A stretch of DNA of 64,000 bases from Candidatus Nomurabacteria bacterium (GTDB lineage Bacteria; Patescibacteriota; Saccharimonadia; Saccharimonadales; JAGQNJ01), in assembly GCA_023898625.1 (NCBI GenBank), contig CP060231.1, positions 340,258-404,257 on the forward strand. The letters run 5' to 3'. The translations under genes and the position numbers were made by a program. Within the stretch, counting starts at the first letter, position 1. Each line of letters starts with the position of its first letter. Positions 1 to 64,000 of the stretch are shown here, one piece after another. Below the pieces are notes generated by a model. The model was not told where the DNA came from. It saw only the letters and a list, made by a program, of their open reading frames with translations, and did not search any database.

Positions 1-116
1 AACAAGTGGCTTACCAACAGGGGGGGGTAGCACCAGTACAAGGTGAGGTTTCGTTCAACAACCCAGAACCTATACTAAACAACAGCCAGGACTACGGCCC
101 ACCACCAATGCAATAG
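1..116 (+). CDS. C-terminal end of an ORF that begins upstream of the window (low-complexity Gln/Gly/Pro-rich tail)
   Basis: Frame 3 is open from the window edge to TAG at 114-116 (..QVAYQQGGVAPVQGEVSFNNPEPILNNSQDYGPPPMQ*). Same strand as the next gene and 7 nt upstream of it. Contains a G8 tract at 20-27. No family recognisable. Confidence 0.3.
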   Translation, partial: QVAYQQGGVAPVQGEVSFNNPEPILNNSQDYGPPPMQ

Positions 117-123
117 TTAACTT

Positions 124-3100
124 GTGGAGATACTTGTGCAAACACTGAAAGAAAAGCAAGAACAAGACGATAAATACAACCCGGCGGAAGGACGTTACGG
201 TGATCATGACGATCTTGGGGTTCATCCAGAGCGTCGCGAAGCAGAGGTTGATGACCTAGAAAAACTATATAATGCTGAATCTCGTGAAGATAGTGAGAGA
301 AACACAAGTCCAGGGTCGAAATCTGTAAACCAAGAAAAGTCTGCCTTATCAAAAGATGAACCAGAGAATGAAGAAGGATCAAAAGCCACTCAGGAGAAGC
401 CAAGGAAAGTCAGAATCACAAAAAAACAAGCCGCTGCTGGGGGTGGTGCTGCTGGATTATTGATAGGCGGTGGGGTTGGGTTTTTTGTCTTTATGTCAGG
501 ACCTTTACAGTTTATTCAATTCTCCCAACTATTAAGTCAGTTCCATTTTAGTAACAGTGAGCGTTTTGGTAACTCCCGAACAGCGAAAATATTCAGATAC
601 GCTACGGGTCGAAAGAAAGGTAATCAAAACTATAATATGTCCAGGCTTGGTAATAAAGTGGCTATCCACTATGAGAAAAAATTATCAAAAGCAGGCATTG
701 AAATCGAATACAACGAAAAAGCAGGGCGTGTTAATAAAATAAACATTGACCCCGAAACCCCAGAAGGAAAACGACTAATAGCAAATATTGAGGCAGACTC
801 TGGGGTAAACCTTCCTAAAGACCCGAAATCAGGAGGTAAAGTTCACCTTGACCTAGCAACCGATTCCTCAGAAGTATCAAGCGCAAAGTTACGTCGTCAA
901 GCAGTGAATGGTGCTGTAGATGCAATGGAAATGAATGGAGTAAGTAGTGCGTTGGCTAAAAGAATGTTAAAAGTTAGGTCGGGTGTAAACTTTCATCCAT
1001 TAAAAAATTTAGCTCGGTCTGTTGACGAAAGAACAAACTTAAAATTCAAGGAATGGAAAGAAAAAATACAAGACGAGAAAGCACAAAAAATTCAAGAGGG
1101 ATCTAAACCTCCAGATGACATAAAAACATCATCTGGCAAAGAAGACCCAGAAAATCCTCCATCAGAACAAGAAAAAGTGCAGGCAGGGGAGTTAGATAAT
1201 GAGATTAAAGAAGCTCAGGCAATAGCTCGTGATACTTCTGTTGATGTCAAAACCAGAGCTAGTTCTATAAAGGCCAAGTTAGGTTGGGGTATAGGTGCAA
1301 CAGCAGTACTAGGTATATTTTGTGGATTAGATGCAATAGGAGATCAAGTCAGTGCCCTGCAAGAAGAAAATATTATCCAGCCCCTAATAAGAACCGGTAT
1401 GGATATTAATATAACTGGTGAACAAATAAAATCTGGGCAAGACACAAACATGGAGGAAATCGGGGCAATGTCAGACAAACTCTACGACAAAAAAACAAAT
1501 ACGTCCTGGATGTCAGCCGAAAGTATTCAAACAGAGTTGGGACACCCTGGGGTTGGAACAAAAATGGATGACGCTACAAAGCCTGGAAAGGAGAGACCCG
1601 CATTTTTTGAGGTAATAAACAATATAACTGGAGTACCCGGTATTTCTCAAGCTTGCAGTGCAATGTCGTCTGTAGTTGGCGGTTTTCTGGTTACGGCGGG
1701 AGGTTTAGCTGTTAGTTTTACGGGAATTGGTGGTCTGGCCCTTCAGGTTGGATCGGAGGTCGTTCAACAGGTGGCCTCTAATGCTTTTATGGATGACCTT
1801 GTGAGGGCGTTAGCAGGTCCCGCAATATCAATCGCGAAAGCAACCGGTGGAACATTGGGTAATTATGCTAATTTTGGAGCATTTTTAGCCAACAATAATA
1901 CTATGGCCGGTATGGGTGGACGATCATTGACACCATCGGAAAGTATTGCACTAGCCAATGAGACGAGAAACGAAATTCTACAACAAAACAAACAAAAAAC
2001 TTTATATGCAAGGATATTTGATGTAAAGGATGCTAATTCTTTGATTTCTAAAGGCGTGATCCAAAATACGTCACTTTATGATTCACAAACCGCCATTGCT
2101 TCTATAGTACAAAGTCCACTCCACTTTATAAGAAACATTAGCTCCAGTATAATTCGACTCAACCCGAAGGTTAGTGCACAAACTTCTGTTTATGACTATG
2201 GTGTCGAGGAGATTGGTTTTAGTATTAGTGAACGCGAGAGCTCTATGGTTGATGACCCTTATGCGAATGCTGACATTGTTGAGCCTCATCTAGCTGAACT
2301 AAACGAAAAATATGGTAAGGTTTGTTTTGGTACAACGATTGAACCTTCAACAGGTAAAATAACTTACGAAAAAGCACCATCGTATTCTGATCGGGAAAAA
2401 AATAAGAATATTTGTGGCTCGAGTAACAAGGACGAAATGTTCTTAAGGTATCGGATGTTTGTGGCAGACAATATTACCATTAACAGTATTGCTTGTTATG
2501 AAAGTATCGATGAGACTTCGTGTCAAAATATAGCACTAGAAAACAAAACCAGCACTAGCACCAACACAACACCGGTTGCATCTTCAAACTCTACATGCGC
2601 AGAGGGTTCTCGTAGTATAGGGCAAGTAGACGGTTATACTAATGGAACCAAACAAGTTATTACACTGTGCGCTATTGACGAACTACCTATTCAAGCAATT
2701 GATGGTGATAGTGCCGAAAGTATACCTAGATCAAAATATTACATCAACGGTGCAGAAAATAAAGCGATTGTTAGCTCGTCGATATCTTCACAAATTGTCG
2801 CAATGGTTAGAAAGGCTAGGTCCGAAGGTGTAAATCTTGTTGCGATAAGTAGTTTTAGAACCAATGAACACCAAACCGAAGCTTGTAAACCACAGGGTGG
2901 TAAGTGTGGTAATAGTGGCTATAATATGCCAGGTATGTCAGTACACCAATCTGGGGAAGCAATTGACTTTCTTGATTCAAACAGGAATAGCACTGCAAAT
3001 TGTAGAAACAATATGATGGGTGAACGTTGTGTAGGCACAGACCCGACATGGAACTGGCTATCAAAGAATGCAGAAAGTTTTGGCTTAAAACAATTACCTA

Positions 3101-3135
3101 AGGAGTCGTGGCATTGGTCTACGTCAGGCAATTAG
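124..3135 (+). CDS. Large membrane protein (1003 aa) with C-terminal VanY/peptidase-M15-type (D-Ala-D-Ala carboxypeptidase-like) domain
   Basis: Longest ORF; GTG start directly after in-frame TAA (118-120). Charged N-terminus, then a Gly-rich TM helix (AAAGGGAAGLLIGGGVGFFVF) and further Gly-rich hydrophobic segments mid-protein. C-terminal zinc-peptidase signature SSFRTNEHQ...MSVHQSGEAIDF...ESWHWS (~nt 2700-3132). The central ~700 aa are not recognisable. Confidence 0.75.
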   Translation: MEILVQTLKEKQEQDDKYNPAEGRYGDHDDLGVHPERREAEVDDLEKLYNAESREDSERNTSPGSKSVNQEKSALSKDEPENEEGSKATQEKPRKVRITKKQAAAGGGAAGLLIGGGVGFFVFMSGPLQFIQFSQLLSQFHFSNSERFGNSRTAKIFRYATGRKKGNQNYNMSRLGNKVAIHYEKKLSKAGIEIEYNEKAGRVNKINIDPETPEGKRLIANIEADSGVNLPKDPKSGGKVHLDLATDSSEVSSAKLRRQAVNGAVDAMEMNGVSSALAKRMLKVRSGVNFHPLKNLARSVDERTNLKFKEWKEKIQDEKAQKIQEGSKPPDDIKTSSGKEDPENPPSEQEKVQAGELDNEIKEAQAIARDTSVDVKTRASSIKAKLGWGIGATAVLGIFCGLDAIGDQVSALQEENIIQPLIRTGMDINITGEQIKSGQDTNMEEIGAMSDKLYDKKTNTSWMSAESIQTELGHPGVGTKMDDATKPGKERPAFFEVINNITGVPGISQACSAMSSVVGGFLVTAGGLAVSFTGIGGLALQVGSEVVQQVASNAFMDDLVRALAGPAISIAKATGGTLGNYANFGAFLANNNTMAGMGGRSLTPSESIALANETRNEILQQNKQKTLYARIFDVKDANSLISKGVIQNTSLYDSQTAIASIVQSPLHFIRNISSSIIRLNPKVSAQTSVYDYGVEEIGFSISERESSMVDDPYANADIVEPHLAELNEKYGKVCFGTTIEPSTGKITYEKAPSYSDREKNKNICGSSNKDEMFLRYRMFVADNITINSIACYESIDETSCQNIALENKTSTSTNTTPVASSNSTCAEGSRSIGQVDGYTNGTKQVITLCAIDELPIQAIDGDSAESIPRSKYYINGAENKAIVSSSISSQIVAMVRKARSEGVNLVAISSFRTNEHQTEACKPQGGKCGNSGYNMPGMSVHQSGEAIDFLDSNRNSTANCRNNMMGERCVGTDPTWNWLSKNAESFGLKQLPKESWHWSTSGN

Positions 3136-3136
3136 T

Positions 3137-5026
3137 ATGAAAAAGTATGTATATTTTATTGTGATATGCCTCATAAGCTCTATTCTTGTATTTCAAAACA
3201 CCGCATTCGCAATTTCAGCCGAACAAAAGAAACTAATAGATGGTGGAATAATGTATTACGATTATGAACAATGTGACCCATCGTCTTCTTCTGTTAGTTT
3301 ATCAGGAGGAAGTTTGGATCGATTCTTGCAAGTTTTGGCTTATCAAGAAAGCCGAGGAAATCCTACTATAGGAGCTGGCGGATCTTCTGCGTCCGGCAAG
3401 TATCAATACGTCAGTGGTACTTGGAAGGCTCGTGCATCATTGTATGGCCCAGCTGGTCAATACACAAGCGCAGGACAAGCACCAGAGGAGGTTCAAGATG
3501 CTGTTGCTTATATTGAATACACTCAGGTTTTCAATAGCCTGGGTGGAGACTTTGCAAAATTAGCCATTAACCACTATCTACCTGCTGCGTTGACCGACCC
3601 CACAAGGATGGATGTCGTACCTAATCCCGAAGCGGGCAATAAATACACTCCTAGACAATACGGAAATATGATGTTAGAAAATATGCAAAAGGGTGTAGGG
3701 TCTGACATACCTCTAAAATATAAACAGGCACCCGAATTTGATATTTGGCTACAGAAGGTTGGTGGTACATCCACACCTCTAGCTTCATCTTCATCTTCAG
3801 CATCTAGCAAAATTATCGCCCTAGATCCAGGACATGGTGCAGTTGTCAACAATTATATTGACCCCGTAACTAAACTTGGGGACAGAGAAACAGCAAACTC
3901 TCCTGAACGTGAAGACATGCAAGATGTAGCTAACCAAGTAAAGACTCAGCTTGAGGGTCTAGGCTATAAGGTAGTAATGCTAAAAAATTTGGCTACCGAT
4001 GCTGTTTCTAAGCGCCAGAGGATAGATCTCGCTAAAGCAAATAAGGTTGATTTGGGAATTAGCCTTCATTCTGACTCTGGTTCAGGTAGTTTCGAGGGTT
4101 GGGCAGAGGTTTGGCCTCAATTTGTAGGAGGATATAGACAATCTTCTAGTGATCAAAATATTAAAGTTACCTTCACGAACCAAGAAGTTGCAGATACTAG
4201 CAATTCGATAAGTGATGTTTTTGCTACAGAACGTGATAAAGCCGAAAGAGGTGGGTCTGGAGTAACCAAAAAAGTGGTTGGCCAAGCAAGTTCATTTTCA
4301 AAAGATCGCGGACTACCATCATTTGGAGACTTGTCGTTAATGCAGTTGTGGGCAGATGATATTCCGTGGGTTTATAACGAGGTTGGAGCGCCCGCATCTG
4401 GACTAACTAGTGATCAAAAATCTAAATATGCCTCGGGCATTATAAATAGTGTGCGTGCATCAATGCCACCTAGCGGTCAAGATACTACATCAGAATGTGG
4501 TTCTGGATCCGGATCATCTATGCCACAAGGTAATGGTGACGCAATAGCAACAGCATTAACGTACGCTTGGCCCGACTATCGTGGCAGAGGGTTTGTTACA
4601 CCCAAATCGGAGTATGCGGAAGCCATATCTAGGGCAAAAGCATCAAGATCATATATTGGAGGTATTAGATATCCGGGTATTGATTGTGGTGGATTTGTAA
4701 CACGTGTAATGTTGGATAGTGGCTATGAACCAGGATACAATAATGCGGGGAAAGGGGGAGCTACAGCAACGCAATTGCAATGGGCAAGAGAAAACTGGCA
4801 ACTAGTTGGTAGGGGTAATACTCTTTCGACAATAGACTTATTACCGGGAGATGTTGCTTTCAGAGTAACCTCGAGTGGGGCTAATGATGGCCATACGTTT
4901 ATGTATGTTGGTACTCAGGCAGGTTTCGGTGATGATATAGCGTCGGCGTCATTGGACACTCGAGCACCTATGGCAGGTCGCGAGAACCCACTCTCGAATG
5001 ACATAGAATGGTATAGAAAAAAATGA
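3137..5026 (+). CDS. Secreted three-domain peptidoglycan hydrolase: SLT-like lytic transglycosylase + Amidase_3-like MurNAc-L-Ala amidase + NlpC/P60-type cysteine endopeptidase
   Basis: Signal/anchor MKKYVYFIVICLISSILVFQNTAFA. 'LAYQESRGNP..GKYQY' (SLT Glu context, ~3300-3590). Ser linker SSSSSASS. 'IIALDPGHG...DLGISLHSDS' (Amidase_3 metal ligands, ~3810-4460). Gly/Ser linker. 'GIDCGGFVTRV...DGHTFMYVG' (NlpC/P60 Cys/His, ~4540-5023). Confidence 0.8.
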   Translation: MKKYVYFIVICLISSILVFQNTAFAISAEQKKLIDGGIMYYDYEQCDPSSSSVSLSGGSLDRFLQVLAYQESRGNPTIGAGGSSASGKYQYVSGTWKARASLYGPAGQYTSAGQAPEEVQDAVAYIEYTQVFNSLGGDFAKLAINHYLPAALTDPTRMDVVPNPEAGNKYTPRQYGNMMLENMQKGVGSDIPLKYKQAPEFDIWLQKVGGTSTPLASSSSSASSKIIALDPGHGAVVNNYIDPVTKLGDRETANSPEREDMQDVANQVKTQLEGLGYKVVMLKNLATDAVSKRQRIDLAKANKVDLGISLHSDSGSGSFEGWAEVWPQFVGGYRQSSSDQNIKVTFTNQEVADTSNSISDVFATERDKAERGGSGVTKKVVGQASSFSKDRGLPSFGDLSLMQLWADDIPWVYNEVGAPASGLTSDQKSKYASGIINSVRASMPPSGQDTTSECGSGSGSSMPQGNGDAIATALTYAWPDYRGRGFVTPKSEYAEAISRAKASRSYIGGIRYPGIDCGGFVTRVMLDSGYEPGYNNAGKGGATATQLQWARENWQLVGRGNTLSTIDLLPGDVAFRVTSSGANDGHTFMYVGTQAGFGDDIASASLDTRAPMAGRENPLSNDIEWYRKK

Positions 5027-5640
5027 AAAAGTATTATTTGTTGTTTTTATTAATATTTACGTGTGTTGGTTTATCTATTGTTTACGCCCTGATTGTATTA
5101 GATAGAAATGATGGGTTAAAGCTAGTTATTAATACACTTCCCGAGGATGCTAACATCACTATCAACGATAAGCCAGGAAAACGTGGATCAAACCCCCTTC
5201 CACCAGGTAGATACACAATTAGGGTTTCTAAAGATGGATTCTCGTCAAACACAGAAATCATAGAACTTAAGACGGAGCAAAAGAAACTTAATATTTCGCT
5301 AACACCAACCTCTGCTGAAGCAAAGGAATGGGCTAAAAAAAATAATGAAAAGTATATGGAGTTTGAGAAAATTTCTGGCTATGAACTGCAAAAAGAGGGT
5401 GAAGAACTAGCTAACAATAATCCTATAGTTAAGTTTCTTCCTTTTAGGATGCCAGACTATGATATAGAATATCGAATGTCAGAAGATGATAAAGTGATCG
5501 TCGATGTATACGCAGGAAACTCCGAGTTTCGAAACATAGCCATAAATACAATAAAGAGTTGGGGTATTGATCCTGGAGATTATCAAATTAATTTTATCAA
5601 CTACAATAATCCTCTGTCTGAAGGGTTAGGGGGTGAATAA
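5023..5640 (+). CDS. N-terminally membrane-anchored protein with PEGA-like beta-sandwich domain
   Basis: ATGA overlap with the upstream gene. TM anchor YYLLFLLIFTCVGLSIVYALIVL. 'LVINTLPEDANITINDKPGKRGSNPLPPGRYTIRVSKDGFSSNTEIIEL' resembles the PEGA motif. Confidence 0.6.
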   Translation: MKKYYLLFLLIFTCVGLSIVYALIVLDRNDGLKLVINTLPEDANITINDKPGKRGSNPLPPGRYTIRVSKDGFSSNTEIIELKTEQKKLNISLTPTSAEAKEWAKKNNEKYMEFEKISGYELQKEGEELANNNPIVKFLPFRMPDYDIEYRMSEDDKVIVDVYAGNSEFRNIAINTIKSWGIDPGDYQINFINYNNPLSEGLGGE

Positions 5641-6287
5641 TGAAACGTTTGATTGTATTAATCTTTGTTGGTTTTATCTTGGTTTTATCTTGGTTTTATC
5701 TTGATAAATACTTGTCAAAGCGGGATCTGATTATTAATTTTCCTAACAACTCAAGGGGTTTGTCTATTAATATATATCGAGCTTTGTCTGGAGAAGATAA
5801 CCTAGAAGTAAATAAGTCTTCACTTGTAGCTAGTAATATTTCACAAAATACCACACTTAAACTCCCTCAAGGAACATATCGTATAGTCAGCAACCAGAAT
5901 AATGATTACAACAAAATAGATCAAAAAATATATCTTGGGGATAAACCCTATACTTTGGATATTAACGGCGTCTATACTTATACAAAGCTCAAAAGCTTAC
6001 TAGATAGTGAGAAACAAAGTATATTGAGCTCGTTACGTCAAGAACTACCGACTGTTGATAAATATTTTACTATCTCGGAAGGAAAGCTTTTCGAACAAGG
6101 AAACTGGTATGGAACAACCTTAGTCTCTAAAAGTACTGACATTTATAATAATGACACCTTGCGAGTAATTTTAAAAAAACAAGATTCACGATGGGTTGTA
6201 GTAACTAACCCCCCTCAAATTCTTGTCTCAAAAGTTAGTAGCCCTGATACCCCTAGCTATATTATTAGAGATATAAACAACATGTAG
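5640..6287 (+). CDS. N-terminally membrane-anchored hypothetical protein (weak PEGA-like segment)
   Basis: TAATG overlap with the upstream gene. TM anchor LIVLIFVGFILVLSWFYL. 'LKLPQGTYRIVSNQNNDY' is weakly PEGA-like. No other family recognised. Confidence 0.6.
   Translation: MKRLIVLIFVGFILVLSWFYLDKYLSKRDLIINFPNNSRGLSINIYRALSGEDNLEVNKSSLVASNISQNTTLKLPQGTYRIVSNQNNDYNKIDQKIYLGDKPYTLDINGVYTYTKLKSLLDSEKQSILSSLRQELPTVDKYFTISEGKLFEQGNWYGTTLVSKSTDIYNNDTLRVILKKQDSRWVVVTNPPQILVSKVSSPDTPSYIIRDINNM
5668..5703 (+). repeat. Tandem repeat, 11-bp unit TTGGTTTTATC x3.3, inside the 5' end of CDS 5640-6287
   Basis: Read directly: ttggttttatc (5668-5678), ttggttttatc (5679-5689), ttggttttatc (5690-5700), ttg (5701-5703). 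Unit length is not a multiple of 3. Confidence 0.95.
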
Positions 6288-6332
6288 TTATTAGGATGTT
6301 GTGCTACTTCTGCTTCAAGATTACTTGATTGG

Positions 6333-7385
6333 TTAAACAGTGATTATAGTACTATTCTTTGTAAAGTTGTGTGAAATAATATCGGCGTCAGTGGTGGTTA
6401 TAAAGGCTTGGTTATTTGATATAAACTCAATCAGGCTTTTACGCCGTAATCCATCAAGCTCCCCAAAAACATCATCTAATAACAGTAGTGGTGGTGTGTT
6501 ATGTATATCTTCAAGTATTTGTGTTTCTATAATCTTTAGTGTTAGTAGGATACTTCTTGTTTCTCCTCGAGACGCCACTCCGCGCATATCATGATCATTT
6601 ATACTAATCAATAGATCATCTCGGTGCGGCCCAAACCCCGTAAACCCCCGTTGTTTATCTAATTCGATATTTTCCTGTAGTATTTTTAGTAGTTTTGTTG
6701 AGTAATCACTTTCTTGGTTTATCTTGCTTTCGTATTTTAGTTGAAGCTGATGATTACTGCCAGCAATTCTACTATATATATCACTAGTATAAGTATTTAA
6801 ATATTTGATTATTTCCTTTCGTTTATTAACGATTTCGCTCGCTAACTCACAAAGTCTTATATCCCAGGCAAAAATTTGCTTTCTAATATTTTCTGGAGAC
6901 TGTTTAAGCAAACTGTTTCGTTGTCTAAGTGTTTGTGTATATTTGTTTCGAATCGAAGAAAACTGCTTATCTGTTTTTGTTAGTATTTCATCAATAAATA
7001 GCCGACGCTGTTCTGGCGAGGTTGTTATTTGATATAGGTGATTTGGTTCAAATAACACCACCGGTATTTTTCTATCTACAGCAAGTCTCTTAAACCGCTT
7101 ACCGTCAATATCGAATATAATGTTTTCATCACGTTTAAGACGAGCGGTTCGTTGTGAATTATCATCTGTTAATAGATCTACTCGCGCCCATTCTTGTGAG
7201 TTATTAACTATGTGTTCTTTGGAGTTCTTTGTTGGTGTCCCAGTAGACAATAGATATAAAGCGTCAATAAGATTGGTTTTACCACTAGCATTAGGTCCAA
7301 CAATAATGTTTACACTTGGGTTAAATTCAAAGGAGCTATCTAGATAAGATCGATAGTTTTGTAATCTAACCGATGTAAGCACCAT
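6333..7385 (-). CDS. recF: DNA replication and repair protein RecF
   Basis: Walker A GPNASGKTNLIDALY, C-terminal LLLLDDVFGELD signature, and dnaA-dnaN-recF synteny. Confidence 0.93.
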   Translation of the reverse strand: MVLTSVRLQNYRSYLDSSFEFNPSVNIIVGPNASGKTNLIDALYLLSTGTPTKNSKEHIVNNSQEWARVDLLTDDNSQRTARLKRDENIIFDIDGKRFKRLAVDRKIPVVLFEPNHLYQITTSPEQRRLFIDEILTKTDKQFSSIRNKYTQTLRQRNSLLKQSPENIRKQIFAWDIRLCELASEIVNKRKEIIKYLNTYTSDIYSRIAGSNHQLQLKYESKINQESDYSTKLLKILQENIELDKQRGFTGFGPHRDDLLISINDHDMRGVASRGETRSILLTLKIIETQILEDIHNTPPLLLLDDVFGELDGLRRKSLIEFISNNQAFITTTDADIISHNFTKNSTIITV

Positions 7386-7403
7386 ACTTTATATTATACT
7401 TTT

Positions 7404-8495
7404 CTAGCTTTTAAGTGGCATGATTACATGAACATAGTTACTTATTATTTCGTTCTTAATAATTATTGCTTCTAGCTTTTCATTAAAACAAAAACTAACA
7501 TCTTCTCCTTCTATTGCTTGTAGTCCATCAAGTAGGTATCTTGAATTTAGTGTAATATCTCCTTCACCAATAACTTCCCCTTGGGTCTTAGACTCATTTT
7601 CTCCTACTTGTGACGCTATAGATTTAACAGATAGTGATTGACTATTTTCAGATATCAAAACATTAATACTGCCAGCGTTTTCTCTAGAAAAAAGCCCTGA
7701 TATTTTTGTTATTGTTAATAACTCTTTTTTACTAACAACAGCCTTTTTGGAGAAATTTTCTGGTATGAGCTTTTTGTAATCCGGATAGTTTCCTTCTATT
7801 AGCCTAGCGATGAGCTCAATATTATCCACTTTAAAACACACTTGCTGTTCATCATACGAAACTTTTATATCACCAGATTGATCGTTGATAATACGGAGTA
7901 GATCACCCATCGCAGACACAGGTATCAATAATTTAACTTCTTTATCTATATCACCAATAGTCTTTTCTGCTAAACGATAACTATCGGTTGCTACAATAAT
8001 TAACTTGCCATTATAGCTATAGAGGTAGACTGCAGTTAACACGGGCCGTGATTCGTCACTGGAAGCGGAGAATATTACCTGTTGTAAAGCCTGTTTCATT
8101 TCTTGAGCTGATATCGTAAAACTTTCTTCGCTTTGTAGAGCCGGCATTATTGGATAGTCATCAATAGCAGTACCATTTATTATAGATTTGTAGTTTTCCG
8201 CAGATAAATGTAGTCTGTTTTCGTTTTGTTTCAGGGAAATAGTGGTTTTTGGTAAGTTACTTACAAAGTCTTGAAAAAGCCGAGCAGGGACAGTTAGAGA
8301 GCCTTCTGTTTTGATTTTCGTACCAATCTGTTGAGATATCGCTATATCAAGGTTTGTAGCCGAAATTCGAAGCTGGTTGTTGGTTGTCTGTATTAGTACG
8401 TTATTTAGTATCGGTAGGGTAGTTCGACCAGTCGCTACTCGAGCAACATTATTAAGTGCCTTGTTTAAGTTTTCTTGTGTAACTTGAAGATCCAT
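7404..8495 (-). CDS. dnaN: DNA polymerase III beta sliding clamp
   Basis: 363 aa. Typical N-terminus (..LNKALNNVARVATGRTTLPILNNVLI..). Lies directly downstream of dnaA. Confidence 0.93.
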   Translation of the reverse strand: MDLQVTQENLNKALNNVARVATGRTTLPILNNVLIQTTNNQLRISATNLDIAISQQIGTKIKTEGSLTVPARLFQDFVSNLPKTTISLKQNENRLHLSAENYKSIINGTAIDDYPIMPALQSEESFTISAQEMKQALQQVIFSASSDESRPVLTAVYLYSYNGKLIIVATDSYRLAEKTIGDIDKEVKLLIPVSAMGDLLRIINDQSGDIKVSYDEQQVCFKVDNIELIARLIEGNYPDYKKLIPENFSKKAVVSKKELLTITKISGLFSRENAGSINVLISENSQSLSVKSIASQVGENESKTQGEVIGEGDITLNSRYLLDGLQAIEGEDVSFCFNEKLEAIIIKNEIISNYVHVIMPLKS

Positions 8496-8734
8496 ATGTT
8501 ATTAACCTTTCTTATTAATATATTAGTAGTTTTAGTAGTAAGCTATGTGAAAAGTGTGCAAAAAACGTATTCAACAGAGTATTTTTATATGAATCATAAG
8601 TGGAAGGGTTGTGTAAAAATGCGTAGTTTCTTTTGGAAAAACTACCAGAATTAAACACACCTAAAACATTAAAAGAAACGGCCGTGCAAAACTCAAAAAA
8701 ATTGACACAGTTTGTACATACGTTTTCCACACAG
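8496..8734. promoter_or_regulatory. dnaA-dnaN intergenic spacer with DnaA-box-like sites (possible second oriC module)
   Basis: 239-bp AT-rich non-coding gap. TTTTCCACA at 8723-8731 is identical to the two boxes upstream of dnaA. TTGTGTAAAA at 8609-8618 recurs at 10250-10259. Confidence 0.4.
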
Positions 8735-10099
8735 TTATGCATATAGTCTCTCCTTAATTTGGTTTATAGACTCTCTAATATAACTATCGGCTGACATTTC
8801 TCGGCTAATCTTCTCAACAGAATGGAGGGCGGTAGTGTGGTCTTTTCGGCCCAATTCTCTAGCAATTATTGGGAAACTAAGATGTAGTTCACTCCTAAGA
8901 AGATACATTGCGATTTGCCTCGGTACCACAATATCTTTATCTCTTTTTGGGCCAAGGATTTCATCGGTTGTTATGTGAAAATATTTAGCGGTTTTTTCAA
9001 CAACTTGCTTTGAACTAATATGACGCGGCCTATTTTTTGTGTTACTAAGCAAGCTTTTAGCCATAGTAATATCTGGTGAAGTGCCACGCATTTCGCACAT
9101 AGCTAAAAGTTGATTTAATACCCCTTCTAACTCACGTATATTTGTTCGGACTCCTTGAGATAAGTACTCCACAACATCGCTAGGTAGTTCAATGCCACGA
9201 CTCTCTGCCTTGGTTTGTATGATAGCGCACCGCGTTTCAAAATCCGGAGTTTGCATATCTATGCTCATACCCCAAGCAAAACGAGATCGCAAGCGATCTT
9301 CAAGTGTAGGAATGTCTTTTGGTGGTTTATCGCTACTAATGATAATTTGCTTGTTTGCTTGATGAAGAGCGTTAAACGTATGAAAGAACTCCTCTTGAGT
9401 CTTCTCTTTCCCAGCAATGAACTGTATATCATCAATAATCAATACATCAGCCCCTCTGTAATATCCTGCAAAATCAGTATTCTTCTTGTATCTTATGGCA
9501 TCTAAAAATTCTTGCACAAACTGCTCAGTTGATACATAAACAACCCTTGCGCCAGAGTTTTTAGCAATGACCTCGTTACCAACCGCCTGTATTAGGTGGG
9601 TTTTTCCTATTCCTACCCCTCCATAGAGGAATAAAGGATTGTATTTTGTTCCTGGATTACTGGCAATTGCTTGACAGGCAGCATATGCTAGCTCGTTTGC
9701 CCCACCCACAATAAAAGTATCAAAGGTATAACGGGTGTTGAGCCCTTGTCTGTAGCTATGAGACAAGGCATTGTTGGCAGATACTGGATTATTTTTAGGC
9801 TTTTTGTCTTGTGTCAATATTACAGGTGAGTCATCTATTTTTTGATGTACCGCAGAAACAGGTACAATTTTGTATTCCACAGCTCTGGGCTTCATGCCAT
9901 TTTTTTCTAGCGTGGACTTTATTAGTGGGTCGTACTTTTTTTCTAATTGTTGTTTTATAAATATATTTCCAACACCAATTACAAACACGCCGTCTTTTTG
10001 TTTTACTATACGAGTGTTTTTAAACCAGGTGACAAAACTACCACGCGAAACAGACAGTTCTATTTCACCCAAAACAGCTTGCCATAGCGATTCTTGCAT
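8735..10099 (-). CDS. dnaA: Chromosomal replication initiator DnaA
   Basis: AAA+ Walker A GGVGIGKTHL, Walker B VLIIDDIQF, C-terminal DNA-binding signature GRKDHTTALHSVEKI. Confidence 0.96.
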   Translation of the reverse strand: MQESLWQAVLGEIELSVSRGSFVTWFKNTRIVKQKDGVFVIGVGNIFIKQQLEKKYDPLIKSTLEKNGMKPRAVEYKIVPVSAVHQKIDDSPVILTQDKKPKNNPVSANNALSHSYRQGLNTRYTFDTFIVGGANELAYAACQAIASNPGTKYNPLFLYGGVGIGKTHLIQAVGNEVIAKNSGARVVYVSTEQFVQEFLDAIRYKKNTDFAGYYRGADVLIIDDIQFIAGKEKTQEEFFHTFNALHQANKQIIISSDKPPKDIPTLEDRLRSRFAWGMSIDMQTPDFETRCAIIQTKAESRGIELPSDVVEYLSQGVRTNIRELEGVLNQLLAMCEMRGTSPDITMAKSLLSNTKNRPRHISSKQVVEKTAKYFHITTDEILGPKRDKDIVVPRQIAMYLLRSELHLSFPIIARELGRKDHTTALHSVEKISREMSADSYIRESINQIKERLYA

Positions 10100-10383
10100 T
10101 CAACCCTCTTCGTCTTAACAATTACTGGTTCATACTATAGCAATCAAGCAAGGGTTTTTCCACAGCCTTTTAAACAACACCAAAGTATTTAATAAAATCA
10201 TTCACCAAAGAAGTAAATTTTTCCACAAGATTTACAAACTTCTTTGAAATTGTGTAAAACTATTGAAAATCAGTGGATATCTTGATAAGATTATTGGGGT
10301 AAATATTGTTAATTATGCAATATGATCTCGTGACCAACGCGAGACTTTTATTTTTTAACTTAAAAAAGGTACAATATAAGAAT
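10100..10383. promoter_or_regulatory. Candidate oriC / divergent dnaA and rpmH promoter region
   Basis: Spacer between divergent dnaA and rpmH. Identical TTTTCCACA boxes at 10156-10164 and 10219-10227 (one mismatch to TTATCCACA). Inverted weaker box AGTGGATAT at 10272-10280. AT-rich stretches. Confidence 0.6.
10326..10356 (+). terminator. Terminator-like hairpin plus T-run inside the oriC spacer
   Basis: TCTCGTG (10326-10332) / CGCGAGA (10338-10344) form a 7-bp stem (one G-U) with loop ACCAA, followed by CTTTTATTTTTT. There is no upstream + strand gene to terminate. Confidence 0.3.
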
Positions 10384-10521
10384 ATGCCAAAAAGAACATT
10401 TCAACCGAAGAAGCGAAAAAGATCACGGGAACACGGGTTTTTTAAGCGCATGGCTACAAAAGCCGGACAAAAGGTTCTAAAACGACGGCGTCTAAAAGGC
10501 CGTAAAAAACTTTCAGCATAA
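10384..10521 (+). CDS. rpmH: 50S ribosomal protein L34
   Basis: [45 protein letters not shown] is a textbook L34. ATG at 10384 was chosen over the longer tracked ORF start at 10306. Confidence 0.95.
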
Positions 10522-10536
10522 GGCTTAGGCGAGGTT

Positions 10537-10878
10537 GTGATAAAAAAATCACATAGGTTTCATGGTCACAAAAGCCTAAGGTTTGTAATGTCAAAAGGTA
10601 GGGTTGTTAGAGACAACAACCTAGCGCTCAAGTATATCTACAACAACCAACATAACAAGTTTCGTGTGGCAGTGGTGGTTAGTAAAAAAGTCAGCAGATC
10701 CGCGGTGGTCAGGAACCGCATTAGAAGAAGAGTTTACGAGGCGGTTAGGTTACAGGAGACCCAAATCACTAAACCGATTGACCTAGTGTTTTTTGTATAT
10801 AGTCCAACACTTAAGGATATAGGATTTAACAATCTAGAAGAGAGCATCTCTAGATTGTTAAAAAATACGAACCGGTAA
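10537..10878 (+). CDS. rnpA: Ribonuclease P protein component
   Basis: Follows rpmH. GTG start. Basic protein with the RNR motif (VVRNRIRRRVYEA). Confidence 0.9.
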   Translation: MIKKSHRFHGHKSLRFVMSKGRVVRDNNLALKYIYNNQHNKFRVAVVVSKKVSRSAVVRNRIRRRVYEAVRLQETQITKPIDLVFFVYSPTLKDIGFNNLEESISRLLKNTNR

Positions 10879-10962
10879 TTCATCAGCTCGTTTAGTTGAG
10901 TAATTAATTATCAACAGGGGTTATTTCATGTTATTATATGATTTAGATGTTAAGGAAAACCA

Positions 10963-11898
10963 ATGTTTAATACTTTAATTGTTCAGCCAATTTTCAATAT
11001 CTTAGTTGCGATATATGCACTACTGCCAGGTCATAACTTTGGTGTGGCAATTGTAATATTCACCATTCTTATTAGGCTAGCGATGTGGCCACTGGTTAAG
11101 AAGCAACTTCATCATGCTAAAGCAATGCGAAAACTCCAGCCAGAGTTGAAACGAATAAAGAAAGCCTCAAAAGGAGACAAGGCCAAAGAATCGGCAATGG
11201 TTATGGAGCTCTATAAGGAACGGGAAATTAATCCGTTTTCATCGGTTGGTTTAATAATTTTGCAACTCCCAATAATCATCGCTTTATACAGTGCGATCAG
11301 TAAAATCGTTCACGACCCAAATATTATTAATACTTTTTCGTATCCATTTGTTCAACATTTGCCGTGGATGAAGGAGTTGCTGGCGGATCCTTCGAAATTC
11401 GATAACTCACTAGTTGGCATTATCGATCTATCCAAATCTGCAGTTCCTAAGGGTGGAGGAGCAATCTATATACCAGCACTAATTCTCGTGGTATTGAGCG
11501 CCATAGCCCAGTACTTCCAAGGAAAGCAACTAATGCCTCAATCTAGTGAATCGAAAAAACTAAGAGACATATTGCGCGAAGCCAGCGAGGGAAAACAAGC
11601 AGACCAAAGCGAAATGGCCGCCGCAACTGGCCGGTTTACACAATTTATGATTCCAGCTTTCGTATTGATATTTACGATTAGCTTGCCGGCAGCTTTGCCT
11701 TTATATTGGCTAACTACTAGCATAGTGGCAATTATCCAACAATCTAGGGTGCTACGAAAAGACGAAGAAGAGCTTGAGCAAAACATCAGCAAACCAAATA
11801 AGGATGGCGTCATCGAGGGAGAGGTTATTATTCCTAAAAAACCAAAACAAAAACCAGCAAAAACCTCCAAAAAAAGTAAGAAAAGGAGGAAGAAATGA
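10963..11898 (+). CDS. yidC: Membrane protein insertase YidC (short Gram-positive/Oxa1 type, Lys-rich C-tail)
   Basis: Synteny rnpA-yidC-jag. Conserved 'MWPLVKKQ...MRKLQPELKRIK' and 'YWLTTSIVAIIQQ'. C-terminal KKPKQKPAKTSKKSKKRRKK tail. Confidence 0.9.
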   Translation: MFNTLIVQPIFNILVAIYALLPGHNFGVAIVIFTILIRLAMWPLVKKQLHHAKAMRKLQPELKRIKKASKGDKAKESAMVMELYKEREINPFSSVGLIILQLPIIIALYSAISKIVHDPNIINTFSYPFVQHLPWMKELLADPSKFDNSLVGIIDLSKSAVPKGGGAIYIPALILVVLSAIAQYFQGKQLMPQSSESKKLRDILREASEGKQADQSEMAAATGRFTQFMIPAFVLIFTISLPAALPLYWLTTSIVAIIQQSRVLRKDEEELEQNISKPNKDGVIEGEVIIPKKPKQKPAKTSKKSKKRRKK

Positions 11899-12410
11899 CA
11901 ATTAATTCAACAACCAGCACAGACAAGGCGACGAACTTGAATGAATCGCTTGAAGAAGCAATACAATATTCTAAAAAATACCTTGAGGATATCATCTCTT
12001 TCTTTGGTTTAAATATAGATATTTACGCTACTGCTAGCGATGAAGAAGTTATTGAGCTTCATGTACCATCAACACACCTTAACGGGTTTTTAATTGGTCA
12101 AAAAGGCGACACTATGCGTTCGATGCAACAAATAATCTCGAGTGCCTTACGAAACCAACATTATGCCCATAACAGGGTTGTAGTTGATGTTGCGGACTAT
12201 AAAAAACAACGAGCAGATCGCCTAGCCGAAAAGGCCAAAGAATGGATTGAAGAGGTGCGGAGTGGTGGCAAGGATTATCACGTAAACCCAATGAGCCCAG
12301 CCGACAGAAGGGTTATTCATCAGGTGGCATCAGAGCACGGTTTAGCTACCGAATCTGTTGGTGAGGGGCGCGATAGACACGTAATTATTAAAGCAAATAA
12401 GAAGAGTTAA
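11895..12410 (+). CDS. jag: Jag/KhpB-type RNA-binding protein (KH + R3H domains)
   Basis: ATGA overlap with yidC. R3H signature PMSPADRRVIHQVASEHGLATESVGEGRDRHVII. Confidence 0.85.
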   Translation: MTINSTTSTDKATNLNESLEEAIQYSKKYLEDIISFFGLNIDIYATASDEEVIELHVPSTHLNGFLIGQKGDTMRSMQQIISSALRNQHYAHNRVVVDVADYKKQRADRLAEKAKEWIEEVRSGGKDYHVNPMSPADRRVIHQVASEHGLATESVGEGRDRHVIIKANKKS

Positions 12411-12419
12411 AACAGTAGC

Positions 12420-13520
12420 TTAACTATCCCCTAAAACTTGTTTATATACGTCGAGGGTTTCTTTGGCCATTTTTGACCAGGAGTATTTTTTTGATTGAGC
12501 ATAACCAGCCTTAATTAGCTGATCACGAAGTTTTTCGTCATCCAATACAGTGTTAATTTTATCTGCCATATCTTGCACATCAGTAGGATTGAAATATAAA
12601 GCCCCTTTGCCGTAAATTTCTGGTAAACACGTAGCGTTACTACTAACCAGCGGACAACCATGAACCATTGCTTCAAGCCCTGGCAACCCAAACCCCTCAC
12701 TTAACGAAGGCAAAACATAACACTCAGCGTTTTGATAAAGCCACTTCAGCTGGCTATCGTCGACAAATCCCAAAAACACTACACTATTGATAGATTTTTG
12801 GTCCACCAGGTTAATAATTTCCTGATATGCCAAATCTATCTTTCCCGCCAACACTAACACTAACTCTGGGTGTTTTTGTTGAACCAAGGCAAATGACTCA
12901 ACTAAATTACGAAGGTTTTTGTGTGGTTGAGCTCGACCAACATAAAGTAGGAACTGTTTATTTGTTAGTTTTTTAAAAGATTGTGGTGAGATAGATATCT
13001 TATCGGCAGATTCACGAGTTACGTTAATCTTGTCTTTACTAACACTATATTTTTTCATCAAATCATCTTTAATATACTGACTTGGAGTAAGTATCTTAGA
13101 GGATTTCTTACAAACAACATAATTCATCAGATTATATAACTGTTGCCGAAAGGCTTGAACAAAGCTATTTTGGTGTGTGTTTTTAAACCTGAGAGCGGTT
13201 AGGTCATGCATCATTGTTATAGTTTTTCCCGAAAGCAACAATGGTTGTTGTACCATACTAAAAAAAACCAAATCAGGCTTTAGATTTTTTATTTGTGCCA
13301 GTAAACCAAATTGTTCGCCAATACTAAAACTGCGAAAGTTTGATGTAGCAACCTGAAACGATGGTGCAATTTTTTCTATATAACCTTTTCGTTCTGGCGT
13401 GGTAATAACGGTTATTTTGTACTGTGGATTTAACAGATGAAGATGTTCAATAAGTTTGTCAGAATATCGACCAGTTGAAGTACCAGAAATACGATTATCT
13501 ATTACGATATGACGAGACAT
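12420..13520 (-). CDS. Glycosyltransferase family 4 (GT-B)
   Basis: C-terminal GT1/GT4 signature PSLSEGFGLPGLEAMVHGCPLVSSN. Confidence 0.85.
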   Translation of the reverse strand: MSRHIVIDNRISGTSTGRYSDKLIEHLHLLNPQYKITVITTPERKGYIEKIAPSFQVATSNFRSFSIGEQFGLLAQIKNLKPDLVFFSMVQQPLLLSGKTITMMHDLTALRFKNTHQNSFVQAFRQQLYNLMNYVVCKKSSKILTPSQYIKDDLMKKYSVSKDKINVTRESADKISISPQSFKKLTNKQFLLYVGRAQPHKNLRNLVESFALVQQKHPELVLVLAGKIDLAYQEIINLVDQKSINSVVFLGFVDDSQLKWLYQNAECYVLPSLSEGFGLPGLEAMVHGCPLVSSNATCLPEIYGKGALYFNPTDVQDMADKINTVLDDEKLRDQLIKAGYAQSKKYSWSKMAKETLDVYKQVLGDS

Positions 13521-13546
13521 AATAGATAGAATTATAGAGTAATAGC

Positions 13547-14881
13547 CTAAGAAGTGCTATTTTTGGCATGTTTCAGTTGTGACACAAAACCCAAGCCTAT
13601 ATTTAAACTTACTAGTGCCCACCAGGTTATTGGAACCGATTCTTCTGTCCATATAGGGATAAATAACCCAATGATTGCGATAGTGGCTAGCAGGGACCAA
13701 TATGCTTGTCGCGAGATTGGTGGACTAAACCATCTAATTTGTTGCCAAGTTGCAACCATGAAGGCCACGAATAACAACAAACCAACAACGCCTAGCTCTA
13801 GCCCATATTGTATATACGAGTTTTCTGTAACAACATACGCCCCAGAATTGTTATTGCTTAGTCTTCCTGCTGGGCTGGCATATCCATGACCCCGACCTAG
13901 AGGATTAGAAACAAATAACCTCATATTGCTACCATAACTTTTTAATCTAAGCTCCGTGGATCCATTAGCTTGATTATCTGTCTGATGAAGTAGTAAAGAT
14001 CTACCAACTGGGGAAAGCGTAACGGCAGAAATACCTAACAAGGCCACAACAACACTCAACACCAACACAATACGAGCTTTGTGATTCGATAATAATAGAT
14101 GTCTGTTAACAAACACGTACCAGCCAGCAAGTATTAATAACCCAATCCACGCGCCTCGCGAAAATGACCATACAACACCAAGCGCTACAATTGATAGAAC
14201 CAAATACCGATTACGTTTTAATAGCTTTACTTGATTAAATAACACCAAAGCAAACGGGATTAATAAATATACACCCAAAGAATTTGGGCTACGAAATCCA
14301 GCCTGCATGCGTTTTATTGGAAGGTTTGCGCTGACTAAGTATTGCGCACCTGGCCTTCCTGGTCTATCTATACCAGACGCATCATAGCCAAGGCCGGTTA
14401 GGTATCTTGGTGGTAATAGAACCATGACTATTCCCAAAACCACACTAATCACACCGCAGACTACAACTAGTCTGCTAACGTCGTTAATCAGTTGTTTTTT
14501 ATAGATTAATCCCAACAGCGCTCCAGATAGTACTACTCCAACAAACCGAACATTAAGCACAAAACCCACAAAACTAACTGGATTTATTCCTTTGATTAGC
14601 AAAAATATCCCACAGTATATTGTAAAAGCCAGCAGACTGATACCAAATGCACTACCTAAACCCTTCATGAATTTAGAGCGATATTCCTTGTGTCTTGCAA
14701 GGATAATTATTGAAAGTAGTGTTAAAAGCACAATAATAACCTCTTCAAAACTACTACTCAACAAAATATTATTAATCTTAGAATCAATAATGGTTGTAAG
14801 TAGTGCCGAAAACGGAATAATTGCTACAAAAAAAAGAAAACAATATTTCAGAAATATCGAATCACGACTGATATTACTCAT
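13547..14881 (-). CDS. O-antigen ligase/polymerase-like (Wzy_C-type) polytopic membrane protein
   Basis: About 10-12 hydrophobic segments. Loop 'WSFSRGAWIGLLILAGW' is typical of the O-antigen ligase family. Lies in a glycan-locus context. Confidence 0.7.
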   Translation of the reverse strand: MSNISRDSIFLKYCFLFFVAIIPFSALLTTIIDSKINNILLSSSFEEVIIVLLTLLSIIILARHKEYRSKFMKGLGSAFGISLLAFTIYCGIFLLIKGINPVSFVGFVLNVRFVGVVLSGALLGLIYKKQLINDVSRLVVVCGVISVVLGIVMVLLPPRYLTGLGYDASGIDRPGRPGAQYLVSANLPIKRMQAGFRSPNSLGVYLLIPFALVLFNQVKLLKRNRYLVLSIVALGVVWSFSRGAWIGLLILAGWYVFVNRHLLLSNHKARIVLVLSVVVALLGISAVTLSPVGRSLLLHQTDNQANGSTELRLKSYGSNMRLFVSNPLGRGHGYASPAGRLSNNNSGAYVVTENSYIQYGLELGVVGLLLFVAFMVATWQQIRWFSPPISRQAYWSLLATIAIIGLFIPIWTEESVPITWWALVSLNIGLGFVSQLKHAKNSTS

Positions 14882-14915
14882 CGGTATTAATTATGCACCA
14901 ATAGTTTTACAACAA

Positions 14916-15890
14916 CTAATTAATCTTTGGTATTTTGAGGGGTTTGCTTTTATACAATATGCCATCGATATACTCGGTACTTACAGTAAGATTGCCTTGA
15001 ATTTTCTTACGTTGCTGACGAGTATTCGGAAGCAACACAAAAGACTTCGCAACACCCTTAATAAACGACCCGATATGGTGATCTCTGATTGCTCCTCCAA
15101 GCATACGTAGAAGGCCATACAAAAACAATGGTTTATATTTCCAAAAAAGACTACCAGGCATATTTTTATTAAAAAGTAAGGTAAAGTTCTTGGTGCTATG
15201 ATAACGGGAAAACCCACCCAACCTAGCACTAGTTGCTGACACATGATGATAGGCTACTGCACCTGGTTCATACCAGACCTTCCAGCCAGCTAGTTGGGCC
15301 CGAAAGCTAATGTCTACATCTTCATAGTAGGCAAAAAACCTTTCGTCAAACAATCCAATTTCTTTGAGCATTGCCGTGCGATAAAGTGATGCTCCACCTG
15401 TGGCACCAAACACATACTCAGCAGTATCATATTGACCTTTATCTAATTGGTTTCTCCCCCTAGGAAAAGGTATTCCCCAAACGGTATAAAAATCACCAGT
15501 ACTATCGATATGCTTTTTGTCCATGCGCATAAATTTGCCGGTAATAATGCCTGCCTCTTTATGGTTATCTCCGGCAGTGACCAGGTTTTTTAACCAATCC
15601 TTGCTAGCAACAGCATCGTTATTAAACAGTGCTACGTATTCATAATCATTCATTATAGCCCAGTCAATGCCTTTATTAACCCCACCAGCAAAACCTAGAT
15701 TAGTTTTTTGTAGCAACAACTCAACATTAGGAAACCTATCTTTAATTATTTGAACAGAATCATCCACCGAACCGTTATCTACTACCACAATCTTAGGCTT
15801 AAAGGTTTGTTTTTCTAATGACCGTAAACACTCAACAATAAAGTCTTGACCATTCCAATTAGGTATTACTACAACAACTTTAGTTTTCAT
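14916..15890 (-). CDS. Glycosyltransferase family 2 (rhamnosyltransferase-like)
   Basis: MKTKVVVVIPNWNG...VVVDNGSVDDS...FNNDAV GT-A signature. ATG at 15890 is preferred; the tracked ORF extends to GTG at 15899. Confidence 0.85.
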   Translation of the reverse strand: MKTKVVVVIPNWNGQDFIVECLRSLEKQTFKPKIVVVDNGSVDDSVQIIKDRFPNVELLLQKTNLGFAGGVNKGIDWAIMNDYEYVALFNNDAVASKDWLKNLVTAGDNHKEAGIITGKFMRMDKKHIDSTGDFYTVWGIPFPRGRNQLDKGQYDTAEYVFGATGGASLYRTAMLKEIGLFDERFFAYYEDVDISFRAQLAGWKVWYEPGAVAYHHVSATSARLGGFSRYHSTKNFTLLFNKNMPGSLFWKYKPLFLYGLLRMLGGAIRDHHIGSFIKGVAKSFVLLPNTRQQRKKIQGNLTVSTEYIDGILYKSKPLKIPKIN

Positions 15891-15893
15891 ACT
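15865..15893. repeat. Left copy of perfect 29-bp direct repeat ATTACTACAACAACTTTAGTTTTCATACT (covers the GT2 start codon and first 9 codons)
   Basis: Identical 29-mer at 18807-18835. Flanks diverge immediately on both sides. Confidence 0.95.
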
Positions 15894-16219
15894 AAGCACC
15901 AGTTTAGTACAAAAAACTGATTTTTCTATAATAATTAGTATATTATTAGGGTTTTCAAATAGACATATTGTTATGATGAGTACAGTTTACTTACTTAAAT
16001 AATACACACCAAAAGATAAACACAAACTTATACTGCGATACCCATGCTATCAATTTTTAATATAACCTGTTAACTTTACTTTATCTTCTCCTTTCTTTTT
16101 ATATAAATATAAAGAAGAAATAATGAAAAGAGTGGCATGGGGTTGTTTATATATTAATAGGGTGTATTATTTCGTTAAATATATGAATAGTAGCTTTGAT
16201 AGTTATATTGGTATCACAT

Positions 16220-17056
16220 ATGAGTACAGTTAAGTATCGTAGACCACTCAATGGTCAGCAGACTGAAACGTTGAACATACTGTATTGGTATCGTTTTTGT
16301 ACCGCCAAGCAGTTAGCTCATACACTGGGAAAATCGAGCCAGAAAGCTATACAAAACAAACTTCAAGTACTAGAAGCTCAAGGTTTCATTGATAAACGCT
16401 ACGACAAAAGCTATAAACTAGCTGGCAGACCTGCTGAGTACTTCATAACACCAAAAGGTGCTCGTGAGCTGGAAAGACTCAAGCCCGGTGTTACTAACAA
16501 GTGGGCAACCAAAAGCTTGTACAAGAACAAGACGGTGTCTGATGACTTTTTGAGACATTGCATCACTGTCACCGAAATAGCCAAAAAGCTTCGTGAAATA
16601 TTTGGCAACATACATAAAATGTACATACTACCCAAAAGTTATATAGCACAGTACGGCTACTATCCTGCTTGGACACCAGATCTTCATCTTGAGATACCAG
16701 GCAGAGGCAGTACACCATCCAAACACTACTTCGTTGATATTTGGGATGGCACTAAGCCATTCTTTGTTAGCGTCAGAAAAACTAGGAACTACGTGAACTT
16801 CAAAGATAGTGAGCAGTGGCAGGAAAAAGAACAGTTTCCTGTAATTGTAGCCATCTGCCAAGATGAGAAAAATCAAAAAAAGCTTAATAAGCAAATAAAG
16901 CGCATTTTGGATGACCAGTGGGACGAGGAATTGTTATTTGCTACTACTACGTTAGATAAGCTTCAGCAGGCCACACACCCCACCGACAAGATTTGGAGCA
17001 AGATACTTACGGATGAAGACGCCGAAGAAATGAGCTTAAGAAGTTTGTTGCTATAA
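16220..17056 (+). CDS. Winged-helix protein resembling the plasmid replication-relaxation (Replic_Relax) family
   Basis: 'LNILYWYRFCTAKQLAHTLGKSSQKAIQNKLQVLEAQGFIDKRY' (wHTH), then 'FLRHCITVTEIAKKL' and 'WTPDLHLEIP', follow the pattern of that family. ATG at 16220 is preferred over TTG at 16196. Confidence 0.5.
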   Translation: MSTVKYRRPLNGQQTETLNILYWYRFCTAKQLAHTLGKSSQKAIQNKLQVLEAQGFIDKRYDKSYKLAGRPAEYFITPKGARELERLKPGVTNKWATKSLYKNKTVSDDFLRHCITVTEIAKKLREIFGNIHKMYILPKSYIAQYGYYPAWTPDLHLEIPGRGSTPSKHYFVDIWDGTKPFFVSVRKTRNYVNFKDSEQWQEKEQFPVIVAICQDEKNQKKLNKQIKRILDDQWDEELLFATTTLDKLQQATHPTDKIWSKILTDEDAEEMSLRSLLL

Positions 17057-17243
17057 TAAATAATATTATGGCAAATTATAATGTCACCCTCCTTATATAA
17101 TGAACACACTGTGTGTAGCAACCAGGTATAATTACATTGCGAATTATAACAAAAATAACAGAGGAGGTCAACATTATGTACCAAATTCTTGCACAAAAAT
17201 GTAGCATAAGTTATACTGTAAGGTATAAATTGAAAGGTTCATC

Positions 17244-18017
17244 ATGGATTTCAGCAAGACAATCATAACACTGCGCAACAAGGCAGGTCTGAGTCAACAA
17301 GACGTGGCAGATAAGCTACAAATGGCACGGGCAACCTATGCCAACTTAGAGTTAGGCAAGAGACAACCGGATCTGAGTCAGATTAATGCCATCGCTGAGT
17401 TTTATCAGATTTCTCCACCTGATTTAATTACAGGCAAAGTGCCGGTAGAACAAGCTGTTGAACCAGTTAGTTTCAGCAGGCCCAGTTTAGAGCCTAGAGA
17501 AACAATACAGGTTGTTGACCATAACAAACTGCGTGAGGTGCTCTCTTATGTTCTTGAAAAAGTCGGTGCTAAACCAAATGTAGGTGAAACTGTTCTATAC
17601 AAATTGCTATACTTCATAGATTTTGATTACTACGAAAAATACGGTAAGTCCATAACCGGTTTAACTTACATCCACAATCATTACGGCCCATCACCTGTGG
17701 CAGAATTCAAGAGTGTTGTTGAGGGCATGAAGAACAAAGGCGAGCTTGAGGTTGTTGAAACCAATTTCTTTAAGAATAAGCAGAAGAAATACTTGCCAAC
17801 AAAGCCAGTACTGTTTGATGGCCTGTCTGCGCGCGAGCTCAGACACATAGATGAAACACTTGCCCGCTTGAGCGATAAGACGGCCAAGGAGCTAACAGAG
17901 TTATCGCACTATGATACGCCATGGGTGGTGGCGGGTCAGGGCAAACCGCTCGATTACCGGTATGTGTTTTACCGTACCAAACTAACTGCTGTCACCGAGC
18001 CAGAAGATGAACTTTAA
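17244..18017 (+). CDS. XRE-family HTH fused to a Panacea (DUF4065/SocA-like) antitoxin domain
   Basis: N-terminus 'LRNKAGLSQQDVADKLQMARATYANLELGKRQP' (HTH_XRE). C-terminus 'VLYKLLYFIDFDYYEKYGKSITGLTYIHNHYGPSP' (DUF4065 core). 11-nt overlap with the downstream small gene. Confidence 0.75.
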   Translation: MDFSKTIITLRNKAGLSQQDVADKLQMARATYANLELGKRQPDLSQINAIAEFYQISPPDLITGKVPVEQAVEPVSFSRPSLEPRETIQVVDHNKLREVLSYVLEKVGAKPNVGETVLYKLLYFIDFDYYEKYGKSITGLTYIHNHYGPSPVAEFKSVVEGMKNKGELEVVETNFFKNKQKKYLPTKPVLFDGLSARELRHIDETLARLSDKTAKELTELSHYDTPWVVAGQGKPLDYRYVFYRTKLTAVTEPEDEL

Positions 18018-18378
18018 TGAGAGCCCAGAGTTTAAGAAAGACGTAAAAACACTTAGCAAGAAGGTGCGAACTATAAAGTCTGACCTAATGCCTGTGTATG
18101 CACTTATAGAACAGTTATATGTGCCTGGAGGCGATGAGAGGCTAAAAAAATATCGATCACTGTTTTTTGATGGTAAGCGAGCCACAATTTTACACCAGTC
18201 ACAGACACATGAAGTGATAAAGATGCGATTGGATACCGAAACACGCTCAATGAGCGGTAAGCTTCGATTAGTATTCATAGCTGTTATAAGCGATGGAGCT
18301 GTAACATTCATTGAGCTGTACGCCAAAAATGTTAAAAACCGTGAAGATCAGCAACGCATACAGAAATACCTAGGCTAA
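18007..18378 (+). CDS. RelE/ParE-superfamily-like toxin (123 aa)
   Basis: 'FKKDVKTLSKKVRTIKSDL' N-terminal helix pattern. 'SGKLRLVFIAVISDGAVTFIELYAKNVKNREDQ' resembles the GG(Y/F)R(V/I)IY...LL.iY.K core of RelE-like toxins. Overlaps the antitoxin stop. Confidence 0.55.
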   Translation: MNFNESPEFKKDVKTLSKKVRTIKSDLMPVYALIEQLYVPGGDERLKKYRSLFFDGKRATILHQSQTHEVIKMRLDTETRSMSGKLRLVFIAVISDGAVTFIELYAKNVKNREDQQRIQKYLG

Positions 18379-18415
18379 AATAGCTACCCCATAATTCTTG
18401 AAGCTTTGCCTGTAA

Positions 18416-18699
18416 CGAGTCGACAGCCTCTTTACATGTAGTAACGGTACACACTACTTTATTATCGATGGGGTAAAATGGGATCTCAAGAGTCCTACGG
18501 GTGCGACAAACAAAACATCGAACAGCAACTACAAACGGGTATTAAGAGCAATCAAAAAACATAGTATTTGATGCTCGGCGTACCAAAATACATATCGCCA
18601 GAATTAAGAACATACTTAATTACCAGTTTCGTCTAGCAAAGAGCATCAAAAGAATCGTACTGATCGACAAAAGCAAAAATATTATTGAACTCGTAAGAT
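18416..18699 (+). pseudogene. Frameshifted remnant of a PD-(D/E)xK-type toxin C-terminal domain (polymorphic-toxin/CdiA-CT-like)
   Basis: Frame A: RVDSLFTCSNGTHYFIIDGVKWDLKSPTGATNKTSNSNYKRVLRAIKKHSI*. Frame B continues: FDARRTKIHIARIKNILNYQFRLAKSIKRIVLIDKSKNIIELVR*. The break is next to an A6 run (18554-18559). No start codon or N-terminal region. Confidence 0.35.
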
Positions 18700-18749
18700 A
18701 GACAGTGTTATATTACAAGTATTGAAGGCTCGGCAACGTTGGATTACGC

Positions 18750-18771
18750 AGGTTCTGAACCTTCTTTTTTT
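18750..18771 (+). terminator. Small hairpin plus T7 run at the right end of the island
   Basis: AGGTT (18750-18754) / AACCT (18758-18762) with loop CTG, followed by TCTTTTTTT. A longer imperfect stem GAAGGCTC/GAACCTTC (18724-18764) is also possible. Confidence 0.35.
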
Positions 18772-18806
18772 ACGCCTTACTCCCGACTCTCATTACACGA
18801 CGATTG

Positions 18807-18835
18807 ATTACTACAACAACTTTAGTTTTCATACT
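18807..18835. repeat. Right copy of the 29-bp direct repeat (orphan duplicate of the GT2 5' end)
   Basis: Identical to 15865-15893. Read on the minus strand it gives MKTKVVVVI followed by unrelated sequence and a stop (..NRRVMRVGSKA*). Confidence 0.95.
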
Positions 18836-18873
18836 GCATGCAAGTATTCTATAATAAGTCGGGTAAATCTTAT

Positions 18874-19674
18874 ATGAAACAATTACTTTCCAAGAAGAAC
18901 AGGGCGTTAGTAGCAGAACTTGTCAGAACTGATTTTAAGCTACGTTATCAAGGGTCAGTGCTGGGCTATGCTTGGTCACTCCTCAGGCCACTACTGATGT
19001 TCGTAATTCTTTATATAGTCTTTGTTAAGTTTCTAAAAATTGGCGATGAAATTCCACACTATCCTGTCTATTTGTTGCTTGGTATAGTGGTTTGGAACTT
19101 TTTTACAGAAATGACCCAACTTAGTTTGACTTCTATAGTAGGACGAGGTGATTTAATCCGGAAGATAAAAATACCACGATGGATTGTAGTGATATCCAGT
19201 AGCTTGTCCGCTGTCATAAACCTATCATTAACAATGATGGTGATCACTATATTTATGGTGGTAAATAAAGTTGATGTTAGTAGAGAAATATTATTAGTTC
19301 CACTGATTCTACTACAAGTTTATATATTTTCGTTAGGGATGTCATTCTTCTTGTCTGCAGCATTCGTCAAATACCGAGACATTAGTTATATATGGGAAGT
19401 CCTTTTGCAAATAGGTTTTTATGCTACACCAATTCTATATCCTATTTCAATGATACATAACGAACTTGCCTTAAAGGTATTATTTATGAACCCTATGGCG
19501 CAAACTATTCAAGGTATACGATATGCCATGGTTACTCAAGAGACTATTACTATTTGGAAAGTTTTTGATGGCGGATGGTACTCATTAATACCAATAATAC
19601 TAACAGGTGTTATATTTGTTTTTGGCGTTTGGTACTTTAGAAAAGAATCTAAGTATTTTGCGGAGAATATATAA
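18874..19674 (+). CDS. wzm: ABC-2 type polysaccharide/teichoic-acid export permease (Wzm/TagG-like)
   Basis: 'DFKLRYQGSVLGYAWSLLRPLLMF' ABC-2 signature and 6 TM segments. ATG at 18874 is preferred over 18838. Confidence 0.85.
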   Translation: MKQLLSKKNRALVAELVRTDFKLRYQGSVLGYAWSLLRPLLMFVILYIVFVKFLKIGDEIPHYPVYLLLGIVVWNFFTEMTQLSLTSIVGRGDLIRKIKIPRWIVVISSSLSAVINLSLTMMVITIFMVVNKVDVSREILLVPLILLQVYIFSLGMSFFLSAAFVKYRDISYIWEVLLQIGFYATPILYPISMIHNELALKVLFMNPMAQTIQGIRYAMVTQETITIWKVFDGGWYSLIPIILTGVIFVFGVWYFRKESKYFAENI

Positions 19675-19719
19675 AATGACGAAATCGATAAATTTCCGTC
19701 AGCGTGGTATACTATAATC

Positions 19720-20883
19720 ATGATAGAACGGTCAATAGAGCTAGAAAAGCATATCAAAAATGGTCGAACCTTAATTCTTTATGGCGCACGTAGAACCGGA
19801 AAAACAACCCTGATCGATAACTATGTTGCTGATAATCAAGCAAAACAAAAGATTGTTAAATATAATGGAGACAACCTTAGTACACAAAATAACTTTTCTG
19901 TAAACGATATTAGCCTGTTGTCGCAATATGTTGATGGCTATGATTTATTAGTAATTGACGAGGCTCAAAATATTGACAATATTGGCAAAAGCCTAAAAAT
20001 TCTTAATGATGAAAGGAAAAATCTTGCAGTATTAGTTTCTGGATCTTCTTCATTTGAACTAAAAGGACAAGTGGGCGAGCCTTTAGTTGGACGAAAAACA
20101 ACCTTATTTTTATATCCTTTTTCTGCAAATGAGGTGATAGATAGTATAAAAGATGAGCCTGCAATTGTTGCATGGAAGAGGTTGCAAGAACAATTCTTGA
20201 TATACGGATTGTATCCTGATAGCATTACTGCTAATAGCAATAACGAAAGAAGCCGGTTTTTAGCAGAGATGGTAGACTCATTATTACTAAAAGATATATT
20301 GGCTTTTCAGGAGGTTAGAGCATCCGACGTATTACTTAAACTGTTGAGGCTATTGGCTTTTCGGATTGGCGGGGAAGTTTCAATGGAAGAGCTTGGTAAA
20401 ACTTTGGGAATAAGTAAAAATACGGTAAACAGGTATTTAGATTTACTAGAACAAGCTTTCATAATCTTTAGGCTAAACGGGTTTTCACGAAATTTACGAA
20501 GTGAGATCAATAAGAAATCAAAATATTATTTTTATGATGTCGGTGTTCGTAACGCAATTATTAATAATTTCAATGCATTAGATATGCGTAACGATATAGG
20601 TCAACTATGGGAAAACTTCGTAGTTGTAGAACGAAAAAAACAATTAAGCTATTCAGGTAAAAAAAGAAATCAATATTTTTGGCGAACTTGGGAAAAACAA
20701 GAAATCGATTTAGTAGAAGAAAAAGACGGTAAATTATTTGTTATTGAAGCAAAGTGGAATCCAAATAAAGCAAGTCAGCTACCAAAACAATGGATCCAAG
20801 AATATGGAGATACACAGTTTTCGGTAATTAACAAAGATAATTTTTATGATTATTTTTTAAGTGAAGGGACAACCAATGAGTGA
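19720..20883 (+). CDS. AAA_14-type ATPase with wHTH and DUF4143 (PD-(D/E)xK-like) C-terminal domain, paralogue 1
   Basis: Walker A GARRTGKTT, Walker B LLVIDEAQ, 'LGISKNTVNRYLDLLEQAFIIF', 'EIDLVEE..LFVIEAKW'. Paralogous to 43908-45017. Confidence 0.8.
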   Translation: MIERSIELEKHIKNGRTLILYGARRTGKTTLIDNYVADNQAKQKIVKYNGDNLSTQNNFSVNDISLLSQYVDGYDLLVIDEAQNIDNIGKSLKILNDERKNLAVLVSGSSSFELKGQVGEPLVGRKTTLFLYPFSANEVIDSIKDEPAIVAWKRLQEQFLIYGLYPDSITANSNNERSRFLAEMVDSLLLKDILAFQEVRASDVLLKLLRLLAFRIGGEVSMEELGKTLGISKNTVNRYLDLLEQAFIIFRLNGFSRNLRSEINKKSKYYFYDVGVRNAIINNFNALDMRNDIGQLWENFVVVERKKQLSYSGKKRNQYFWRTWEKQEIDLVEEKDGKLFVIEAKWNPNKASQLPKQWIQEYGDTQFSVINKDNFYDYFLSEGTTNE

Positions 20884-22081
20884 TGATATTGCGATATCTG
20901 TGAATAATGTTTCAAAGACCTTTAAGTTACCTTATGAGAAGAACTCAACAATCAAGGGTGCAATCATTAACTTTAGGCGTAAGAAAAAAGGATACAAAAA
21001 ACAAACTGCACTTAAAAATATATCGTTCGAAGTAAAAAAAGGTGAATTTTTTGGCATAGTAGGGCGCAACGGTAGCGGAAAAAGCACGTTACTAAAACTA
21101 ATATCTGGAATATATGCTCCAGATTCAGGAGCAATTCATGTCAACGGTAAGCTAACTCCATTTATAGAACTTGGTGTTGGCTTTAATCCAGAACTATCAG
21201 GCAAAGATAACGTTTATCTTAACGGATCACTACTTGGTTTTAACCGTAAAGAAATGGATGGAATGTACGATGAAATTGTAGCTTTTGCCGAGCTTGAGAA
21301 ATTTATGGATCAAAAACTAAAAAACTACAGTTCTGGTATGCAAGTACGTTTAGCTTTTTCAATAGCGATTCGTGCCAATACAGACATATTGGTGTTGGAT
21401 GAAGTACTCGCCGTTGGCGACGAAGCCTTCCAGCGCAAGTGTAAAGAATACTTCAAGTCCTTAAAAGAAAATGGTAAAACGGTTGTTTTGGTGACTCATA
21501 GTATGGAAGATGTTCGGCAGTACTGTGATAGGGCAGTTTTGATAGAACACTCAAAGATAAAAAGTATGGGGAACCCTGCAGATATTGCAAATCAATATAC
21601 TTTAGACAATATGCCAAACCATACGAAAGATAAACAAATTGAAGATAGCTCAAAAAAATCAGAAGAAGTAAGAGTTAGCCTAAGTCCTCCGGTAGTGGAC
21701 TTAAAACTAATACCTAAATCTCCGCTGGTTTTAACAAGAGACCAAGACTTTGAGTTTGATATTGTATATAAGCAGACTGATAACACACCTCTATATGTTG
21801 GTATTGGTGTGTTATATGAGAACGTTTCGGTTCTAGAGCATAATTCTATTGGCGTAACACCAAAGAAGATTAATAAAAACACGAACAGCTTTACATACAA
21901 ATTACCATTAAATCAATTTACGCAAGGAACATTTAAAATATCAGGGACAGTTTTTAAATTAAAGGACAAGAGTTTATTAGCGTTTACAACACAGCTTGGA
22001 TCTATAGAAATTGTCGTTACCCATAACAACAAGAAGATGGGTGGCTTGTTAATACATAGAGGTAATTGGGTTGATAAATGA
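20876..22081 (+). CDS. wzt: Polysaccharide ABC exporter ATP-binding protein (Wzt/TagH-like) with C-terminal extension
   Basis: Walker A GRNGSGKST, signature YSSGMQVRLAFS, Walker B ILVLDEVLAVGD. The ~150-aa beta-rich C-terminal extension resembles Wzt glycan-binding domains. ATG at 20876 is preferred. Confidence 0.88.
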   Translation: MSDDIAISVNNVSKTFKLPYEKNSTIKGAIINFRRKKKGYKKQTALKNISFEVKKGEFFGIVGRNGSGKSTLLKLISGIYAPDSGAIHVNGKLTPFIELGVGFNPELSGKDNVYLNGSLLGFNRKEMDGMYDEIVAFAELEKFMDQKLKNYSSGMQVRLAFSIAIRANTDILVLDEVLAVGDEAFQRKCKEYFKSLKENGKTVVLVTHSMEDVRQYCDRAVLIEHSKIKSMGNPADIANQYTLDNMPNHTKDKQIEDSSKKSEEVRVSLSPPVVDLKLIPKSPLVLTRDQDFEFDIVYKQTDNTPLYVGIGVLYENVSVLEHNSIGVTPKKINKNTNSFTYKLPLNQFTQGTFKISGTVFKLKDKSLLAFTTQLGSIEIVVTHNNKKMGGLLIHRGNWVDK

Positions 22082-23163
22082 GCATATATGTGACTAAATC
22101 CTTTCTACCTTCCATAGATGAATATACAAAATATCTTCAGGACATTTGGCGTTCGAATCAATTGACCAACAACGGCTCATTAGTAAAAAGATTCCGCAGT
22201 GAGTTATCTGAATATCTTAATGTTAAAGAAGAGGGTGTTAATATTGTTACAAACGGTACATTAGCTCTTCAGCTTGCATTGCGAGCACTAGATTTCGATA
22301 ACGGAGAGATTATCACAACTCCTTTTACCTATGTTGCTACAACATCTGCTATATTATGGGAGCATTTAACTCCTGTTTTTGTAGATATTGACCCAACCAC
22401 TTTAAATATCGATCCATCAAAAATTGAACAAGCAATTACATCAAAAACAAAAGCAATCATGCCGGTTCATGTTTTTGGTAATCCCTGTGATGTAGAGTCG
22501 ATTGATAAAATTGCCAAAAGGCATAACTTAAAAGTTATTTATGATTCCGCACATGCTTTTGGGGTTAAATATAAAGGAAAATCAATTCTTGAATATGGCG
22601 ATATATCAACACTGAGTTTTCATGCGACAAAGCTTTTTCATACAATTGAGGGGGGTGCCGTATATTCTAATAACAAGAAGTTTATCGATAGGGTGGAATT
22701 GGCGAAACGCTTTGGACACAATGGAGATACACATATACAGCTTGGTATTAACGCAAAAGCAAATGAGTTTCAGTCGGCAATGGGGCTATGCAACCTTAAA
22801 TATATAGACGAAATAATTGAAAAAAGAAAGAAAAAATCAAAGTATTATGAAAATTATCTATCAAATATAGTTGAGCACCCAATAATTTCTGAAGGGACAG
22901 AATATAACTATTCCTACTACCCAATTATTCTAAAAAACCAAAAAGAGTTACAAAAGGTGGTTAAGGCATTAAGTGCAAACGATATATTTCCACGCAGGTA
23001 TTTTTATCCATCTTTAAATATGTTGCCGTACTTAGAATCAAAATATTCTTGTCCTGTATCTGAGGATATTGCTAAGCGTATATTATGTATTCCGTTATAT
23101 GACAGCCTTGACGACTCTACAATAATTAATATTTGTGAGATAATTAACAGATGTTTAAGATAA
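22078..23163 (+). CDS. DegT/DnrJ/EryC1/StrS-family sugar aminotransferase
   Basis: PLP-lysine context 'LSFHATKLFHTIEGGAV' and 'AIMPVHVFGNPCD'. ATGA overlap with wzt. Confidence 0.88.
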   Translation: MSIYVTKSFLPSIDEYTKYLQDIWRSNQLTNNGSLVKRFRSELSEYLNVKEEGVNIVTNGTLALQLALRALDFDNGEIITTPFTYVATTSAILWEHLTPVFVDIDPTTLNIDPSKIEQAITSKTKAIMPVHVFGNPCDVESIDKIAKRHNLKVIYDSAHAFGVKYKGKSILEYGDISTLSFHATKLFHTIEGGAVYSNNKKFIDRVELAKRFGHNGDTHIQLGINAKANEFQSAMGLCNLKYIDEIIEKRKKKSKYYENYLSNIVEHPIISEGTEYNYSYYPIILKNQKELQKVVKALSANDIFPRRYFYPSLNMLPYLESKYSCPVSEDIAKRILCIPLYDSLDDSTIINICEIINRCLR

Positions 23164-23271
23164 CAAAGAGTGTTGGACTTCTAAGTTGCAAAGAGAAAAG
23201 ATTTAAAAAACCTCCGAAACGACTACAGTCCCATAGTATATTAGGGAGATTAAGTTAACATAAGATCGTAA

Positions 23272-24372
23272 ATGAAAAAAGCACTCATTATATTTTCTGG
23301 TTATAACCAACGAGCCGTTGTCGCCTTTTTAAGAACATTGGCAGAATTAAATGTTGATTATGTAATAATTGCTAGTTCATCAAAAGACACTATATTGAGT
23401 ACCGAGTATAAAAACAAAGTAATATATATACGAGAACAAAAAGAGTTAAATAAAGACGAACTTTTTAAGTGTATTGATCTTGCAAAGAAAAAACTGGATG
23501 CAAAAAAATATATTGTTGCGCCATCAACGGAGGGCTTAAATAGGTTTATGCTTGAAAACTATGAAGAGTTCCACGAGCTAGGATACGACGATATTTTGCC
23601 ATCCAAAGAGCTTTATGAACAGATATCGGATAAATACAGCTTTACGCAGATATGCAAAAGCTACGGACTGGTTATTCCTGGCGAATATACTCATAGTAAT
23701 GCCAAATTTCCATTTGTAGCTAAGCCAAAAAAATATTTCTCGACTAACAATAAAACATATTCCCCGGTATTTATAAGAGATGAGGCCGAGTTTAGCACTT
23801 TTAAAAACGAATATTATACTAGAGATTTTTATTTTCAAGAATATGTGTCGGGGGATAGCATATATATTCTATTTTATTTTTATAAAAATGGTAGAGCTAT
23901 TAAATTGTCTCAAGAAAATCTCATTCAACAGCCAAACGGAAGGTCTATCGTTGCTGCCAAGCTAGCCGATATACACCATAAGAAAATTACAGAACAATAT
24001 CAAAACCTTTTTATTAAACTACAATACCGTGGGCTTGTTATGGTGGAAGTAAGTCGACAGAAAGATGATTATGTTATGATCGAGGCTAATCCTAGGTTTT
24101 GGGGTCCTTCGCAACTCTTTGTAGATGCTGGCGTAAACTTCTTTGAAGATATGTTGCTTGATTGGGGTGTGATAGATTCTAAGCCCAAACACGCGAAGAT
24201 GAATAAGGGGGCTAGGTATTATTGGTCGGGTGGAGTATGTGATGATATCTCCAAGATGGTATTTCATAACTATGACAAAGAAACTTATCTTGCAGAGAAT
24301 AGTGTATGGAGTGCTTATGACATATATAATAGAGTGGATACAAGGGAAATTTATGATCTGGAGAAAATATGA
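23272..24372 (+). CDS. ATP-grasp domain protein
   Basis: 'FPFVAKPKKY', 'FYFQEYVSG', 'LVMVEVSRQKDDYVMIEANPRFWGPS' match ATP-grasp core motifs. Confidence 0.7.
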   Translation: MKKALIIFSGYNQRAVVAFLRTLAELNVDYVIIASSSKDTILSTEYKNKVIYIREQKELNKDELFKCIDLAKKKLDAKKYIVAPSTEGLNRFMLENYEEFHELGYDDILPSKELYEQISDKYSFTQICKSYGLVIPGEYTHSNAKFPFVAKPKKYFSTNNKTYSPVFIRDEAEFSTFKNEYYTRDFYFQEYVSGDSIYILFYFYKNGRAIKLSQENLIQQPNGRSIVAAKLADIHHKKITEQYQNLFIKLQYRGLVMVEVSRQKDDYVMIEANPRFWGPSQLFVDAGVNFFEDMLLDWGVIDSKPKHAKMNKGARYYWSGGVCDDISKMVFHNYDKETYLAENSVWSAYDIYNRVDTREIYDLEKI

Positions 24373-25142
24373 TTGATTCACAAAACAAATTGGTGAATTA
24401 CTATCGGCAACATAGTAAACATTCTAACTACCAAGTTTTACCTAATTCATTAAAAAAAATCTTAGGAGCTCATAATTTAAACACAAAATCTAGATTTGAA
24501 AGGGAGAGATTATTATTCTTGACCAAAAACATCAATTTTAAACAAAAGAGAGTTCTAGACATCGGTGGTAATACTGGCTTTTTCTCTTTTGAATTATTGG
24601 AACAAGGAGCAGAGGAGGTTTGTTACTATGAAGGTAATAAATCTCATTCAGAATTTGTACGCCTAGCTTCCAGAGTCCTTAAAGTTGAGAACAAGCTTAA
24701 GGTAGTCGGAGAGTATTTTAATTTTAGCAATACATTTTCGGAGCACTTTGATGTTACCCTACTATTTAATGTACTGCATCATACTGGTGATGATTATGGA
24801 GAATGGGTACCAAGCATTAATGCCGTAAAGACAACAATCACCAAAGAATTAAACCCTTTAGCAAAAAATACTAAATATCTAGTTTTTCAGATGGGTTATA
24901 ACTGGATGGGGGATACAGAGAAGCCAATTTTTATGCATGGGCAAAAACAAGAAATGATTAATTTTATAAAGGGGGGTGTCGATAATTGTTGGGAAATTGA
25001 GTCTATAGGTATAGCTCAAGAAGAAAATGAGAAAATAGTCTATAAAAATTTAAATCAAGACAACATTAGGCGCGTTGATAGACTCGGAGAGTTTCTTAAT
25101 CGTCCTATTTTTATATTAAAATCGTTAAAGTATGATGAATAA
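24369..25142 (+). CDS. Class I SAM-dependent methyltransferase
   Basis: Motif I 'RVLDIGGNTGFFSFELLEQGA'. 4-nt overlap with the ATP-grasp gene. Confidence 0.75.
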   Translation: MIDSQNKLVNYYRQHSKHSNYQVLPNSLKKILGAHNLNTKSRFERERLLFLTKNINFKQKRVLDIGGNTGFFSFELLEQGAEEVCYYEGNKSHSEFVRLASRVLKVENKLKVVGEYFNFSNTFSEHFDVTLLFNVLHHTGDDYGEWVPSINAVKTTITKELNPLAKNTKYLVFQMGYNWMGDTEKPIFMHGQKQEMINFIKGGVDNCWEIESIGIAQEENEKIVYKNLNQDNIRRVDRLGEFLNRPIFILKSLKYDE

Positions 25143-26265
25143 AAGAAAGATAATGGTTTCGGTTTTATCGTTAAGCTATAACCAAAAGCATTATATCAAA
25201 CAGTGTTTAGATAGCATTTTGGGGCAAAAAACAAACTTTAGGTTTGAAGTCTTAATTAATGATGACGCATCAACAGACGGAACAGCTGAAATAATTAAAG
25301 AATATCAAACAAAACATCCACAAATTATTAAGCCGGTTTTTCAAAAAGAAAACAAATACTCAAAAGGTGAACGAAATATGATTGTTAGATATCTGTTGCC
25401 AAAGGTCAAAGGTAAGTATTTGGCCATCTGTGAGGGTGATGACTTTTGGACGGACTTAACAAAGTTACAGAAACAAGTAGATTTTATGGAGGCTCACCCA
25501 GATTATGCTTTGTGTTTTCACCCAGTAAAGGTATTTTACGAAAAGGGTGAGATAGCTGAATATATTTATCCAAATATAAAAAAGGGCTTTACTCTTAATA
25601 AGCTAATCACAGAAAACTATATACCCACAAATTCGGTGATGTATAGGTCTCAGGCAGATTATTCTGCTTGTCCTGTTGATGTTATGCCAGCAGATTGGTA
25701 TTTGCATATGTTTCATGCGCAGTTTGGAAGACTTAAATTTTTTAACAAGGTTATGTCTGCCTATCGAAAGCACGAGGAGGGAGTTTGGTGGGCTACACAA
25801 GATAATCCATACAGAGTTTGGAATGATTATGGTTTGTATTTTCTTGCGTTGGACAAGGTGGCTAACGATATGTTTGGAGATGATAGTAAATACAAAAAAG
25901 CCGTTTATAAAAGAGTTTACAATGATATAAATCAGCTAATTGTATCAAAACCAAGTGGAGGTCAAGGACGCACACAAGAGGCTATTAAGAAATATCCTGG
26001 TTTGATAGATATATATTTAACTTATAATCAGGAGCAGATCTCTTATTTAGAAGATAGAGTAAAGGCTTTGGGTGCAAATATAGCGGTGTATGCACAAGAA
26101 AACGACAAAAAATCGAAGATAATTGATGAACGAATAGCAACAGAACAAGATCTAATAGGGCGACTACATCAAGTAGAGGCTCAACTAAAAGAAATAAAAG
26201 GGTCAAGAACCTGGCGTGCAAGAACTAAGGTTGTGGATTTTTTAACTAACGGAGAAAATAAGTGA
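25132..26265 (+). CDS. Glycosyltransferase family 2 with C-terminal coiled-coil region
   Basis: 'VSVLSLSYNQKHYIKQCLDSILGQ...EVLINDDASTDGT...EGDDFW' GT-A signature. Confidence 0.85.
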   Translation: MMNKRKIMVSVLSLSYNQKHYIKQCLDSILGQKTNFRFEVLINDDASTDGTAEIIKEYQTKHPQIIKPVFQKENKYSKGERNMIVRYLLPKVKGKYLAICEGDDFWTDLTKLQKQVDFMEAHPDYALCFHPVKVFYEKGEIAEYIYPNIKKGFTLNKLITENYIPTNSVMYRSQADYSACPVDVMPADWYLHMFHAQFGRLKFFNKVMSAYRKHEEGVWWATQDNPYRVWNDYGLYFLALDKVANDMFGDDSKYKKAVYKRVYNDINQLIVSKPSGGQGRTQEAIKKYPGLIDIYLTYNQEQISYLEDRVKALGANIAVYAQENDKKSKIIDERIATEQDLIGRLHQVEAQLKEIKGSRTWRARTKVVDFLTNGENK

Positions 26266-28625
26266 AAACAAAAGTCGACATATCGGTTAATATAACAGCA
26301 CATAGAGAAGGTAATTTATTGTACAGAACCCTCGTTGCTATCAATAATAATATCAATGCTTTGATTCAAGAAATACCTAATACCAAAATAGAGGTTAATG
26401 TTTCATTAGATAATCATGATGAAAAAACCAAAGAAGTAGTCGATAAGTTTGGGTTTGATAATGCAACAAAAAAGACATATAGTGTTAAATTTGGTGATTT
26501 GGCAGAAAGTAGAAATAACTTAATCGGAAAATCGAAGGGTGAATACTTGGCCTTTTTTGATGGAGACGATGTTTTTAGCTTAAAATATTTACTTTCGGCT
26601 TATAGGCTAGCCAGAGCTAATAAAAACAAAAAGGTAGTATATTCGGTAGATTATCTTGTTGTTTTTGGTGGCGAGAATAGTATTGCTGTTAGGCCTGAGG
26701 TTAAAACTAATTATAGGTCAGCACTAGAGCTGGTAGTTAATAATAACCCAGTAAACTCTTGTATTTTTGCCAACAAAGAAGTATTTCAACTTACTCGTTA
26801 TGAACCAGTTGTTAGGGGTAGTGGATATGGATATGAAGACTGGCACTTTGTTACTAAACTCTTAGTTTTAGGAGTAGAGTTTAAAAAGATACCGGATGGT
26901 ATATTATTTTACAGAAGAAGCTTTAATCCAGCAGAGTCTTTATTGTCTGGACAAGTATCTCAAAACGCCATTCTTAGAAGATCTCCTTTGTTTGATCCAC
27001 AAACTTTTGTGGATTTTTATAATAACCGCAAAACAGAAAAGAAAGCGACCCATGACCCAATAAAACCACCCATTAAGTACAATTTTAAAACCATTGTTCG
27101 ACAACTTCTATATAGACGACCCTTTACGGCAATGCCTGTGACTGCAAAAACCTATCTTAAGACCTGCTATCATGCCCATAATAGGCTACTGATTGCTATT
27201 AAAGACAAGGTTAGGTGGTTAAGTAATAAAAAATCTTCCCTAATTACCCAGCAAGATATTATAGCTAGTGGGATAGACCTGTACAGAAATCATTTAGAAA
27301 ATATTCTTTTTGAGAAGTTAAACCATTTTAATGTAGCAAGAAGCTCTGTAGTGAAAATTGTTGATGAGTGGTTTTATGCTAACTCGATAGAGCCATTAAT
27401 TTCACCCACAGAGGGAAATTTTATTAACCTTGGAGTTTCGTTTTACCCTGATAGCACATACAATACAAAACTGTATTATGAATTATGCATGGGTGTTCTA
27501 GAACTTAATAAACAAAAAAATGTTTGTATAATGATGACTCCATGGATTACAAGGGGTGGAGCAGACTTAATTTTAGTAGAAACTATAAAAACCTTGCATA
27601 AAAATGGAACATCTGTGTTACTAATCACGACTGAAGGCAACAATATGCAGTGGCTAGGAAGAATAGCCAAGTATGCGAAAGTTGTTAACATTCATGACTA
27701 CAAACAAAATATTTCTTTTGAAGATATACTTGGGTTAATATCAAGGCTTGTTATTAATGTGCAACCAAAGTATTTTGTTAGTCTAAATTCATATTATGGT
27801 AATGAGATTGCTGTAAAATATGGCAAACAAATAGGTGAGGCGTCAAAAATATACACATATAAGTTCTCATTACATCAAGATGAGAATGGTGTATCTTTTG
27901 AAGCTCCAGAATCTTTTTATGATAATATACATAAAATAGATAAGGCACGAATTGTGACTGATTGCCAAAATACAGTAAAAGACTATATGAGGGTTTTTGG
28001 GTATGGAGCAGAAAAGTTTGATTTTATAACAATGCCTATACCCGTAACAAAAAGTAAATTAACAGCTACTAGTAAGCCACACAAAAAAGTTCTTTGTGCA
28101 GGACGCATAGCACCTGACAAACTAATAAAGGAACTTTTTGTTATTTCTGATTTATTAAAAGATGATGATATATCGATTGATATATATGGATCTATCGATG
28201 ACAGAATGGCGGGTGAATATGGCGTATTCAGTAATTTATTAAAGTCTTATAGCAACATAACATATAAGGGTGGGTTTGATAAATTTTCGGATATACCTAT
28301 TCAAAATTATGATATTTTACTTTTTGCTTCGCGTAGCGAAGGATTGCCCAATGTTGTTTTAGAGGCTATAGGTGCAAATTTGTTTGTTGTTGCTTCTGAT
28401 GTTGGTGGTGTAGGAGAGGTTATAGAGCACGGCATAAATGGATATTTGATTAATGACCCCTTAGATGCGAAGGCTTACGCAGATATGATAAGATTGTACT
28501 ATAAAGATAATTCAAAAGAGAGCTTAAACAAGAAAACAGAGTATAACAAGAATCTTTATAAATCTAGAAGTACTACTGCTATGATAGAGAGCATTAAAAA
28601 GATGTACGACATCATATCAAAATAA
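26262..28625 (+). CDS. Bifunctional-looking glycosyltransferase (N-terminal GT2-like, C-terminal GT4/GT-B)
   Basis: N-terminus 'ISVNITAHREG...FFDGDDVF'. C-terminus 'ASRSEGLPNVVLEAIGANLFVVASDVGGVGEVIEHGINGYLI'. Confidence 0.8.
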   Translation: MKTKVDISVNITAHREGNLLYRTLVAINNNINALIQEIPNTKIEVNVSLDNHDEKTKEVVDKFGFDNATKKTYSVKFGDLAESRNNLIGKSKGEYLAFFDGDDVFSLKYLLSAYRLARANKNKKVVYSVDYLVVFGGENSIAVRPEVKTNYRSALELVVNNNPVNSCIFANKEVFQLTRYEPVVRGSGYGYEDWHFVTKLLVLGVEFKKIPDGILFYRRSFNPAESLLSGQVSQNAILRRSPLFDPQTFVDFYNNRKTEKKATHDPIKPPIKYNFKTIVRQLLYRRPFTAMPVTAKTYLKTCYHAHNRLLIAIKDKVRWLSNKKSSLITQQDIIASGIDLYRNHLENILFEKLNHFNVARSSVVKIVDEWFYANSIEPLISPTEGNFINLGVSFYPDSTYNTKLYYELCMGVLELNKQKNVCIMMTPWITRGGADLILVETIKTLHKNGTSVLLITTEGNNMQWLGRIAKYAKVVNIHDYKQNISFEDILGLISRLVINVQPKYFVSLNSYYGNEIAVKYGKQIGEASKIYTYKFSLHQDENGVSFEAPESFYDNIHKIDKARIVTDCQNTVKDYMRVFGYGAEKFDFITMPIPVTKSKLTATSKPHKKVLCAGRIAPDKLIKELFVISDLLKDDDISIDIYGSIDDRMAGEYGVFSNLLKSYSNITYKGGFDKFSDIPIQNYDILLFASRSEGLPNVVLEAIGANLFVVASDVGGVGEVIEHGINGYLINDPLDAKAYADMIRLYYKDNSKESLNKKTEYNKNLYKSRSTTAMIESIKKMYDIISK

Positions 28626-28641
28626 GTAGGTTTGTGATATG

Positions 28642-30009
28642 CTATTGTTTTTTAAGTGTGTTACGTAAGTAAGTTTTTGTGACCTCTGACTCATTCACCC
28701 CCCATGATCCTATATTTTGGTCAACATGTTTGCGATAGTAGACGATTTCCTTTGAAGGTCGTTTACTGTTTTCGTACCATGGTTGGTGGTGTGCTACAAA
28801 TTTGCCTCCTGTACGCAAACCAGGTCCTAATGTGTAAGGCGTGTTTTGTCTATAAACCGCAAAGGTTGTGTCTATTTCTGCATCGTAAACATCGGGCTCT
28901 ACTGTTGATTCCCAAAACTGGCTTTCCCACGAAATAACATAATCTTTTAGCTCGTAATAATCTGGTAAATCATCAATTTTTAAACCAAATCCAACTTTTG
29001 TTCGTTCTGGATATTTTGTAAGAAGGTCGCAGAATCTTTTTACCGCCCCATGCGAGTCGCCTATAGGTATTACATCTGGGTCTGTTACAATAAAGGGCTT
29101 ATTTTTTGCGTATATGTCAACAATTCCTTCAGTCCATGGCGATTTATGTCCAGCGTTTTTATTTAAATAGATGATCTCATAGGGAAGTTTTTTATAATAA
29201 TCTATAAGAGGTGGATAGGTAGAGGCGTTGTCTATTAAGATGATATTTTTTAATCCCTCGTCTTCAAGCCATGATATTAGTCTTTGCAAAGGCTCTTTTC
29301 TGTCTCTACAAATAATAAAAACAGGAATGTTTTTAGAAAAAAACACATCTGGAACATTTTTTCTTAGCTTTTGGGCAAGTCTAGTTTTACGGTATTGTTT
29401 GTACTTTTCTATCATTTTCTTGCAGTAATAAATAAATAGTTGTCGGTATGGACGAATAAGTATCAACGCGTCAAGAATAGGCGTTGTCGGGTGATTAATT
29501 TTTGTTGGTAAAATTCGTAAAGTAAGTTGTTGGTTTGCGATTTTTAATAATTTTTTATAATCTTCAATTATTGCAGAATTATTAGCAACAAAGCCTTTAC
29601 TTGTAATGAGTAGAGGGCACTGCTCAATGCGTCTTATACCGATTTTTTGTAGGATTATATTTTGCTTTTGCGGTAGATAAACATTTGATATCGAATTTTC
29701 GAGGTCTATTGAAGAAAATAATTTTACCATTTCATAATGATTTTCAATGAAGTACTCCACAGTAGTAAATAATAGAAATTCTCCACTGGCGCTAGCAATT
29801 GCTTTTTGTATTGGTTTAACAGCTCGAGTGTTACTGGTTATTATTTGTACTCGTTTGGAGGCAGACTTTAGTGTGTTTTTTGGTTGCGATAAATAAAACA
29901 AAACTTCAATTGCTAAATCTCTGTACTTTGACAACAATAAATCTACAACAGTGCTAATCTGCTGCTGAGATACCTTCTCGCCAGATATAATAATTGATAG
30001 TGACTTCAT
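28642..30009 (-). CDS. Glycosyltransferase-like protein (GT-A-like C-terminal half)
   Basis: 'PVFIICRDRKEPLQRLISWLEDEGLKNIILIDNASTYPP'. Glycan-locus context. Opposite strand to its neighbours. Confidence 0.55.
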   Translation of the reverse strand: MKSLSIIISGEKVSQQQISTVVDLLLSKYRDLAIEVLFYLSQPKNTLKSASKRVQIITSNTRAVKPIQKAIASASGEFLLFTTVEYFIENHYEMVKLFSSIDLENSISNVYLPQKQNIILQKIGIRRIEQCPLLITSKGFVANNSAIIEDYKKLLKIANQQLTLRILPTKINHPTTPILDALILIRPYRQLFIYYCKKMIEKYKQYRKTRLAQKLRKNVPDVFFSKNIPVFIICRDRKEPLQRLISWLEDEGLKNIILIDNASTYPPLIDYYKKLPYEIIYLNKNAGHKSPWTEGIVDIYAKNKPFIVTDPDVIPIGDSHGAVKRFCDLLTKYPERTKVGFGLKIDDLPDYYELKDYVISWESQFWESTVEPDVYDAEIDTTFAVYRQNTPYTLGPGLRTGGKFVAHHQPWYENSKRPSKEIVYYRKHVDQNIGSWGVNESEVTKTYLRNTLKKQ

Positions 30010-30086
30010 TGATATGATAATAGCATGTATAGTAGTTTTTTGTTAAAGAGTGAGTAAAGTATAATGTAGTAAGTTATGGAGGGAAA

Positions 30087-31952
30087 GTGAAGAAGGTAGT
30101 CAAAAAAGCGGTTCATCATTCTGTGGTTGGGGCTAGGAAGGTTGTCGGTAAAAATAAATATCTCAAAAGCGTTATATTAAACAATGTTGCGCCACATTTG
30201 AGAGTACATAATAAGAATAATTATGAAAGATGGTTAGAGGTTAACTTTCCTGATTTTGTTGCTATTGCAAAAATGCGAAAAGAGCTAGCTGAACTAAGGT
30301 ATCAGCCGTTGATTTCGGTGATTGTTCCAACATACAACACTAACTTACGATTCCTGCAAGAATGTTTAGATTCGGTTTTTGGGCAAGTTTACGAAAATTG
30401 GGAGCTTATTGTTGTAGATGATTGCTCAACTGATAAAAAAGTAAAAGAGTTTATTAAGAACTACGCCAAACAAGAAAAAAGACTCATTTATAAATTCTTG
30501 CCTAAAAATCTTGGCATATCTGGCGCAACCAATGAGGCCGTAAGGCTGGCTAAAGGAGAATTTATTGGGATATTTGACCATGATGATTTGCTGTGGCCAA
30601 ATGCCCTATTTGAGATGGTCAAAGCACTTAATAATGACAAAAAATTAGATTTTATTTATACAGATGAAGATAAAATTACAGAGGATACACACAATCATTT
30701 GGGCTATGTGTTTAAGCCAGACTATAACCCAGACTTTATGCATAGCGTAAACTACTTTACTCACTTTACAGTTATTCGTAAGAGTTTATTTGATAAGATT
30801 GGCGGAGAGCGATCAGAATATGACGGGGCGCAAGATTGGGATTTGTACTTAAGAATTTGTCGTGAGACAAATAGGATACATCATATCCCAAAAATTTGTT
30901 ATAGCTGGCGCGTACATGATGACTCTACCGCTAAAACAACAGAAGCCAAGCCTTATGTTGTGAAGGCTCAACAAAAAGCTATTGTAGACGACTTGACAGA
31001 GCGAGGTTATAAAACAGCTAGCGTTAATCAAGACATGAAACACCCCGGCTACTGGAATGTAACTTATCCAGTCAAAGACAACCCTCTAATTTCTATAGTT
31101 ATACCTAGCAAGAACCAGTATAAAGTACTTAAAAGATGCATAGATTCAATCTATAACAAGACTACTTATGATAATTTTGAGGTAGTGTTAGTTGATACAG
31201 GTAGTGACGATAGAAGGGTATGGAATTATTACGACAGACTCCAAAAGCAACACGATAATTTTAAGTTGATAGAGTGGACAGAACAGCCATTTAGTTATGC
31301 CCGTAGTTGTAACGAAGGTGCAAAGCAAGCCCGGGGGGATTTGTTGGTTATGTTAAACAATGACACAGAGGTTCTTACTAAAGATTGGCTACAAATTATG
31401 GCGGGCGACGCTCAACGTAAAGAGGTTGGTGTGGTGGGTTGTTTGTTATTTTACCCTGATGGTTATCGAATTCAGCATGCTGGGGTTGGCGTAGGTTTGG
31501 GTGGTGTAGCAGCAAATTCTTTTCAAATGATGACACTAAGCCAGGCTATGACACAGACTCAACACTTATTAATAAACACAAAACATAATATTACAGCTGT
31601 TACTGCGGCATGCTTGATGGTTAAGAGGTCTTTGTTTGACAAAATTAAGGGATTTGATGAGGCATATAGAGTTACATATAATGATGTTGATCTATGTTTG
31701 CGCATTCATGAAATAGGGTATCTTAATGTTTACACCCCACATGTTAGATTATTGCACCACGAGTCAATAAGTGTTGGCTCCCCAGAAGAAATTAAAAAAC
31801 GGGACACAAAAGAAATGAAGCAAGCCCAAGAGAAGTTTAAAAAACAGTGGCAAAAGTACATTCAGCACGACCCCAACATCAATCCAAATTTATCAAAAGA
31901 AGACGCCTTTTACGATATCCCTAAGCGTAAACCCAATAATCTAGATAATTGA
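30087..31952 (+). CDS. Glycosyltransferase with two tandem GT2 domains
   Basis: GTG start with a GGAGGG SD. Domain 1: 'ISVIVPTYNTNLRFLQECLDSV..VVDDCSTD..DHDD'. Domain 2: 'ISIVIPSKNQYKVLKRCIDSI..VLVDTGSDD..NNDTEV'. Confidence 0.88.
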   Translation: MKKVVKKAVHHSVVGARKVVGKNKYLKSVILNNVAPHLRVHNKNNYERWLEVNFPDFVAIAKMRKELAELRYQPLISVIVPTYNTNLRFLQECLDSVFGQVYENWELIVVDDCSTDKKVKEFIKNYAKQEKRLIYKFLPKNLGISGATNEAVRLAKGEFIGIFDHDDLLWPNALFEMVKALNNDKKLDFIYTDEDKITEDTHNHLGYVFKPDYNPDFMHSVNYFTHFTVIRKSLFDKIGGERSEYDGAQDWDLYLRICRETNRIHHIPKICYSWRVHDDSTAKTTEAKPYVVKAQQKAIVDDLTERGYKTASVNQDMKHPGYWNVTYPVKDNPLISIVIPSKNQYKVLKRCIDSIYNKTTYDNFEVVLVDTGSDDRRVWNYYDRLQKQHDNFKLIEWTEQPFSYARSCNEGAKQARGDLLVMLNNDTEVLTKDWLQIMAGDAQRKEVGVVGCLLFYPDGYRIQHAGVGVGLGGVAANSFQMMTLSQAMTQTQHLLINTKHNITAVTAACLMVKRSLFDKIKGFDEAYRVTYNDVDLCLRIHEIGYLNVYTPHVRLLHHESISVGSPEEIKKRDTKEMKQAQEKFKKQWQKYIQHDPNINPNLSKEDAFYDIPKRKPNNLDN

Positions 31953-31958
31953 GTAGAT

Positions 31959-33632
31959 TTATTGTGGCTGATACCAGCCAATTCCTTCATCATTAAAGAT
32001 TCCACGACTAATCAAGAAGTTACGCTCGTTTGCGTCATTTGTGTATAGATGTTCACCAGTTTGAGGTCTATATAGACGGAAGACTGGTTTGCCGCTAGTA
32101 GATGCATACATTGAAATACCTTCATAGATCCAACCATGGTTTGTTGAAATATTATGCACCTCACTCCAATCAGTAGTGAATAAATGTTGTTTTAGGCCAG
32201 GGCTGTATAGCCTATATATAGGTTTTCCGGGTTGTGTCTTTAGGCTTGTCCAAGCAACGCCATCGTAAGCGTAACCGGATCTAATCATAGAATCACGTTC
32301 ATTAACATCAGTTGTCCAAAAATGAGTATTGTTTGGCATATCCCTAAAGCGATATACTAGATTTTGTCCTGTTGGCGGAGCTTTTTCTTGTTGTACGGGG
32401 CTTAGGGCGGTAAATGGAGTACTTTCTTGTGTGTAGCTAGATGGATACCCATAAGGATTAGTGGTCCATACGTGCTGGCCGTTGCTGTTATTGTACAATC
32501 TGTAAACAGGATATCCGCTGTTGCTGTTTGGTGGGTCTGCATAAAAAGCTATCCAGTTTGGAGTGAAAGCGCCGGATAGGGCAGAGTATTCGCCTAGACT
32601 AGTGGTTAGGAAAGTTTCACCGTTAGGTTTTGTCATTCCATACACGGGTATGTTGCCAGATTTAGGAGCGTTGGGGTTTCGTGCATAGAATTTGACACCT
32701 CCGTAGCCAAAACCCTGAGAATTGACGAAGTGATTGATGCTCCCGTAATCAGTAGTTAGCTTTTCTGACCCGTTTGATAACTGAGCCTTCCAAACGCACG
32801 AAAGACTAGTATTAGTCGCCTCTTGACATCCGGGTATTGCAGTAATGTGTGTTACTCCAAACCAATCCCTGAATAGTCGCCAAAAGTTGCGATTACCATA
32901 TGCACCACAACCATCACCCGTACCATAAAGGTTACTTAAGGCCGAAGCATTTGGTTGATAAGGAGTGTAATTATATAAACCAGCAGTAGCATAGTTTTCT
33001 ATATAAACATTTGTACCCCCACAAGCGGTATTTGGGTTATATTGAATGTAATTATTTTGGAAGGGCCTGTAGCGATAGCTACCAGGGTTTGTGGCGTAAC
33101 GTCTAAACTGCCACGCAGCTTTGTTAACTTGGTTGGTAAATCCATAGTACTGCGCATCACAAGGTGCGGTATCGGGGCAACCGTAACCCGTAGCACTTCT
33201 GTATTGAATTGACCAAGGCCATTCGTCTGTAACAAGAGACTGCTCTTTTTGTAATAGCACCAACAATACACGCGGGCTAATTTGGTTGGCGTCCGCCGCC
33301 TCTTTAATGATCTGGGCGGAAGATTTACCGTTTTGAGAATAGTCTTTTAGGCAGGTGTATGGTGGTGGATATCCTTTACTTGTTCCATATTGTGCTCTTG
33401 TGCCACCACCTTTCTCTGATGGTTTTGTTCCCCAGGTATCACAACTACTTAGTTTGCTATTCATAAAGTTTTGTATGCTACTAACAGACATATCGCCATT
33501 GTTGTAAAAAATGCTGTCATCTATGATATTACCTGCGCGCCAATCTGCTCCCGATAGTGCATTTGCTGTCACGGGGAACACCAAAATAGCTAACAGGCTA
33601 ATGATAAAAGAAAACTTAATTGATCGTAACAT
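31959..33632 (-). CDS. Secreted protein: conserved Cys-containing N-terminal domain + 4-5 C-terminal 'vYRlyn..g.HfyTtd' repeats (DUF5648-like)
   Basis: Signal peptide MLRSIKFSFIISLLAILVFPVTANA. 'ISPRVLLVLLQKEQSLVTD..GYGCPDTAPC'. Repeats PVYRLYNNSNGQHVWTT / LVYRFRDMPNNTHFWTTDVNE / PIYRLYSPGLKQHLFTTD / PVFRLYRPQTGEHLYTNDANE. Confidence 0.7.
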   Translation of the reverse strand: MLRSIKFSFIISLLAILVFPVTANALSGADWRAGNIIDDSIFYNNGDMSVSSIQNFMNSKLSSCDTWGTKPSEKGGGTRAQYGTSKGYPPPYTCLKDYSQNGKSSAQIIKEAADANQISPRVLLVLLQKEQSLVTDEWPWSIQYRSATGYGCPDTAPCDAQYYGFTNQVNKAAWQFRRYATNPGSYRYRPFQNNYIQYNPNTACGGTNVYIENYATAGLYNYTPYQPNASALSNLYGTGDGCGAYGNRNFWRLFRDWFGVTHITAIPGCQEATNTSLSCVWKAQLSNGSEKLTTDYGSINHFVNSQGFGYGGVKFYARNPNAPKSGNIPVYGMTKPNGETFLTTSLGEYSALSGAFTPNWIAFYADPPNSNSGYPVYRLYNNSNGQHVWTTNPYGYPSSYTQESTPFTALSPVQQEKAPPTGQNLVYRFRDMPNNTHFWTTDVNERDSMIRSGYAYDGVAWTSLKTQPGKPIYRLYSPGLKQHLFTTDWSEVHNISTNHGWIYEGISMYASTSGKPVFRLYRPQTGEHLYTNDANERNFLISRGIFNDEGIGWYQPQ

Positions 33633-34176
33633 TCTGAGAGACCTCTACCTTTTTGTCGTTAACATAATAGGTTGCGGTTAAGTTCCATGTTCCAAGCTTG
33701 GTAAATTCTACCTCTGGAATGCTGGTGTTACATTTGTTGCCAGAAACCACAACTTCTCTAATAACCGGTTTATCTTCTGTAGTTGTAAACGAAAAAACAC
33801 ATTTTCCTCCACTATCTCCACTAGTTTCAGCATCTACTGTGATTTGCCCACTTGATTGATTAACAGAAACTATCTTAATGCTAGAAGTCGTTGTTCTGGG
33901 GATTTGGTCAGACGTGTTGGTGCTAACAGAGTTATTTGTTTTAGCTTCACTACTACTGGGTTGATCAACTTGAGTGTCGTTGTCCTGATTCATGACTTCT
34001 GTTTTAGCGGATGTGATCTGTGCGGTATCTTTATTTTTGTTGCTTGATTGTTTCTTATAAAACAAGAATACGCCAACTACTACTATGACAATAAGCACCA
34101 AACACACCAGTATCAACTTCTTGTGATTTGGTTTACTTGTTATTGCATTAGTGATTTTGTATTTTTGTGCTGACAT
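33616..34176 (-). CDS. Membrane-anchored Ser/Thr-rich hypothetical protein
   Basis: Single TM (LILVCLVLIVIVVVGVFLF), a low-complexity S/T/N-rich spacer, then a ~90-aa beta-rich C-terminal domain. 17-nt overlap with the downstream gene. Confidence 0.6.
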   Translation of the reverse strand: MSAQKYKITNAITSKPNHKKLILVCLVLIVIVVVGVFLFYKKQSSNKNKDTAQITSAKTEVMNQDNDTQVDQPSSSEAKTNNSVSTNTSDQIPRTTTSSIKIVSVNQSSGQITVDAETSGDSGGKCVFSFTTTEDKPVIREVVVSGNKCNTSIPEVEFTKLGTWNLTATYYVNDKKVEVSQNVTIN

Positions 34177-34229
34177 TGTTTTAGCAGTATGGTATTAACT
34201 TTGTAATAATACCATAAGCAAGAAGGAGA

Positions 34230-34964
34230 TTACAAACCCCTTTTAAATTTTAGCTTTGGAACTAAGATCAAGTTTTTTATTAACGTGTTTTTTGGAATTT
34301 TTGATTTACCGTGCTGTCTGTCTCGGAAGTTTATGGGAATTTGTTTTGCGGATATACAATTTTGTAGAGCTTTGTACTTTAACTCAATTAAAAAACCATA
34401 TCCAGTAGAGTTAATACTATTTAGATCAATTTTACTAAGTAAATCTCTGCTGTATAGGTTGTAACCGCCTGTATAATCCGAAATTTTGTTATTCAATACA
34501 AAGCGAGCATAAAAGTTACCATATTTACTAAGTATCCGACGATGAAGTGGCCAATCTGGGGTGCCACCACCCGAAATATATCTAGATGCAACAATAAAGT
34601 CATGCCCAGATCTAGCTGAATCAATGAACTTCGGTATGTACTTTGGGTTATGCGAGAGATCGGCATCCATTTGTAGAATATAGTCTACTTTTTCATCTAG
34701 CAACTTATTAAATCCAGCTATACAAGCCTTACCAAACCCATCTTTAACTTTACGGGTTAATAATAGAACGCGAAAATTATTTGTACCATGTAATTTAGCA
34801 AACTTTTCTACAACTTTTCCCGTATTGTCGGGCGAGCTGTCGTCAACCACTACAATTATTGTTTTAGTATTTTTTTGGTTAGAAAGAGTACTTTTTATAT
34901 TGCTTAGCAGTTTATCGATGTTTTTTGCCTCATTATAGGTGGGGATTGATATTCCAAGTTTCAT
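34230..34964 (-). CDS. Polyprenol-phosphate sugar synthase (dolichyl-phosphate mannosyltransferase/GtrB-CsbB-like GT2)
   Basis: 'LGISIPTYNEAKNIDKL..VVVDDSSPDNTGKVV..MDADLSHNPKYIPKF'. The tracked ORF extends to ATG at 34988; ATG at 34964 gives the usual N-terminus. Confidence 0.8.
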   Translation of the reverse strand: MKLGISIPTYNEAKNIDKLLSNIKSTLSNQKNTKTIIVVVDDSSPDNTGKVVEKFAKLHGTNNFRVLLLTRKVKDGFGKACIAGFNKLLDEKVDYILQMDADLSHNPKYIPKFIDSARSGHDFIVASRYISGGGTPDWPLHRRILSKYGNFYARFVLNNKISDYTGGYNLYSRDLLSKIDLNSINSTGYGFLIELKYKALQNCISAKQIPINFRDRQHGKSKIPKNTLIKNLILVPKLKFKRGL

Positions 34965-35002
34965 ATTACTATAGTCTAGCAGATACATTATAATACGTAG
35001 GC

Positions 35003-35482
35003 ATGGTATTGAGAATATTTGAAGTCCGATTTGCTCGATTTATTTGTGTAGGTTTTTTTAATACCACACTAGACTTTTTGCTGTTAAATCTATTAGCATT
35101 TGTTGCGCATATACCAGTATTGGTAGCGAATGTTGTTTCGGTTTGTGTTGGAGTTGTGGTTTCTTATTATTTAAACCATATTTTTGTTTTCAGACATCAT
35201 TCGCCTCCGTCTTTACAGTCATTTGCTAAGTTCTTTATTGTTACTGGAATAAGTGTCGTGGTTGTACAGACTGTTGTTATCGCTATCATGACCCCAATTT
35301 ACATGAACCTATTACATAGTTTATTAAATTTAGTGTCTAGTTTTGGATTGGATGGGTATGAACATCAGCTAGCTGTTAATATGGCCAAAGTTACTGCAGT
35401 TTTGGTCGGGATGTTTTGGAACTATATATTATATTCTAAGACAGTTTTTCGTGAGAATACCAAACATAGAGTCGTAGAGTAG
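35003..35482 (+). CDS. GtrA-family membrane protein (putative polyprenyl-P-sugar flippase)
   Basis: 'FARFICVGFFNTTLDFLLLNLL' and 4 TM segments, ~150 aa. Confidence 0.8.
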   Translation: MVLRIFEVRFARFICVGFFNTTLDFLLLNLLAFVAHIPVLVANVVSVCVGVVVSYYLNHIFVFRHHSPPSLQSFAKFFIVTGISVVVVQTVVIAIMTPIYMNLLHSLLNLVSSFGLDGYEHQLAVNMAKVTAVLVGMFWNYILYSKTVFRENTKHRVVE

Positions 35483-35488
35483 TTATTA

Positions 35489-36814
35489 TTAGTATCCATG
35501 ATTCTGGGGATCAATTATGCTAAATCGTATTATCCACCCACCTCCTGGGTTTATTGGAATAACAACATCTTGTTTTGACATATCAACTGTCTGAAGTTGC
35601 TCTACCCCTTTTGAATATTCTTTTGTAAGGTCTACAAAACCTTTATTAATCATAAAAGAGTTTGTATATATCGACGTTGCCATTCCGACAGAAATAAACA
35701 CACTTAATGCATATAACCTAAAGGGTTTTGGTATATACATGCTTCCAAATTTAGCGAAGGCTATCGATATTCCAAGGATTCCATAAACAAAATATCTGTC
35801 GCCAAATTTAGCATTTGCCATAAAGTTTAATATTTCATCAGTTGATTGTAATTGAACCAAGGGGCTTCGTAGGATTGCAAATGTTATTCCAGCAATGAAT
35901 AGAAATAATAGTTTAGTTTGGTGGTTACTTTTGAAAAATACTATTATAGCAATCGTAATTGACGATAAAAATACCAAAATCAATAGCGCTACTTTTGCTA
36001 CACTCAAAGGCACATCTGGATTAATATCTAATCTAGTAAAGGTGATTGCTGGTATTAATATTTGATTATATATTTCTAAAATTGTATTTTTTGAGAATAA
36101 TGCAAGTATGCTTATCGAAGATCTTGTGTCATCTCTATTTAAATAGGCTAATAATTGCACAATTGAACCAAGCGTAGCGATTACTAACAGATATACTTGT
36201 TTTTTATGATAGTAAAAACGATTAATCAACAGGATGCCAAAATAAAGCCAAGCGAAAGGCAGGGTTAAGCAAATAACTATAAAGAACATAGTCTCTAAAT
36301 AGTTGACTATTTTAATGCTTGATTTGCGCACAACGATTAATAGTATCCCAACAATGCCTAGTAAAAATATTGAGTTAGAAAAATTAAAGAAAAATTCATC
36401 AACATTGGCTATCAAGCACAAAGAAGCTAAAACAAATATTCGTTCAAAATTTGTTGTAAGTATTTTGGTTCGTGGTGTGTATAAGTAATAAACGGTCAAA
36501 CAGAATAATCCGAACGCAGTTAGGTTAAACAAAAAAGGAGCCCACATTAGTGGTAGCTTTACTACCATTAGGCCAAACAAGCGTTCGAATAGATGAGAGA
36601 AACCATTTAGGGGAATAAATAGTGACTTTATGCCTAAATTAAAGCCATCCGCCAACCAAACAGCACCATCTTCTGCATATAGTTGGGGCTTGATAATGTA
36701 TCTAATACTCCTAATTGCATAAAATAAACTAGCGAACAATACATAAAAAGATGGCCCAGAGAGGAGGTCTTTAATTGTTGTTATTGTTTTATTTGTGCTA
36801 TGTTTGCGCGGCAT
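35489..36814 (-). CDS. Polytopic membrane protein, possible GT-C-type glycosyltransferase
   Basis: 441 aa with about 11 or more hydrophobic segments. Adjacent to the polyprenyl-P-sugar synthase and GtrA genes. No motif recognised directly. Confidence 0.4.
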   Translation of the reverse strand: MPRKHSTNKTITTIKDLLSGPSFYVLFASLFYAIRSIRYIIKPQLYAEDGAVWLADGFNLGIKSLFIPLNGFSHLFERLFGLMVVKLPLMWAPFLFNLTAFGLFCLTVYYLYTPRTKILTTNFERIFVLASLCLIANVDEFFFNFSNSIFLLGIVGILLIVVRKSSIKIVNYLETMFFIVICLTLPFAWLYFGILLINRFYYHKKQVYLLVIATLGSIVQLLAYLNRDDTRSSISILALFSKNTILEIYNQILIPAITFTRLDINPDVPLSVAKVALLILVFLSSITIAIIVFFKSNHQTKLLFLFIAGITFAILRSPLVQLQSTDEILNFMANAKFGDRYFVYGILGISIAFAKFGSMYIPKPFRLYALSVFISVGMATSIYTNSFMINKGFVDLTKEYSKGVEQLQTVDMSKQDVVIPINPGGGWIIRFSIIDPQNHGY

Positions 36815-36975
36815 CCATGTAATTATACACCGTAAACTTATCGATTAATTATTCTTACGATTCATAAAATTAAGGCATTTATATGTGACTATATTGTTTA
36901 CTTTACCTTTGTAGTAAGTACAGTAATTTTGTGTAAAACCAACAAATCTTATGCAGTTTTTTTAAGGGTGCCTGG

Positions 36976-37827
36976 TTATTTGTTAAGATATTTGCCGTAA
37001 CCGGATTTTTTTAGAGGTTCTGCTAGCTTTTGGAGTTGATTATTATTAATGAAGCCTTGTTCATAGGCAATTTTTTCTGGACTTCCAATGATTTGCCCTG
37101 TTCGGTTTTGGAGTACACGCACATAATCAGTAGCGTCGCTAAGGCTGTTGATTGTCCCAGTATCTAACCAGACATCGCCATCATCAAGAGTAGTAACCTT
37201 TAGCTTTCCTTGTCTTAAGTATTCCTCATTAATAGATGTGATTTCTAGTTCACCACGAGCGCTAGGTTTGATGTTTTTAGCAATATCTACCACGCTATTG
37301 TCATAAAAATACAAGCCCACAACAGCATAGTTACTTTTAGGGTTTGATGGCTTTTCTTCAATAGATTTAGCTTGCATGCTCGCTTCAAACTCAACAACCC
37401 CGTACCGTTCTGGGTCAGATACTTGATAAGCAAAAACAATACCGCCATCTGGGTCGGTACAGTTTTTGAGAGATTCATCTAATTCTGCTCCGTGAAATAT
37501 GTTGTCCCCAAGCACAAGGGCCACTTTGTCGTTGCCAATAAAATCTTCGCCGATAATAAAAGCTTGAGCCAAGCCATCAGGAGATGGTTGCACGGCGTAA
37601 TCCAGCTTAATTCCCCAGCTAGATCCATCGCCTAGCAAACGCTTAAACTGATCCTGATCATGAGGTGTAGTGATGATTAATATGTCTTTAATGCCCGCCA
37701 TCATTAGGGTGGATAAAGGATAATAAATCATTGGCTTGTCGTAAATTGGTATAAGTTGTTTGCTGATGCCTTGTGTAATTGGATGCAGTCGCGTTCCACT
37801 ACCACCTGCTAAAATAACACCTTTCAT
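36976..37827 (-). CDS. rfbA: Glucose-1-phosphate thymidylyltransferase
   Basis: [35 protein letters not shown] is a textbook RmlA. Confidence 0.95.
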
Positions 37828-37935
37828 ATAGTTCTATATCTCCGTTTTGCTGTTTATTATTTTAACATGCATGCTCAGGTTCAGATAGATAAGCGCCACT
37901 TCTAGAATACAATTAAGTATCTGGAAGGAGAGCGT

Positions 37936-38330
37936 ATGAGACATACAGGCACACAAACTCGTATTGGGGTATTAGTGCCCAAACTAGGAAGTATTAAACC
38001 AACCGTTAGTTTAAACAAAGAAGCTAAGCAATATTTGTCTTGGGGACTATTACCGGTCACATGGCAAGAATGCATCGTTAGTCTGTCGACACTATGACAT
38101 TAGCCATAGTCGTTTTTTTGCGAAAAGTCCGCAATAACCAACAGTGTCATAGTGAACTTATCGATCAGACAAACGTACCTATGAAGACCTGACATTCGTT
38201 TAAGCATCGTATATTTGTTGACGCTACCAGCCTCTTGCCAGCTTCGCTGGACAGAGACAAGGTGTTGCAGAATAAGGTAGCCTGACATACTGACAATCGC
38301 ATCCATGCTAATGAAGGTAAGAATATCTAT
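37936..38330 (+). pseudogene. Decayed transposase fragment (IS481/IS3-like N-terminal HTH region)
   Basis: MRHTGTQTRIGVLVPKLGSIKPTVSLNKEAKQYLSW.. then, after a frameshift, NASLVCRHYDISHSRFF. This resembles the '..EAK.RL.W...NVSLTCRHFGISRSTFY' leader of those transposases. Downstream is riddled with stops. Confidence 0.4.
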
Positions 38331-38333
38331 GTA

Positions 38334-38361
38334 TTGACAATAGATGTACATTATATATAAT
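38334..38361 (+). promoter_or_regulatory. Near-consensus sigma70-type promoter for the brnT/brnA-like pair
   Basis: TTGACA (38334-38339), 16-nt spacer, TATAAT (38356-38361). The ATG at 38368 lies 6 nt after the -10, implying a leaderless or near-leaderless mRNA. Confidence 0.55.
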
Positions 38362-38367
38362 ATAGGC

Positions 38368-38640
38368 ATGGCTTTTGATATATCCTTTAACGAAGAGAAG
38401 AATCAATTGTTAAAAGCCGTGCGAGGTATTGGGTTTGATGAGATTATCTTAGCTATCAAAGAGGGTAACTTACTTGACGATATTGCCCATCCGAATAAAG
38501 CGCACTCTCATCAGCGAGTATATGTGGTACGCATTCGTGCATACGTCTATGCTGTCCCGTATGTTGTTAACCCACAAACCAAAGAAATATTTTTAAAAAC
38601 AGTATATCCCAGTAGAGTTTTAAAGCGTAAATATATGTAA
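38368..38640 (+). CDS. BrnT-like (DUF497) toxin
   Basis: 'FNEEKNQLLKAVRGIGFDEII' follows the W/F-D/N-E-x-K-N..KHG..F pattern. C-terminal 'IFLKTVYPSRVLKRKY'. About 90 aa, followed by a BrnA-like gene. The tracked ORF starts at 38344. Confidence 0.55.
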   Translation: MAFDISFNEEKNQLLKAVRGIGFDEIILAIKEGNLLDDIAHPNKAHSHQRVYVVRIRAYVYAVPYVVNPQTKEIFLKTVYPSRVLKRKYM

Positions 38641-38650
38641 GGAGATAAGC

Positions 38651-38959
38651 ATGAGTAATACATTTGACCCATATGCCAACCTAGTTTTGGACGAGGAAGA
38701 GCAAGCTCTAGAAGCTTCTCTGGAGCGAGGTGAATTTGAATCAGTTAAGGACTTTGAAGAGGTAAAAAAGCAGGCTGAGTTAGCCGCAAAACGCCACATT
38801 GAGTTACAGGCCAGCAAGCCCATTACTTTGCGTGTCAAGCAAGCTGATCTAATTAAGATTAAGGCCAAAGCAAAGCGTAGCAATATACCCTACCAGACAC
38901 TCCTAGGTGCACTATTGCACGATTTTGCTGAAAATAAAAACGAAATAAAGCTACACTAA
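38651..38959 (+). CDS. BrnA-like / CopG-type antitoxin
   Basis: 'KPITLRVKQADLIKIKAKAKRSNIPYQTLLGALLHDF' resembles the RHH + 'PYQTLI' signature of BrnA-family antitoxins. Confidence 0.6.
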   Translation: MSNTFDPYANLVLDEEEQALEASLERGEFESVKDFEEVKKQAELAAKRHIELQASKPITLRVKQADLIKIKAKAKRSNIPYQTLLGALLHDFAENKNEIKLH

Positions 38960-39174
38960 TTGATTGCATGAGTTTTCTCTTCATAGCACAAACTCCTTAC
39001 TGCATAATCTTGACACATTATTCAAAGGAATAATAGAGTGTTTTTACACATTTTTGTAAGGAATAATTGTTTGTACTCTTGCTTTTAGTTACTTTGTAGC
39101 CTATTGCTTCAAACAAGTGAACATTGTATTTGCATCGCCATAACAGGGTACTTTAATAACTGTAGGTCTTATGT

Positions 39175-39744
39175 TTATGACTTACATTCCTCGAGTAGCT
39201 CTGGAAACTCAGTTGTCCTAAAATGCCCACTATCAGTATATTCCCGATATTCTATGTCTTTGACCTCTTCTTTCAGAATCTCGACTGTCTTTACTACGCT
39301 TGGTTCATCGTCGCTTGATATGAATACGGTCACTCCGGCTGTATGCGATGGAAAATCAGAATCGATAGTAAAGTCAAAGAAATCAGCAGTGTCCGATACT
39401 TCATAATTCAACGGATTAGTCCACGGGGCAACGAGAACAACTTTACCAACTTTCGAATCTTTATGCTCGCTCAGATAGCGAATCAAGAAGCCGCCACCAC
39501 AACTGTGGCCTACAAGTATCGTTTCAGGTGTGATATCGAATCGTTCAAACTCTTTCTTCCATTCGTCGTAACGAGGCCGAAACGGAAACGGCGGTTCAAT
39601 AGAAACAGCATGGATATCTTTAAGAATTAACTGGCGCTGTAACCAGGCGAACCAATAGTTTTGGCTGTTACTCGGCAGATTTGGATCGTAATGCTGATCT
39701 TTGTCGGGGCGACCAGGGACGAGAACTGCATTTTTCATGGTCAT
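39175..39744 (-). CDS. Alpha/beta serine hydrolase (YdeN/RBBP9-like)
   Basis: Nucleophile elbow 'ILVGHSCGGGF'. About 190 aa. 'VLVPGRPD' N-terminus is typical of this small hydrolase family. Confidence 0.65.
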   Translation of the reverse strand: MTMKNAVLVPGRPDKDQHYDPNLPSNSQNYWFAWLQRQLILKDIHAVSIEPPFPFRPRYDEWKKEFERFDITPETILVGHSCGGGFLIRYLSEHKDSKVGKVVLVAPWTNPLNYEVSDTADFFDFTIDSDFPSHTAGVTVFISSDDEPSVVKTVEILKEEVKDIEYREYTDSGHFRTTEFPELLEECKS

Positions 39745-40025
39745 AATTATACAGCAATTACTGAGGTGTAGCATCAGAAATTAAGACACCTGTCTACTGA
39801 TGAAGATTTATCTAAAATTAAAAGTAAAGAAGTAGCGCTCATCATATGAACCTCCACAGATAGTTGACGCTTGTGCTCAAATCTGTTACAATTTTGATCA
39901 AGTTATTAGTTTAAGAGTGAATCCTGGTAGTTAGTGTTTTGTACTTTGGTTTCATTAATGACAATCACTGCATCATTAACTATAAAGGCATTATTTAATG
40001 CCGTAAAATAAAGGATTTTACTTAC

Positions 40026-41207
40026 ATGCCATACACAAAAAATAATCACAGACGATCTCGAAGCACAAAGATGTATAAACAACCCAAAAAACGATATCGA
40101 GGTCAATATATCAATCCTGAGCGTTTCATTAAAGAAGCTCAACCTGTTAGTGCTGATCAATATCAAGCTATACATAAGTTTGATGATTTTAATATGATTG
40201 ATCTACTAAAGAACAATCTCCGTGCTAAGGGATATGAGATCCCGTCACCTATCCAAGATCAAACAATCCCACTAGCTTTGGAAGGTAATGATATTATCGG
40301 TATAGCCAATACCGGTACTGGAAAGACGGCATCTTTTGCAGTTCCAGTATTGAATAAACTTATTATTGATAGGGAGTCTAGGGTATTAATTGTTGCCCCA
40401 ACTCGTGAACTTGCCGAGCAAATAGAGTTAGAGATGGAGTCTATCGCAAACGGTAGTGGTTTGCGGGGTGCATTATTAATTGGTGGATCTAGTATTGGGC
40501 GACAGCTACGAGATTTAAGACTTAATCCTTCGGTAGTGATTGGTACGCCCGGACGAATTAAAGATCATTTAGAGCGCAGTAGCTTAAAATTGGGCAGATT
40601 TAATATGGTAGTTTTAGATGAGGTCGACAGGATGTTAGACATGGGATTCTTGCCAGATATAACAACCATAATGAACCAGCTTCCAAAAGATAGGCTGTCG
40701 TTATTTTTCTCGGCTACAATCGACAAGAGGGTAGAGGGGTTAATCGAGAATTTTTCGAACAACCCTATAATGGTCAAACATAAAACAAGCGACACTAGTG
40801 ATAATGTTCATCAGGATGTGGTGCGTATAGGTAATTCTAGCGATAAAATTGACAGACTACACGATATCTTAATAAAAGATGAGGCAGAGAAAATTATTGT
40901 GTTTGATGAAACTCAACGAAATGTCGAAAAACTTGGTAACGAGTTGGTTACAAGAGGTTTCAAAGCAGATGTTATTCATGGCGGGAAAAATCAACGCCAA
41001 AGACAGCGAGCTTTGTTGCGGTTTAAAGATAACGAAGTGAATATATTAGTAGCAACGGATGTTGCGGCTCGGGGTATTGACGTCAAGGACATTACGCATG
41101 TTATAAATTATAGTGTTCCTCAAACTTACGACGATTACACTCATCGGATTGGTCGAGCTGGACGAGCCGGTCGAGTGGGCTACGCACTGACTTTTATAAA
41201 TGAATAA
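40026..41207 (+). CDS. DEAD-box ATP-dependent RNA helicase (DEVD variant)
   Basis: Q-motif/Walker A 'NTGTGKTASF', 'PTRELAEQ', 'VLDEVDRMLDMGF', 'SAT', 'ATDVAARGID', 'HRIGRAGRAG'. Confidence 0.93.
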   Translation: MPYTKNNHRRSRSTKMYKQPKKRYRGQYINPERFIKEAQPVSADQYQAIHKFDDFNMIDLLKNNLRAKGYEIPSPIQDQTIPLALEGNDIIGIANTGTGKTASFAVPVLNKLIIDRESRVLIVAPTRELAEQIELEMESIANGSGLRGALLIGGSSIGRQLRDLRLNPSVVIGTPGRIKDHLERSSLKLGRFNMVVLDEVDRMLDMGFLPDITTIMNQLPKDRLSLFFSATIDKRVEGLIENFSNNPIMVKHKTSDTSDNVHQDVVRIGNSSDKIDRLHDILIKDEAEKIIVFDETQRNVEKLGNELVTRGFKADVIHGGKNQRQRQRALLRFKDNEVNILVATDVAARGIDVKDITHVINYSVPQTYDDYTHRIGRAGRAGRVGYALTFINE

Positions 41208-41217
41208 GGAAAATTAA

Positions 41218-43056
41218 ATGGATACAAACGTAAACCAAGATTCAAACAAAATCCGTAACATTGCTATTATTGCTCATGTTGATCATGGTAAGACAACTTT
41301 GGTAGACGGATTACTCAAACAGTCGCATACTTTCAGGGAAAATCAGGCAGAAATGAGTCAAGAGCTGATTATGGATAGTGGTGACCAAGAGCGAGAGCGT
41401 GGCATCACCATCACGGCAAAGGTTACGGCCGTTCAGCACGGTGATTACCGAATTAACATTATTGATACTCCGGGACATGCCGATTTTTCAGGTGAGGTTG
41501 AGCGAACATTGAATATGGCCGATGGATGTATTTTGATCGTTGACGCTCAAGAGGGCCCTATGCCTCAAACTAAATTTGTTCTTGGCAAGGCCTTGGCTTC
41601 AGAGCTAAAACCAATTGTTATTATCAACAAAATAGATAAACCAGGCAGTCGCATTAAAGAAGTTGAAGACGAACTGGCTGATTTATTTTTAGAATTGGCT
41701 GTTCATGAAGACCAACTGCACTACCCGGTATACTACGCAATTGGACGTGAAGGAAAAGCCTGGGATGACATACCAGATGATGTCGGGGCTAATACAGATC
41801 TAGAACCAATATTTAAAGCTATAATTGATCAAATTCCGGCACCAGTTGTTGAATTAGATAAACCTTTTCAAATGTTAGTTACGGCACTTGCCTGGGATAG
41901 CTATAAGGGTAAGTATGCTATCGGACGCATTACCAGAGGGTCTATTGGCGCAGGTGGTCAAGTATCTTTGTGTAAGAAAGACGGCTCAATTGCTAAAGCC
42001 AAAGTAGATAATGTTTTTATGAGCCAGGGAGTTAGTAAATTTGAGGTTTCTAAGGGAATCGCCGGTGATATTGTGCAGATAACCGGTATTGCAGATGCTC
42101 AAATTGGTGAAACGGTTGCCGATGTTGATGCGCCGGAAGCTTTGCCAGTGTTAGAAATTGAAGAGCCGACTCTAAAGATTTATCTAGGGCCAAATACCTC
42201 GCCGTTTAAAGGCACTGAAGGCGAGTTCAGCACTTCTAGGCAAATTGGAGAACGTTTAAATAAGGAACTAGAGATTAATGTTGGTTTGAGGGTTGAAGAT
42301 CAGGGAATTGGCTTTTTGGTGTCGGGCAGGGGAGAATTACATCTTAGTGTTTTGATAGAAACCATGCGCCGTGAAGGTTATGAATTCGAGGTGGGACGCC
42401 CCCAGGTGGTTACGCGCGAAAAAGATGGGCAAATTGAAGAACCTCTCGAAGAATTATTAATTGAAGTTCCAGCAGAATATGTCGGTGCTGTTCAGATGGA
42501 ACTAGGTGCTCGTCGAGCTGAGTTGGTGGAACAGTTTGCTAGTCCTAAAGGTGTTACGAAGTTGGTGTACAAGTTGCCAACGCGGGCTTTGCTTGGTTTG
42601 CGTAACATTTTAATTACTAAAACTAAGGGCACTATTGTGATGAATAGTTTGATGATTGGCTATCAGGAACTAGGTGCTGATATACAACAAATAAGAAATG
42701 GTGTATTAGTGGCTTTTGAAACTGGCACGACAACACCGTATGCCTTGCAAATGGCTGAGGATCGAGGAGAGGTTTTTGTTGGTCCTGCTGAAAAGGTTTA
42801 TGCTGGGCAAATAGTAGGTTTAAATAAGCGCCAGGACGATCTAGAAATGAATGTTTGCAAGGCAAAACATTTAACAAACATGAGGAGCTCTTCTTCTGAT
42901 GGGGTCGTGCAACTAACTCCCCCAACTATTTTAAGCTTGGAACAATGCCTGGACTTTATTGAAAAAGACGAACTTCTAGAAGTCACACCTAAGAATTTAC
43001 GCTTGCGCAAAAAAGAGCTCGACCATAACAAACGCAAACGCCAAAACAAACAATAA
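41218..43056 (+). CDS. typA: Translational GTPase TypA/BipA
   Basis: 'IRNIAIIAHVDHGKTTLVD', 'DTPGHADF', 'NKIDK'. 612 aa. Confidence 0.95.
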   Translation: MDTNVNQDSNKIRNIAIIAHVDHGKTTLVDGLLKQSHTFRENQAEMSQELIMDSGDQERERGITITAKVTAVQHGDYRINIIDTPGHADFSGEVERTLNMADGCILIVDAQEGPMPQTKFVLGKALASELKPIVIINKIDKPGSRIKEVEDELADLFLELAVHEDQLHYPVYYAIGREGKAWDDIPDDVGANTDLEPIFKAIIDQIPAPVVELDKPFQMLVTALAWDSYKGKYAIGRITRGSIGAGGQVSLCKKDGSIAKAKVDNVFMSQGVSKFEVSKGIAGDIVQITGIADAQIGETVADVDAPEALPVLEIEEPTLKIYLGPNTSPFKGTEGEFSTSRQIGERLNKELEINVGLRVEDQGIGFLVSGRGELHLSVLIETMRREGYEFEVGRPQVVTREKDGQIEEPLEELLIEVPAEYVGAVQMELGARRAELVEQFASPKGVTKLVYKLPTRALLGLRNILITKTKGTIVMNSLMIGYQELGADIQQIRNGVLVAFETGTTTPYALQMAEDRGEVFVGPAEKVYAGQIVGLNKRQDDLEMNVCKAKHLTNMRSSSSDGVVQLTPPTILSLEQCLDFIEKDELLEVTPKNLRLRKKELDHNKRKRQNKQ

Positions 43057-43911
43057 TTAATTACCAGGATTTTTAGTTAGGTATTCTTTTAGAGCCTCTA
43101 GCCAAGGTTGTGGTTTGTATCCAAGCGATTTAATTTTATCCAGCGATAGTTCACTTTGTAGTGGACGTGGAGCAATACCTTGTTTATCTTTATAATAGTC
43201 TTTTGTTGACACACCAGTCACAGTATTAGTTAGATTTGATAGCCTATATATAGTTTTAGTGATTTCTGCCCATGACGTTGATTGTCCATCATTTGTTATA
43301 TTGTAGGTACCGAACGGCGCTTTCGTTGACAATATGAAATCAATAGCTTTAACCAGTTCGCCAGTGAAGGTAAGTCTGCCAATCTGATCATTTACAACGG
43401 ATGGATTAATGCCTTTATGAGCTAGATCGAGCATGGTGCGCACAAAGTTTTTGCCTTCGCCGATTACCCATGACGTGCGCAGTATATAGTAGTTTTGTAA
43501 AGTTGAGACCAATAAATCACCTGATGCCTTGCTAGCTCCGTATACACTAAGGGGGCTAAAAGGTTCGTCTTCTAAGTGAGGAGTGATCGTGCCATCAAAC
43601 ACATAGTCTGTAGAGATATGAACAAGCGTAATATTATTTTGTCTCGCAACCTGGGCTAGATTTCCAACAGCCGTAGCATTAACCGCCCAAGTAGCAGTCC
43701 TTCCTTTGGGTGTTTCAGCTCCATTGACATTGGTATAAGCCGCAGAGTTAATCAGCACTTTTATGCCAGACCAATCGTAGTTTTCTACGGACTTTCTATC
43801 TGTTATATCTAAAGTATCGGAATCGGCGGACTTGGCATTAGGGTATTTTTGCCGTAGTGCTGTACCCAATTGCCCATTCGCCCCCACTATGAAAATATCT
43901 GTTTCTTTCAT
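43057..43911 (-). CDS. rfbD: dTDP-4-dehydrorhamnose reductase
   Basis: 'IFIVGANGQLG', 'YGASKASGD' (YxxxK). The ATG at 43911 forms an ATGA overlap with the upstream ATPase stop. Confidence 0.9.
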   Translation of the reverse strand: MKETDIFIVGANGQLGTALRQKYPNAKSADSDTLDITDRKSVENYDWSGIKVLINSAAYTNVNGAETPKGRTATWAVNATAVGNLAQVARQNNITLVHISTDYVFDGTITPHLEDEPFSPLSVYGASKASGDLLVSTLQNYYILRTSWVIGEGKNFVRTMLDLAHKGINPSVVNDQIGRLTFTGELVKAIDFILSTKAPFGTYNITNDGQSTSWAEITKTIYRLSNLTNTVTGVSTKDYYKDKQGIAPRPLQSELSLDKIKSLGYKPQPWLEALKEYLTKNPGN

Positions 43912-45017
43912 ATGTAGTCCCAATAATTCTCCTTAGTGATAAATTCCGTGCTTACGCTAGGGTATGACGATCTAAAACCGGCTGGTATTTTGGATTGTTT
44001 TTTCCATTTACATTCATAGGCATGAGTCTCTTGGGCGACCTCCTCTATAAGGTCAATTTCTTGCCTATCGCGTGAACGCCAGTAGTAGCTACGTACGAAT
44101 TTTTGTTCGTTCTGATGCAATTTAAGTCGCTCTACTAATACAAAATTCTCCCAGAGTTGACCAACATCGTTTCGCAGATGGAGATCTCTAAAATCATCTA
44201 TAAGCGCATTGCGCATACCAAGATCATAAAAATACACTTTTCTTAGTCTGCCAATCAGAGATCTTTGGTTCTTGCGGTATTGAGGGCGTCTAAAGACTAT
44301 GAAGGCCTTTTCTAGCAAGTCGATATAGCGCATGACAGTTTCTTTACTGATTTCTAAATGTGTTGCCAGTTCACTGTAGCTGACCTCATTGCCTATTTGA
44401 TGAGCTAACAACCTCAACAGGTTGTCGATAACGGTCTGGTCGTATATTGTGCCCAGTGCAAAAGAATCTTTGTACAGATATCGATTAGCTATATCTCTAG
44501 CTCTGTTAGCTGAGTCTTCTAGGTTCATGCCCCACAACCCAGGATACCCACCATGTATCAGTAATCTCTCGAGATTATTATTCCCTGACAGTAGATTTTT
44601 TGACACTTCTTTGAGTCCGAGTGGGTAAAGCAATAGCTCGACAGATCTGCCAGTCAGAGGTTCTTTGGTTTTGTTAGCTAGATCTAGGCTAGAGCTACCG
44701 GTAAGGAGTAATTTTATATTTGGTAGGTTGTCGTGGATAAGTTTGGCGGTTAGGCCGATGTTTTCTACACGCTGTGCTTCATCAATAACAACCAAATCTG
44801 TGTTGCTAAGAAGTCGTTGCAAGTTATTGAGCGATTGATTTTGTAGTTGTCGGACAATTACTGGGTCATCACAGTTAAGATACAAGCCATTTTGTGAACT
44901 GGTCAATAGTTTTTTCGAGAGAGTAGTTTTGCCTACTTGTCGTGCGCCATATAGCACGGTAACAAATCCCTCACTTATAGCATTAATAAGATGTGGTTCC
45001 AAATTGCGATCTATCAT
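43908..45017 (-). CDS. AAA_14-type ATPase with wHTH and DUF4143 (PD-(D/E)xK-like) domain, paralogue 2
   Basis: Walker A GARQVGKTT, Walker B LVVIDEAQ, 'LEISKETVMRYIDLLEKAFIVF', 'EIDLIEE..HAYECKW'. Collinear similarity to 19720-20883. Confidence 0.8.
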   Translation of the reverse strand: MIDRNLEPHLINAISEGFVTVLYGARQVGKTTLSKKLLTSSQNGLYLNCDDPVIVRQLQNQSLNNLQRLLSNTDLVVIDEAQRVENIGLTAKLIHDNLPNIKLLLTGSSSLDLANKTKEPLTGRSVELLLYPLGLKEVSKNLLSGNNNLERLLIHGGYPGLWGMNLEDSANRARDIANRYLYKDSFALGTIYDQTVIDNLLRLLAHQIGNEVSYSELATHLEISKETVMRYIDLLEKAFIVFRRPQYRKNQRSLIGRLRKVYFYDLGMRNALIDDFRDLHLRNDVGQLWENFVLVERLKLHQNEQKFVRSYYWRSRDRQEIDLIEEVAQETHAYECKWKKQSKIPAGFRSSYPSVSTEFITKENYWDYI

Positions 45018-45024
45018 ATCAGCT

Positions 45025-45072
45025 AGTATAAATCACGTTATTATAGCGAGTCAAGTAGCGATAATAACGTGA
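45025..45072 (-). promoter_or_regulatory. 12-bp perfect inverted repeat overlapping a promoter-like TTGACT-18-TATACT upstream of ATPase paralogue 2
   Basis: TCACGTTATTAT (45033-45044) / ATAATAACGTGA (45061-45072), 16-nt spacer. On the minus strand, TTGACT (45049-45054), 18 nt, TATACT (45025-45030), then 7 nt to the ATG at 45017. Confidence 0.4.
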
Positions 45073-45094
45073 ATATAGAAATTGATTATGTTAA

Positions 45095-45640
45095 TTATAT
45101 TTCTAAAGTATCTTTAAGAAATGGGTGACTGAGGTCTTTTTCAGACACGATTGCATGCTTCTGTGCTATCGGCCATTTGATATCAAGGGCTGGATCGAAT
45201 AGATTTATTAGGGTGTATTTTGAGTTAGGTGACCAGTGATCATTGACCAAGTATGTGTATGTTACATTTTCTTCAAGAGTTTGGTAGCCGTTAGCAACTC
45301 CTCGTGGAACGAAGATTGCTATATTTGGAGTAATTTCAGCAGTAAACACTTTTCCATAACTAGATCCTTTGCGTAGATCTACCCATGCACCAAAAACTCT
45401 TCCGTTAGCTACTGAAATAAATTTTTCCCAAGGTTCAGCATGAAGTCCACGCGTAACCCCAACCTTTTCGTTGTAGGAAAAATTATTTTGAACAATATCA
45501 AATGCAGGTAGCCCAAGAGCTTCCATTTTTGTTTTTTGATAATTTTCTTTGAACCAGCCCCTATTGTCGCCATATACAACTAAATCAATAACAAATAGCC
45601 CTGTGATAGGTGATTCAGTAACTTTTATTTCACTCGACAT
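45095..45640 (-). CDS. rfbC: dTDP-4-dehydrorhamnose 3,5-epimerase
   Basis: 'DNRGWFKE', 'RGLHAEPW', 'FVPRGVANGYQTL'. ATG at 45640 is preferred over GTG at 45667. Confidence 0.93.
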   Translation of the reverse strand: MSSEIKVTESPITGLFVIDLVVYGDNRGWFKENYQKTKMEALGLPAFDIVQNNFSYNEKVGVTRGLHAEPWEKFISVANGRVFGAWVDLRKGSSYGKVFTAEITPNIAIFVPRGVANGYQTLEENVTYTYLVNDHWSPNSKYTLINLFDPALDIKWPIAQKHAIVSEKDLSHPFLKDTLEI

Positions 45641-45759
45641 ATGGCAATAGTATACATTAATGTCCACCTTCTTTTATTTGATTACCTTCAATTAGATGTT
45701 GGCTAAAAGGTTTTTCATTATGTTAGAACCGAAATAAATTTAGCTATGGAGTACTGTTT

Positions 45760-46794
<1,035 letters not shown>

Positions 46795-48126
46795 TTAATT
46801 TTTGATGTGCGTAGTGACTTTGTCAACAAGCTGATTAAGTTTGTCTTTGGTTTTGGCTTCAATATTGAGTCGTAGAATTGGTTCGGTATTGCTGGGCCGA
46901 ATATTAATCCAGGCGTCATCAAACCAAACTGTCAATCCATCCAACGTATCTTGTTTGTTATCTTTAAATAGCTTGGATATTCTTGTGATCATGGCTTGTT
47001 TGTCTTTAACTTCAAAGTTGGTTTCGGCAATATGGTGATATTTATTAAACTGACTTACAAGACTAGACAGGGGTTTGTTACTGATAGATAGAACATACAA
47101 CGCAACAACACAGGCAATTAGGCCCGAATCAGCGTTGTAATTATCTCTAAAATAATAATGACCACTACTTTCTCCAGCAAAAATAGCATTGTGTTTGCGC
47201 ATTTCTGCCTTTATGTACGAGTGACCTACTTTAGTGCGAATGGCGGTTCCTCCGTAACTCTTCACTATTTCTGGAACAATCCAGCCACATGTGGCGTTAT
47301 AAAGAATTGTTTGATTAGGGTCTTGTTGCAGAAAGAAATCAGCTAGCATGGCCGTAAGAGCTGTGCCACTAATAGCATGTCCGTTCTCATCAATCAGAAC
47401 TGCACGGTCGCCATCACCATCAAAAGCCACACCAACGTCGGCATTCTCTGTTTTTACGCGGTTAATTAAGTCTTGAATATTGGCTGGTTCGATAGGATTG
47501 GCGATATGATTAGGAAATGTTCCGTCGAGCTCAAAGTACATTTCGGTAACCTCAAGAGGCAAACGGGGTTCCAGGTGGGGTATTATTTTTCCGGCCATTC
47601 CGTTGCCGGCATCGATGATAACCTTCAGGGGTTTGAGCTTATCGATATCAATAAAACTCAAGACATGATTTAGCCAGTCGTTTATAACATCTTTCTGCGA
47701 AATAGTGCCTTCTGGTTTTGCTTGCCAAGTATTAGTTATTGCTAGGTCGCGTATTTCTGCCAGTCCAGATTCAATGCCGATTGGTTTGGCTTGTTCGCCA
47801 CAGAACTTAATTCCGTTATACTCCCCTGGATTATGGCTAGCTGTAATCATAATTCCTCCAGCAAGGTTATAAAATCCTGCTGAAAAGTAAATCATATCAC
47901 TAGTAACTTGGCCGACATCAATAACGTCACGACCTTGATTAACTAGACCGTTAATCATAGCTTTAGCTAGCTCCTCAGAGTCTGGGCGCATGTCTCTCCC
48001 AACCGCCACAGACCCTTTAGTTGGTAACCAATTTGCAACTGCTTTACCAATACTATTAACAACATCAGGTGTTAACTCGCTACCAACCTTACCGCGAACA
48101 TCATAAGCTTTAAATATTTGATCCAT
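46795..48126 (-). CDS. Phosphomannomutase/phosphoglucomutase
   Basis: Active-site loop 'TASHNPGEYNGIKF', Mg site 'FDGDGDR', 'GESSGH'. Confidence 0.92.
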   Translation of the reverse strand: MDQIFKAYDVRGKVGSELTPDVVNSIGKAVANWLPTKGSVAVGRDMRPDSEELAKAMINGLVNQGRDVIDVGQVTSDMIYFSAGFYNLAGGIMITASHNPGEYNGIKFCGEQAKPIGIESGLAEIRDLAITNTWQAKPEGTISQKDVINDWLNHVLSFIDIDKLKPLKVIIDAGNGMAGKIIPHLEPRLPLEVTEMYFELDGTFPNHIANPIEPANIQDLINRVKTENADVGVAFDGDGDRAVLIDENGHAISGTALTAMLADFFLQQDPNQTILYNATCGWIVPEIVKSYGGTAIRTKVGHSYIKAEMRKHNAIFAGESSGHYYFRDNYNADSGLIACVVALYVLSISNKPLSSLVSQFNKYHHIAETNFEVKDKQAMITRISKLFKDNKQDTLDGLTVWFDDAWINIRPSNTEPILRLNIEAKTKDKLNQLVDKVTTHIKN

Positions 48127-48202
48127 TCTTATATGGTATATGAAAGGTTGAGATATCAGAAATACTTGTCAAACCTGATATAATATTACGCAGAGGAAGA
48201 AA

Positions 48203-48625
48203 ATGAACACAACAATAGCCTTGAAGAATAAATTTCAACCAGTTCGTAAATCAAAATTACCTGTTAGTTTACGTACACATAAGGACGAGGCCAAATATTT
48301 ACAGGCTAAGCAAAGAGGTGTTGCAAGAAGGCCTTTATATGAAGAAACCCCAATACAAATTTGGAATAATTGGATGTTGATAGAAAATCAGTTTCCTTAC
48401 AACGCCGTTTTTGATACTCATCATATGTTAGTACCTAGGCGTGGAGGCGTAATAAAGGCTGATCTATCAAAAACAGAACGCCAAGAGCTCGAAGACATTC
48501 TAGACGAACTTAGCGATATATATGATTGTTACATGGTTAATTACCCTAAGAAGCAATCGATAAAATCGCATTATCATATCCACTTATTGACATACAAAAC
48601 AGATCGTCGAGATTTGAAGTTATAG
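48203..48625 (+). CDS. Small HIT-like protein
   Basis: C-terminal histidine triad 'SHYHIHLL' (HxHxHxx). 'IENQFPYNAVFDTHHMLVPRR' resembles the HIT/GalT-like substrate loop. Confidence 0.45.
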   Translation: MNTTIALKNKFQPVRKSKLPVSLRTHKDEAKYLQAKQRGVARRPLYEETPIQIWNNWMLIENQFPYNAVFDTHHMLVPRRGGVIKADLSKTERQELEDILDELSDIYDCYMVNYPKKQSIKSHYHIHLLTYKTDRRDLKL

Positions 48626-49633
48626 CTACTGCTGTTGTTGCCAATGCCAAGCATCTTTTAGGGCGTCACCCAGCGACAAGGTGGATTTCCAGTGTAGAGT
48701 CTTGTTGGCTTTTGATGTATCAGCATAAATTTCGATAATATCTCCAGGGCGTCGGGGTCCAATTTTGTAAGGCACTTTTATATTATTGACAGACTCGAAG
48801 GTGTTTATTATTTCTAGTACGCTAGCACCTTTGCCGGTTCCGATATTTATAGCATCGTAAAAATTTTGGTTATTTAGGAGGGTGTCAAGAGCTTTGACAT
48901 GGGCTTTTGCTAGATCAACGACGTGAATATAATCTCTTATACAGGTTCCATCTGGAGTATCATAATCGTCGCCATTAACAGTGAGTTCTGGGCGAATTCC
49001 TGAGGCCGTTTGGGTAACGTAAGGTACGAGATTAGCGGGTGTGCCGATAGGGAGTTCGCCAATTTTGCCACTTGGGTGAGCTCCAATTGGATTAAAATAA
49101 CGTAGAGCAACGGCAGATTTTATAAGACCCGCGCTGTAACAGTCTTTAAGAATGGTTTCGCACATTTGCTTAGTTGCACCGTAGGGTGATTCAGCGGGTT
49201 TGAATGGCGATTCTTCGGTGATTGGCAGATTATCTGGTTCGCCATAAACCGTACAGGATGACGAGAAAACTAAATTAGAAACTCGGTGTTGGGCTAAAGT
49301 TCGTAGCAAAGTAATAAAGTTTGCCACATTATTTTGATAGTAATCTAAGGGCTTGGCTGATGATTCGCCAACTGCCTTAAAGGCTGCGAAGTGAATAACT
49401 CCTGAAATATCATACTTTTTGAATATGCTATTAAGAATATCTAGATCTGCAAAGTTGCCTTGAATAAATTGGGGTGGAGTTTTGGTGATATCGGTTATGC
49501 CCTGCAAAACAGAGTCTCTTGAATTACTTAAGTCATCAATAATTATCGGATTGTATCCACTACTAATCAGTTCAACAACGGTGTGTGATCCAATAAATCC
49601 AAGTCCGCCTGTCACTAGTACATTTTTTGACAT
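48626..49633 (-). CDS. galE: UDP-glucose 4-epimerase
   Basis: 'VLVTGGLGFIGSH', 'YGATKQMCE' (YxxxK). 335 aa. Confidence 0.93.
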   Translation of the reverse strand: MSKNVLVTGGLGFIGSHTVVELISSGYNPIIIDDLSNSRDSVLQGITDITKTPPQFIQGNFADLDILNSIFKKYDISGVIHFAAFKAVGESSAKPLDYYQNNVANFITLLRTLAQHRVSNLVFSSSCTVYGEPDNLPITEESPFKPAESPYGATKQMCETILKDCYSAGLIKSAVALRYFNPIGAHPSGKIGELPIGTPANLVPYVTQTASGIRPELTVNGDDYDTPDGTCIRDYIHVVDLAKAHVKALDTLLNNQNFYDAINIGTGKGASVLEIINTFESVNNIKVPYKIGPRRPGDIIEIYADTSKANKTLHWKSTLSLGDALKDAWHWQQQQ

Positions 49634-49846
49634 AATCTAATATTGATTATATCAAGATTAATTATCGATTGCCTGATTGAATGTTGTAATATCTAATTTG
49701 TATTTTTTAGAACATTTTTTGACACATCTGCCGATGTTTATAAAAAACTCAAAGCGTAATGAATCGGTAACTAGGAAATCATGAGCAATTTCTGATTAGT
49801 GATGGCTGAAATATATTAGTTGCCACAATCAAGTCATGGGGGATTG

Positions 49847-51160
49847 ATGAAGATTTTGGGTAAATTAGTAAGGTACGGGAAAGTTCTTTGGTTGGTGGGT
49901 GTCGTGTTGCTGAGCGCAAACACTTCTTTATTAACAAAAACAAAAGTCGAAGCGAGTAGTTATCCTTGGGGTGGTGCTGTTTGTGTGGCAACCGGACAGG
50001 TTAGCGGAAAGTGTCCAAATTACGAGTGGTCATATAATGGGCAAGTTCGCAATTCCGCAACAGGCAACTATTATTATAGGAATTGCACAGACTATGTTGC
50101 TTGGCGATTAATAAATTCTGGCATTCCGTTATCGAAAGTTTCTGGTCTTGGAGGAGCTGGCTCTTGGGATGACAATGCACCACGAAAAGGTTTGACTGTT
50201 AGTGGGGTGCCAACACCAGGTTCGGCTGGTGTTGATGAGCGTTACGGGCATGTGGTTTATGTAGATAGTGTTAGTGGATCTACAATAACAATTTCTGAAT
50301 TTAATTGGGGCAGTACTGGTAGTTATGGCTCGCGTACCGGTACGGCAGGGCAGTTAGGGTTGTCAAAGTTTGTAAGTTTTGGTTCGAGCCAACAAAGTAG
50401 TGGCTCTTATGAACAATATTATTCAGGAAGTGGCGTAAAATCGGCAAGTTTCTTGGGAACCGACAGGTTATATCCAGGGCAGGTAATGCGAGCTAATCAA
50501 TATATAGAATCATTCAATACAAAATATGTCTTGTTGATGCAACCAGATGGCAACTTGGTAGAGTATGGTGGAGAAGCATTTAATCCAGTTTGGAATACCA
50601 GAACATCAGGTAATCCTGGGGCATACGTAGCTTATCAGCCAGATGGAAATCTAGTTGTTTATGCGTCTGACGGCAGGCCACTTTGGTGGTCGGGCATGAG
50701 ATCTGGATCGAATCAACTAGTATTACAAAACGATGGACACCTGGTTAACTATAATCCTTGGCATAACCCACTTTGGTATACGGGCGTATACTTCGCAGAT
50801 AATACTTTTTATGCTGGCACTAACGTAATAAATTCAGGCGGTAGGCTAATACAGAATCAGTATATAAGATCTGGAGATGGTAGATATAGCTTACGTATGC
50901 AAGCCGATGGTAATCTGGTTATTTATGGACCAGGAAGCCATGCCTTATGGAATACCAGAACGTTTGGTAATCCTGGGTCAAGGCTTGAGGTTCAATATGA
51001 TGGTAATCTGGTCATCTATAACAGATATGGTGGCGCAATTTGGTGGTCGGGAATGAGAGCAAACTCTAAGCTTCTTTTCATGCAGTCAGACGGAAACCTC
51101 GTACAGTATGATTTATGGTGGAGACCGTTATGGAATGCCGGCACCAACGGCAGGTTATAG
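49847..51160 (+). CDS. Secreted CHAP-domain hydrolase fused to two bulb-type (monocot mannose-binding) lectin domains
   Basis: ATG at 49847 with a GGGGGA SD. Signal/anchor VLWLVGVVLLSA. CHAP 'YYRNCTDYVAWRL...YGHVVYVDSV' (~49960-50375). Six QxDxNxVxY-type motifs: QPDGNLVEY, QPDGNLVVY, QNDGHLVNY, QADGNLVIY, QYDGNLVIY, QSDGNLVQY (~50450-51157). Confidence 0.8.
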   Translation: MKILGKLVRYGKVLWLVGVVLLSANTSLLTKTKVEASSYPWGGAVCVATGQVSGKCPNYEWSYNGQVRNSATGNYYYRNCTDYVAWRLINSGIPLSKVSGLGGAGSWDDNAPRKGLTVSGVPTPGSAGVDERYGHVVYVDSVSGSTITISEFNWGSTGSYGSRTGTAGQLGLSKFVSFGSSQQSSGSYEQYYSGSGVKSASFLGTDRLYPGQVMRANQYIESFNTKYVLLMQPDGNLVEYGGEAFNPVWNTRTSGNPGAYVAYQPDGNLVVYASDGRPLWWSGMRSGSNQLVLQNDGHLVNYNPWHNPLWYTGVYFADNTFYAGTNVINSGGRLIQNQYIRSGDGRYSLRMQADGNLVIYGPGSHALWNTRTFGNPGSRLEVQYDGNLVIYNRYGGAIWWSGMRANSKLLFMQSDGNLVQYDLWWRPLWNAGTNGRL

Positions 51161-51164
51161 GGCG

Positions 51165-52232
51165 CTACGGTAAGTGTTTACCTAACGATGTTTTAAATTC
51201 ATCCTGACTGAACTGAGAAGGAAATGGAACCTTCCTGATTGGGTCATAGTTCTCTAAAGCTTTCATAAGACTATCAACGGTTTGCTTCTCAAAGAAAACA
51301 CCTGTTTCACCTGGTTTTATATAGTCCAGGGCGCCACCAGACCGATAGGCGATCACTGGACAACCGGAAGCAATTGCTTCAACTGCTACTATTCCAAAGT
51401 CATCAATTCCTGGGAAAATAAAACCTTCGGCTGATTGAAAAGCGTCGATAAGTTGACTGTCAGATACATTGGTTTTAAAGGTAACTGATGGCCCTGCAAG
51501 GTTGCGTAATTTTTGATTTTCTGGACCGTCACCTATTACTAACAATGGTTTATTAAGACGTGAACAGGCCTTTACGGCTAAATCAAAACGCTTATATGGT
51601 GTTTGTCTACCCGCAATTACAAAACCACTACTCTTATGTTGTTTTATGGGCTTAAATCTTTCAACATCGACAGGAGGAAAGACCACTAAACTTTCTCGAT
51701 TGTAGTATTTTTTGATTTGTTTTTTAGTATATGTAGAGTTGGCGATTATCATATCTGGACGCTGGCTGGCTTTGTAATCCCATTTTCTTAGTGGAGAAAC
51801 TAAAATCTTTAGCCCCAAACGTGCTAGAGGGTCGAACACTCCAAAGCCCGGATGCTTCAAATATTCATCGTACCTGCTCCAATAATAGTGTGTCGGTGCA
51901 TGTATATAGGCAACATGCTTTGTCTGCTTATTGGTAATAACTCCTTTGGCTTCGGCTCCGCTAGAGGAGATGACCAAATCATAATCTGAGAAATCTAACG
52001 ACTCGAACCACTTAATACGTAGAAAAGGAATAAACTTTCTTAACTTGCTAAAGGGCCAATTTTGCAAATAACCGGTTATAACTTTGTTGTTAAGTCGTTG
52101 GCGCCATTCATCAGTAGCGTAGCTGGTATAGATTGGCGCATCTGGGTATATTTGATGGATTGCTTCAACTACTTTTTCGGCTCCTCCACCAATAAGCCAG
52201 TCGTGAACTATGGCGACTTTTAGTTTGCTCAC
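51165..52232 (-). CDS. Glycosyltransferase family 4
   Basis: 'KVAIVHDWLIGGGAEKV', and C-terminal 'DDFGIVAVEAIASGCPVIAYRSGGALDYI'. Confidence 0.85.
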   Translation of the reverse strand: MSKLKVAIVHDWLIGGGAEKVVEAIHQIYPDAPIYTSYATDEWRQRLNNKVITGYLQNWPFSKLRKFIPFLRIKWFESLDFSDYDLVISSSGAEAKGVITNKQTKHVAYIHAPTHYYWSRYDEYLKHPGFGVFDPLARLGLKILVSPLRKWDYKASQRPDMIIANSTYTKKQIKKYYNRESLVVFPPVDVERFKPIKQHKSSGFVIAGRQTPYKRFDLAVKACSRLNKPLLVIGDGPENQKLRNLAGPSVTFKTNVSDSQLIDAFQSAEGFIFPGIDDFGIVAVEAIASGCPVIAYRSGGALDYIKPGETGVFFEKQTVDSLMKALENYDPIRKVPFPSQFSQDEFKTSLGKHLP

Positions 52233-53659
52233 TTTGCTCCTCGACCGTTAATAATAATCCGGAACGTTTTGGCTAGAATTATTAAGTCTAACCAGAAATT
52301 CCAGTTTTGAACATAATACACGTCTAGTTTGCGACGCTCATCAAAACTAATATCTTTTCGCCCAGAAACTTGAGCTAAACCAGTAACGCCAGATTTAACG
52401 CTTAAAATGTGATGGTTATTCTTAGCCTGCTTTATTTCTTCTGGAACTAAGGCTCGTGGCCCTACTAAGCTAATATCACCCTTGATAACATTCCAAAGCT
52501 GGGGTAGTTCATCAAGGCTGGAAACTCGTAAAACATGGCCCAGCTTAGAAATACGGGGATCATCTGGTAAATAATCGCCATTTTGCCGATATTGTCGAGC
52601 TAGATCTGGTTTGTTGATTTTTGCAAAGGCTTCCTCCGGGCTTATTCCACTAAATTTATGTTTCATGGTACGAAATTTATAGATTGTGAAAGTGCGATTA
52701 TATCTGGTGATCCTTTTTTGTTTAAAAATTGGAGACCCAAAATCGGATAAGAACACCAATAGAGCTATAACTAAGTATACCGGCGATAACAAAACTACTA
52801 AGGGTAGGGCGATCGCCAAATCAAATAATCGTTTGACTATTCTACCCCATCCACTCAAGGCAGTTTGGCTAACCGCCACAACAGGTATGGATGATCTAAA
52901 TAATTCGACATCAATATTTCCAACGAAAAGCTCGGTGTTTCCAGGAATAAATCGGTACGAAATATGGTTTTGTTGAGCATATTCGAGGACTTCGTTGTTT
53001 TTGTTCGGGCTATTATATAAGTCGGCCTGGATAATAGCGTGAATATTTTTAGATGTTAACTGTTTGCAGGCATTTGAAAAGCTGTCAAAAACCTTAATTT
53101 TAGTTGGTAAGGCTTCTTTGTAGCCAACGACACCAATAGTTCGATAGCCTGAATTTTTATCATTAAATAGATCAACCAACTCTTTGATCACTGGAGAATC
53201 GCCAATAAGCAGTAAATTACTAACACCTATGCCGTAACGAAATAACCTACTACGAATAAATCTAGCTAGATTACGAAAAATTACTAATAAAGATACTGAT
53301 AATATAAAGCCATAGGCGGGCACTAAACGCGCCGGAAATATGGTTTCTTTGCTAACATAGGCAATACTCAGAATGAATAACAGGCCTACGAAGGACCCAA
53401 TAACAAGACGTCCAAATTCAGAGAATCGCTTTTCATAAATTGAGCTACTATATAGGCCAATTAGGGCAAAAATCACAATCCAGAAAGATGTAAGAACGAT
53501 TAGTGTCGCAAAAAATGAACGTGCCGAAACAAATTCTATCAGAGATCTTTCATCAATCTTGACTCGTAATATATAGGCAATAACAAAAGCAGACAGAATG
53601 GCGAAAAAATCAAGTATTATTAAACAAAAACTGTAAACAAAGGACGCGTTGTTCTTCAT
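52229..53659 (-). CDS. Polyprenyl-phosphate hexose-1-phosphate transferase (WbaP/sugar transferase family), initiating enzyme
   Basis: Four or five N-terminal TM segments. C-terminal 'SPIFKQKRITRYNRTFTIYKFRTM...LDELPQLWNVIKGDISLVGPR'. ATG at 53659 (AGGA SD) is preferred over 53710. Confidence 0.88.
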   Translation of the reverse strand: MKNNASFVYSFCLIILDFFAILSAFVIAYILRVKIDERSLIEFVSARSFFATLIVLTSFWIVIFALIGLYSSSIYEKRFSEFGRLVIGSFVGLLFILSIAYVSKETIFPARLVPAYGFILSVSLLVIFRNLARFIRSRLFRYGIGVSNLLLIGDSPVIKELVDLFNDKNSGYRTIGVVGYKEALPTKIKVFDSFSNACKQLTSKNIHAIIQADLYNSPNKNNEVLEYAQQNHISYRFIPGNTELFVGNIDVELFRSSIPVVAVSQTALSGWGRIVKRLFDLAIALPLVVLLSPVYLVIALLVFLSDFGSPIFKQKRITRYNRTFTIYKFRTMKHKFSGISPEEAFAKINKPDLARQYRQNGDYLPDDPRISKLGHVLRVSSLDELPQLWNVIKGDISLVGPRALVPEEIKQAKNNHHILSVKSGVTGLAQVSGRKDISFDERRKLDVYYVQNWNFWLDLIILAKTFRIIINGRGAK

Positions 53660-53739
53660 AATCCTAACTGTATAATAACAGCTTAAGGGGTTAATAAGAA
53701 CCATAAACATTTTAAAACTGCTATACTATATGTAATCTG

Positions 53740-54234
53740 ATGAAACAAAAAACTAAGAAAAACAAGCAAAATATTAAACAAATAATTCAGTACTCAATCA
53801 CTGGGGGAGCTTGGTTTTGGTCTGGTTATGCAATGTTTGCTCTATGTTATTCGTTCTTTGGGTTAGATATTGTTTCGTCAAAGATCATTTCTTACGTCTT
53901 TGGCCTGGTTGTTAACTTTTTACTTGAACGATTCTGGGTTTTTGAGGATAAGGACTCTCGAAAAAATCTTGATAAAGTTACGTTGCGATATATCTTGCTT
54001 TCTATAATAAATCTTGGAATCGATACCTTTATAGTTTGGGGTTTGAGTCAAGTTGGTATTTCTCCATATATTGGTCAATTTGTATCGGCCGGATTTTTTA
54101 CAGTTTGGAACTATGTTTGGTATAAACTATGGGTATTCGCACGCAAGACAACACCTCATCCACGGCGTGCAGCTTCGCCAACATTAAAGAGGCCAAGGGT
54201 AGTTAAGCGAAGAAAATTAAACACGAAGAAATAA
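53740..54234 (+). CDS. GtrA-family membrane protein with basic C-tail
   Basis: 'IIQYSITGGAWFWSGYAMFALCY', 'NFLLERFWVF'. 4 TM segments. Confidence 0.75.
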   Translation: MKQKTKKNKQNIKQIIQYSITGGAWFWSGYAMFALCYSFFGLDIVSSKIISYVFGLVVNFLLERFWVFEDKDSRKNLDKVTLRYILLSIINLGIDTFIVWGLSQVGISPYIGQFVSAGFFTVWNYVWYKLWVFARKTTPHPRRAASPTLKRPRVVKRRKLNTKK

Positions 54235-54238
54235 ATCT

Positions 54239-54709
54239 ATGGGAAGCAATATTAATAAACCAACAGAAACAACTAGACCAACAAAAAAACAAAAAGCATT
54301 ACTAGATTTTATTAGCGAATTTATTGCCCAGCATGGCTATAGTCCAAGTTATAGAGAGATAAAATCTGGCCTGAACTACAATTCGGTAGCCACAGTTGCA
54401 CTACATATCAACAGTTTAGTAGCAAGAGGGCACTTAATTAAGCGTGATCACTCAGCTAGATCATTGGAGCCAGTAAAGGGCGCAGAAGAATCCATAAAAA
54501 CAAATCGAGTTACAGAAAAAGAAGAGAAGTGGTTGGTTAAGAAGATAGAGTACTATTTTATGACTGCCGAACAAGAACAAGATCCATCACAAGATCAAAT
54601 TAATCAACTTTACGTATTGGTTGGTGCTTTAAAGATTCTTGGTTTTGATGGCGCATCACAAAGCTTTATCTCGAGATTAAGTAGCTTAAAGAATTCATCC
54701 AAAAGGTAA
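54239..54709 (+). CDS. LexA-N-terminal-type winged-helix DNA-binding protein lacking the S24 peptidase domain
   Basis: 'TKKQKALLDFISEFIAQHGYSPSYREIKSGLNYNSVATVALHINSLVARGHLIKR' matches the LexA DNA-binding domain pattern. The C-terminal ~80 aa have no Ser/Lys peptidase motifs. Confidence 0.6.
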   Translation: MGSNINKPTETTRPTKKQKALLDFISEFIAQHGYSPSYREIKSGLNYNSVATVALHINSLVARGHLIKRDHSARSLEPVKGAEESIKTNRVTEKEEKWLVKKIEYYFMTAEQEQDPSQDQINQLYVLVGALKILGFDGASQSFISRLSSLKNSSKR

Positions 54710-54727
54710 TTGAGGTAGTATATTTAT

Positions 54728-55531
54728 ATGGCGATATTACAGGCAATAATACTAGGAATCTTAGAAGGATTTACTGAATTTTTACCAATATCTAGCACAG
54801 GACATCTCTTATTGGCACAAGACTTGATTGGCTATAAAGATACAGCAGAAATTTTTGCGGTTGTTGTTCAGATGGGTGCATTAGGTGCGGTGGTTTGGTA
54901 TTACAAAGAAGATCTTGCCAGGAAGACTAAAGATTTATTTAAAGGCAGTAAACAAGCCAAGCAGTTTTGGAAGATCTGGATAATTGCAACTCTTCCTGCC
55001 TGTGTGGGTGGATTGCTCATGGTGAAGGTATTTGACTTTAGCGTAAACTCGTTGGTTATAGCTCTGGCATTAATTATCGGAGGGGTTATTATTTGGTTAA
55101 TTGAGAATTACCACAAGACTAAGCCTTCGAAGCTAAAACCCCAGTTTGACAAAATAACTACTCGCCAAGCTTTTGGTGTAGGTTTGTACCAGGTTTTAGC
55201 TTTGGTTCCAGGAGTCTCGCGTTCGGGAGCTACAATTATGGGAGGGGTCCTGTGTGGGTTTGATCGCGTTACGGCAACTGCCTTTTCGTTTTATTTGAGT
55301 ATTCCAATTCTATTTATTGCAGGAGCTTACAAGATAGTGGATGGTTATGATGAATTGTCAACTATTAGTGGCGGGGGTGTGGCATTATTGGCTGGAGTTG
55401 TTGCGTCATTTATCACTTCTTTTGTGGTGATAGGTTGGTTGTTGAAATACGTAGCTAAGCATGATTTCAAGATTTTTGCCTATTACAGAATTATTTTAGG
55501 GTTGTTGATACTTGTAAGCTTATTGGTCTAG
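54728..55531 (+). CDS. uppP: Undecaprenyl-diphosphate phosphatase
   Basis: 'ILGILEGFTEFLPISSTGHL', 'PGVSRSGATI'. Confidence 0.93.
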   Translation: MAILQAIILGILEGFTEFLPISSTGHLLLAQDLIGYKDTAEIFAVVVQMGALGAVVWYYKEDLARKTKDLFKGSKQAKQFWKIWIIATLPACVGGLLMVKVFDFSVNSLVIALALIIGGVIIWLIENYHKTKPSKLKPQFDKITTRQAFGVGLYQVLALVPGVSRSGATIMGGVLCGFDRVTATAFSFYLSIPILFIAGAYKIVDGYDELSTISGGGVALLAGVVASFITSFVVIGWLLKYVAKHDFKIFAYYRIILGLLILVSLLV

Positions 55532-55545
55532 ATCGTAGTCTCATA

Positions 55546-56520
55546 TCAACTAGACTCCGGCCTTCGATAAGTAAATGATTTATACGCCGACCGACTAGAA
55601 AGAACGTCAGCAATCGACTCCATAGTTTCATGAACATCATGTTCGTTTCTCATATGTCTAGGGGTTCCCAGAATTTCGAAAATGAATTCATCGTCAGGCT
55701 TATGGATGGCTATTGGCAAAACCTTAGTATTATCACTTGTTAAAATCTCAACTGTTCCTCTCGTTACTGGAGCAAGAGTAGAGGAGTCTAGATCACCAGG
55801 AACTACTGACTTATCAACTGTTCCACTTGGCGCAATCCCAAATAAATTACCTCCTGCTTTTAGTCTAGCCTTAATTCTTTGACGCAAAGACCAGTTGTAG
55901 GCGGAAACTAATTTTTCTGGAATATTCGTACCTCTAATAGAATCAGTTTTTGGGAAGCTAAAGTATTGTTTATCGCACATTTGAGTAAGAATATCAACCG
56001 CTGGGATTCCAGAATATCCCAGATGAGCGATCATTTTACTTAAGATGATATTTGTTGAGAATTGATAATCACGATTACGATTTTGACCGATAGTTTTTAT
56101 GGCAATATGGCAAGCCACTAGTGCCTCAGCAATATCTTGAATCTCACTATGATTAGTCATTACGATAATATTCTGTTTTGACAATAAATCCTCACCCAGA
56201 TATGTGACGAGGTCACGCTCGTGTTCTTCTTGATTGAATACCTCTAGGATATTTAAAAACCTTTCTGGATTCTCGCTATTGACTGCTTTGGCTATAGCAA
56301 TCATATTCTCAATGTTGGTGGGTGTTCCATCTATGGATTGTGTGGTTATTCTTTGTGCAGGGTGAATGTCGTGGTCAATCGGTAGTGCAGTCAATTTGCC
56401 ATTAGATCGATCGGCATGTCTTTGAGCCAATGCATTTAGTTCATCAGAAACTGTCTGTTGTTGTTCTCGCCACTGTTCAAGAGGCGCAAACCTGTGATGC
56501 TCTCCTTTTTCTATTTCCAT
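55546..56520 (-). CDS. Hypothetical protein with acyltransferase (PlsC/LPLAT-like) HX4D motif
   Basis: 'NIIVMTNHSEIQDIAEAL' (H-x4-D), 'FGIAPSGT' (cf. FPEGT), 'VLPIAI'. The N-terminal ~110 aa are unrecognised. Confidence 0.4.
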   Translation of the reverse strand: MEIEKGEHHRFAPLEQWREQQQTVSDELNALAQRHADRSNGKLTALPIDHDIHPAQRITTQSIDGTPTNIENMIAIAKAVNSENPERFLNILEVFNQEEHERDLVTYLGEDLLSKQNIIVMTNHSEIQDIAEALVACHIAIKTIGQNRNRDYQFSTNIILSKMIAHLGYSGIPAVDILTQMCDKQYFSFPKTDSIRGTNIPEKLVSAYNWSLRQRIKARLKAGGNLFGIAPSGTVDKSVVPGDLDSSTLAPVTRGTVEILTSDNTKVLPIAIHKPDDEFIFEILGTPRHMRNEHDVHETMESIADVLSSRSAYKSFTYRRPESS

Positions 56521-56620
56521 AGCTTTACTATATATCTTTTGCCTTCATTGTGTGATAAATGAAGTTAATACTACTACATGTAGTGTAGGCGAAGCGTGCT
56601 AAACTACTAATACTTAACAA

Positions 56621-56730
56621 CAAAGCTGGAAATAGGTGAAATTCCTATGCTGTGCCGCAACGGTTAAAGCCCGATACAGTTATTAAATCTCTCGAGCAAG
56701 AGTATCTTTTAATATCTCCAGCTCGATAGG
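56621..56730 (+). promoter_or_regulatory. Candidate cobalamin-type riboswitch (short, AdoCbl-variant-like) in the 5' leader of 56743-57882
   Basis: GCTGGAAATAGGTGAAATTCCTATGCTGTGCCGCAACGGTTAAAGC resembles the conserved GGGAA..GGTGAAAxTCC..GCxGxxCCCGCAACxGTAA core. ATAGG/CCTAT hairpin with loop TGAAATT. Closing helix AGCTGGA (56624-30) / TCCAGCT (56717-23). SD AGGGGG at 56732-37. Confidence 0.5.
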
Positions 56731-56742
56731 CAGGGGGTTAAT

Positions 56743-57882
56743 ATGGAAACACTTACAAGCGAGACACTTGTAGAGCGACGGCTTGATAGGAATCATAGGC
56801 TTTACGATGATACTACGACATGGCTAGCAGAAGCACTAGATGGCAATATGAGAACTAGTTTCGAGTTTAAGTTTTATGGAAACGAACTTTATGGCCAGGA
56901 TGGCGGTGCCTTAGGGCCAATTTTTACAGACTCTTTAGAAAGTGCGAAAAATTTATCTGCTAATTTAAGTTTTGAATTACGTAGACGTAAACATGAAATG
57001 GACGAGTATCTAGAGATGATTCAAATGATGAACGGATCTGATTTTAATACAATGGTCGTGGTTTCTGACTTTCCTGATGAGCTAATGAATGAAACTACGG
57101 ACGTTGGGGGCTATAATTGTCAGCGAAAACAAACCATGCTTCGGGTTATAACCAAAAACGAAGATGGGGGGTTGACTATGCAGACTCAGTCGCTAGACCG
57201 TAGTGAAAGACATGCTTTGGAGTCTATATACTTGCAATTTGGTCATCAAGCATCACCTGGAGAGTTGTTGGGTCAGCGCATCCACCTTATGCTTGATCCT
57301 GATGCTCAAAAAAATCTTCTAGACGGCTTAGTTGAAGTTTATGATCACTCTCTATATTTACGTTATGGCGGAGAATGGCAAGCAGGTCGACAAAAATCTA
57401 AATTTATTAATACCTATGATTTTGTATTACAGCAACAAGATTTGATTAAGTATTATTCTGAAAGAGCTGACTATTTTGGCGATAATCAACCTGTACTTTA
57501 TGGGGTGGTTGCAACTATAAAAAGTAGATATGAAGCTATGGGTTTGGTTGGCGAATCAATCATCACACCAAATATAGAATTCAACAAAGCTAGCGAGTAT
57601 AACCTAAATTATGAAATTGCTCTTTCAGTACAACAGTCAATTATGTCAGGAGAAGACTTTAACGGTTGTGGATTAACTATCAGTATGAGCGACGATACTG
57701 CATCTCAACTAGGAGAAGCCGGCTATGGTAGTAAAACTGAAACAAATCAAACCTACCAATTCAATAAAAAGATGCATTGTGTAGTCTGTCAGGCACCTCC
57801 CAAGGAAGGCGAACTAAAGAAGATGTGTGGCCCATGTGGAATTTGTCGCTCGTGTGATTCTAAATTACAGAGTAAAATATAA
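56743..57882 (+). CDS. Hypothetical protein (379 aa) with C-terminal Cys-rich zinc-ribbon-like tail
   Basis: Strong SD. No family recognised. C-terminus HCVVCQAPPKEGELKKMCGPCGICRSCDSKL. Confidence 0.7.
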   Translation: METLTSETLVERRLDRNHRLYDDTTTWLAEALDGNMRTSFEFKFYGNELYGQDGGALGPIFTDSLESAKNLSANLSFELRRRKHEMDEYLEMIQMMNGSDFNTMVVVSDFPDELMNETTDVGGYNCQRKQTMLRVITKNEDGGLTMQTQSLDRSERHALESIYLQFGHQASPGELLGQRIHLMLDPDAQKNLLDGLVEVYDHSLYLRYGGEWQAGRQKSKFINTYDFVLQQQDLIKYYSERADYFGDNQPVLYGVVATIKSRYEAMGLVGESIITPNIEFNKASEYNLNYEIALSVQQSIMSGEDFNGCGLTISMSDDTASQLGEAGYGSKTETNQTYQFNKKMHCVVCQAPPKEGELKKMCGPCGICRSCDSKLQSKI

Positions 57883-57888
57883 CAAAGT

Positions 57889-58608
57889 ATGAAATATCTA
57901 TTACAAAGCAATAAGTTGCCGAAAGAATGTAAAGGATTGTTAAGTTTTCTGCTGTGGTTAATCTTGGCAACAATCCTGCTTCATGTTTTTTGGCAAATTG
58001 TGCTCTGGTCTTTGCATACTGACAACCGTGTATTAAACGATGTAGTTAATCGCTTTGGCTTGGATGAGGAGCTCAGCTTTCCTACTTGGGTAAATTCTAT
58101 GCTGGCACTGATTGCAGGTTGTTTTGCTTGGGTTGTCGGTAAACATAAAGTTAACAAAAGAAAGAAAACAACTTGGTACGTAGTTGCCTTGGTTGGTGTA
58201 TTGATATCAATCGATGAGGTGGCATCATTTCATGAGTTGCTTCTACAGGCCTTACATATCTTGGCAAAATTTGGGGATCGTCAAGATTTTCTTGATAATG
58301 CATGGTTAATATTACTGCCGTTAATACTAATCGGTGTTATTTATGGAGTATATGAACTTCACAAAAATTTACCAAAGCATACATCAAAACGATTAGTGAT
58401 AGCGTTGTTTGTATATTTACTTGGCGCTTTAGTGGTTGAGTTCTTATCAATCCCATTTGACAAGTCTTTGCTTGTCTACAATTTAGGTATGGTTGTACTT
58501 GAAGAAACCTTAGAAATGATTGGCGTTTGGCTAGCTCTGCGTGCTGTTTTGTTACATATAAATGAACACGAACCAGAATTAGAAAAAAAGTTAACAGATA
58601 TAATTTGA
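57889..58608 (+). CDS. Polytopic membrane protein of unknown function
   Basis: About 6 hydrophobic segments, several with embedded acidic residues (SIDEVASFHELLL, VVLEETLEMIGVWLAL). 6-nt gap to the upstream gene and 4-nt overlap with the downstream gene. Confidence 0.7.
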   Translation: MKYLLQSNKLPKECKGLLSFLLWLILATILLHVFWQIVLWSLHTDNRVLNDVVNRFGLDEELSFPTWVNSMLALIAGCFAWVVGKHKVNKRKKTTWYVVALVGVLISIDEVASFHELLLQALHILAKFGDRQDFLDNAWLILLPLILIGVIYGVYELHKNLPKHTSKRLVIALFVYLLGALVVEFLSIPFDKSLLVYNLGMVVLEETLEMIGVWLALRAVLLHINEHEPELEKKLTDII

Positions 58609-59210
58609 TGAAGAGAGGTAAAAAGTTAGGTGTATTCAGCGGTACCTTTGATCCGTTTCACGAGGGACATCTACAAGTATGTTTAACAGCAATTCAAAAA
58701 TGCCAACTAGACAAAGTCGTGGTCTTAATAGAGAAAATACCGTTACATAAAACTAGAGTTTCTGATTATGGTCACCGCATGCGCATGATCGAACTGGCGC
58801 TTAAAAACCACCAGAACATCGATTTTTTAGATATAAATTTAAATAACATAACCATTAACACAGTATTGCCAGTTTTAAGCAGGTTATATGAAGATAGTGA
58901 GTATTGGCTCATAACCGGGTCGGATGTTTTAAAGAATATAGCAAACTGGAATAAGGTTGACGAACTGCTTAAAGTCATGGGTTTATGCATAGTTAACAGA
59001 AGCAATCACAGCCAAAAACAGGACAAGTTACTTATTAATGATTTGCAGAAAAAATTCGGGAGAATTAGATATCAACTACTTCCTGAAATATCGTCCAATG
59101 CATCGTCTTCAGTGGTGCGTAGGCAGATCTATGATTGTTCAGAATCGAACTTATTACTTCCAGAAGTCTTAGACTACATCAACACACAACAATTATATAA
59201 GGCTCAATAG
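58605..59210 (+). CDS. nadD: Nicotinate/nicotinamide-nucleotide adenylyltransferase-like (cytidylyltransferase family)
   Basis: 'LGVFSGTFDPFHEGHL' ((H/T)xGH motif) and C-terminal 'ISSNASSSVVRRQI' (ISSTxxR-like). Confidence 0.75.
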   Translation: MMKRGKKLGVFSGTFDPFHEGHLQVCLTAIQKCQLDKVVVLIEKIPLHKTRVSDYGHRMRMIELALKNHQNIDFLDINLNNITINTVLPVLSRLYEDSEYWLITGSDVLKNIANWNKVDELLKVMGLCIVNRSNHSQKQDKLLINDLQKKFGRIRYQLLPEISSNASSSVVRRQIYDCSESNLLLPEVLDYINTQQLYKAQ

Positions 59211-60895
59211 GTGTCGTTTACTTCAAAATGGTTCTGCAAGTAATTTAAGTGCTTAGTCCTATACTTATTAAACTCAGATTTTTTGAATCCGTTATGCTTA
59301 ATAAAGCCACTAACCTTTTCGTTACCTATGTAATGTGGAAGAATCACAAAACTGGCTCCCAGACCATACAGTTCTATGGCCTCAGCAACTGAGTCGGCAT
59401 GGCAAATAACAATACATTTTGGATTATGCTGGTGAAGATGTTGAAGTAAAAAGACATTGGTGGTGTGGTCGGTTATAACAGCTACCACAAACTTAACATC
59501 CTCTAAGTTGATTTCTTCTAGTAGCTGTAAATCAGTAGCATCGCCATAGATGTATGGAATGCCATGCTTTTCAGCATCATCTATTACATCAGGATCATGA
59601 TCGACAAGCAGGAATTTTTTATTTAGTTGTCGAAAAACATTAATATATTCATGTCCACCTTTTTTGAAACCAAAAATAACGGCATCAACTGAGGTCTTGT
59701 GATCTTTGGTAGGTCTAGTTTTCTTTCTTTCGAAAAGTCGCAAACGTGGTTCAAGAAGCGAGTATAATTTATCTGAATAAATGATCATATAAGAAGAAAT
59801 AGCCATAGTTAGTATGGCTGTTACCATAATAAGTGAAACAACCTCCTGGCTAATCTGCTTGTTGCTTTCTCCTAATAATACTAATATGAGCGAAAACTCA
59901 CTAACTTGAGTAAGGGCAATTCCAGCTTTAAAGCTTGTTTTTTTAGTGTATCCCAGAATACCCATGACAGTCATGACAATTAACGGATTACAAATCATGA
60001 CTATTAACGATAGAATTATAGCTTGTCCTAGTACCGCTTTGACATCATTAAGGTTTAGTCTGGTACCTAGAGCAATGAAGAATACAATTAAAAAGAAATC
60101 CCGAAGAGGACGCAAGCGAGATCCAACATCTTGCGCATAAGGCATTGTAGCTAGTGATACTCCAGCTAGTAAAGCGCCTACTTCAACCGAAAATCCAAAT
60201 TTATAGAACATCGAAGCAATACCGAAACCCCATGCAAGAGTGAATAAAAAGAGAAGTTCACGTGACCTAGATAAAAAATGTGTCAGATGTTTTAAAATAA
60301 AGTTCGAAACCAAAAATACAAGAGCAAATAGTGCAAATCCTTTTACTATCAAGGGTAAAATCGTCTGAAATGTAATATCTCCTTGACTTGATGCAGAAGC
60401 AATAACTAGGGCTATAGTTGCAACAACATCTTGAACAAGCAAAAATCCAATTGCAATCTTTCCGAATAGTTTAGTTTGTTCTTTTTTGTCTGTTAAAAGT
60501 TTCAGGATAATAATTGTACTACTAAAGGCCAGGCTTGCACCTATATATACTGACGAAGTCTTATCAAAACCCAATAACCCGGCAATCCAAAATCCCATTA
60601 ATGAAGTAAAGAAGACCTGGCAGAAGCCGGTAATTAATGACACCTTCCCAACTTCTTTAATGACCTTCGGATTGAGACCTAGCCCAACAATAAAAAGTAG
60701 CAATGTAACCCCAAAACTTCCTAGGGTTTCAATAGATTCAGGACTTTTGACTAACCCTAATAGAGAGGGTCCAACTATCAATCCGGTAATGATATAACCA
60801 ATAATTAGCGGTTGACGCAAGTAACGAATAATCATTGATATCCCGGCACAAAGACCCAGGAGTACTGATACTTCAACAAAAATATTACCTTGCAT
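59204..60895 (-). CDS. Cation:proton antiporter (CPA2/Kef-type) with C-terminal RCK/TrkA-N domain
   Basis: About 12 TM segments, 'LLVQDVVATIALV', and a C-terminal Rossmann-like 'DAVIFGFKKGGHEY'. Confidence 0.85.
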   Translation of the reverse strand: MQGNIFVEVSVLLGLCAGISMIIRYLRQPLIIGYIITGLIVGPSLLGLVKSPESIETLGSFGVTLLLFIVGLGLNPKVIKEVGKVSLITGFCQVFFTSLMGFWIAGLLGFDKTSSVYIGASLAFSSTIIILKLLTDKKEQTKLFGKIAIGFLLVQDVVATIALVIASASSQGDITFQTILPLIVKGFALFALVFLVSNFILKHLTHFLSRSRELLFLFTLAWGFGIASMFYKFGFSVEVGALLAGVSLATMPYAQDVGSRLRPLRDFFLIVFFIALGTRLNLNDVKAVLGQAIILSLIVMICNPLIVMTVMGILGYTKKTSFKAGIALTQVSEFSLILVLLGESNKQISQEVVSLIMVTAILTMAISSYMIIYSDKLYSLLEPRLRLFERKKTRPTKDHKTSVDAVIFGFKKGGHEYINVFRQLNKKFLLVDHDPDVIDDAEKHGIPYIYGDATDLQLLEEINLEDVKFVVAVITDHTTNVFLLQHLHQHNPKCIVICHADSVAEAIELYGLGASFVILPHYIGNEKVSGFIKHNGFKKSEFNKYRTKHLNYLQNHFEVNDTY

Positions 60896-60975
60896 ATCTA
60901 TTTTTCATTTTTCTCATGCTTATTGTACAATAAATCTAGTAATTAATAAACTAAATATCATAAAGAAGAAGTAAA

Positions 60976-62250
60976 GTGAAAATTCCTACAATAGAAGATA
61001 TCAACGATTCCGTGAACTCCATATTGCCGGATATTATCTTTCGTTATGATAAAAGACTGAACATTTTTCTAGAACAAACTACCGAAAAACAGGCGGAAAT
61101 ATTACGAAAAGCCCCAAAATCAGTACGTAAAGATTTGCTGATTAAAATGCCAGAACCAGATCTTGTTAAGATACTATCGGTTGTTGACCCAGATCAAGCT
61201 ACGGACATGCTTCAGTTGTTAACTAAAGCTAAACGAGAAAGTGTTTTAGCTCAGGTTAGCGAAGAGATCAAAGAATCCCTTTCGACATTATTAGAGTTTG
61301 ACGCAAATACCGCGGCTGGCTTGATGACACTCGATTATATTTCAGTTGAAACAACAGACAACATCAAGACTGTTGCCCAAAAATTTAAGACCCATGAAAC
61401 AAAAACCGGTCGATCTCCGATTATTTTAGTAAGAAAAGAGGGGAAATTGTCTGGTTTTTTGCCCGCTCATGAGCTAGGTTTGGCTGGTCGTAATGAATTG
61501 ATAGGTAAGTATGTAAAAAGAATACCTACAATTTCATACGCTGCAGATCATCAAAAAGTAGTTGATAAATTTAGGGCTCATCCACACAATAAAATAGCTG
61601 TATTAAATGACTCAGAAGATGTCATGGGGATAATCTACTCAGATGATGTTTTGCAGTTGATTGAAGAAAAAGAAGCCGCTACCTTGTACGACTTCGCCGG
61701 TGTTAGTTCCGAGGAAGGTGTGTCTGATAGTTCAGCGCGTAAAGTGAAGTTTCGATATAAATGGTTAATAATAAACCTAGCAACAGCTTTTTTGGCGTCG
61801 TTTGTTGTTAGTCAGTTTGAATCAACAATCTCAGAATATGTACTTTTGGCAGTTTATATGCCAATAGTTGCTGGCATGGGAGGAAACGCCGCCACCCAAA
61901 CTTTAGCAGTTTTAGTTAGAGGTATTGCGCTTAAGCAAATATCCTTGAGGACAGCTTTTAAAACACTTAAGAACGAAGTTGGCGCTGGGTTTATAAATGG
62001 TTTAATCAACGGATTTTTAGTTGCTTTCGTTGTACTGGTTAAGGATCATGACGTGAAGATTGCAATCATTTTAGCGCTAGCTATGGTCATCAATATGATA
62101 GTTGCCGCAACTTTTGGCACACTAGTGCCTTTGATTATGGCAAAGCTACGAAAGGATCCTGCAACATCCGCAACAATATTTATTACTACTGCAACAGATG
62201 TTCTTGGTTTTTTGGCTTTTCTCGGCTTGGCAACAATAATTCTTAAATAG
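60976..62250 (+). CDS. mgtE: Magnesium transporter MgtE
   Basis: GTG start. MgtE-N region, CBS pair, and TM domain with 'PIVAGMGGNAATQT' and 'TTATDVLGF'. Confidence 0.92.
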   Translation: MKIPTIEDINDSVNSILPDIIFRYDKRLNIFLEQTTEKQAEILRKAPKSVRKDLLIKMPEPDLVKILSVVDPDQATDMLQLLTKAKRESVLAQVSEEIKESLSTLLEFDANTAAGLMTLDYISVETTDNIKTVAQKFKTHETKTGRSPIILVRKEGKLSGFLPAHELGLAGRNELIGKYVKRIPTISYAADHQKVVDKFRAHPHNKIAVLNDSEDVMGIIYSDDVLQLIEEKEAATLYDFAGVSSEEGVSDSSARKVKFRYKWLIINLATAFLASFVVSQFESTISEYVLLAVYMPIVAGMGGNAATQTLAVLVRGIALKQISLRTAFKTLKNEVGAGFINGLINGFLVAFVVLVKDHDVKIAIILALAMVINMIVAATFGTLVPLIMAKLRKDPATSATIFITTATDVLGFLAFLGLATIILK

Positions 62251-62310
62251 AAAAAGATTACAATTGTGATACTATAAACTCATAACTAATAAGCAAAAAA
62301 TAAGGAAAAA

Positions 62311-62949
62311 ATGAAAAAATCGAAAACAAAAGTAACCAACGGAGCAAATGTTTTTAAAAAGTACAAGAAAATTTTTATATGTCTAGCCGTACTAATAGTC
62401 GCTATAGGAGGGTTCGTAGCACTTAAGTTGAGTATGGCTGCGCCTTTTGATGGATGGCAAAGACTTAGAGTGGTGAATGTCGCTACTCAACAAATTGGTC
62501 ATCGTGAATGGGACCCTCAAGTTCTTGCATATTCAGAAAATAATAATGAAAATTGGTGCGCGGACTTTGTTAGTTGGGTTTATGCTACTGCGGGATATCC
62601 ACTTCCTGGTGGAAGTGTTGCTTATAAAAGAAGCGCTTGGAGGATACCACGGGTATATAATCGAGATCCGAGCGCACCTAATTTAAGGGATATTTTCATT
62701 TTTACTGGGACATACAAAACTAAAGAGAGTGGCTATGTTCCCGCTCCAGGCGATGTCATAATCTTTGCAAGAGCAGGAGTAAGCCACACTGGAATTGTCG
62801 AAAATACTACTCCAGCTTCTAAAAGTTCACCGGTAATCGTAAACACCATAGAAGGAAATACAGCCAACCAAGTTGCTAGAAGATCTTACTCGATAAATGA
62901 TGCCAAGATTGATGGGTATGGAACAATTATTGACTTGAAACGTTGGTAA
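62311..62949 (+). CDS. Membrane-anchored CHAP-domain peptidoglycan hydrolase
   Basis: TM anchor IFICLAVLIVAIGGFVAL. 'NWCADFVSWVYATAGYPL' (Cys) and 'GVSHTGIVEN' (His). Confidence 0.8.
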   Translation: MKKSKTKVTNGANVFKKYKKIFICLAVLIVAIGGFVALKLSMAAPFDGWQRLRVVNVATQQIGHREWDPQVLAYSENNNENWCADFVSWVYATAGYPLPGGSVAYKRSAWRIPRVYNRDPSAPNLRDIFIFTGTYKTKESGYVPAPGDVIIFARAGVSHTGIVENTTPASKSSPVIVNTIEGNTANQVARRSYSINDAKIDGYGTIIDLKRW

Positions 62950-62975
62950 TACACTTCTATTGATGATAGTAGCTA

Positions 62976-63617
62976 TTAATTTTCAGCTTTTTTGATAGCT
63001 TCGTCAATCAGCTTAGAAAAATCATCCACACTTCTAGGGCTACTAGTGACCTTTTCATTATTGATAAAAAAGGTAGGGGTACCTTCTACGCCAATTTTCT
63101 GGCCTGCCGCGTAATCGGCGTTTATTAGCGCATTAATCTCAGTGCTTTTATAATCATTTTTAAATTGTTCAACATTCATACCAAGCTCGCTGGCATAATC
63201 TTCCATTATTTGTGATGCATTCTGACTAGAGCTCCAAGCTTGTTGGCGCTGATATAAGAGTTCATACATTTCCCAAAACTTGTTCTGCTTGGCCGAAGCT
63301 TCAGCTGCACGGTGTGCACTCATAGCATTTTGGTGTATTTGAGTTATTGGAAAATGCCTAAACTGGAAAGTGATATCATCGCCATACTTTTTTCGTACTT
63401 GTTCTAATATTGGGAAATACTCACCACAAACTGGGCACTGAAAATCACCATATTCAAGTAACGTTACCTTTTTTTTGCCGGCACCTGATTTGTGCTCCGT
63501 GGGCTGAACGCTAGAAGTACCTTGATTGTTTTGCTTATCCTTCTGCCCTTTAACAACAACAAAACCAACAAATATCAAGATTAAAACTGCCATTACCACC
63601 AAAAAACGTTTATTCAT
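62976..63617 (-). CDS. DsbA-family thiol:disulfide oxidoreductase (membrane-anchored)
   Basis: TM anchor. CxxC 'FQCPVCGEY'. 'GVEGTPTFFIN'. Confidence 0.88.
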   Translation of the reverse strand: MNKRFLVVMAVLILIFVGFVVVKGQKDKQNNQGTSSVQPTEHKSGAGKKKVTLLEYGDFQCPVCGEYFPILEQVRKKYGDDITFQFRHFPITQIHQNAMSAHRAAEASAKQNKFWEMYELLYQRQQAWSSSQNASQIMEDYASELGMNVEQFKNDYKSTEINALINADYAAGQKIGVEGTPTFFINNEKVTSSPRSVDDFSKLIDEAIKKAEN

Positions 63618-63711
63618 ACTCGCGACAAATCTCCCATTACTTTTAGTAGTTTAATAATACCCTAATTTGTAGATTTTGAAAAATATCCATAACCACAGTA
63701 AGATATTAAGT

Positions 63712-64000
63712 ATGTGGATATTTATTCTTAGCATTTTGCTGGTTATGGTTTTGTTGTATGCGATTATACTATTAAAGACTTATCGGCATATTTCTGCTAA
63801 GGAGTTAAAGAGAGAGGCACGATCTGGTGATAAACTTGCTAGTTCCTTGTATAGAGTTACGGGTTTTGGATACAGTTTGGATATTTTTCTATGGTTTGTA
63901 ATTGGAGTGAGTGGAGGCTTATTGTTTGCGCTACTATCGAGTCATATTAATTTCTGGATATCCGCCGTACTCATTTCCTTAATGATATGGCTAGGATTTG
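63712..64000 (+). CDS. 5' part of a CNNM/DUF21-type (hemolysin/CorC-like) membrane protein, truncated by the window edge
   Basis: ATG at 63712, open to the window end: MWIFILSILLVMVLLYAIILLKTYRHISAKELKREARSGDKLASSLYRV... This N-terminal TM + 'L..la..Gd..A' pattern is typical of DUF21. Not in the supplied ORF track because it has no stop. Confidence 0.5.
   Translation, partial: MWIFILSILLVMVLLYAIILLKTYRHISAKELKREARSGDKLASSLYRVTGFGYSLDIFLWFVIGVSGGLLFALLSSHINFWISAVLISLMIWLGF

Follow-up and report, generated by a model that had tools for sequence, protein, structure and literature searches.

A probable CHAP-type peptidoglycan hydrolase with tandem bulb-type lectin domains, linked to wall glycopolymer genes in Saccharibacteria

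The window, that is, the whole 64-kb stretch of DNA that was analyzed, carries a complete gene for a protein in which a CHAP domain is fused to two bulb-type lectin (B-lectin) domains (Table 1). The source open reading frame spans 49820..51160 on the plus strand, and the ATG at 49847 (MKILGK...) was chosen as the start because the N-termini of orthologs agree with it and a GGGGGA Shine-Dalgarno-like run precedes it. From its N-terminus, the 437-aa product comprises a signal peptide, the CHAP domain, a flexible linker, and the two lectin domains. The gene is monocistronic, being divergent from galE and convergent with a GT4 glycosyltransferase gene, the stop codon of which is separated from it by 4 nt. 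A promoter and terminator scan of positions 49500-51400 returned 5 promoter-like sites, against 5.2 expected, and 0 terminators. Full-length orthologs accompanied by their flanking genes, with up to 98% identity, were found in Candidatus Saccharibacteria MAGs, which places the window in this group. The gene sits in a block of about 40 kb devoted to wall glycopolymer synthesis, which holds RmlABCD, GalE, PMM/PGM, GT2 and GT4 enzymes, a priming transferase, an ABC-2 exporter, GtrA, and UppP. According to the NCBIfam assignments, the product of the adjacent rml pathway is dTDP-L-rhamnose. Pfam assignment of the neighbors revealed no phage genes around the CHAP-lectin gene, and no toxin-immunity pair was found at it.

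Table 1. Features of the CHAP-lectin gene, its product, and the surrounding locus (positions within the 64-kb window)
Feature	Coordinates	Strand	Remarks
Wider envelope-glycopolymer block	18838..37827		
ABC-2 exporter permease	18838-19674		Wider glycopolymer block
ABC-2 exporter ATPase	20861-22081		Wider glycopolymer block
DegT aminotransferase, methyltransferase, GT2 and GT2/GT4 enzymes	25132-31952		Wider glycopolymer block
DUF5648 x3 protein	31959-33632		Wider glycopolymer block
GT2	34230-34988		Wider glycopolymer block; GtrA (35003-35482) with it
RmlA-type nucleotidyltransferase	36976-37827		Wider glycopolymer block
rmlD	43057-43923	-	Best NCBIfam match RmlD
Inserted DUF4143/AAA ATPase gene	43908-45017	-	Pfam
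rmlC	45095-45667	-	Best NCBIfam match RmlC
rmlB	45760-46767	-	NCBIfam RmlB 470.6 bits, above curated cutoff
PMM/PGM	46795-48126	-	Pfam
Small conserved ORF	48203-48625	+	Upstream side of CHAP-lectin gene
galE	48626-49633	-	NCBIfam GalE 400.9 bits, above curated cutoff
CHAP-tandem-B-lectin CDS	49847..51160	+	Complete, 437 aa plus stop
Predicted signal peptide, aa 1-36	49847..49954	+	K/R-rich n-region, hydrophobic core VLWLVGVVLLSA, VEA↓SS cleavage-type site
Catalytic half, aa 37-178	49955..50380	+	Conserved Cys pair C45, C55, then CHAP domain
CHAP domain, aa 73-153	50063-50305	+	Pfam PF05257
Predicted catalytic Cys80	50084-50086	+	Invariant in 36 homologs
Predicted catalytic His135	50249-50251	+	Invariant in 36 homologs
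Ser/Gly/Gln-rich flexible linker, aa 179-204	50381..50458	+	pLDDT <50 at residues 180-190
N-terminal bulb-type lectin (beta-prism II), aa 205-318	50459..50800	+	Trp triad W249, W280, W310
QPDGNLVEY, aa 232	50540-50566	+	N-terminal lectin domain
QPDGNLVVY, aa 264	50636-50662	+	N-terminal lectin domain
QNDGHLVNY, aa 294	50726-50752	+	N-terminal lectin domain; Asn to His variant
C-terminal bulb-type lectin, aa 319-437	50801..51157	+	Trp triad W368, W399, W429
QADGNLVIY, aa 352	50900-50926	+	C-terminal lectin domain
QYDGNLVIY, aa 383	50993-51019	+	C-terminal lectin domain
QSDGNLVQY, aa 413	51083-51109	+	C-terminal lectin domain
GT4 glycosyltransferase	51165-52232	-	Downstream neighbor
Polyprenyl glycosylphosphotransferase (Bac_transf, priming)	52229-53710	-	Downstream neighbor
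GtrA-like protein	53740-54234	+	Downstream neighbor
LexA-type HTH protein	54239-54709	+	Downstream neighbor
BacA/UppP	54728-55531	+	Downstream neighbor
Second CHAP protein, 212 aa	62311..62949	+	N-terminal membrane anchor, no lectin; Pfam CHAP E 1.7e-8

An earlier note on this DNA had described the N-terminus as a signal or anchor. The AlphaFold2 model predicts a helix at residues 2-29, with pLDDT falling at 27-37, and an (A/V)-x-A site is conserved, reading VEA↓SS in the window protein and KAHA, KVKA, or AEA in orthologs. The helix and the conserved site point to a Sec signal peptide that is probably cleaved rather than to a lasting anchor. Besides the signal peptide, no anchoring motif was found in the window protein.

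Both CHAP and B_lectin scored above their Pfam cutoffs, CHAP (PF05257) with 47.2 bits against 26 (E 3.2e-12, profile positions 4-81 of 81) and B_lectin (PF01453) with 36.7 bits against 32.4 (E 6.3e-9). The two CHAP motifs, NCTDYVAWRL (aa 79; nt 50081) and GHVVYVDSV (aa 134; nt 50246), and the six QxDxNxVxY-type lectin motifs, five canonical and one with an Asn to His change, read exactly as they had first been quoted. A six-frame scan found none of these motifs elsewhere in the 64-kb window, and their confinement to a single open reading frame rules out chance matches. Across 36 homologs of 33-93% identity, C80 (NCTDY) and H135 (GHVVYV) are invariant, and the two candidates for the third polar residue, E151 and N153 (SEFNW), are each at least 90% conserved. 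In the AlphaFold2 model, a helix is predicted at residues 80-90, so that Cys80 opens it. The invariance of Cys80 and His135 argues for a CHAP domain that is predicted to be active. Its closest solved relatives in the PDB are 9eum, 5t1q, and LysK (4csh), and a word-index search for homologs of the CHAP half alone gave 7 matches among 27 candidates, all of them short CHAP-only proteins. The second CHAP protein of the window is very divergent from the lectin-fused CHAP, and its presence means that the lectin-fused enzyme is not the organism's sole CHAP hydrolase. Related Saccharibacteria also encode a protein of PcsB-like layout in which CHAP is combined with a coiled coil (locus L011).

In the lectin half, the same 36 homologs share without exception the six Trp residues of both triads and most of the motif residues. 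The canonical QxDxNxVxY motif binds D-mannose or D-rhamnose. Sequence matches in the PDB included at least 30 B-lectin chains of plant, fungal, and bacterial origin. The AlphaFold2 model has a mean pLDDT of 85.4, with values of about 90-97, mostly above 90, in the lectin region and a disordered linker. Upon superposition of the model, a single lectin domain matched gastrodianin (1xd5) with a TM score of 0.90 and an rmsd of 1.5 Å, and the Marasmius lectin (4tkc) with a TM score of 0.90, confirming at the level of a confident model the predicted beta-prism II fold of each lectin domain. Pfam, motifs, model, and fold search thus agree with the initial description of a signal peptide, a CHAP domain with its Cys and His, and two full three-lobed lectin domains. 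The C-terminal lectin domain is 50% identical to the N-terminal one. Mean ortholog identity is highest in CHAP (72%), followed by the N-terminal lectin (60%) and the C-terminal lectin, which is the fastest-evolving domain (52%); in the linker it is only 38%. Intragenic gene conversion was observed in the lectin half of a 93% ortholog.

These conservation patterns bear on whether the protein could chiefly be a surface adhesin or lectin serving attachment or biofilm formation, its CHAP domain having been co-opted for binding rather than catalysis. Six conserved predicted sugar sites would suit such a role, and lectin-type domains have repeatedly been proposed as adhesins of CPR bacteria (PMC10633639; PMC12911398). 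We nevertheless consider it improbable, as the residues predicted to be catalytic are the ones that stayed invariant (Cys, His) or at least 90% conserved (Glu, Asn) over 33-93% identity, CHAP is better conserved than any other part, and nothing beyond the signal peptide resembles an anchor.

A fold search matched the lectin tandem to pyocin L1 (E 2.5e-14), LlpA, and SCAfet. Like the window protein, LlpA, putidacin L1, and pyocin L1 (3m7h, 4le7) have tandem MMBL domains, Trp triads, and QxDxNxVxY motifs, and their lectins bind a surface polysaccharide, as those of the window protein would; in LlpA, however, the lectin tandem is the whole protein, whereas the window protein adds an N-terminal CHAP hydrolase. 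In a true LlpA-type bacteriocin, the lectin pair would kill at the surface and CHAP would be accessory or inactive. The best NCBIfam match is indeed the putidacin L1 family (NF033557, E 1.3e-37), and sequence and fold searches alike rank pyocin L1/L2 and LlpA first among PDB entries. Yet the family score, 129.7 bits spread over six stretches where the cutoff demands 275, falls short of membership. LlpA also extends past its second lectin domain by a short C-terminal beta-hairpin (PMC6240691), residues ~248-276, which has no counterpart here: the alignment to 3m7h stops at chain residue 247 of 276, and the window protein ends 8 residues later. The likeness to the LlpA lectin pair proposed in the earlier note therefore holds for the fold and not for the family. 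Furthermore, the sugar motifs of LlpA lie mainly in its C-domain, while its degenerate N-domain binds loop 6 of BamA, which forms with the D-rhamnose CPA of LPS the receptor pair of diderm cells (PMC6240691). In the window protein, all three N-domain motifs are retained and conserved, one of them with the Asn to His change, and the invariant CHAP residues argue for a domain that is probably active rather than accessory. Saccharibacteria and their Actinobacteria hosts are monoderm, which makes killing through D-rhamnose CPA plus BamA implausible, and to our knowledge neither offers an outer-membrane BamA target. A bacteriocin of this type is thus hardly credible. LlpA and pyocin L1 bind D-rhamnose (PMC3916391, PMC6240691), whereas the neighboring genes make dTDP-L-rhamnose, so the rhamnose-docking analogy first drawn from LlpA cannot simply be transferred.

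The novelty initially attached to the fusion of CHAP and B-lectin domains proved overstated. CHAP plus B_lectin is carried by 57 of the 120 best database homologs and is frequent in metagenomes, and among the 150 best representative clusters (50% identity), about 20 are collinear with the window protein over its whole length. Actinobacteria possess CHAP-B-lectin proteins as well as NlpC/P60- or M23-B-lectin proteins, and CHAP-B-lectin proteins are also found in apparently free-living Actinobacteria-type MAGs (Thermoleophilaceae P0054, Acidimicrobiales L009). [quoted passage not shown] Like the window protein, albusin B joins a bulb-type lectin and a peptidoglycan peptidase in one secreted polypeptide of a monoderm bacterium, so that the lectin would target and the wall hydrolase would damage. 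The two differ in the enzyme, an M15 metallopeptidase (PF08291) in albusin B and a CHAP cysteine peptidase/amidase, with no M15 match, in the window protein; in the lectin, which is N-terminal and described as one domain in albusin B but C-terminal and in tandem here; and in the record of activity, albusin B having been shown to inhibit another species.

Gram-positive CHAP autolysins and endolysins (LysK CHAP-amidase-SH3b, S. aureus SAOUHSC_02979, PcsB, ScrM) share with the window protein a CHAP domain, a linker, a targeting or regulatory module, and secretion, but use SH3b, LysM, choline-binding, CW_7, or coiled-coil modules where the window protein has a tandem beta-prism II lectin. ScrM, a streptococcal competence fratricin, was the top NCBIfam CHAP match. 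The ScrM and PcsB equivalogs (NF052572, NF046104) scored 38.6 against 400 and 24.2 against 450 bits, respectively, with only CHAP aligning, and an identity with ScrM was rejected because the similarity is domain-level only and no Fem-type immunity gene lies beside the window gene. Searches by sequence or fold also turned up actinobacterial bulb lectins joined to targeting or wall-related modules, namely those of a Mycobacterium smegmatis LysM-B-lectin protein (4oit) and of Streptomyces UmbA (9oee). Unlike the window protein, both lack CHAP, and UmbA belongs to a multi-protein toxin particle. UmbA4 (9oee) was considered as a precedent for a bulb lectin acting on a Gram-positive wall polymer and kept as a loose parallel only, teichuronic acid being bound by its beta-propeller and not by the bulb lectin (PMC13274773).

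A literature search found no characterized CHAP-B-lectin enzyme, and a Saccharibacteria Tn-seq paper and a host-defence paper mention neither a CHAP nor a bulb-lectin protein. The earlier note had anticipated that the architecture might turn out to be common and characterized as a housekeeping autolysin; it is common, and no paper characterizing it as such was found in the literature search. The CHAP-lectin protein varies a known theme, that of targeted wall hydrolases, and is common in sequence databases. What is new here is its genomic context, namely the linkage to a wall glycopolymer locus and the retention of CHAP while the C-terminal module swaps.

The upstream linkage on the rml/galE side is conserved in L002, L006, L017, and L049, and the downstream gene order in L001-L004, L007, L013, L021, L049, and L050. 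Links to both GT4/Bac_transf and rml/galE are kept in orthologs of 55-60% identity (L001-L004), and linkage survives local rearrangement in L004 and L050. At 37% identity, a 1.05-Mb contig (L049) carries rmlA/D/C/B, PGM, CHAP-lectin, GlmS, GT4, Bac_transf, and Wzy. In distant Saccharimonadales (L013, L021), this position is occupied by a gene that likewise converges with the GT4 gene and retains the CHAP half but has a different repeat module as its C-terminal half. CHAP homologs of other Patescibacteria bear FG-GAP propellers, fucose-lectin-like repeats, or DUF346 repeats. An exchangeable wall-binding domain would be expected to produce such differences among C-terminal modules. Genes of the rml pathway lie near 4 of 7 loci of the B-lectin type and 0 of 2 with other modules, loci too few to serve as evidence, and some of the synteny may be a passive result of how slowly such small genomes rearrange.

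An endolysin of phage origin, or a prophage lysin that was domesticated and lies in the chromosome by chance, is very improbable in such a setting. CHAP is a typical endolysin domain, and B-lectin tandems occur in at least 324 IMG/VR loci. In addition, a protein with CHAP and a tandem B-lectin that is 38% identical to the window protein (P0096) lies on a phage-like contig (L051, L052) with RecT, HNH, T5orf172, and numerous short ORFs that overlap (L051 GC 48%). However, most viral B-lectin proteins, as assessed by ORF extraction, a motif check, and Pfam, are tail proteins rather than lysins, the architecture is absent from 50,697 phage genomes, in which a single lectin fragment matched, and the lectin part matches only one unannotated PHROG. 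With the CHAP half as query, tblastn gave no match among the viral loci at 1e-4, L051 included, since the CHAP halves have diverged too far. The window gene itself encodes a classical signal peptide instead of being paired with a holin, has neither flanking phage genes nor a phage or prophage lysis cassette, and keeps its position among chromosomal polysaccharide genes across deep divergence.

Taken together, domain content, conservation, and predicted secretion indicate that the protein is very probably a secreted, glycan-targeted peptidoglycan hydrolase. The fuller statement, in which this hydrolase would be tethered to the producer's own wall polysaccharide, we regard as evenly poised between true and false. 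After Sec-dependent secretion and cleavage of the signal peptide, CHAP (Cys80/His135, with Glu151 or Asn153) would cut the MurNAc-L-Ala amide, or else the stem peptide or cross-bridge, while connected through the flexible linker to the two predicted beta-prism II bulb lectins. With five to six intact QxDxNxVxY sites, the lectin pair may bind wall glycan multivalently, enriching the enzyme at the monoderm cell wall and positioning it there by docking on the producer's mannose- or rhamnose-type wall glycopolymer, a putative product of the surrounding locus. The protein would then serve as a polysaccharide-tethered autolysin in wall remodelling or daughter-cell separation. A parallel is offered by those Gram-positive autolysins in which binding modules recognise the cell's own secondary wall polymers. 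Long-lived linkage to glycopolymer genes, module swapping, and the absence of a phage or toxin context favor the producer's own wall as the most likely target, and the initial suggestion that the lectins might address the organism's own rhamnose/mannose polymer gains support from the strongly conserved synteny with wall-polysaccharide genes.

Other observations run counter to a self target. Tandem B-lectins address other cells in every characterized or inferable case, as do those of LlpA and pyocin L (PMC6240691), and the sugars of the canonical motif, D-mannose and D-rhamnose, stand against the neighboring dTDP-L-rhamnose pathway. With the second CHAP (62311-62949) and a PcsB-like protein of the L011 type, other enzymes could cover housekeeping division.

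A host- or competitor-directed lysin is accordingly a serious rival, which we consider possible though clearly on the unlikely side. Here the lectins would read a foreign wall polysaccharide, containing mannose or rhamnose, of an Actinobacteria host or of rivals, and CHAP would locally open that peptidoglycan for attachment, nutrients, or killing. Saccharibacteria in culture live as obligate epibionts of Actinobacteria (PMC10633639, PMC11623550), L-rhamnose nearly abolishes and mannose halves the attachment of the Saccharibacteria strain TM7x to its host (PMC11623550), and secreted hydrolases have been proposed to act against host walls in other CPR bacteria (PMC8080830). Foreign cells are also the targets of the tandem B-lectins of LlpA, albusin B, and phage tail proteins. 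The rapid divergence of the lectin half and its gene conversion agree with such a target, yet they fit diversification toward foreign surfaces as well as tracking of the producer's own polymer. Likewise, the swapping of C-terminal lectin and propeller modules between lineages is reminiscent of the diversified lectins of umbrella toxins (PMC13274773), and the CHAP-, NlpC/P60-, and M23-B-lectin proteins owned by Actinobacteria are consistent with gene exchange between partners. In contrast, a foreign target does not predict tight, long-lived linkage to the producer's wall-polysaccharide genes, and the gene, apparently single-copy, occupies a fixed site of the core genome and not a variable or accessory one. 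The presence of the architecture in apparently free-living Actinobacteria-type MAGs (P0054, L009) means that it is not specific to epibiosis, and a non-exhaustive search identified no orthologs in cultured oral strains with host-binding data. More tentatively still, the CHAP-lectin and the syntenic CHAP-X proteins, which bear swapped lectin or propeller modules in other Saccharimonadales, might together constitute the means by which the epibiont recognizes its host and breaches the host wall. The lectin pair would be the sugar-inhibitable lectin of the TM7x type and would read a wall polysaccharide of the host Actinobacterium that contains rhamnose or mannose, CHAP would open host peptidoglycan where the two cells touch, and module swapping would set the host range; we view this proposal, too, as unlikely.

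A large part of the bacterial diversity that has yet to be cultured belongs to Saccharibacteria and other Patescibacteria, which live attached to other bacteria. The locus provides a conserved and experimentally tractable candidate for either own-wall remodelling or host-wall recognition and opening in Saccharibacteria, as the putative enzyme is genetically linked to a defined rhamnose-type glycopolymer pathway and its lectin half could be expressed alone as a probe. Fused to CHAP, NlpC/P60, M23, and phage tail-tip proteins, tandem B-lectins are widely reused for surface-glycan targeting, well past the LlpA bacteriocins on which studies of them have centered. Should the protein be self-directed, a plant-type bulb lectin pair would anchor an autolysin to the wall polymer of a bacterium with a reduced genome; should it be host-directed, epibiont-host recognition would have gained its missing lectin.

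The CHAP-lectin ORF is listed at 49820..51160 on the + strand of the window, and its translation most likely begins at the ATG at 49847, since a GGGGGA run precedes this codon and the N-termini of the orthologs agree with it; the product is 437 aa long. The earlier note had read a CHAP domain and six lectin motifs in this product, which was fully borne out: NCTDYVAWRL and GHVVYVDSV lie at aa 79 and 134, and there are exactly six QxDG(N/H)LVxY motifs, at aa 232, 264, 294, 352, 383, and 413, with the His variant at aa 294; a six-frame scan found the same motifs nowhere else in the entire window. The HMM scan proposed in that note placed both domains above their Pfam cutoffs (CHAP, 47.2 bits against 26; B_lectin, 36.7 bits against 32.4), and NCBIfam returned similarity to the putidacin L1 family in six stretches totaling 129.7 bits. 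An AlphaFold2 model was then computed from a 36-sequence alignment, as had also been proposed, and reached a mean pLDDT of 85.4, with low values solely at residues 27-37 (end of the signal sequence) and 180-190 (linker). The lectin motifs are predicted to fold into beta-prism II domains: in Foldseek, each lectin domain taken alone superposes on monocot lectins of the monomeric type (TM 0.90, rmsd 1.5 A), and the tandem matches pyocin L1 (E 2.5e-14), LlpA, and SCAfet, a plant lectin with two domains. A PDB sequence search agreed, added the mycobacterial LysM-B-lectin protein 4oit, and matched the N-terminal half to staphylococcal CHAP enzymes.

Orthologs keep an (A/V)-x-A site where the window protein has VEA-SS, suggesting that its N-terminus is a cleavable Sec signal peptide. 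Across 36 homologs (33-93% identity), C80 and H135 are invariant, as are W249, W280, W310, W368, W399, and W429 (a Trp triad in each lectin domain) and the majority of the lectin-motif residues; the two lectin domains of the window protein are 50% identical. The protein combines a predicted secretion signal, intact CHAP catalytic residues, a flexible linker, and a pair of beta-prism II lectins that together hold five to six intact putative sugar sites; its action as a pure adhesin is a minor reading.

Features of the CHAP-lectin protein, its surroundings, and its relatives (window positions unless residues or another locus are named)
Feature	Position	Strand	Description
N-terminal helix	residues 2-29		predicted model; then VEA-SS
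Catalytic half	residues 37-178		conserved Cys pair and CHAP domain
Linker	residues 179-204		Ser/Gly/Gln
Two bulb-lectin domains	residues 205-318 and 319-437
Upstream neighbors			rmlD, inserted DUF4143 ATPase gene, rmlC, rmlB, PMM/PGM, small conserved ORF, galE
Downstream neighbors			GT4, polyprenyl glycosylphosphotransferase, GtrA, LexA-type HTH protein, UppP
Farther upstream			RmlA-type transferase, GT2 + GtrA pair, several GT2/GT4, DegT aminotransferase, methyltransferase, ABC-2 exporter
Replic_Relax (replication-relaxation) protein	16196-17056	+	edge of low-GC glycopolymer block
HTH + SocA/Panacea antitoxin-like protein	17244-18017	+	same edge
DUF4143/AAA_14 ATPase gene	19720-20883	+	splits ABC-2 permease from its ATPase
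DUF4143/AAA_14 ATPase gene	43908-45017	-	splits rmlD from rmlC
DUF5648 protein	31959-33632	-	557 aa, three repeats (246 bits), among glycosyltransferases
AdoCbl-II (cobalamin) riboswitch	56614-56686	+	40.6 bits (gathering score 36.5)
ORF	56743-57882		379 aa, directly downstream of riboswitch
ORF	57889-58608		weakly acyltransferase-3-like membrane protein
ORF	58605-59210		cytidylyltransferase-like protein
Second CHAP protein	62311-62949	+	membrane-anchored, 212 aa
DsbA-like thioredoxin	62976-63617	-	adjoins second CHAP gene
Syntenic CHAP protein	L013 7818-9491		about seven 'GWHFExLDG...G' repeats, propeller-like look
Syntenic CHAP protein	L021 7803-9785		four repeats of ~110 aa with 'VPCNNG...WADWQDY..WH'
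Phage_tail_L (minor tail protein L) fusions	L053, L055, L064, L078, L112, L120		C-terminal tandem/multiple B-lectins
Rv2525c-like glycoside hydrolase + B-lectin + LysM	L074 5350-6531		lysin-like layout
P0096	L051 5382-6719, L052 5271-6608		CHAP + tandem B-lectin, 445 aa

The CHAP-lectin gene is monocistronic: galE runs divergently from it, and on its other side a GT4 gene runs convergently and ends in a stop codon 4 nt away. Candidatus Saccharibacteria MAGs contain full-length orthologs at 54-60% identity, and flanking genes share up to 98% identity with genes of such MAGs, which assigns the window to this phylum. From the gene content around CHAP-lectin, about 40 kb of the window can be assigned to a putative ABC-transporter-type wall glycopolymer using dTDP-L-rhamnose. 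The order CHAP-lectin, GT4, Bac_transf, GtrA, with galE/rml on the opposite side, recurs in loci L001-L004, L006, and L007 (orthologs of 55-60% identity). The homolog of L049, which is 37% identical and belongs to a contig of 1.05 Mb, is flanked by rmlA/D/C/B and PGM on one side and GlmS, GT4, Bac_transf, and Wzy on the other, and a 40%-identical one (L050) lies between GT4, Bac_transf, and Wzy and GalE-like and LexA-type genes. The linkage between CHAP-lectin and glycopolymer genes is therefore long-lived and survives rearrangements.

In more distant Saccharimonadales (L013 and L021), the gene that converges on this GT4 encodes a secreted CHAP protein whose N-terminal half is recognizably similar to the window protein and whose C-terminal repeat module is different. 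These modules matched no Pfam family and are possibly undescribed wall-glycan-binding domains. Other Patescibacteria homologs of the CHAP half carry FG-GAP propellers, a fucose-lectin-like propeller, or DUF346 repeats, and one has an N-terminal coiled coil and a C-terminal CHAP in a PcsB-like layout. The C-terminal module has been exchanged at the CHAP locus, and the tandem B-lectin is therefore one among several exchangeable, putatively glycan-binding modules on a shared catalytic chassis.

Further genes of the window were recorded alongside. The two DUF4143/AAA_14 ATPase genes lie inside sugar-pathway operons; because their homologs occupy other places in orthologous loci (adjoining the CHAP-lectin gene in L004, and also in L008), a mobile or selfish element is suggested. 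The glycopolymer block has a GC of 0.33-0.35 across about 20-30 kb, and the Replic_Relax and SocA/Panacea-like genes at its edge hint that some of this polysaccharide cluster arrived by horizontal transfer. The DUF5648 protein, with no other domain recognized, may be a further envelope or surface protein. The riboswitch and the three ORFs that follow, the first without a Pfam match, look like a B12-regulated operon in a reduced-genome epibiont.

The earlier note knew of no described fusion of a CHAP lysin to an LlpA-like lectin pair; a database survey showed the fusion to be common. Of the 120 top-scoring database homologs, 57 carry precomputed domain calls of CHAP + B_lectin and others join B_lectin to NlpC/P60 or M23 peptidases, with named sources including Saccharibacteria, Thermoleophilaceae, Cellulomonas, and Rathayibacter. 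When 1.84 billion representatives were searched exhaustively, 805 clusters reached E <= 1e-30, and about 20 of the best 150 hold proteins of ~400-490 aa collinear over CHAP and both lectin domains, so that the fusion is a recurrent family rather than a rarity; a literature search found no paper characterizing a CHAP-B-lectin enzyme. At least 324 viral loci in IMG/VR encode B-lectin tandems or lectin-half relatives. Ten sampled loci included six Phage_tail_L fusions, a type present in many viral contigs and suggestive of glycan-reading tail tips, one Rv2525c-like fusion with B_lectin and LysM, and one genuine CHAP + B_lectin, P0096. This protein, which is 38% identical to the window protein and has an N-terminal hydrophobic segment, lies on a phage-like contig (RecT, HNH endonuclease, T5orf172/FtsK-gamma, many short overlapping unannotated ORFs; GC 48%), on the strand opposite to its neighbors. 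That the window protein is a phage endolysin is a minor reading, and a curated phage genome collection contained no protein with the CHAP + tandem B-lectin architecture.

In the proposed mechanism, the enzyme would be exported, its lectin pair would dock through several sites at once on a wall polysaccharide of mannose or rhamnose type, and CHAP would next cleave peptidoglycan close by. In Gram-positive autolysins, the binding module normally fits a secondary wall polymer of the same cell. Because of this norm, and because the link to the producer's polysaccharide genes lasts through rearrangement, we favor the producer's own wall as the likelier target, with evenly balanced confidence. Several points stand against the own-wall view, and a lysin directed at a host or competitor is therefore a serious, if tentative, rival. 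The lectin half is the fastest-evolving part of the protein (mean identity among orthologs: CHAP, 72%; N-terminal lectin, 60%; C-terminal lectin, 52%). In P0001, a 93% ortholog, lobe II of the C-terminal lectin has been overwritten by its own N-terminal counterpart: aa ~369-404 (NTRTSGNPGAYVAYQTDGNLVVYPSDGRPLWWSGMR) are almost identical to aa ~250-285, the N-terminal middle lobe, unlike the window protein, which has NTRTFGNPGSRLEVQYDGNLVIYNRYGGAIWWSGMR there (window 50951-51058). This replacement is intragenic gene conversion, owing to which the C-terminal lectin domains of the two proteins are 82% identical, against 96-98% otherwise. Moreover, the B-lectin tandems characterized so far target foreign cells, the rhamnose made by the locus is the L form, not the D form, and the window holds a second CHAP, very divergent from the lectin-fused one and alignable only at the Cys motif. 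In the Saccharibacteria strain TM7x, L-rhamnose almost eliminates binding to the host and mannose reduces it by half, with the responsible lectin unidentified (PMC11623550). That the CHAP-lectin is an epibiont's lectin-lysin setting host range is a doubtful proposition.

The window protein shares its working design with modular Gram-positive autolysins and endolysins and with albusin B of Ruminococcus albus, in which a B-lectin is joined to an M15 peptidase (PMC6240691). LlpAs comprise two MMBL domains and a C-terminal hairpin, bind LPS D-rhamnose through the C-domain and BamA loop 6 through the N-domain, and need no immunity protein (PMC6240691); D-rhamnose CPA is recognized by pyocin L1 (PMC3916391). 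The parallel with LlpA drawn previously held for the fold of the tandem and failed for family membership, which was rejected on a score below the cutoff, an extra enzyme domain, a missing C-terminal hairpin, and intact N-domain motifs; a true LlpA is a minor reading. The protein is likewise no member of the ScrM and PcsB equivalogs or of the albusin-type M15 fusions, and belongs to the CHAP and B_lectin domain families. This combination is abundant in databases yet uncharacterized, and the part worth following is its conserved placement in a Saccharibacterial wall-glycopolymer locus together with the swapping of its modules.
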